Origin: Sphaeroforma arctica JP610 | Lineage: Eukaryota | Reading direction: 5' to 3' | NCBI RefSeq assembly: GCF_001186125.1 | Contig: NW_014040422.1 | Span: 17,862-54,290 of the forward strand | Length of the DNA: 36,429 bases | In this document: in pieces, positions 1 through 36,429 of the stretch | Numbering within the stretch: the stretch's first letter is position 1 | Layout of the letters: each line of letters begins with the position of its first letter | Program-made: the position numbers and the translations under genes | Notes under the pieces: model-generated | The model's input: the letters and a program-made list of their open reading frames with translations, nothing else | Database searches by the model: none | What the model was told of the DNA's origin: nothing

Positions 1-504
1 GGTTTAAGGGGGCTTTTACTACACGAGTGTCATGGGCAGACGATCTCCAAAACGACACCAGGGGGGCAATCAGATACGGCCGCATCCCATACAACCCACT
101 TGGACCTTCCAGGGGAGGCATGCTCCTCTCTTGACTACCACGTCCAATTCCGCAATGAACAACATTCACACTCAATCTTCAATGAATCGCACAAACCACT
201 CCCTCCGAGTGTTATGGGCAGACGATCTCCAAAACACAAGAATCTTAACAGTAAATGCACATCAACACAATGCAACCCGACACACACACTTATCCGAACG
301 TGAGCTACACCTCAAGCAAAAGTACACACGCGCTCTGGCAAAAAAACAACGCGCATGACAACAAAATAAAGCTGACAAACAGTATAGACGATATGCACTT
401 CAGCACGCACGTACAAGTGTCAACAAGGCACTGTCCTCCGTCTATGTGCCACCTCGACTAGTAGACAGCGATGATGAGGACGACGAACATAATCCCTCCT
501 TCCG

Positions 505-1790
505 CATGCTTCACATCCACATGCCTTCCATTGTACAATTATTCATTTCGCATCCACATGCCTTCCATTTCACATTCTGTGACCTTCCATTTCATATCCA
601 TCGGCCTTCCATCCTCTAGTTTCACATTCACATGCCTTCCATTGCACAATTATTCATTTCACACTTATATCCTNNNNNNNNNNNNNNNNNNNNNNNNNNN
701 NNNNNNNNNNNNNNNNNNNNNNNNNNNNNNNNNNNNNNNNNNNNNNNNNNNNNNNNNNNNNNNNNNNNNNNNNNNNNNNNNNNNNNNNNNNNNNNNNNNN
801 NNNNNNNNNNNNNNNNNNNNNNNNNNNNNNNNNNNNNNNNNNNNNNNNNNNNNNNNNNNNNNNNNNNNNNNNNNNNNNNNNNNNNNNNNNNNNNNNNNNN
901 NNNNNNNNNNNNNNNNNNNNNNNNNNNNNNNNNNNNNNNNNNNNNNNNNNNNNNNNNNNNNNNNNNNNNNNNNNNNNNNNNNNNNNNNNNNNNNNNNNNN
1001 NNNNNNNNNNNNNNNNNNNNNNNNNNNNNNNNNNNNNNNNNNNNNNNNNNNNNNNNNNNNNNNNNNNNNNNNNNNNNNNNNNNNNNNNNNNNNNNNNNNN
1101 NNNNNNNNNNNNNNNNNNNNNNNNNNNNNNNNNNNNNNNNNNNNNNNNNNNNNNNNNNNNNNNNNNNNNNNNNNNNNNNNNNNNNNNNNNNNNNNNNNNN
1201 NNNNNNNNNNNNNNNNNNNNNNNNNNNNNNNNNNNNNNNNNNNNNNNNNNNNNNNNNNNNNNNNNNNNNNNNNNNNNNNNNNNNNNNNNNNNNNNNNNNN
1301 NNNNNNNNNNNNNNNNNNNNNNNNNNNNNNNNNNNNNNNNNNNNNNNNNNNNNNNNNNNNNNNNNNNNNNNNNNNNNNNNNNNNNNNNNNNNNNNNNNNN
1401 NNNCATTTCATATCCATCGGCCTTCTATTATCTAGTTTCACATGCACATGCCTTCCATTGCACAATTATTCATTTCGCATCCACATGCCTTCCCTTTTAC
1501 ATTCTGTGACCTTCCATTTCCTATCCATCGGCCTTCCATTCTCTAGTTTCACATCCACATGCCTTCCATTGCACAATTATTCATTTTGCATCCCTATGCC
1601 TTCTATTTCACATTCTTTGGCCTTCCATTTCATTTCCATCGGCTTTCCATTCTTTAATATCACATCCAACGGACTTCCATACTCTAATTTCACATCCAAC
1701 TGACTTTCATTCTCTACATTCTACATTTCACATCCAGCGGACTTCCATTGCACAATTCTTCATTTCACATCCAACGGATTACTTTTGCAC
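505..1790. repeat. Minisatellite, ~111-bp unit built from CCTTCCATT/TTTCACATCC subrepeats, interrupted by an N gap
   Basis: CATGCCTTCCATTG recurs at 520/631 and at 1447/1558 (period 111); the array degenerates towards 1790. Confidence 0.85.
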
Positions 1791-2328
1791 GATCCCAGAA
1801 GCTTTCCGTTTATGTAGTTCATTGAGTCTGTGAGTGCATAAAATAATGTATGTGAGTGAGACGGCGAATGACCACAATTTATACGAACGGTATGATATAC
1901 GAAAGGATACACGGCATACCTGTAAATCACAAGCCCTTCTCTCTTTCTTCTCAATCGACAATTCTGAGAGTGGTGGAAAGATAAAAAGCGACGAGTAGAG
2001 TATAAGGCCATGATTATAAATAATGGCATTCGCATTATTGTTACATTCTTTCGACAGATGTTGAGTACTACATACCTAGGTACATCGTACCCACGTGCCA
2101 CACCATGCCGGCTTAACAGTGGCATATCGTATCTCATGCGAAAATGACAAATATTTCCCAACTGCATGTCTCATTGATATATTTGTATATATATTATGTT
2201 TTTTTTAAAGCGTATCGGTTTGTATTGTACGGTAGGTAAGTTTAGAAAAACTATTACTACTTCGTCACTCTGTTACTTTGTCCGTAGGTATGACAATGAA
2301 AGCGTTTGTATATTTAACCCTAAAACCC

Positions 2329-2456
2329 ATGGTCGCAAGGGTAAGCGTCATATGTAAGGGACGCAGCGTAAGTGTCAAACTTAGTGGTCGCAAGTTTCAG
2401 GCGCAATTTTAACGCGTCAGACTTGAGTGCAAAAGTTAGACTTAGTGGTCGCAGTC
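2329..2456. repeat. Short dispersed direct repeats (ACTTAGTGGTCGCA), possibly the subterminal region of a transposon remnant
   Basis: GGTCGCA core at ~2331, ~2386 and ~2447, immediately after a telomere-like TAACCCTAAAACCC. Confidence 0.35.
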
Positions 2457-3223
2457 TTAACTGATCTCTAAATCTTTATGTTTGTTTTCGTTTGAAGGTT
2501 CATACAAAACATACTTTTCTTTATTTTTAAAAAATACACAAGGAAGATATTTATGAAAGGAAGCGGTGTTTGGCCGCTGGCGTCTTCAAATACATAATGA
2601 ATTGTATTCTGCAGTTTTCATAATAGAAATTAAATTGGTACAGTGCCGTTCGCCATAGCTTTCGAAATAGGACATAGAAGACTATGACCCCGCTTTGAAA
2701 CAACCACAAACTAAAACGTCGCTTCCAGACATTTTAGATGTCACTTTCAAATGCTTTGCTATGTTGATCTAATACGTGATTTTATTCCTGATACAATTTG
2801 TGTTGTTCGAGGGACTTTAGTGGCGATATACAAAGCCAACTCTCTAACTTACGCATGTGATTGTTCTGAGCAACTATGCGATCAAGGATAAGAGATATAA
2901 ACAATGCATGAATATGTGCAAGTCATTTTGACTTTATTGGACTGTGTAACACTGCCAAAAAAGTGAAATAGGACTACTTCAAACTATCCGAGTTTGTTGT
3001 AGAAACTATGCATTCTGGAACTAAATGGAAAGAGGCTGCTAACGTAGTAAGTTCACTTGTATACCAACACCAGCTTGGGTGTGGTGTCTAAATTATTTTC
3101 GGATGGATACCGGAATGTCGATTCTGACATAGCCAAGAGTAATTACGAAATGTCTCTCCTATACCGAACAAAGACGAAAACGTAATGCATAGTACATTTC
3201 CATAACTTCACAGGGGACATTGT

Positions 3224-6200
3224 TTACGCGATGTTCGCCCATAGGGATATCCCGGTAACTACAATGCCGAAGACCGCAAAAGGGATGCATACAATTCGCA
3301 TCCAAGTCCAGCCGTCTTCCTCGTAGGCCTTGTAGTAGAGCACTGCCGGTAACGTAAAACTAAGGTTACTGCTCAATGCTCCACTTACGGACATCAGTGA
3401 GTTCAACGACAGCTCTAAATAGGCAATGACCAAGACCTGCACAAGTGTAAATTAGTAGCAATTCAGTCGGAAGCTGCGGGAAGAGATAGACGCTGGTAAC
3501 TTGAACGGCTGGCAAACATGTGTTGTGAATGTAAACCTCGTGTGAAGGATATAGAGGCGTGCTTTCTCATTAAGGAAATGGCAGAGTTTTTTTTGATACA
3601 AAATAACTAAATATGAAACAGGGGCAGAAGGTATTTACAAGACACCGAGACTACGGACTATCAGTGATAGACATGAGCGGTGCATGCACCGTGTTTTCTA
3701 GTGGTTTGTGTGAAAGGATGTATGGCAAGAAAATCCGGTTTGGCTGATTTAAAAACAATATAATATAATGGCGTAGTGTGTTAATCGTAAAAGAAATTGT
3801 AAGGAGCGCCCTTGAAACCCCTCGCAGCGAATACGGTAATTAAAACTATTGACTTTAAATAGAGGAATGCCATAAGCAAACGCCTTGAAAAAACATATAC
3901 ACAATTTGACCTTCAAATTATGCTTTTACAATGATCGTCGTTGCACGGATCTAGAGCTGATTAGGTACATATTCATCGACACCATTTTCTCACTCAAACA
4001 ACTTACCAATAAATTCAGCAGCACCGCAAAAATGTAGAATACGATGTTACCCGTCTTGGTAGTGTTATCTGCAATATCGTTGGCCAAATCCACTTTCCCC
4101 GTGTACTTAACAAGAGTCGAAATACCATGCAAGAAGCCGTCTCTCGACGAATGCATCAACAGCGGATACGATACCGTGACCACAAAAGCCATACCGAATC
4201 GCGCCAGTGAAGCGACTACCGATATGGGGTAGGAATCTAGGATATTCTCGGCTACATGCGTGCCGTATGTGAAGTAACCACAAAGAGATATGGTAGCATA
4301 CAAAACGGAGCAGACACACATTGCGATAGCTGACGACAACGTCATGTTATGCTTGGATTGGGTCTCTAACGCGTTATATATGTTGAACATTGTCGGAGCG
4401 CAGCAAAACGATAAGACAAAGACCGGAAAGGCCTTCATGAAATCAAAAAAGCCGCCATCGAACATTTTAGGTTCCGTGTAACATTCCTCGGCAGGAATGC
4501 CTTCGCATGGATCGAATATACCTACACAGTAAGCAAACACAACAAACACTGTGTAGCCGACTACGCCAACGGCCACCACCGATATGTGGCCCAAGTAGTA
4601 GGTGGATTTAAGCAGAGATAAGCCAGCCCCAATCGCCCAGCATATGAGCAACCAGAACCACTTCTGGACGTAAAAGGAGTCCTCGTCCTCGTGATCACCT
4701 GTGACAGTTCGCACAACGTCCGGAAGCACTTGCATAGCTACCGTCATAAACCTGAAGAAAAAAAACCGTATACCAGTGAGAATTCGAAATAGTATTATTC
4801 GGGTTAATGGAACAACTATACTATGTGTTAAAGTATACAACCACCTTGAGGCCACCACGTTCCACTGATGTAAAGGACAACAGCAGGTGGAAGAGGCAAC
4901 GAAGTACTGAATACAAAGCTGTATCTCGTACGGTATTGGCAAAGTTAGGCAAATCCCTCCGTCTGCACATGTACGTATATTACCGCAAAACATTATGTTT
5001 TATCCGTTGGTGTGAATGAAATTTGCAAAGCTGTGTGGCCAATGGATATGTGTTTCTTTTAGCGATGCTTATGCATATTTACGCAGTCCCGCCCAGAAAG
5101 TCACTTACATTGTGCAAATCAAGAAGAACGGCAGAAAGGCGAGGAAATCTGTGATCAATACGAGCCACGGATACGTCTCTTGAGTGACTGCACCGAAAGA
5201 CGTTTGACGTCCTCCGTGCTTATCCGCAATATACCCTATGAGCACTAACCCACACCACGTGAGGAACGAGCCCAATAGCAGTATACATACGGCCGACAAC
5301 CACCCCACCTGTGCAGTCGAGTAAGGAAGCGAAAGACAACCTGCCGGTCCGTGAATCGCATGTTAAAATCAACCGAAAAAGGAAGTACATTGTTGATGTA
5401 AAAGCACTTGAAAAGTATTTCTATGCAAGTTGGTATGAAAATGGACAAAAACAAGTGTGGTGTGGCCTAATCGGCCAGAGTTCTGGGATTGTCCTCAGCC
5501 GGAAGACTAAAGTCCTATATATAACACGTGGTTTAGACGACGGACCAATTAAGTATAAGCGTTTGTGCATATGCACTGTGCGTGTGCAGCGCCACAAGCC
5601 GATATGCACTCTACATAGACAGTATCTGCGTACTGTAACTGTGGTAGCTGTGGACGTTTGTGTAGATTTGATGCGTATACCATGGTCAGTGCAGTCCAAG
5701 TGAAAGTACTCAGCTTTTAACTATAATGACACAGTCGAAGATATATGTAAGAAATACCATCATAGGGTAGTCTGCACAAGCACGTAAACTGTCATATGCA
5801 TAAAACCACATGTATGCAATATCCTTGAGAGTAGGTCAGGCAATCGAGTGCAGGGCAAGTGCTCGACCGAGATTCAACAGCTCAGTTTTTTATGTCCGCA
5901 TCCATACTCTTTTCGCACAATGGTATGATATTCAGTAGAACAGACACGACGTGAATAATATATGCTGTGAATCCTGAAGATATGCATCTAAATTACATGT
6001 ACATGGGAGGATATATAGAGATGCGAATAGAAGACGCAACACAAACATAGTCCCGTCCCCTCACTATAATAGAGGTTGGAAGATGAACATTCCAGGTCAG
6101 TGCCACTCAAAATACTGTTGTAAGCTGGAAGAAACCGTACAAGGGTATTGACCGCGATCCCAATGGTGTAGAGGTGTGACTGACAGAAACATAGAACAAT

Positions 6201-7351
6201 GAGTAATTCGCACTTACCCCTATTGGAAGAGTACTTATTTTCATTTGAACACCAGCACAAACGTGCAATATTTTAATCTAATCAGTCATGAATCTGCAGA
6301 TATCGAGAAAAAAAATCATTTTCAGATATACAAGCTGATAATGATAAATATGAGTGTACATATACGTTTATTTTTATACACACAATTCGAGTCTGACAAA
6401 CACAAATGTCATCACTTTGTTTAGATCAAATACACATTGAAATCTACAAAACGTATGCACAAGAGCCAAAACTCGAATATTTCTTAACCGAAGGCAATCG
6501 CCTAGTGTCTCCTACAATGACTGTGTAAACATATAAACATGCTTTAAAGGTACCAAAACAAGGATAACAGCTCGATATCATACGTATTTGAATGCGAAAC
6601 ATGCGAGCACATGAGCCACTAAATTGTATATAAATCAATAATAGCCAATGTACAGTATGTATTTGCATGTCCATATGTTTTTTTGGGTATATCTGGAAAC
6701 ATCTTTACATCTTTACATATGCATATAATATATATATATATATATAAATTGTTTCATAGTATATTTATAAATGTATTTACACACACGCACACACACACAT
6801 ATATATATATATATATTATATAATGTTTCATAGTATATTTATAAAATGTATTTACNNNNNNNNNNNNNNNNNNNNTTATACACACACACACACACACGCA
6901 CACACACACACACGCACACACACACACACACACATATATGTATATATATATTTGATCTATTGTGGTCAATGTAGGATCAAGAATAGCGTGCGGCGGCAAA
7001 CAAACTACGGTAGCAAATGTTTCAAAGTATCACGACTTACAGCGCACTGTGAGGTGGCTACTATGTATATACAACGGAACAAGACGATACATATATACCT
7101 GAGCCTATGATTGTATTTGTCATATTCATAGAAGTAGTGAGGATCCCACTGCCGTGCTTGATAGGCTCTGCATCAGATTGAAATGAAATACCATCCAAGT
7201 CCATCGATTCAACTTGATGTAACAGGTTTGGATCGACTTCCCCCTTCTTCGATTTTACAGTGGCTAAAGACCGACTCCTGCCGTCCCCCAAGCTTACAGT
7301 GCTCTCCATTTCGGATTCCCGGGGATGATGGGATGCGCTATAAGAACTCAT
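3224..7351 (-). CDS. Amino acid transporter, Aa_trans (SLC38/AVT-like) family; spliced. Exons 7351-7099, probable micro-exons, 5308-5109, 4751-4007, 3436-3224
   Basis: Motifs NMTNTIIGSG, GW..A, AFPVFVLSFCC.PTMFNIYNAL, GYFTYG..V..NIL..YP, VSYPL and SFTLPA..YYK; many hydrophobic helices; GT-AG joins are in frame (ICTM|FMTV, LLNLL|VLVIA). Confidence 0.9.
6723..6951. repeat. (TA)n/(CA)n microsatellites within an intron
   Basis: Visible dinucleotide runs around a short N gap. Confidence 0.9.
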
Positions 7352-7364
7352 AATGTAATAACTA

Positions 7365-7500
7365 TTTTATATATATAAATATATATATATGTGTGTGTGT
7401 GTGTGAATTTTTAATAAATATATATACATATATATATATGTGTGAGTGTATTTTAATATATATGTGTGTATTTTTAATATATATATATATGTGTATGTAT
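7365..7500. repeat. (TA)n/(TG)n microsatellites upstream of the transporter start codon
   Basis: Visible dinucleotide runs. Confidence 0.9.
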
Positions 7501-7899
7501 GCGCTTCCTACACATTGTTTGAGGTGATTTATCGTGTATGCGTACATATATGAGTGATAATACGGCCGTCTATTTACACATGCTCTACATTCTACAATCT
7601 ACATATTTGGGAGAGCACCCAGGCGTACAGGCCTCGGGCCCGCCCCAGGGCCAGCACTGAACTACAGTAAAAAATATCATACAGCTTAAAATTGAACAAA
7701 AATATGAAATATGTATTTTTTATATAAAATTTAGACGAAGGCTACATCTGGTAATATGTAATATGTATTTTGTGCGCACCTCGAACGGCTTATTTTGTAA
7801 ATAAAATATAATAAAAACATTTTAACTATAAAAAAAGCTAAATAGCAGAGATGCTCATCACAGGCTCATCACCATGTATTGATAAAATGTGTGTAAATA

Positions 7900-7983
7900 T
7901 GTAGAGTGTAGACTGTAGTGTAGACTGTAGAGTGTAGACGGTAGCGTGTAGACTGTAGAGTGTAGTCACTGTAGTCTGTAGTA
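7900..7983. repeat. 7-bp simple repeat (GTAGACT/GTAGAGT)n
   Basis: gtagagtgtagactgtagtgtagactgtagagtgtagac... Confidence 0.8.
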
Positions 7984-8262
7984 CATATGTACGTCATACC
8001 GTGTATGGACCATTTGTATACAATATACATAAATAATTAAAAATACAGTAAAAAAATAAAAAAATTGATACAGTTTCGAATTTCAAAGTTCCAATTTCCA
8101 TCACGATGATCACGTATGTTTAATGTATTTGTTTATTTTTGCTTTTAAAATCAAAATATCAAATATCAAAAACGACATACAGATTACAGTCATACTGACT
8201 ACTGAATAGAAAAGTTAAAAACAGAAACAAATAATTAGAGAGAAAGGGATAGGAGTAGAGAA

Positions 8263-8488
8263 TATAGAGACCAATAAAAGCTTTATTCCTGAGAGACTGT
8301 TTTATTAATTGAATATTACTTGACATTTTATGTCAATAAAACTGGACTAGTGTCTATTTGTCCGGAGTCCCAAATGGGCTGATGAGTAAAAATCATAAGT
8401 GTTAATAATAAGAGTAATGTGGATGCGAGGACCACTTCACTTCTACCGGATGGCTTCTAAGATAGTTGAGCAACTTTAGTGCTTAATA
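8263..8488 (-). repeat. Copia 3' LTR (226 bp)
   Basis: Homologous to 13941-14165; preceded on the minus strand by PPT AGGGGGGA (8489-8496). Confidence 0.93.
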
Positions 8489-8578
8489 TCCCCCCTGAAG
8501 CTATACTGTAGTGGGAGCGGGTATGAAGGAGAAATAGTTTAAGGAACGTGTCAACGTCGTCGGCGACGAGTGCGGAGA

Positions 8579-9070
8579 CTACCAATATGGGGCAGGTAGT
8601 AGTCTGAAGGAGCGGTAAGTAACATTGAGGTATAGTGTTCGTGTTTGCGACGGCCCAGACTTTTGGGTAAGAAGGTCGGCCGGATTGTCGTTTGTGGGGA
8701 TGAAGTGTATGTCTATCATTTTTCGTCGCGCGCAATCGCGAATGTAGTGCTCCTTAATTTCTATGTGTTTTAGTCCTTTGGGAGTACCAGTGCCCAAAGC
8801 GACTTTGATTACAGCCTGGTTGTCGATGTGAAGGCTAGTTGGTGTTGTGAGCGTGTATTTGAGTGCATGTAGTAAATTTCGTATCCATGCCAACTGTCGA
8901 GTAGTGTCGGCTGCCACTATGTATTCTGCCTCACTGCTACTATTCGCCACTGTTTTCTGCTTCGAAGGCTTCCATAATATGGGAGTACCGTTGAAGTTGA
9001 TTAAAGTACCGGGTTGGGAGTAGCGAGACGTGAGACATGAGCCCCAGTCAGAATCCAAGTAGGCTTGAAT
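8579..9070 (-). pseudogene. Copia RNase H
   Basis: DSDWG...PILWKPSKQKTVANSSSEAEY...DNQAVI...KHIEIKEHYIRD...NPADLLT. Confidence 0.92.
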
Positions 9071-9089
9071 AGCAGTGTCAATTTTCTGG

Positions 9090-9870
9090 TCAAGTGTCTT
9101 CGTGTGATATGTGAGAGTGAAAGGATTTCGTTGCTGCTAGATAGAGCAGGACTTGCTGTAGAGCTGTCCCATGTTCTGTGAGAGGAGAACTGCTACACGA
9201 AGCTAATTGGTTGAGTGTGCATGCGATGTCAGGTCGAGTCATATTTGCGACAAATCCCAGTGCTCCTAATAGCGATCGATATTTGACTTCACAGGGGGTG
9301 CTTGCTAGGGACGATGAGTGTTTTTCGGTGCCTGGTGTGGATTTATTGGGTGTGTCATGCAGGTTGAAATTTGGCATCATTTTGTCGATATATGGCTCCT
9401 GACCAATGGATATGCTACCGGCAGTATTTTGATCAATTTTAAAGCCAACCAGATGACGTGCACGACCTAAGTTCTTCATCAGGTATTGTTTTTCGAGTTG
9501 TGTGAAAAATCAGATGGCATGGGATGTGCCCCATGGTATGGCTGGTACAACATCGTCAACATAAAGTATAACGGTGATCTTCTTTTCGGCGTGGTCCCAT
9601 ATGCATTCGTCCCCTTTGGTTTGGACGAAACCCATGGAGGTAAGCTTGTTCTTGATGTCGAAGTTCCAGAGTCGACAGAATTGGCGAAGGCCATAATGTT
9701 CACGTTTGAGACGTAGGACCGTGCTCGGCGGTTAATGTCCTAAATCAACGGCCCCTTTAGGAGGGTGCATATAGACAGGGACCGGAATGTCCGCAATGTC
9801 ATACGTCGATATCCTTCTTCTGAAGGGGCCAGTCGGGGGCCTGCATGGCCTTCGCTATACTCTTGGAAAC
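9090..9870 (-). pseudogene. Copia reverse transcriptase, frameshifted and partly deleted
   Basis: MKNLGRARHLVGFKI, QEPYIDKM, YRSLLGALGFVANMTRPDIA are Copia RT C-terminal motifs. Confidence 0.85.
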
Positions 9871-10399
9871 CGTAGAGTCCATGAGGGACATCGTTTCGAC
9901 GAGAGTAATGTTGGCACTAGTAGAGGGCTGTACAGATTTAGCCTGGAGAGGATGGGAGTTAAAGCGACTGGCACTGATGGCTTCAAAATTAGCGCGCGAT
10001 TCCGAGAAGATGTTTTGGCCACGGAGCTTACTTGCTTTGGCCTGAACGTGGAGGGATGACAGGTCGGAGTGGTAATCATTAGGAGTGGCAAAGGAGAAAT
10101 TTGAGTCGGATGATAGATCGTCAAAAGTGTTCAACATGTCTTGCACTCTGTTGGAGCCAGAGGAGAAATGTCCAGGTGGGGATGGGGACGAGGAGGGGGG
10201 GGGGGGGGAGTGAAAAATAGGGACTGGTGGGGAAGAAGTCTGGGGCTATGAAGATGCCGGCGGCGAGGGTGAAGCCTGAGGAGTGGGAGGGGAGGCAGAG
10301 ACGAAGGGGACCTGAACTGTTGTGATACGTTGGAGGGGATCGAACCATTTTGTCGGGATGATATACGAATGAGGGGTGTCCGAGAAGGCAGCCCGTTTG

Positions 10400-10625
10400 C
10401 CATTGGGGTTTGAGGTCGACGGGTGGGAAGAAAACTGATATTGCGTGTGTCGTGCTGGCGTTGGGTGTGTAGACTTTAGATGCGCCAGTTATCGGGGGTA
10501 CTAGTCTTCGATCGACCTAACAGAACTCCGTAGCCGCCCTGAGTTTCGATCTTATGACAGTCTTTTTGTGCTGGACTTTCAAGTCTAAAGATGACAAGAC
10601 AGCCAAAACGAGCGTCGACAGGTCG
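10400..10625 (-). pseudogene. Copia integrase C-terminal (SH3-like) region; the integrase core is missing
   Basis: FGCLV...K...GYGVLLG...WRI pattern typical of the segment after the Copia rve domain. Confidence 0.65.
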
Positions 10626-10629
10626 AGGG

Positions 10630-12087
10630 ATGTTTCCTGATCTTTCTAATTGATCTACATATTCGACAGTCAAGTCTTTCATAATAGTAGCTAACTGATT
10701 GTTAAGATCAGCGTATTTAGTAATCAACTTACTTATGTGCTTCGGCTTAGAAGTCTCGGACGTAGATTCGGTTTTGCTACTTGAGCTTGCCTCCTCTTCT
10801 GGTTCCATAATAGGTTCCTTCTGAGATTTGTCCTTGTCCCCTATAATCGGGTACTTTCCTTTCTGATTTTTGTCAGAAGAATGGGTTGGGGCGTCTTGAG
10901 ACGTATACCTTGTCTCACTTCTTGGCTTCGTTAATGCAAGCTTTGAAGTTGAGGCAATAGTTGACCCTCGGGCTCTGTCAGATGGAGTAGTCTCCTAAGC
11001 GGAGTGGTTACTTCTTTATCTCAAGCATTGTCTTTTTGACTATAATTGTCAGAGGCAAGTACTTTGGCTACCGTGCTCTTAGATGCATCGGAAGCGGCGT
11101 CGGGTGCTTGTGCAGCAGTAATAGCTACAACAGCGCTAACGACTTCTCTCTCCATCTTCTTCTTTTCAGCTCTACGCTTCTTAGAAGGAGTGTTGTCTTT
11201 CTTTTTTATAATCTTAACTTATGACTACTAGCTTGTCTCTTAACAACTAGCTTAGACAAGTGAAGAAGAAAATGTTGTGGTAGTTAACTTACCTTTACGT
11301 TTAAGTAGTCTAAGTAATTAATACTTTCGCTAACTTTAAAATGTGTAAGATTCGGTCTAATAAAAGGGATACTAATGCCTTAGAATAAATAAACGCGTAG
11401 CTAAATTCTATATCGTGTAAATATCGATATAAATAAACGAAATGAGACGTTAATAAAGTTAGGTTTGCCTCGTGAAAACAGCAATAATCTAAGCGATTGT
11501 GAGGCTGAGACATTGCCTATATATAATCCTCTCAGTACTGTTTCCGCCGAAGGGATTTTATTTAGTGTTTCGTTGTCGCTCTATTCTGGGGCGAATCCGA
11601 GAGACTCATAAAATCTTATCTTTAGAAAAAAGAAATAAAAATAAAAATACTCTTGACGTCTTTAGTTATTGTCTTAACCAATAACTTGCCACTATCAAGA
11701 ATTACCGACGTAGCCTTCATCAGACTGGCACATCTGGTTAGCTTATCGGAGGATCAACTAGGTAACGTTAATAGTTCCTAGAAACCTATATTCGGTTGAG
11801 TCATCTCGCTACCGAAGTATTCAGATATACATAAAATTGGAAAGTAAATAAAGCTCTATTAATAGAACTAGACCAACTCTTTTATGTTTGGTATTTTACT
11901 GAGGCCTTTTAACGGCCTCATACAAATATCTGATATGTTAAATGGAAAAGGTTTATTTAATAATACCATTAAAACCAATTTTAGGAAACTTAAGTTCTTC
12001 TTACTATTAAGAGTACGTTTATAATTTGCGTACTGCTTAAGAGTACGTTTATACATAGAGTCTATTGTGGAGGTCCGGCTTATTACA
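10630..12087 (-). mobile_element. Nested AT-rich insertion, probably the 5' part of another LTR element, interrupting Copia pol
   Basis: Abrupt compositional change; begins TGTAATA on the minus strand exactly where the Copia frame stops; contains basic/low-complexity ORF pieces. Confidence 0.5.
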
Positions 12088-12225
12088 CACTGGGGCTGCA
12101 AAAACGGGGCAAGAGCGCGGCCTTGTTAGAGGCAAAGAGATCGATGGTGGGGTTGTAGTTAAGGAACGACATGGCTGTAGTTAAATCGTGCTTATTGAGC
12201 ATCCACTCTTCTGTCTTGACATCTA
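12088..12225 (-). pseudogene. N-terminal part of a Dam-like N6-adenine methyltransferase domain in Copia pol
   Basis: EEWMLNKHDL...NPTIDLFASNKAALLPRFCSP matches the W.L...DLFA..N..LPRF block also seen in the Gypsy copies in this window. Confidence 0.7.
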
Positions 12226-12269
12226 CGGGAGGCTTGTGTGTGAGCGTGATTTCTTCTTTTGCCACCATT

Positions 12270-12880
12270 TCAAGGTGGTAGAGTGACTCAAATGGCCGAT
12301 GTTGCGATGATACTCGTCATAGGTGCGAACAATAGGAGGGCCAGAGACATGAACCGGAAGGGTTGGGAGTGGCAACAAAGGAAAAGGGGGGCTACACGTA
12401 GAAGAGTGAAGAGTGCCAACCGGGGAAAGGAGGTGGCAAGAAAAGTGTGTGATGTCTGGGGGGGAGGAGCAGCTGTCGTAAGAGGTGTAACCTGAGGAGA
12501 TGTAGAGGCGCGAACTGCTGGAGGAGAAGTTGCAAGGCGCGTGATGTCCGCATATGATATCCGGTAGCCTCCTTGAGTGCGAGTGTCGTGAGAGAATTTT
12601 GGCCATGAGATAGGATAAAGGTAGTCTGCCGGGTTGGGAAAGTGAGAGTATAACCAGTGTCCTGCAAACCGTTTTGAGAAACAATCTGTTGTGGGACAGT
12701 GGGACTGAGGTAGGTGCTACTGAGTGGGGGTAGGTCGCCACGTTCAGTGATAATACGCTGTGTATCGTCAGCGAGGAGAAGGGGAAAAGACCCTGTCTCG
12801 ATGTTTGTAAGTAAATGCTTGGCGGAGGAGTGGAGAAGATTTACGCCCGCACCACCATCTATGAGGAGCATATCGTTAAG
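12270..12880 (-). pseudogene. Copia aspartic protease and GAG-pre-integrase (His-His) region
   Basis: LLIDGGAGVNL (DSG-like), IVSQNGLQDTGY, then YHRNIGHLS in an adjacent frame. Confidence 0.8.
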
Positions 12881-12919
12881 AATGGGTGTAGCCTTGTGAA
12901 CATTGGCTCAGCGTGGAGT

Positions 12920-13885
12920 AGACGTATAGCTGAACATACATTTTGGACATGAGACGTGCGCTTACAAATAGTACAGTGAAGTTCTGCTGTCTAACAATCG
13001 GTACCGGTGTGGTTTTTAGACCCACTGCGACCGCATGCCTTGGTACAGGCAGAGGAGCGATGGCCGCTTTGGAAACACACAAAGCAGGGGTTCGGAGGTC
13101 GAGGGAAGCTGTGAGAGGCTTCCATGGCGTCGATACAATTAGTGAGGCCTTGGAGCATGGATTCAACAGACTGAGGGGGCTTCACAGCAGATGTTGTGGA
13201 TGCCGCAGCAACCTTAGGGAATGGAGCGTCGTGTATCCCGGGGCTGAACTTGTTCCAGCGTTAAAGGCATTCACAAAGTAAGAGGGAAGAGATATGATCA
13301 TGGTTGGGGACATCATGAGGATGTACATGCCTTGAACAAAAACAGCGGGGAAATCGTGTTTTTTTTTTTCAGAGGCCATGGTAGCAATTGAGGTGACACG
13401 CTTGCACCAGGTGCGAAGTGTGTCATCGTCGGTGCGGGAGAAGGATTTCAGAAAGTCGAACGAGATGAAATTGTTGATGGTGACGGAGTTGTTCTCGAAG
13501 GGACGACAAAGTTAGATGAGTAGAGCCCAGGGGTCTTCACAGAGTCTTTGGCGGTGAGAGAATCCAAAACGTCTTCAGAAAGTGATCGGAGTAAGAGGGA
13601 CTTGGCCAAGAGATAGGTACCATTTGTCTTGGTTTCTCGGCGAAAACAAATGATGCCTTCGATCTTAGCAGTATCAGCAGCGGGCGTACGTTGATGAATT
13701 GGGGTGCTAAGTTGTTTGGCAAGAATTTCTCGTTCGATGTGCTTGTAACGTAGAACACCTTCAATGTCGTCCTTGTATTCTGTATTGGCAATGAGATGTG
13801 CCCACCACTTGTCATAGTTCGATCCATCGTAAAGAAGTTTGAACCATCGGATTTTACGGCTCTCGCCTGAGATTGAGTCGGACAT
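12920..13885 (-). pseudogene. Copia gag with CCHC zinc knuckles, frameshifted
   Basis: LLYDGSNYDKW N-terminal motif; CFVCFQSGHRSSAC and CTICKRTSHVQNVC knuckles. Confidence 0.85.
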
Positions 13886-13928
13886 AGCAAATATAATGAA
13901 GTTGGTACAACTTTTTGATCAAAAGATA

Positions 13929-13940
13929 GTGCCCATAACC
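13929..13940 (-). promoter_or_regulatory. Primer binding site, copia-type (internal fragment of initiator tRNA-Met)
   Basis: GGTTATGGGCAC directly after the 5' LTR; resembles the Drosophila copia PBS GGTTATGGGCCC. Confidence 0.8.
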
Positions 13941-14165
13941 TATAAAGACCAATAAAAGCTTTATTCCTGAGAGACTGTTTTATTAATTGAATATTACTTG
14001 ACATTTTATGCCAGTAAAACTGGACTAGTGTCTATTTATCTGGAGTCCCAAATGGGCAGAGGAGTAAAAACCAGAAGTATAAATAATAGAGTAATGTGGA
14101 TGTGAGGACCAGTTCACTTCTACCGGATGACTTCTAAGATCGTAGAGCAACTTTAGTGCTCAATA
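13941..14165 (-). repeat. Copia 5' LTR (225 bp)
   Basis: Homologous to 8263-8488; flanked by the PBS and the TSD. Confidence 0.93.
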
Positions 14166-14170
14166 GAGAA

Positions 14171-14390
14171 CTAGAGACTCTCTACTCTAGTCTCTACTCT
14201 AGAGTAGTAGGCTCTAAACATGTACTAATAGTAACAGTCTACTGACTACTCACTCTACACTCTCACACTACTAGTCTCTAGTGCGAGTCTCTAGTCTCTG
14301 GTCTCTACACTCTACGCACTACAGTCTACAGTGTCTACACAGGAATACAGGGGTCTGCTGTCTACAGTCTACAGTCTACAGTCTACCCTC
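14171..14390. repeat. Low-complexity (TCTACAG/CTCTAGT)n repeat
   Basis: tctacagtctacagtctacagtctac etc.; reverse complement of the 7900-7983 motif. Confidence 0.7.
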
Positions 14391-16084
14391 CACATAGTAC
14401 AGACGTCAGGCTGTATCTATTCAGTATTGAGTTTTATTTTGTCGTTTGTCCGCGACTCCGCAGTCCGCACTCCGAGTCCGCAGGACAAATTTGAAAATCA
14501 AGAAGTGCAAAATTCAAAATTCACAAGAAGAATGAAAAAATATTTTTATTTTAGTTCTTTGGTAAAAAAAATGAGTCCTGTTCTTTTGTTTTTATATTTT
14601 TAGTTTATTATAGAAAGACGTCAACTCAACTTTATTTTTTCACTATGTATCTAAATACTTCCTATCTTTTTTACTTGGAAATATTTATGTTTTTATTTAT
14701 TTACGTACAGAATTAAAATTAAAAAAACAATGTAAGTGTGTATGTATGTTTGTACATCACTATATATGCCTATTTATAAAAAAAAGATTTAGAGGGCTAC
14801 GTATGTATGTGAATTGTCGAAAAAGTATTAACTTTTTTTTATAGACAAACACTTTGGCTACAAAATAATAGTACTTCCCAAAAAAATAGTCAGCTCAGCC
14901 TCACAGGCCTCAGACCTCCTCAGCCCTCAGGCGCACGGACAGGAGTCTTTTCAATTACTGTAACGTACATAAAGTTATAAAATAACAAGACGACTCTGGT
15001 GGACTATCCATCTACTCCTCTTCTAGAGTAGAGCATTCTTTTGAAAAAGGTTTTTTAGAATTCTATTGAAAAAAACACAGATTATCTGTTCTAGTATTAA
15101 CTAGGAGTACTCTACTAGCTATTTGTACTTTAACTGGGCTATTGCTAAATATTTATAACAAAATTTGTAGTACATGCACACAGTATTTGTTCTCTTTGAA
15201 AAAAAGACTGTACGTAAATAATTCGGCAGGCTATGTCGCTATGGTATTTATATATTGCTATTACGATCTCACGGTATCACTGAAAATCACAGCTGAAAAT
15301 TCCGAGATAGTGACGAGACTCGAGAATCGTCACCATTACATCAATATCATGGGCAAGGCTAATAACGTTATGGGGATACGGATAGAAGTTGAACGTAATC
15401 GCATATTTGATCATTTTTTAAACGTTATAACGGTTATAATGTGATCAGAAGGGTCTACCTAAGTTCTTTTATAGGACTGGTTCGTATCGTGAACATGGTA
15501 CACATTTAAATGTTTAGACCCGCGAGTTGTACCTATGTGCATACAAAGGACCGCATATGAAATAAAAGTTTAACGTAAACAAGTTTCAACGGAAAACGGT
15601 TTGAGGTTAGGGCCTGCAAACCTTCCTGGAACAATTTGGTTCCTGGTTTTCATAGGGTAGTAAATTCGCATTTTTTTTCCAGGAAATTTGTCATATTTTA
15701 GGAATTTCTGTCCAAACAGTATGAAAATACGCCCTGAAATTGCTAGGAAAAACATAAAACCAAAAGATCCAAAATACAAGCCATAGTGCTAGAGACTAGA
15801 ACAAAAAAACCCTAAAACCTTATGCAGAACACTTTAGCACCCGGACATATTTTCTAGAAATAAATATATCATATTTTCTGTTACTACACTCAGTCTCGGA
15901 CCTCGGCTCTCGGTTAGCCGGTGGTTTGTATTCTATAAATAGAATAATCTGAGAAGAAGTCTCAAATTACTTTTACGTTCTCTCGGGCTGACCCACCTAT
16001 ACTTATATTAATTGAGAACAAGTCCCAAATTACTCTCGGGCTGACGACGTAAAACGTTATTAACGTATATAGAAATACGTCTAC

Positions 16085-17242
16085 TACTGTAGTCTCTCTT
16101 TCCCAGCTACTTCGAACAAGCACAGCGTATCTTTGAACACAGCAACATAGACGTGTTCGCAGCACCTCATAACGCACAGCTTCCTAGGTTTTGGACAAAG
16201 AACGAGCGCGACGGTGCATTTGATCATAACTGGGCGTTCGTTGACAGATGGATGAATCCGCCGTGGAGGTTGATACATCGCATGCTTCGGAAGATCAAAG
16301 CGGATGGGGCTACAGCGACGGAGTGCTTACCTTGGACACCTCGCGTATCATGGTTTGACATTTTCAAATCTTTATTACACATCGAGCCAATGTTAGTACC
16401 CCGGACCCCGTATACATTTCGAAAGTACGCGAAGTATGCCTGTGGAAAGACGACGTGGGGACATACGGTCGTTGAACGAGTGGGGCCGCCGTCAGGTTTC
16501 CAGCTCGCCGAGAGCTTTACACAAAGATTGGGCTATGCCGAACCTCGACACACACCATACCATCAGTTTTTGGATACGACACGAGAGATTTCCTTAGCGT
16601 TATCTAGTGAGGGAGCACAACCGACCTTTGCGAATGCCACACCGATGGAACAACAACGACGTACACACCTCATACAGGCACAGCATGAGCAAGGCCACCA
16701 CGGCGCTGCCGATACTGTCCAACAGTTACAAAAGAACGGCCATGTCTGGCCGGGGGCATTAGAACTGGCTACCGAAATTAAACGGCAGTGTGTACAGTGT
16801 TTGGGCCAGGATACTCTACGTAAAGGCTTCCATCTGATGATAGAATTGATGCAAAGTACCCTTGGGATCACATTCAGGTGGACTATAATCCAATGCCGGT
16901 AACGTCCACAAGACAGAATAAATTTGTCCTCCGTGTATTAGATGTGGCTTCCGGCTATTCGATCTTACGTGCTACACCCGATAAGACTAAGGAAACCACC
17001 GCGCAGATGTTGTTGTCTATCTTTGGCAAACGTGGCTTCTCTCGCAAGTTAAAGACAGATCAGGGTAATGAGTTTACGAACAACATGGTCGCCCTCATTG
17101 TCAAGGCAGTGGGTATACTTCACAAAGTATCACCACCTTACAGATCACAGGTGCTGGGGGCAATGGAGCGTCGGCACAAGGAGATAACACGTTCGATACG
17201 CATCGTATGTGAGGCAGTACCTCAACCATGGGACGAACGACT
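16085..17242 (+). pseudogene. Gypsy pol fragment: Dam-like methyltransferase + integrase HHCC + integrase core (sister subfamily of the 20555 element)
   Basis: DVFAAPHNAQLPRF, WMNPPW (16255-16266), HEQGHHG...CVQC, DVASGY, TDQGNEF, GAMERRHK. Confidence 0.9.
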
Positions 17243-20209
17243 GAGTTTCTGGTGTCCTTTTTTTAATTTGCGAAATATGAGGTCGATTTGTGTTATTTGG
17301 AACTCTGGTGTCCATGCAACTAAACGTTGGTGATTAGATTTTATATAGGGTTTAGGGTTTTTAGGTAGATTATTTTTGCTTCAAATTGGCTTATCACTTT
17401 ATAAAACCAACGAAGACTCTATGCTTCGTCAAGACCCGAAATCTGCGCATTCTTACGGGCTTCTCGCAATGCCCCTTGAGTGTCGCGCTCCATAATGTTG
17501 CTGAGGTTATACCAGTTCGAGGGCCACTCCGGCCAACTACGTGGTTTTCGTGGTTCCTGTTTGTTCGCCGGTCGTGAGTCATGGGTTGCTCTTAATGTCT
17601 CGAGTACACCTCTTAGTGCCTCCGCTCGTGGCAAGTTGTTGGCTTCCATTGCACTACATAAATCCTCCGACAATTTGAGCATACGCGCGTGCAAGGCTTG
17701 GCGGTCCGCCGCTATTCTGTCTGGTGTATGAGGTGTGGCCTGCTGAGCCAAGCATCAACGCTTCTCCGATGACGTGGCTTGACTCGACGGTGTGCGTTCA
17801 AGCATCCTGTGTGACGGTAGACTGTCATTCATAGCTTCTCGTACAAAATGTTGCCTCTGACGTTGTGCTTATAAAGATGTGTCCATATTGTCACGTCGAC
17901 TATCCAGTGCCTCCCTCCCGTGAGGGTTCTGTGTAGCTCTACGTTGTTTCTTTGCAACCTTTTGACGAGATATCGTTTCCTGTTGTGTATCGCTTTCGTC
18001 CTGATCCGACGATGTGTCCCCTAACCCATGACGGACATTGTCGGCTCCTCTAATGCGGAACTCGATGTTGTCCGATGATGAAGGTGTGTTCCCTCGTCAC
18101 AGTCGACGCAAACACCGTTCATGCCTCTCGAGGAGTTGTCCCCTCCTGGTAGTGAGCCTGCGACGTCGAATGTGGTGTTCTCATTAGTTCGGGGATACGT
18201 CGTTTAGTCTAGCCCGTCGCGTTGTTGTTGTGCTGTTAGTGTCCACTGGAGTATTGTTTGGTTAGTTCAACGTTCTGACTCTAAGTCCTCCGACACTTCT
18301 CCATCCGCTTAGGAAGCCACGTTGATGGATGTCATCCCGTTCACGTTGTTCTGGGGATAGCTGTTGCTGCCGACGACTCTGTCGAACGTTAGCCATGGTT
18401 GAAGTAAACTTGTGTTTGTCTATTGATAGCAATCTGTTTCAACTTCTTTTTCTTCTGACTTAAATAGGCATTCGACTGTTCATCTCACGCCTACAAATCA
18501 CTCGAAGTCCCATTAACCGTTCTCTCATCAATATGTTTTTGTACCCCTGCCTTGGTCTTGTTGCACTAACATCGTCCACACTTGAACCTCGTGCTCCAAA
18601 CTACCCCGGTTATCCTTGCGGCTGCTCTTTACTCCTTCCGACCAACTCCGTACTCTCGAAACCCATGCCATTACTCGTTTTGTGGGTTCTTTACTACTCA
18701 TGTTCTTGCTCTATCGTTCCGTACACATGTTTTTTTTTGCTACCCACGTTCACCCGTTTCACTTTTGGCTCTGACCCTAGTTAGTTGGCTAGATTGCTGC
18801 CTATCCTCGTCGTCGCTGTGTCTTGGTGCTGCACGTTCTCACACCACACTTGTCTACCGTAACTCATACGGTATATTCATATTCACATTGAAATCGACGA
18901 ATTTGGTCGGACTATTCATATGCACATTTACAATTCTCACTCCCTCGTGTACTCAATTTAGTACTGTGTACACACACCCTATCGTTCTATGTAGCGTCGT
19001 GCCACTCCTATTGTTTTTGTATCTTTTATCTTATGTACCCGAACTTGCTGTATGACTGTCATTGCATGTGCATCTTCCTTTAGTGTATACGTGTGCATGT
19101 CATTTCTTTGCAAACATATGTCTTCTACTAATAACCTAGTTAGTTTACACATGATTACTTAAGTATCTATCCCATATCATGCCTCTCTCTCTTATTCCTG
19201 TACCCGATTTCTTACGTACCTTTTGGAGGCCTGTACACACGTGTACTTCGTGCTCGTTGCCATGGCGATGCTCAAACGTATACACCTACCTGACTTTTTT
19301 TTGTTTTCCTTGACCCTCTAATACCGTCTACAGTTCGTCCAAATCCTCCTTATTCTTCTGGATATCCTTCTTGATTTGAGTCGACTCTCGTTCCGGTATC
19401 GATGCCCATGGCTCCGTGCGCTCCTCTTGTCGCGGCATGGTCCGCAGAGTCCATGTCAATGTGGTCGTCGGATTCCTATTCTCTTGTTCCCACACAACAT
19501 TTTCTCTGAATCGATTCTCCGTTGTGTTATCTATCGTTGATGTCCTTTGGGTCTCCTGACTGCTAACTTCTATGTCCTCTAGTCGTCTTCCCCTCTCATC
19601 TAACCTGTCTACCTGTCGATGTACATGAGATTGTATTCTACGGTTGTGTTGACCCACACGGCTCGCCTGCCCCTGTATTCTTACGGTTCCCTCCGTCATT
19701 TCATGTTCTGAAGCACTACTGCTGTTTAGTAGAAGTGCGGGCATGCTATCGCTTGTATCGCTACTAATAAATCCACTATCCGTGTCATTTAACAATGGTT
19801 CGGTCGTGTTGGAAATCTTCATTTCAGTTGCTGATGTCTACTGATGCCTAGGACTTTCTCTCTTCTTTGTGTCATAAAAAAATAATTCTACTTCTATCTG
19901 TGGACCTCTCGTTCCTATTATCTTCTTTTCCTATGTAGGATAAGCTCAATTAATGTACAACATCTAAGTCAGTTAAAAATGTAGTAAGTAGTTGAGGATA
20001 ACTGTATCTCAACGTACTCCCCTCGTCAAGGGGAGACGTTGTTCATTTATTGAACTAAATCCTGCGACTATCATTTTGGTCATGTATTTTCCGTTAATCA
20101 GTTTTAACCTGATTGGATAAACCCAGTTCAAAATGTAGTCTTTAATAAAACTCAAATATCAAATAAACCATAATCCTAAATAAACCCTATCAGGGACTTC
20201 CTGACTACA
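17243..20209 (-). mobile_element. Gypsy family-2 5' portion, copy a: LTR start, accessory ORF, leader, truncated gag
   Basis: Begins TGTAGTCAG (cf. TGTGGTCAG at 20555); gag PRSWPEWPSNWYNLSNIMERDTQGAL is homologous to the gag at 22799; near-identical to 29533-31708. Confidence 0.85.
19328..19822 (-). CDS. Accessory ORF upstream of gag (family 2), low-complexity, DSGFIS motif
   Basis: 164-aa ATG ORF; N-terminus aligns with ORF 20933-21400. Confidence 0.5.
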   Translation of the reverse strand: MKISNTTEPLLNDTDSGFISSDTSDSMPALLLNSSSASEHEMTEGTVRIQGQASRVGQHNRRIQSHVHRQVDRLDERGRRLEDIEVSSQETQRTSTIDNTTENRFRENVVWEQENRNPTTTLTWTLRTMPRQEERTEPWASIPERESTQIKKDIQKNKEDLDEL

Positions 20210-20214
20210 ACAGT

Positions 20215-20552
20215 ACAATTATGCTTATTATCAACAGGGGAACATGAACAAACAGGTCTCCTCAAGAAAGTAAGAACATGTTAAGACTTACGCGAGATCA
20301 ATTACCAACATGAACAAGATAATTCGTGCTGCCAAAAATAAACGAGGTATTACACAACTACAAGGAATCCTTCTCATAGCTAGATCTCACGGAGATTTTT
20401 GCCACTCTTTTGTAGACGAAGCAAGCCAACATTTCTTCACATTCTTGTGGAGAGGAGCGCAATACTCATTCAAGCCAGCGCCGTTTGGCCTACACTCACT
20501 CACAGTACAATTTCAGAGAGTCATGGCAAACTTGCTCATAGACATCAAATAA
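20215..20552 (+). pseudogene. Old Gypsy reverse transcriptase fragment between two back-to-back LTRs
   Basis: KKVRTC.DLR.IN, FTFLWRGAQYSFKPAPFGLHSL..QFQRVM. Confidence 0.85.
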
Positions 20553-20932
20553 GTTGTGGTCAGAATACAAGTACTTAGGTTTTAGTTGTTTATTTTCGTT
20601 ATTATAGTTTTTAACAGTTTATCAGAATAATCTAATAAACTTGGTTTTTGCTGACTATTACAGCACATGACTTATGACTCACTTTAAGAGTCACTAATTT
20701 TACAATTACTAATAAATGAACAACGTCTCCCTCTCTACGGAGGGAGAATGTTGCGATACAGTTATTTAAGAGTTCGTTTACCACATTTTTAACTTACCAT
20801 GGAAGTTGTGAGTTTATTAATAATTAGGAAATAGGCTACTTTATAATAATTGAATGAAATTTATTACATTTTTCTACAGGAATACGACGAACGAAGAAAG
20901 AGAACACCGATTGTTATAATAGCGGAAGTAAG

Positions 20933-21400
20933 ATGGCGCGACAAAATGACAAAATCTTTCAGAATCTACCCGCGGTAGAAGACGATAGTGGGTACACAAG
21001 TAGTGACGCTAGTGCCACAAGGCCATCATTGATGTCGAGTAGTGGCAGCGATGAGGAAGAAACGCCGAGACCGAACGATCAGCACGACCGATGGAATCAG
21101 CAAAAGGAATCTGAAGTGAACAATGGACCCTTCAGGCTCAATAGAATCAGTATGGCTAGACAGCTCGAACGTTTCAGGCTTCCTAGACAGGTATCTAACT
21201 TTACTGTGGCTCCAAGAACGGGGGCAAACAACGACAATACGACCGAACCCAAGGAGCCCACGACCGAACCCAAGAAGCAATCGAATCTGGAACAGACATC
21301 TGAAGTACAAGAACGAAATGAGCAGGACACGAAGGGCCAAACGGCCAAGACGAGGGTCCAGCCAGACGATCAGTTAAGTAGAAACGATGGTACAAAGTAG
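20933..21400 (+). CDS. Accessory ORF upstream of gag (family 1), DSGYTS motif
   Basis: 155-aa ATG ORF with a homologue at the same position in family 2. Confidence 0.5.
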   Translation: MARQNDKIFQNLPAVEDDSGYTSSDASATRPSLMSSSGSDEEETPRPNDQHDRWNQQKESEVNNGPFRLNRISMARQLERFRLPRQVSNFTVAPRTGANNDNTTEPKEPTTEPKKQSNLEQTSEVQERNEQDTKGQTAKTRVQPDDQLSRNDGTK

Positions 21401-22514
21401 TTTGGTGATTATATGTTGTAGAAACAAATAGTATGGATGAAATTGTGGGTTAGATATCGAGTTAGAACCCTATTCTGTAATTATTTTTTTTGTTAGAGGA
21501 TGCTCAGTAGAAATTGCATTAGAGAAATGGAACCAGTGTATATAGAGAGTAAGATCTAAGGGGTTGTATGCATAGAAGCAATCGGGAATAGAATTAGGAA
21601 TGTTGCTCCTACGGTAGATGGGGCAAGTATATATAATGCTACAAGAAATACGCCCTTCCTCTAGGCATAGACAAAAGGAAGAGTTAGGTAGTTCGCAATG
21701 TCCCAGTTAGAAAATACTGAAAGAGACTAAAACGAAGGTTAGAAAGCAAGTAAGGACACAAAGAACAAGTCAGCGTAAACAATTATAGATGTATATCATG
21801 ATATCATAAGCATAGTGCGTTACTAACGTGGTATGAGAGATTCTTCTTGACGAAATTGAGAGATCGAAGGGGAAGAGAGTATGTACATATTTAAATGGTA
21901 CCCAGGTACATTGAACAAAGAGGTTAGCAATAGGCTCTTGGAACGATACGGACTAATAGTACAATTTGAGTCTTACTGTAAATCAAAGAACCACCTTAGA
22001 AGTTACAGTACATAGACAAGGATGATATCTGGTAAACTAGGGGATGTCGAGGTAAGAATTGTATAATGCACAGTTAGAATCCACAGAGGCACTAGGAACT
22101 ACTTGTCTAAGCAAAACTTTGTGTTAGAGATGCTCGAAAGAAAGTACCAAGCAGGATCTAGAGGTAAACAGAGGGGTCCGTAGGGCACGACAGGCCGACA
22201 ATAGGCAGTTACATACCGATTACCGCAACGGCACATGCAGCTGCACAAGGGAGTGAGATTAGCAAAGGAAGGTGAGTAAAGCGAGAGCGGTGGAGCTCTC
22301 TAAGGAGCAAAAGTATGTCGCCGAAGAAGGATGTGACTCCGCTAGGAGGTTGGAGTAGCACCCAAGGAGTGTAGGGTGAACCCCGACAAGTATTTCATCG
22401 AAGGATATACGGCACCATAGTCTGCTGAAGGCATGAGCAGGATTCATGTACAAATGCACACCTCTGAAAAGGAACGTAGTGAAGGGCACGGAANNNNNNN
22501 NNNNNNNNNNNNNG

Positions 22515-23932
22515 GGAGGAAGACGACATAGACCGTCGAGGGACTAAGCGCCAACAACAACAGCGACAATCGTTCGAGAGGGCAGCAACCAGTGAGCATG
22601 TACAGACGCCTAAGCGAGCGGAGACGACGTCGCTCATATATCCACCCACACCGGCGAGTATTGAGAAAAGTCGACAGGTGCTACACGCACGTATACTACA
22701 CTTGAGCGACGAGTTATGCCAAGCAATAGAGGATAATTCGAGCTGAAGCTCTTAGGGGAGCGATAGAAAGGCTTCGAGCCACGCTAGAGTCCCGTCCAGT
22801 GGAAAAGCGTCCGGTACCATCACCTCGTACATGGCCCAATTGGCCCTCGAATAGATACCACCTCCACGACATAATGGAACGGGACACGAAGGGGGCTCTA
22901 TTGGAGGCTTTTAAAAACGCGCAAATCGCAGGGTTAGATGAGAGTTGGAGCCTTACATGGTTCCACAAGGTATTATCTTACTTTAAGGCTGAGAAGTCAA
23001 CATTGGTTTACATACGTGACAACTCTGAACGATTGAAGATGTGGACGCCACAACTACAAATCGAACAGACTTGCTCGCACGAGACTCAAGCCACTGTTGA
23101 TACCGCGTTTCGTAAGCTTGCCAGGAGCCACAACCGCAACATGCACACCCCTATTATGGAACAAATGACACAGCTCATGGAGAACCACAGGAGGGCACGT
23201 GAACGATGCCAGACGGATGCAGATTTCCAACAGAATTTATTAAACCACTGCATTGTTCAACTGTTGGAGGAAGCTCTCAACGGCCGTACGTATGAACACA
23301 CTCTACAATTGCATCCCAAATGGCAGTTAATGAAGACTCGCGAGCTTCTACAGTTGTTGAGTCCCGACATTCAGGACGCACAGCAGCGCACTGCGGCGCG
23401 ACTCCAGTACCGTAATAATCGCGAAGGTCCACCAAGTAATGGGGCTCGTGACTACACCAATAGCCGCCCTAACCCGCAAACGGTTCAACGACAGTCACAG
23501 AACTGGTCACAGCGACCCCAGCCGACATTACCTACAACGTGCGCTGGATGTCAGGCACAATCACCGCCAGGTTCACGTCATAATTCGTGATGTCACCATT
23601 TCCGAGCGTCGCCCCCAGGGGGAACGGACGGCAGGGCGCGGCCGTATGACACCAACCGCATATCACGAAACACACAACCGGCACACAGACCGTCCGCAGC
23701 TCCAACCTTAGGACAGGGACAGCCCAACAACCCGGGCAAAGACTTGGTCACTACACGCCCGACTCCGCAAGTACAGGTGAACGCGATTACAAACGACGAC
23801 AGTTTTGTACCACCATCAGCAGCTACAGAGGTACACATCAACACGATACTCACGGAAGACTTCGAGCACACGATACTGGAACCAGATCAGGACCACGGTG
23901 TATGGGAGACTGTTACCGATCAAGCATGAGAT
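22515..23932 (+). pseudogene. Gypsy gag, in frame with pol through in-frame stops
   Basis: ORFs at 22799, 23744, 23933 and 25097 share one frame; CAGC..H..C knuckle-like motif at ~23539-23593. Confidence 0.75.
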
Positions 23933-25950
23933 GTGAGGGTGTCTGAGTCGGATATGAGCTTCACATTTGTTAATACTATTAGGGAAGTGATGGCGATACA
24001 GGACTCATTACTGTATTCTGATAACCGAGCTTATATTCAAGTGCAAGTTAATGGACGTACGTTCAAAGCATTGATAGACACGGGAGCAAACAGAAGTTGT
24101 ATCTCACAGACATCCGCAGACCTCCTCGGCCGCCCAATATCTCCAGCACCACCTTGGTCATTCATATATTTAGCTGACAAGGCGGTTCGAACTCCTCGAC
24201 TGGGGACGACGGAAGTGGTACCCATTCGGTATGGGACCAAGATTATCGACGGGTCACTGGAATTGATGAATTTACCGGCAGGAATAGACATCATAGTGGG
24301 ACAAGATATGTTGAAAGGCTTGGTTCTATACATAGGCGGCATCCAATCTCCACTTGCACCAATAGACCTCACAGAACTCGATGAGCTCCTCGAACCCATC
24401 CCACGACGACAGGCAGGAATAGACATCATAGTGGGACAAGATATGTTGAAAGGCTTGGTTCTATACATAGGCGACATCCAATCTCCACTTGCACCAATAG
24501 ACCCCACAGAACTCGATGAGCTCCTCGAACCCATCCCACGACGACAGGCAACGAACACGACGGAACCCGCCGATGCACGTCAACGGCTGGCACAGGATTT
24601 AGAGGCGAACGCGCAGATTGCTGACAAGGCGCGATGTCGTCTGGAAGGGAGCGAAGTTACCATTCCGGTAACACGCGAACAGGCGATGCACATGCGCAGA
24701 TCAACGCGTAACTTTGTATCCGACCGGTGGCTACCATTCGTGGACGAGCAGATAAAGAAGTGGTTGGCGGATTTGGTGATCACGAAGCGGACGATACCGA
24801 CGACTGTTAACCTCCCGCTCCTTGCGGTCCCGACGTTTGATGCAGAAGGGAACGTGAAGAAGGTACGCGTATGTTTAGATATGCGTGCTGTCAACGCGCT
24901 TATTCCGGGCGACCAGTTCTTGATTCCCAAGGTCAACGAACTTATCTCTCGCCTCAAGAGTGAGAAGTACTACACTACGCTGGATATATCGGCGGCATAT
25001 CGTAGGCTACCGATCCATCCCGATTCACAATATCTGTTTAGCTTTACACACGAGCGTAATCAGTACTCGTTTACATAGGCGCCGTTTGGACTCCATGTGC
25101 TCACGCAACAGTTCCAGCAAACCTTGAGCACAATACTGGACGGCTTGCCGGTCCACCACTATATCGACAATATAGCTATTACCAGCAACGACTATGACGA
25201 ACATATTCGAACGGTGAAGAAGGTGATTCAACGTTTAACATACCACAGTTTTAAGCTCAACCTCGCCAAGTGCTACTTTGCTATTCCCGAAGTGATGATC
25301 CTAGGGAAGAAGGTGTCGGCACAAGGCATATATATTGATCATGAGAAGCAGACCAAGCTTATCGACTGGCCTACCCCACTACGGCACAAAGACATAGCCT
25401 CTGCCATAGGATTGGCGAATCATCTTCGTGAACATCTCTCCAGCTTCGCGAACACGGTTGCACCTTTGCGCGACTTTTTTTTGCGATCGTTGGGAGGAAA
25501 GACATACACAGACGTGGCAAGCGATGAAGGATGCAGTTGTCAATGCAGTGGCGTTGCACTTTCCGGTCGAAGGTATACCCTTGAGCTTGGAAACCGACGC
25601 TAGCGATTACGGTTTGGGGGGAGCGTTATTACAATGGGTCGACGGGAAGAAACAATATTTAATGTTCTTTAGCAAGACTCTGAACCATGCGCAACAGAAC
25701 TACGCTACACCAATGAAGAAGTTACTAGCCTTGGTGTACGGGCTGACATATTTTAGGGAACATTTGGATGGGCAACGGTTTGCAGTCTTTACGGACCACA
25801 AGGCCCTGGTGTATATGAATATACAGCTCAAGCTTAATCCGATGCTCCAGAGATGGCACCATACTATAGCACCGTTCAACTTTGCCATATCACATATACC
25901 AGGAGAGACAAACGTGTTTCCGGACATGTTGAGCAGAGTACATGAGGGGA
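23933..25950 (+). pseudogene. Gypsy protease, reverse transcriptase and RNase H
   Basis: ALIDTGA; RVCLDMRAVN; LDISAAY; APFGL; YIDN (mutated YIDD); LETDASDYGLGGAL; FTDHKAL; NVFPDMLSR. Confidence 0.95.
24277..24550 (+). repeat. 135-bp in-frame tandem duplication (45 aa)
   Basis: AGIDIIVGQDML...PIPRRQ occurs twice; units start at 24277 and 24412. Confidence 0.95.
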
Positions 25951-25985
25951 CAGCGGAGCAGGACGAGCCTGAAATACTGTACACA

Positions 25986-26395
25986 GACTGTTGGCAGTTA
26001 TTCCCTAGTTACTTTGAACAAGTGCAACAACACTTCGGTCCGAACAATACAGATGCATTTGCGGACCCGTCTAACGCTCAGCTTCCTCGATTTTGGACTA
26101 AAGACGATGGGGAAGGGGCGTTAGCCCACGACTGGTCGACAGTCGATGAATGGATGAACCCACCATGGGAGAAGATACATAGAATGTTACGCAAGATAAG
26201 GACCGATGGTGCGAGGGCAACGGTGTGTCTGCCATGGGTACCAAGGGCACCATGGTTTGACCTGTTCAAACAGTTGTGGCAATCAGAACCAGTACTGGTC
26301 CCACGAACGCCACACACGTTCCTCAAGTACGCTAAGTATGCCTGTGGCACGACGTCATGGGGACACACAGTGATTGCACGAGTGGGACCCCCTAA
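25986..26395 (+). CDS. Dam-like DNA N6-adenine methyltransferase domain within pol
   Basis: WQLFPSYF...DAFADPSNAQLPRF...GALAHDW...WMNPPW (26157-26168)...ATVCLPWVPRAPWF; same ORF as RNase H. Confidence 0.88.
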
Positions 26396-26569
26396 CGGGT
26401 TCAAACCGGACCCGCTGTTTTCACACAGCGACTTGGGCATACAGAACCAAAACACATAGCGTACGTAATGTGTTTAGATACCTCGCGAGAGATCTCGGTG
26501 GCAACGGCGAATGCAGAAGGTCAACCGGCATTTGAGCGGGCGACGCCAGAAGAACAACAACGCCGTACG

Positions 26570-27564
26570 CGACTCACACAAGCGCACCACGAACAAGGAC
26601 ATCATGGTGCGGCTGATACAGTTCAACAACTCCGTCAGAACGGTCATGTGTGGCCGGGCGCACTTGAATTGGCAACGGAAGTCAAACGGCAGAGCGCTAC
26701 ATGTTTGGGACAGGGTTTAGGGTTTTTCGTAAAGGTTTCCACCCGATGATTAGCATTGACGCGCGCTACCCGTGAGACCATATTCAAGTCGACTATATCC
26801 CGATGCCACTTGAGTCCAGACGAAAGTACAATTATGTACTTCACGTCCTGGACATTGCTAGAGGCTACTCAATCCTTCGAGCGACACCGGACAAGACGAA
26901 GGAGACGATAGCACAGACACTAATATAAGTTTTTGGCAAGCATGGTTTCCCACGTATGATCCAGACGGACATGGGGAATGAATTCACTAACAAGATAGTG
27001 GAGCTACTGGTCCAAGAAGTGGGTCTGCTACACAAGGTGTCACCGCCATATCGACCCCAAGTACTGGGTGCTGCTGAACGCCGTCATAAGTAGATTACAC
27101 GTTCCATTCGACAATACTGCGAGGCAGTTTCTCTAGGATGGGACGAACGCTTTCCGTTTACGATGCTCTATCAGAACCTTCGGATATCCCGACGTCACAA
27201 GAGCGCGCCGTTCAGTGTATCTTTTGGCCGCCGTCATGTACCATTTGCCGACTTCACTGAGGACTTACCGGATACCCAGCCGAAGACGAACGACACCTGG
27301 GCACAACGGTTAGACCAGTTGCAGGATACCATACTGCCGACTCTCCACCACATTATCAAGAAGTATACAGGCAAACTTACGAAGACATTTGACCGCCTGC
27401 ACGCTCATGACTTGGTCCATTTCGACGAAGGCGATGTGGTTATGGTACGATCGGAGGGTAGAACGACTAAGGCAATGCGGCCACTGTTTGGGCCGTATGT
27501 GGTGAAGGCCAGGATCGGACAACGATATGAGTTAGCGAATAAAGACGGATCCGCCCCTCCATAA
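26570..27564 (+). pseudogene. Gypsy DDE integrase (HHCC, core, GPY motif), disrupted
   Basis: HEQGHHG..., DIARGY, TDMGNEF, GAAERRHK, PLFGPYVV. Confidence 0.9.
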
Positions 27565-27649
27565 TTCAATCACAAACCAGTACGGATGGAACTCCTCCGG
27601 TTAGTGCATAGGTGCACAGTCCCACCACTTAACGACGAATTGTGGACAG

Positions 27650-27846
27650 AAGGAGGTGTTGAGTTTCGCCACATTATTACACACCGTACTAATGATGAAA
27701 CAGGGAAATTGGAATACTTGGTGCGATGGCGTGAAGGCGATCCAACGTGGGAAACATCGGAAGCTTTTGATGATGCCAACGATATCGCGGCCTACCACAA
27801 AGCCTCGCAGACACGAACACGTAAACGCCAACGTGCCCAAATCTAA
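27650..27846 (+). CDS. Chromodomain at the C-terminus of pol
   Basis: EFRHIITHR...LEYLVRWREGDPTWETSEAF...IAAY, followed by a basic tail RKRQR. Confidence 0.88.
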
Positions 27847-27906
27847 ATTTTTATCTTCAGATATGCCTACTCGGTAGGACAGTGCGCTCGAACCGTAATC
27901 GTCGAC

Positions 27907-28006
27907 CCCTCTAGCTCTCAGAGGTTAAATGCCAGTACACTGCTCTAGCTCCCAGAGGATAACTGCCAGCACACTGCTCTAGCTCTCAGAGGATAAATGC
28001 CAGCAA
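27907..28006 (+). repeat. Three 34-bp tandem repeats in the 3' UTR before the PPT
   Basis: CTCTAGCTCTCAGAGGATAAATGCCAGCACACTG, period 34. Confidence 0.9.
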
Positions 28007-28083
28007 CTAAGTTACTTGGGTGTTCCTCACGATCTCTAAAACTGGCACACTGTTTTTCGGTCAGTGCTTCAGTTTGGGGGGGT

Positions 28084-28255
28084 TGTGGTCAGAATACAAG
28101 TACTTAGGTTTTAGTTCTTTATTTTAGTTAGTATAGTTTTTTTTACAGTTTATCAGAATAATCTGATATTCTTGGTTTTTGCTGACTATTACAGCACATG
28201 ACTTATGACTCACATTTAGAGTCACTAATTATACAATTTCTAATAAATGAACAAC
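28084..28255 (+). repeat. Family-1 3' LTR (truncated)
   Basis: Follows the G7 PPT; matches 20555-20724. Confidence 0.9.
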
Positions 28256-28256
28256 C

Positions 28257-29532
28257 GAGTACGGATAAGGCTAGCCGCAGTGTTGGAAGCGAACGCCGAC
28301 ATTGCAGACAATGCACGTTGCCGCTTAGAGGGGAGTGAAGTGGCAATACCGGTCACACGCGAGCAGGCTAGGAGTGAGACGGTCGACACGCAACTTTATA
28401 TCCGAGCGATGGTTACCGTATGTCGATGAACAAGTACAGAAGTGATTGAAGGATCTAGTGATTACGAAGCGGACCACTCTCACGGCGGTTAATATTCCCT
28501 TACTCGTAGTTCCAACGTTTGATAGTGAGGGTAATGTAAAGAAGTTACGGATATGTCTGGACATGCGAGCGGTCAACGCACTATTTCCAGGAGACCAGTT
28601 CTTGATACCGAAGGTGAATGAGATCATTTCACGACTGAAGAGCAGGAAGTACTATACCACACTCGATATATCAGCAGCATATCATAGACTACCGATACAC
28701 CCGGATTCTAGAGACCTATTTAGTTTCACACACGATCGATACCAGTACTCGTTTACATCGGCACCTTTCGGGTTACACGTATTGTCGCAACAATTCCAAC
28801 GGACACTCAGTACGATACTAGATGGACTACCAGTCCACCACTACATTGTTGATATTGTGATTGCCAGTGACGATTATGAAGAGCACATCGCTACAGTGAA
28901 GGAGGTGATCAGAAGATTGACGTACCACAGGTTAAAACAGAATCCAGCGAAGTGTCACTTTGCAGTTGCAGAGGTTATGATACTAGGCAAGAAGGTTTCA
29001 GCTGCAGGTATTGACGTTGACTTTGAGAAACAGGCTAAACTCCTCGACTGGCCAACACCTCAGCGATACAAGGACATTGCCTCCGCATTGGGGTTAGCTA
29101 ACTTCTTGCACGAACACCTACCCAATTTCGCACACGTGGTAGCCCCTCTACGGGAGTTTTGCAAGCTGAAGCCGAATGAACTGATCGAAGATTGGTGGGA
29201 ACAACGCCATGCGGACGCGTGGACAGTGATGAAGGACGCGATTGTCAACGCGGTCGCACTACACTTCCCGGTGGATGACGTCCCCCTCAACCTCGAGACA
29301 GACGCAAGTGACTACGGATTGGGATTGGTGGGAACAACGCCATGCGGACGCGTGGTCAGTGATGAAGGACGCGATTGTCAACGCGGTCGCACTACACTTC
29401 CCGGTGGATGACGTCCCCCTCAACCTCGAGACAGACGCAAGTGACTACGGATTGGGGGGGGGGGGGGGGGCTGTTCCAGTGGGTGGAGGGCAAGAAACAC
29501 TACCAAATGTTTTTCAGCAAGACACTCAATCA
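28257..29532 (+). pseudogene. Gypsy RT and start of RNase H (sister subfamily), with a 133-bp tandem duplication at 29190-29455
   Basis: RICLDMRAVN, SAPFGL, YIVD (mutated), LETDASDYGLG twice. Confidence 0.92.
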
Positions 29533-31708
29533 GTCGTGTGCCCGGCGACGATTTTCCAGAAGGTATGTCATCTGTTCCATCACTGGAAAATTACTAAGTT
29601 TCTGGTGTCCCTTTGCTAATTTGCGAAATGTGGGGTCCACCGTAGCCTGAGTCTTGTGTGAACAGATATGTGTTATTTGGAGTTCTGTTGTCTTTTATTA
29701 AACGTTGGTGATTAGATTTTATATAATCATGTGTAGATTGTTCGGCTTTAAAGTGGCTTAGGGTTAAACTCTAAACCCCTAAAACACCTTATAAAACCAA
29801 CGAAGACTCGATGCGTCGTCGAGACCCGAAATCTGCGCATTCTTAAGGGCTTCTTGCAATGCCCCTTTAGTGTCGTGCTCCATAATGTTGCTGAGGTTAT
29901 AGGATGTCATCCCGTTCACGTTGTTCTGGGGATAGCTGTTGCTGCCGACGACTCTGTCGAACGTTAGCCATGGTTGAAGTAAACTTATGTTTGTCTATTG
30001 ATGGCAATCTGTTTCAACTTCTTTTCCTTCTGACTTAAATAGGCATTCAACTGTGCATCTCACGCCTACAAATTACTCGAAGTCCCATTAACCGTTCTCC
30101 CATCAATATGTTTTGTACCCCTGCCTTGGTCTTGTTGCACTAACATCGTCCACACTTGAACCTCGTGCTCCAAACTACCCGGTTATCCTTGCGGCTGCTC
30201 TTTACTCCTTTCGACCAACTCCGTACTCTCGAAACCCATGCCATTACTCGTTTTGTGGGTTCTTTACTAATCACGTTCTTGCTCTATCTTTCCGTACACA
30301 TGTCTTTTTGCTACCCATGTTCACCCGTTTCACTTTTGGCTCTGACCCTAGTTAGTTGGCTAGATTGCTGCCTATCCTCGTCGTCGCTGTGTCTTGGTGC
30401 TGCACGTTCTCACACCACACTTGTCTACCGTAACTCATACGGTATATTCATATTCACATTGAAATCGACGAATTTGGTCGGACTATTCATATGCACATTT
30501 ACAATACTCACTACCTCGTGTACTCAATTTAGTACTGTGTACACACACCCTATCGTTCTATGTAGCGTCGTGCCACTCCTATTTTGTTTGTATCCTTTAT
30601 CTTATGTACCCGAACTTGCTGTATGACTGTCATTGTATGTGCATCTTCCTTTAGTGTCTATGTGTGCATGTCATTTCTTTGCAAACCTATGTCTTCTACT
30701 AATAACCTAGTTAGTTTACACATGGTTACTTAAGTTAAACCCTAAACCCTAAAACCCTAAACCCTAAAACCCTAAAATCTATCCCATATCATGCCTCTCT
30801 CTCTTATTCGTGTACCCGATTTCTTACGTACCTTTTGGATGCCTATACACTCGTGTACTTCGTGCTCGTTGCCATGGCGATGCTCAAACATATACACCTA
30901 CCTGACTTCCTTTTGTTTTCCTTGACCTTCTAATACCGTCTACAGTTCGTCCAAATCCTCCTTATTCTTCTGGATATCCTACTTGATTTGAGTCGACTCT
31001 CGTTCCGGTATCGATGCCCATGGCTCCGTGCGCTCCTCTTGTCGCGGCATGGTCCGCAGAGTCCATGTCAATGTGATCGTCGGATTCCTATTCTCTTGTT
31101 CCCACACAACATTTTCTCTGTAGCGATTATCCGTTGTATTATCTATCTTTGACGTCCTTAGGGTCTCCTGACTGTTAACTTCTATGTCCTCTAGTCGTCT
31201 TCCTCTCTCATCTAACCTGTCTACCTGTCGATGTACATGAGATTGTATTCTACGGTTGTGTTGACCCACACGGCTCGCCTGCCACTGTTTTTTTTACGGT
31301 TCCCTCCGTCATTTCATGTTCTGAAGCACTACTGCTGTTTCTTCTTTGTCATAAAATTTTCTACTTCTATCTGTGGACTCTCGGTGCTATTATCTTCTTT
31401 TCCTATCTAGGATAAGCTTAATTAGTGTACAACATCTAAGTCAGTTAAAAATGTAGTAAGTAGTCGAGGATAACTGTGTAGTAAGTAGTCGAGGATAACT
31501 GTATCTCAACGTACTCCCCCTGTACAAGGGGAGACGTTGTTCATCTATTGAACTATATCCTGTGACTATCATTTTGGTCAAGTGTTTTCCGTTAATCAGT
31601 TTTAACATGATTGGATAAACTCAGATCAAAATGTAGTCTCTAATAAAAGCCCAAATATCAAATAACCCCTAATCCTAAATAAACACTATCAGGGACTTCC
31701 TGACTACA
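29533..31708 (-). mobile_element. Gypsy family-2 copy b: LTR, accessory ORF remnant, leader, internally deleted gag
   Basis: Near-identical to 17243-20209, with deletions at ~29901 and ~31340. Confidence 0.88.
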
Positions 31709-32348
31709 ACCTCCCCAAGCTGAAACACCACAATTGTGCCAGCTTAAAAGATTGAAGGAATGCCCTGAAAGCGGTTAAGTGCTGGCATTTATTCTCAGAG
31801 AGCTAAAGCATTGTGCTGGTATTTATCCTCAGAGAGTTAGAGCATTGTGCTAGCATTTAACCTCAGAGAGCTAGAGGGTTCGGCTATGTTTCCACTATCA
31901 GGGACTTCCTGACTACAGCCTCCCCAAGCTGAAACACCACAAGTGTGCGAGCTTAAAAGATTGAAGGAATGCCCTGAAAGCGGTTAAGTGCTGGCATTTA
32001 TCCTCAGATAGCTAGAGCATTGTACTTGCATTTATCCTCAGAGAGCTAGAGCATTGTGCTGGCATTCATCCTCAGAGAGCTAGAGCATTGTGCTGGCATT
32101 TAACCTCAGAGATCTAGAGGGCTCGCTAATTTTTTCACCACTCGAGTTGGTAACTAAACGGTAAGTACACGTAACATAAAATCATATCTATTAACAAAAT
32201 TCTCTTCTAACTATAACAGGTCTCTCCGGCGTTTCGAACTAGTATTTAACCTCAGAGAGCTAGAGGGCTGGCATTTATCCTCAGAGAGCTAGAGCATTGT
32301 GCTGGCATTTATCCTCAGAGAGCTAGAGCATTGTGCTGGCATTTATCC
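31709..32348 (-). repeat. Family-2 3' UTR: arrays of the 34-bp repeat and PPT GGGGAGG, with a ~209-bp duplicated PPT/LTR-start block
   Basis: GTGCTGGCATTTATCCTCAGAGAGCTAGAGCATT, period 34; block starts at 31684 and 31893. Confidence 0.88.
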
Positions 32349-32455
32349 TAAAAGCAGGCCGCGGATACACAAACGGACACATCGCAGCCCCAATGGACTC
32401 CGATAACAGAGCAACACTGAGACCTCAGGGTTTTAGGGTTTAGGGTTTTAGATTT

Positions 32456-32760
32456 ATGTTCACGCATCCATTGAAGACAGTGATGGCAATAAAAGACCCA
32501 CTGCTGTCCTCCGACAACCGTGTCTATATACAATTGCAGGTGAAAGGTCGTACATTCCGAGCGTTGATAGAAACAGGTGCGAACCGTAGTTGCATTGCAC
32601 GAGCATCCGCAGACCTCTTAGGACGACCAATTACACCAGCACCCAGCGAATCATTTATATATTTGGCAGATAAAGCGGTACGCACTCCTCGCCTGGGGAC
32701 AACAGAAGTGCTACCGATACGTTATGGCTCAGAGATCATCAATGGATCGTTCGAGTTGAC
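32456..32760 (+). pseudogene. Gypsy aspartic protease fragment (catalytic D changed to E)
   Basis: ALIETGANRSCI...FIYLADKAVRTPRLGTTEV, homologous to 23990-24270. Confidence 0.9.
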
Positions 32761-32889
32761 CCAGCTTTGAGACCCAGGAGAAGCAAGTTACTCACTCAAG
32801 CTGATTATGGGTCAAAAAGCGAGAATGGAAAACGGGTCGAAAACATTAAGTAGCATAACGTATAGTTAATGTTTCTCAGGCGGAGAAGT

Positions 32890-35800
32890 TAAGCGTTCTC
32901 GGTTACCCTGTGAGTTTTGGGTTTAGGTCCAGTAGGTCCGTGGTGGTCGACTGGACGTTTCTTACGCTTCAATGGTTTTGGAACATACGGATGAGCAGTA
33001 AAGTTCGGGATAAATGCTGTTAAGTTTTAATTTCCGTGCCTTCAGACGATGGGAACATGCTATCTTTTTCAGCATGTGACTTATGTAGGCGTTTACGCCA
33101 TTTTCTGTTAAATGCCTTTAAATAGTCCTGATTGTCAAAAGCGTCTGAAGTTAACTCAGCGATTGTACCGTCTATAAAGCGTGTACGATAGTATCCGTTC
33201 TCCATATAATATCTTTGAATTCGGAGCGGCCAAGAGGTGCAGTAGAATCATGTCTTCTTGCGAGAATAATCTCAGTAGTCGGAACCCGACTAGTGCATAT
33301 ATTTAAAGCACTAGAACCGTCGGGGTTATTATCCCCACAGGTTCCACTTTTTATGTCGGCTACAGAGATTATATATGGTCCTATCCATTTCGATGTTAGT
33401 ACAGTAGCATCGGAATTACGTTGACGGATGTCAACTCTGTCTCCAACCTGATACTCTGCTATCTTTTTGGTAGCATTCCATCTATTTTGCCTTTTTAATA
33501 AGGCTACATTACGTGTCTATCGCAAGCAAGGATATACAACGTTGTGTATGCGTTGTACCTTCTCTAACCATAGTAACTCATGGTGATCAGGTTCGTCCTT
33601 GTTGAAGGGTATTTGCAACTCGCTATATCTCACTATATCTGCCACGAAAATAGTGAGCGGGTGTTGTTCCTGTAACCGGATCAGCGCACTCGTTCATCCG
33701 TGTTTGTACCCACTTAATGTGGTACGGCCAATCATCTGCATCATTCGTTAATGCAGTACGTAAAAAGATCTTAAGTCTACTGTGGCGCGTTTCATTTGCG
33801 CCTTGTGTTTGCGGTTTATAGTACACACCTTTTATGGCACATGCCTGATACGAGTACTAACGATTCCATTACGTTATCGCAGAACTCGCTACCGTTACCA
33901 GTGCACATTATACCTGGTCACCCGTGGTCAGCAAAGACTTGGCAACATAATTATGCCACGGTCTGCGTACTCTTGATCCAGGTCAACCAGATCAATGATG
34001 ACCCTGCGCCATGGAACATCTTCAGTCACACTCTTAAGCGGTGCGAACCCATAGCGCTTGATCTGATTGAGATCACAGTCTGTATATGACTGATATACTC
34101 TGTCAACTAAAGTTGCTCTACTACGTTCTGGTGCTTCAGCTTATGGTTTTGCGTCAGCCAAGCAAGAATGTTGTCATCATTCTGCTCCTCCAGAATAAAG
34201 GTAGGGTGTTGAGAATCCACTTGCGTGGTCTCTAAGTCTGTAGTGTTTCCAGACTCCTGTCCTTCTTTCGCATGAGTGTCATGAGTGCGCTCGTGTGCGT
34301 TTGATACACCTGACTTATTTAATAGTCGCATTATATGTGTATATGCTTCGGGATTTTCTTTCATAAATCCCTTTAAAAATAGGGTTTGAAAGACTTCGGG
34401 CTTGGACTTTATGTTATTAAAACAGAGTCCTAGCTAGAGACTAACGCGTCGTAACTATAGTGTTAATAGTAGATTGTATTTCATGTGCACAGACTTCAAG
34501 TGCTGTGTTGCCTTTGAACTGCTTAACGTTCAATCTATTGGAGAGTGTAATCTCCGATTCTTTGACCTTGTTAAGAAAAGGTCTCAGAAGGGGNNNNNNN
34601 NNNNNNNNNNNNNCTTTACTTCGTAACGGGCAACACAACGTGATGTTAGCTTTGTGTATATGAACATAATTTTGTAATTGGGCAATTAACTGCTGTTGTG
34701 GATTAGCCCACGCATTATGTTTGTAGAGGTCTAGTTGAAAGGCATCTCCTAAAGAATGATTCAAAGTCCTGTAATTCTTAAGTTGTGCATTATGATGTGC
34801 AGCAAACATGTCAACTGTATGTGGCCCAAAAATCTTTTGAGCCAGTTCAAACCACCTGTGGTTACATTTCCAATCAGTGGCTAGTAACTCACGTACGGAT
34901 TTATTAAAGTCCGGTACGAAGCGTGATAACATATCCGGTAAATGGTTATGTATCCCTGGTAGATGTTCGATATCGAAATAAAACTTTGATGTCGTATCAT
35001 GTCATCGGCTCAGTAATTGATACCGTATAGGTAATCGCGGAAGTGTATTAAAGCTGCTACTATGGCTAGTAGCTCTTGCTTCACAGTTGGATAATTCAAT
35101 TGTGATGCATTCATTGCTTGGCTAAAGAATTGTATATGCCTAGGATTATTATCTATAACCTGGTATAGTACACATCCGAGTGCTAAGTCTGATGCGTCCG
35201 TTGCTATTTCAAAATGCACGCCATCGACTGGTCCTTGTACAACAGGGGCTTGTTAGACTGCGTGCTTAAGCGCTTTAAATGCGTCATCACACTCTTTAGT
35301 CCACAAGTCTCCTAGTTTACCTTTATGACATGTTAAGTGTCCAAAGGGTTTAAGATAATCAGCCAAGTAAGGTACTCCATCTGAAAAGAAGTTTACAAAC
35401 CCACACATGCTGTTCACATCTCTTCCTGTAATTTGTTCGCCAATATAACAGGTGTTCCACCTTACCGGGGCCGATTTTAATACCTTCCCCAGATATACGA
35501 TAGCCCAAGAGCTGTATTTCGCTCATGGCGAAGTGACATTTCTTCTCGTTAATCTTGAAATTTTGTTCGTTGAGTATCTGAAGGACTCGCCTGACCAATG
35601 CGGCATGTTCGCCCTTAGTCTTACAAAAGATGACTATTTAGGGTTTTTAGGGTTTAAGGGTTCAAACATTTCCTCCATTACTTGTTGGAAGAATGCTGGT
35701 AAAGAGTGCAACCCGAAAGATGCACCTCTAAACCTGTATTGTTTACATTTCCAGGTAAAACTAAAGTACTTACGATGGGGTTCATAAATTTGCATTTGAA

Positions 35801-36429
35801 GATACCCCTGTGTTATGTCTATGGATGTAAATACCGTAGCACCTTCCATTCGTCTCAGTAACTCGTTTATACGAGGGAGATTGAAACTATAAGTCAGCAA
35901 TAATTTATTTACTGGACTCATATCTAGACATACTCTGACTTTCTTAAATGTTCCGTCAGAGTTGTGTTGATCAACTGCCAATAATGCTAAGTTAACTGGC
36001 GTTTGTTGGTATTTGATTTCGATTACCCCATCGGATAACCATTTCTCGACTTGTTCTTTAACAACAGCTTCATGTCTCCAAGAAACATAGTTTCTTGAAG
36101 GACATTTGAACTTAGTAAAGTCTACCTTGGTTAAGTCAAGGCTGACGTATCCGTCCTTGAAGCGGAATTTCGCCCAGTCGGTTATTTTTATCTTCATATT
36201 TACTAATATAAGATCCATTATCTGATCGACAAAGCCAGGAATTAATTCCTTGACTGTGTCCGATGGTGGTGTATATGGTTTTAGACAATTATCGTCTGAC
36301 TGATTCTTTAATGGATCTAAGTTGTTGGGTAAGCCTGTTACGGTTATCCTTAACGTGAGCAAATCGCTCATTCCGACTATATTGTCGTACTTCTGTGACA
36401 TCTTAACTATCACAGCTTGTAGTAAAAGT
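32890..36429 (-). mobile_element. Divergent Gypsy (family 3) pol: RT, RNase H, Dam-like domain, integrase, probable degenerate chromodomain; runs off the window
   Basis: RVCLDMSPVN, IDITQGY, ASFGL, IATDASDLALG, KQELLAIV, PDMLSR, DMFAAHHNAQL, QGANETRH, GPYII. Confidence 0.9.
34615..34885 (-). pseudogene. Dam-like methyltransferase domain of family 3
   Basis: DWKCNHRWF...FGPHTVDMFAAHHNAQL...DAFQLDL...WANPQ...ITLCCP. Confidence 0.8.

What the first reader, a model, noticed from the sequence alone, without database searches (positions are those of the whole stretch)
25986..26395. Ty3/Gypsy retrotransposon with an N6-adenine DNA methyltransferase between RNase H and integrase, plus a chromodomain
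Seen: a ~135-aa domain with DAFA..NAQLPRF, DW, NPPW and LPW.P...WF lies in the same ORF as RNase H and just before the integrase HHCC; pol ends in a chromodomain. Known: NPP(Y/F/W) is motif IV of amino-methyltransferases, and this Dam-like family is a hallmark of DIRS tyrosine-recombinase retroelements and phages, not of canonical DDE-integrase LTR elements. Inference: the element may write 6mA on its own cDNA or integration site. In many unicellular eukaryotes 6mA marks active chromatin, so this could pair a chromatin reader with a DNA writer to evade silencing. I cannot verify whether this has already been reported.
Basis: partly seen in the sequence, partly recalled or inferred. Interest (0 to 1): 0.88.

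Follow-up and report, generated by a model that had tools for sequence, protein, structure and literature searches.

The report
Decayed methylase-carrying Gypsy retrotransposon
This is a broken copy of a Gypsy-type jumping gene in a single-celled relative of animals that carries an adenine-methyltransferase-type domain and a worn chromodomain; this kind of element was described in this species in a 2026 preprint, and it likely methylates its own reverse-transcription products.

Summary
At 25974-26396 a Pfam Dam domain (PF05869, above its curated cut-off; DAFA and NPPW motifs intact) shares an ORF with RNase H and precedes an HHCC/DDE integrase that ends in a chromodomain. It folds confidently as an N6-adenine methyltransferase (pLDDT 90.6) and was under purifying selection as strong as the integrase's (pN/pS 0.22). 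This copy is dead (stops, frameshifts, YIDN in RT). The host is Sphaeroforma arctica. Two refinements remain. The preprint says the ichthyosporean lineage lacks chromodomains, yet this copy and an Abeoforma relative carry a divergent one; here two of three methyl-lysine cage aromatics are missing, so 'reader' is unproven. And the closest solved fold is the RNA cap methyltransferase PCIF1 (Z 11), not EcoDam (Z 7.8), so RNA or RNA:DNA hybrid is a live substrate. Side find: two Ty1/Copia proteins with the same domain.

The parts
20555..20785 (+). 5' LTR, 231 nt, TGTGGT...ACCACA terminal inverted repeat; sits at the broken end of an RT fragment of another DAM-LTR family
   Evidence: 92.5% over 174 nt to 28082-28255; ends read; an N-gap at 22494-22513 lies between it and gag, so the link to pol is by LTR similarity, not by unbroken sequence
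22730..23929 (+). gag-like region by position, with an internal stop at 23588-23590
   Evidence: ORFs; no Pfam gag hit, assignment inferred from position
24035..24316 (+). aspartic protease (LIDTGA), followed by a 135-nt tandem duplication 24274-24543
   Evidence: PF13975 38.7 bits; repeat D15
24797..25342 (+). reverse transcriptase, broken (stop 25076-25078; YxDD reads YIDN)
   Evidence: RVT_1 22.4 and 34.1 bits in two pieces; translation
25491..25874 (+). Ty3/Gypsy-type RNase H
   Evidence: PF17917 94.5 bits, PF17919 89 bits
25974..26396 (+). Dam-family (PF05869) N6-adenine methyltransferase domain, open and with DAFA and NPPW motifs intact
26558..26689 (+). integrase HHCC zinc finger, other frame than the methyltransferase, first Cys replaced
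   Evidence: PF17921 20.4 bits
26776..27564 (+). integrase core with D, D-x35-E and GPY motif, interrupted by stops at 26926, 27091 and 27562
   Evidence: rve pieces; translation; tblastn to P0010 and P0017
27658..27801 (+). chromodomain lacking the first and third aromatic-cage residues, followed by a basic tail
   Evidence: PF00385 26.1 bits; PDB sequence hits are chromodomain-bearing chains; own profile E 1.9e-9
28076..28255 (+). G7 polypurine tract (28076-28082) and 3' LTR from 28084, cut off after 172 nt by a pol fragment of a sister copy
16093..17333 (+). fragment of a sister subfamily: methyltransferase (NPPW) in frame with integrase HHCC, then integrase core
   Evidence: Dam 25.6 bits, Integrase_H2C2 23.4 bits, rve 51.3 bits; 69% aa identity over 131 codons to the main copy
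33172..36429 (-). third, more distant DAM-LTR copy; methyltransferase at about 34624-34900 decayed (NPQQ) and cut by an N-gap
   Evidence: Dam 20.1 bits, RVT_1 40.4 bits; trees
28283..29536 (+). RT-RNase H fragment of a sister copy (80% aa identity in RT), ends before the methyltransferase

Best explanation
This is a dead genomic copy of a Ty3/Gypsy 'DAM-LTR' retrotransposon of Sphaeroforma arctica whose Pol carries a Dam-family methyltransferase domain between RNase H and integrase, and in its active ancestors that domain likely put N6-methyl groups on adenines of the element's own reverse-transcription intermediate. Shown: domain order, family, fold, intact motifs, purifying selection, decay of this copy. 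Inferred: the domain is a minimal 140-residue catalytic core without a separate recognition domain, made as part of Pol and so packaged beside RT/RNase H, which would give it the RNA:DNA hybrid or nascent cDNA as substrate with little sequence choice; after integration the host's AMT1 would maintain the mark at ApT and keep the new copy transcribed (the preprint's model). The integrase-borne chromodomain would steer integration by a contact other than an HP1-type methyl-lysine cage. The identification is about 0.95 certain; the confidence below is for the mechanism.
For: Dam above cut-off in the RNase H ORF. Model pLDDT 90.6, pTM 0.86 with 76 sequences; best viral folds are phage DNA N6-adenine methyltransferases (E 5e-9 to 1e-7, TM 0.70-0.76). 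NPP(W/F) in 18 of 20 rows of the clade that holds the window copies, the two exceptions being decayed copies (P0009, third window copy); the Asn of NAQL in 20 of 20. pN/pS between the two sister copies 0.22 (bootstrap 0.16-0.31, 131 codons), equal to integrase (0.20, 0.22) and near RT (0.13). The window RT groups with integrase-type elements, apart from 22 DIRS-like RTs (100/100), and with Abeoforma elements; the methyltransferase groups with S. arctica and Abeoforma proteins (20 rows, SH-aLRT 95, quick tree). The preprint reports more 6mA and more transcription on DAM-LTRs than on other LTRs in S. arctica and A. whisleri. PCIF1, the nearest solved fold, works on RNA/DNA hybrids better than on dsDNA (abstract).
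Against: No activity has been shown for any retroelement Dam: the preprint's expression of DIRS, DAM-LTR and adintovirus domains in dam-minus E. coli gave no 6mA rise. Iyer et al. judged all DIRS1 copies of this domain likely inactive (passage). All of the top PDB folds are RNA adenosine methyltransferases, with EcoDam and T4Dam only at Z 7.7-7.8. 6mA on DAM-LTR copies could be written by host AMT1 as a result of transcription. 13 of 122 relatives outside the LTR-rich clade have FPPF and 7 NAPF at motif IV, and earlier scan notes describe Gypsy versions that lost the motif yet stay conserved (not checked), so the domain can persist without the catalytic Asn. I obtained no methylation or expression data for this locus.
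Confidence: 0.5

Rival explanations
1. The domain is an active enzyme but acts on RNA: like its relative PCIF1 it methylates an adenosine of the element's transcript (or the RNA strand of the hybrid), affecting stability, translation, packaging or priming; the 6mA seen on DAM-LTR DNA is then host AMT1 following transcription.
For: PCIF1/CAPAM is the best solved fold by Foldseek (E 3e-4, TM 0.57-0.66) and by VIA-align (Z 10.3-11.2, rmsd 2.6-3.2, 128-139 residues), followed by KsgA/Erm/Dim1; 6 of the 150 relatives also hit Pfam PCIF1_WW weakly; Iyer et al. put the DIRS domain in the PCIF1 clade; DNA test in E. coli negative.
Against: Phage DNA methyltransferases are much closer in the viral library (E 5e-9 against 4e-4 for viral PCIF1-like proteins); no phage PF05869 structure turned up in the PDB by sequence, so PCIF1 may rank first only for want of a closer solved relative. 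The domain is about 140 residues against 467-494 for the solved PCIF1 chains. The LTR-AMT1 co-occurrence reported in the preprint (9 of 13 species) points to DNA.
Confidence: 0.22
2. The domain is kept as a non-catalytic nucleic-acid- or SAM-binding module that links RNase H to integrase, inherited with the RNase H end of a DIRS pol.
For: Same position after RNase H as in DIRS; negative enzyme test; Iyer et al.'s view; motif IV variants FPPF/NAPF in relatives.
Against: Within this clade both DxFA-type and NPPW motifs are nearly invariant over deep divergence; the domain also sits at other places, before RT in Copia-type and endonuclease-bearing polyproteins, which suggests a portable activity.
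Confidence: 0.23
3. Chance motif match, nested insertion or assembly chimera.
For: The region is a nest of broken elements with N-gaps.
Against: Continuous ORF from RNase H into the domain; three independent copies in the window; 11 intact single-protein relatives with the same order among 150 hits; purifying selection.
Confidence: 0.02

Closest known systems
Ichthyosporean DAM-LTR lineage (Fernandez-Moreno et al., bioRxiv 10.64898/2026.05.21.726589; whole main text read, figures and supplements not seen)
   Same: Same host species (S. arctica), Ty3/Gypsy organisation, PF05869-type domain with NPP triplet; trees group the window copies with S. arctica and Abeoforma proteins.
   Different: The text says this lineage 'lacks chromodomains'; this copy has one at Pfam's cut-off and Abeoforma P0017 has one that Pfam misses at E 0.001 but a profile of four relatives finds at E 5e-7. 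Likely a detection-threshold effect (their cut was E 1e-5).
Chlorophyta DAM-chromovirus-like clade and EpiLTRs (same preprint)
   Same: Dam plus chromodomain in one LTR element; chromodomain-bearing LTRs are 30.9% of their DAM-TEs.
   Different: Other hosts; EpiLTRs add a C5 DNMT, for which no Pfam hit was found in the pol ORF pieces scanned.
DIRS tyrosine-recombinase retrotransposons (MT domain, PF05869; PMC3783388, passages)
   Same: Same domain family directly after RNase H.
   Different: This element has a protease, DDE integrase and direct LTRs, and its RT is separate from DIRS-like RTs (100/100).
PCIF1/CAPAM cap-specific adenosine N6-methyltransferase (PDB 6IRV-6IS0)
   Same: Best solved fold, Z about 11 over nearly the whole domain.
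   Different: 13-18% identity; PCIF1 is a much larger stand-alone nuclear RNA enzyme.
Plant group II chromovirus chromodomains (PMC3605345, passages)
   Same: [quoted passage not shown]
   Different: That paper says group II was found only in plants; here the loss is probably independent, and relatives vary (P0017 keeps the first aromatic, P0134 and P0016 keep all three).

Membership tests
Ty3/Gypsy LTR retrotransposon | pol order PR-RT-RH-IN with DDE integrase | tested here: met
Ty3/Gypsy LTR retrotransposon | direct LTRs with TG...CA ends and a polypurine tract | tested here: met
   5' LTR 20555-20785, 3' LTR part 28084-28255, 92.5% identical, G7 tract; 3' LTR truncated
Ty3/Gypsy LTR retrotransposon | target-site duplication and tRNA primer-binding site | tested here: inconclusive
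   3' end is lost so no TSD can be read; no TGG-type PBS seen after the 5' LTR and no clear self-priming complement
DAM-LTR (2026 preprint) | PF05869 Dam domain in the Pol of a non-DIRS LTR element | tested here: met
   39.3 bits, cut-off 28.1
DAM-LTR (2026 preprint) | conserved Asn-Pro-Pro catalytic triplet and five-strand core | tested here: met
   NPPW 26157-26168; model
Ichthyosporean DAM-LTR lineage | ichthyosporean host and grouping with Sphaeroforma/Abeoforma Dam domains | tested here: met
Ichthyosporean DAM-LTR lineage | no chromodomain (as stated in the preprint) | tested here: not met
   chromodomain present; I read this as an error in the description of the lineage rather than as non-membership
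DAM-LTR (2026 preprint) | raised 6mA and transcription of insertions | not testable with these tools
   no methylation or RNA data obtained for this locus
Chromovirus clade | chromodomain at integrase C-terminus | tested here: met
Chromovirus clade | RT falls inside the chromovirus clade | not tested
   the RT tree held only Dam-bearing relatives, no reference Gypsy lineages
Group I (HP1-like) chromodomain | three aromatic cage residues | tested here: not met
   Val at the first, Trp at the second, no aromatic at the third (against P0016 and P0134)
DIRS retrotransposon | tyrosine recombinase, no protease or DDE integrase | tested here: not met
   protease and DDE integrase present; no Phage_integrase hit in the 20 ORFs scanned
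EpiLTR | additional C5 cytosine methyltransferase | tested here: not met
   no such Pfam hit in the pol pieces; pol ends at 27846 right after the chromodomain
N6-adenine DNA methyltransferase (activity) | SAM-dependent methylation of adenine in DNA | not testable with these tools
   needs an assay; negative in E. coli in the preprint

The most novel reading that the evidence does not exclude
The retroelement 'Dam' is not a genome-wide DNA methylase but a PCIF1-like adenine writer that works only on the element's own RNA or RNA:DNA intermediate inside the particle; ichthyosporean DAM-LTRs descend from chromodomain-bearing elements and keep a cage-less chromodomain that still targets integration; and the module has also been captured by Ty1/Copia elements, a further independent capture not in the preprint's text.
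Probability: 0.25. Interest if true: 0.7.

Novelty: already known. Interest (0 to 1): 0.25.

Why it matters
If the domain is active, a transposon would be installing a host 'active chromatin' mark on its own new copies, the reverse of the usual methylation-as-silencing story. That idea and this element class are already in a 2026 preprint that covers this species, so the locus adds little by itself. What it adds: evidence that the ichthyosporean lineage does carry a (worn) chromodomain, a measure of selection on the domain, and a structural reason (closeness to PCIF1) to test RNA and RNA:DNA hybrids, which may explain the failed E. coli assay.

Tried and rejected
No whole genome was held, so copy number, an intact copy in this genome and host AMT1 could not be checked. 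No sequencing runs were obtained, so expression and 6mA at this locus stay open. Single-sequence fold was useless (pLDDT 41); the 76-sequence alignment fixed it. Sequence searches of the PDB found no methyltransferase (one search matched only the RNase H part of the profile). Word-index protein searches missed the Dam-bearing relatives (0 of 56 candidates; 8 RNase H-only hits of 857 candidates). The ESM Atlas gave three clusters at 0.89, under its 0.9 line, one named 'PCIF1 WW domain-containing' with Dam on 27% of members: a lead only. The wide VIA search was not obtained; only the second look at Foldseek's 1000 best chains was. The first RT tree held the third window copy in a wrong frame and was replaced, which also left out the two long-branch endonuclease-bearing rows (P0035, P0089) and counted P0030 as DIRS-like after its RT fell there. 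The careful Dam tree did not finish; the quick tree is quoted, P0135 dropped as too short. 'DIRS-like' is my label from architecture (RT-RH-Dam at the C-terminus, no integrase); tyrosine recombinases were not looked for. My first reading of the LTR end (at AACA, 20722) was wrong; the terminal inverted repeat puts it at 20785. No tRNA genes in the window. The tail ORF of the third copy (33175-33516) gave no chromodomain hit, and P0010, P0012, P0014, P0022, P0038 scored only E 0.06-1.5 with my profile, so a chromodomain is not shown for them although they align by eye. A paper search for the caulimovirus Dam assay cited in the preprint found nothing relevant (listing only).

Full report
OBSERVATION. 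The chromodomain is backed by a PDB sequence search whose hits are chromodomain-bearing chains (54 sequences up to E 1, best E 5e-6). So the order PR-RT-RH-Dam-IN-chromo is real. One correction: in this copy Dam and integrase are in different frames. The in-frame fusion is seen in a sister fragment at 16093-16902 and in relatives.

THE ELEMENT. A 231-nt LTR (20555-20785, TGTGGT...ACCACA) matches 28084-28255 at 92.5%; the 3' LTR follows a G7 tract and is cut after 172 nt by another pol fragment. An N-gap at 22494-22513 lies inside. The copy is a pseudogene: stop in RT (25076), YIDN in place of YxDD, shifts near 25420-25485, 26438 and 26697-26750, stops at 26773, 26926, 27091 and 27562, a 135-nt duplication, and Ser for the first Cys of HHCC. 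The Dam domain itself is undamaged. The window holds three Dam-bearing copies (16.1 kb, 26.0 kb, 34.8 kb) of at least two distinct families, inside a nest of other LTR fragments including a Copia element without a Dam match. A neighbouring amino-acid transporter is 100% identical over 80% of the query to Sphaeroforma arctica SARC_02884 (exon matches), and the two closest hits to the domain are S. arctica proteins, so the host is this ichthyosporean.

THE DOMAIN. A full HMMER scan found 1658 relatives at E up to 0.001; the best 150 were examined. All 150 were scanned against Pfam: 11 have RT/RNase H-Dam-integrase in one protein, 4 of these with a Pfam chromodomain; 2 are Ty1/Copia-type (RVT_2); 2 carry an endonuclease with Dam before RT; most of the rest end shortly after Dam, as DIRS pol does. 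With 76 sequences the domain folds at pLDDT 90.6. The best viral folds are phage N6-adenine DNA methyltransferases. The best solved fold is PCIF1/CAPAM (Z 10.3-11.2, rmsd 2.6-3.2 over 128-139 residues), then KsgA/Erm/Dim1 (Z 8-9.5); EcoDam and T4Dam come at Z 7.7-7.8. This agrees with Iyer et al. (PMC4738411, passages), who placed the DIRS domain in the PCIF1 clade and thought DIRS copies inactive. In the 20-row clade that holds the window copies motif IV is NPPW in 16, NPPF in 2 and altered only in two decayed copies. Between the 26.0-kb and 16.1-kb copies synonymous sites are saturated (pS 0.84) and pN is 0.19, pN/pS 0.22, the same as for integrase (0.20 and 0.22); because of saturation this is an uncorrected ratio, and it records selection in the ancestors, not in these dead copies.

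TREES. In a careful RT tree of 41 rows the window RTs lie with integrase-type relatives, apart from 22 DIRS-like RTs (100/100), and in a 17-row group (99/95) with two Abeoforma proteins and with elements that carry canonical chromodomains at its base (P0033, P0117, P0134). In a quick Dam tree of 152 rows the window copies join S. arctica and Abeoforma domains (SH-aLRT 95) within a 30-row group that holds most LTR-type rows and one row with a DIRS-like RT (P0030); three LTR-type rows and the Copia rows fall elsewhere among DIRS-like rows. This fits repeated capture from DIRS; no clade test or reference Gypsy set was used, so direction and number of captures are not established here.

THE CHROMODOMAIN. 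A profile from the four Pfam-called relatives, run over 173 sequences, finds the window tail at E 1.9e-9 and Abeoforma P0017 at 5e-7, with several unnamed relatives at 2e-4 to 1e-3; the best reversed-sequence control scores 0.051; five other relatives score only 0.06-1.5. The window domain has Val at the first cage position, Trp at the second and no third aromatic, the definition of group II chromodomains (PMC3605345, passages). Binding of methyl-lysine is therefore doubtful.

WHAT IS KNOWN. A paper search for adenine methyltransferase, Gypsy, retrotransposon and DIRS returned two papers. The first, bioRxiv 10.64898/2026.05.21.726589 (whole main text read; figures and supplements not seen), describes DAM-LTRs as Ty3/Gypsy elements with DIRS-derived Dam, defines an ichthyosporean lineage in Pirum, Abeoforma and S. 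arctica, reports Dam plus chromodomain in chlorophyte and Euglena elements, finds more 6mA and more transcription on DAM-LTRs in S. arctica, finds no activity in E. coli, and proposes methylation of RNA-DNA intermediates followed by AMT1 maintenance. The second (PMC5890265, passages) notes Dam in DIRS and DNMTs in Gypsy elements. The scan's earlier notes report the same class in other genomes and cite the same preprint; none concerns this genome. The one disagreement with the preprint's text is its statement that the ichthyosporean lineage lacks chromodomains. A search for Sphaeroforma arctica, LTR retrotransposon and chromodomain gave only the preprint and a Capsaspora paper (listing only). 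The word 'copia' does not occur in the preprint's main text, and a search for copia, retrotransposon and N-6-adenine-methyltransferase gave only the fungal DIRS paper; these searches cover open-licence papers and bioRxiv only.

MECHANISM. Shown: a selected, well-folded amino-methyltransferase core with intact motifs built into Pol. Inferred: as part of Pol it reaches the particle with RT and RNase H and meets only the element's own nucleic acids; lacking a recognition domain it would be unspecific; PCIF1 prefers ssRNA over RNA/DNA hybrid over ssDNA over dsDNA (PMC9178792, abstract), which offers a reason why a test on E. coli chromosomal DNA could fail. I give 0.5 to methylation of the cDNA or hybrid with later host maintenance, 0.22 to an RNA substrate, 0.23 to a non-catalytic role and 0.02 to artefact. 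The reading of NPPW as motif IV of amino-methyltransferases is established knowledge, echoed in the preprint; the role of DAFA in SAM binding is my inference from the fold and was not checked against a ligand-bound structure.

VERDICT. Real feature, correct annotation, already described, including in this species. Interest 0.25: low for the locus, with small value in the chromodomain correction, the PCIF1-guided substrate test and the Copia side finding.

Noticed in passing
P0068 and P0055 (with P0034), hits: Ty1/Copia-type polyproteins carrying the same Dam domain (NPPF): P0068 has protease-integrase-Dam-RVT_2-RNase H in one 1248-aa protein; the three domains form their own group (SH-aLRT 95). 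Copia is not mentioned in the preprint's main text nor in the scan's notes: possibly an undescribed further capture.
   Followed up: partly
P0035 and P0089: Polyproteins with Exo_endo_phos endonuclease, Dam, RT, RNase H and integrase HHCC in one chain; may correspond to the preprint's Euglena elements with LINE-like RT.
   Followed up: no
window 20720-20752 (+), about 20014-20046 (-) and about 31508-31540 (-): A 14-pair hairpin just after the AATAAA signal inside the LTRs of two different families, kept with changes on both sides at 2 pairs; folding z-scores -3.7, -3.3, -2.4 for the 91-nt stretches. Only three sequences; could be a U5/priming or poly(A) control structure. No TGG-type primer site follows the LTR.
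   Followed up: partly
window 20189-20567 (+): RT fragment 62-75% identical to P0010, a different, intact DAM-LTR family; the 5' LTR of the studied element starts where it breaks off.
   Followed up: partly
window 8263-14165 (-): Decayed Ty1/Copia element with 226-nt LTRs 92% identical (8263-8488, 13941-14165); RT and RNase H match P0068, no Dam match.
   Followed up: partly
window 18327-20211 and 29902-31710 (-): Two copies (94% over 1.4 kb) of the 5' part of another LTR family whose leader and LTR layout resemble the studied element, including a short ORF in the roughly 2-kb leader (19328-19837, compare 20858-21400).
   Followed up: no
window 27898-28010 (+) and 31684-32354 (-): 34-nt tandem repeats between the pol stop and the polypurine tract, with a related longer array on the other strand.
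   Followed up: no
window 3227-7351 (-): Spliced host amino-acid transporter gene (PF01490), S. arctica SARC_02884; used to place the host.
   Followed up: yes
window 508-1786: Tandem array of 22-59-nt related units around a 730-nt N-gap.
   Followed up: no
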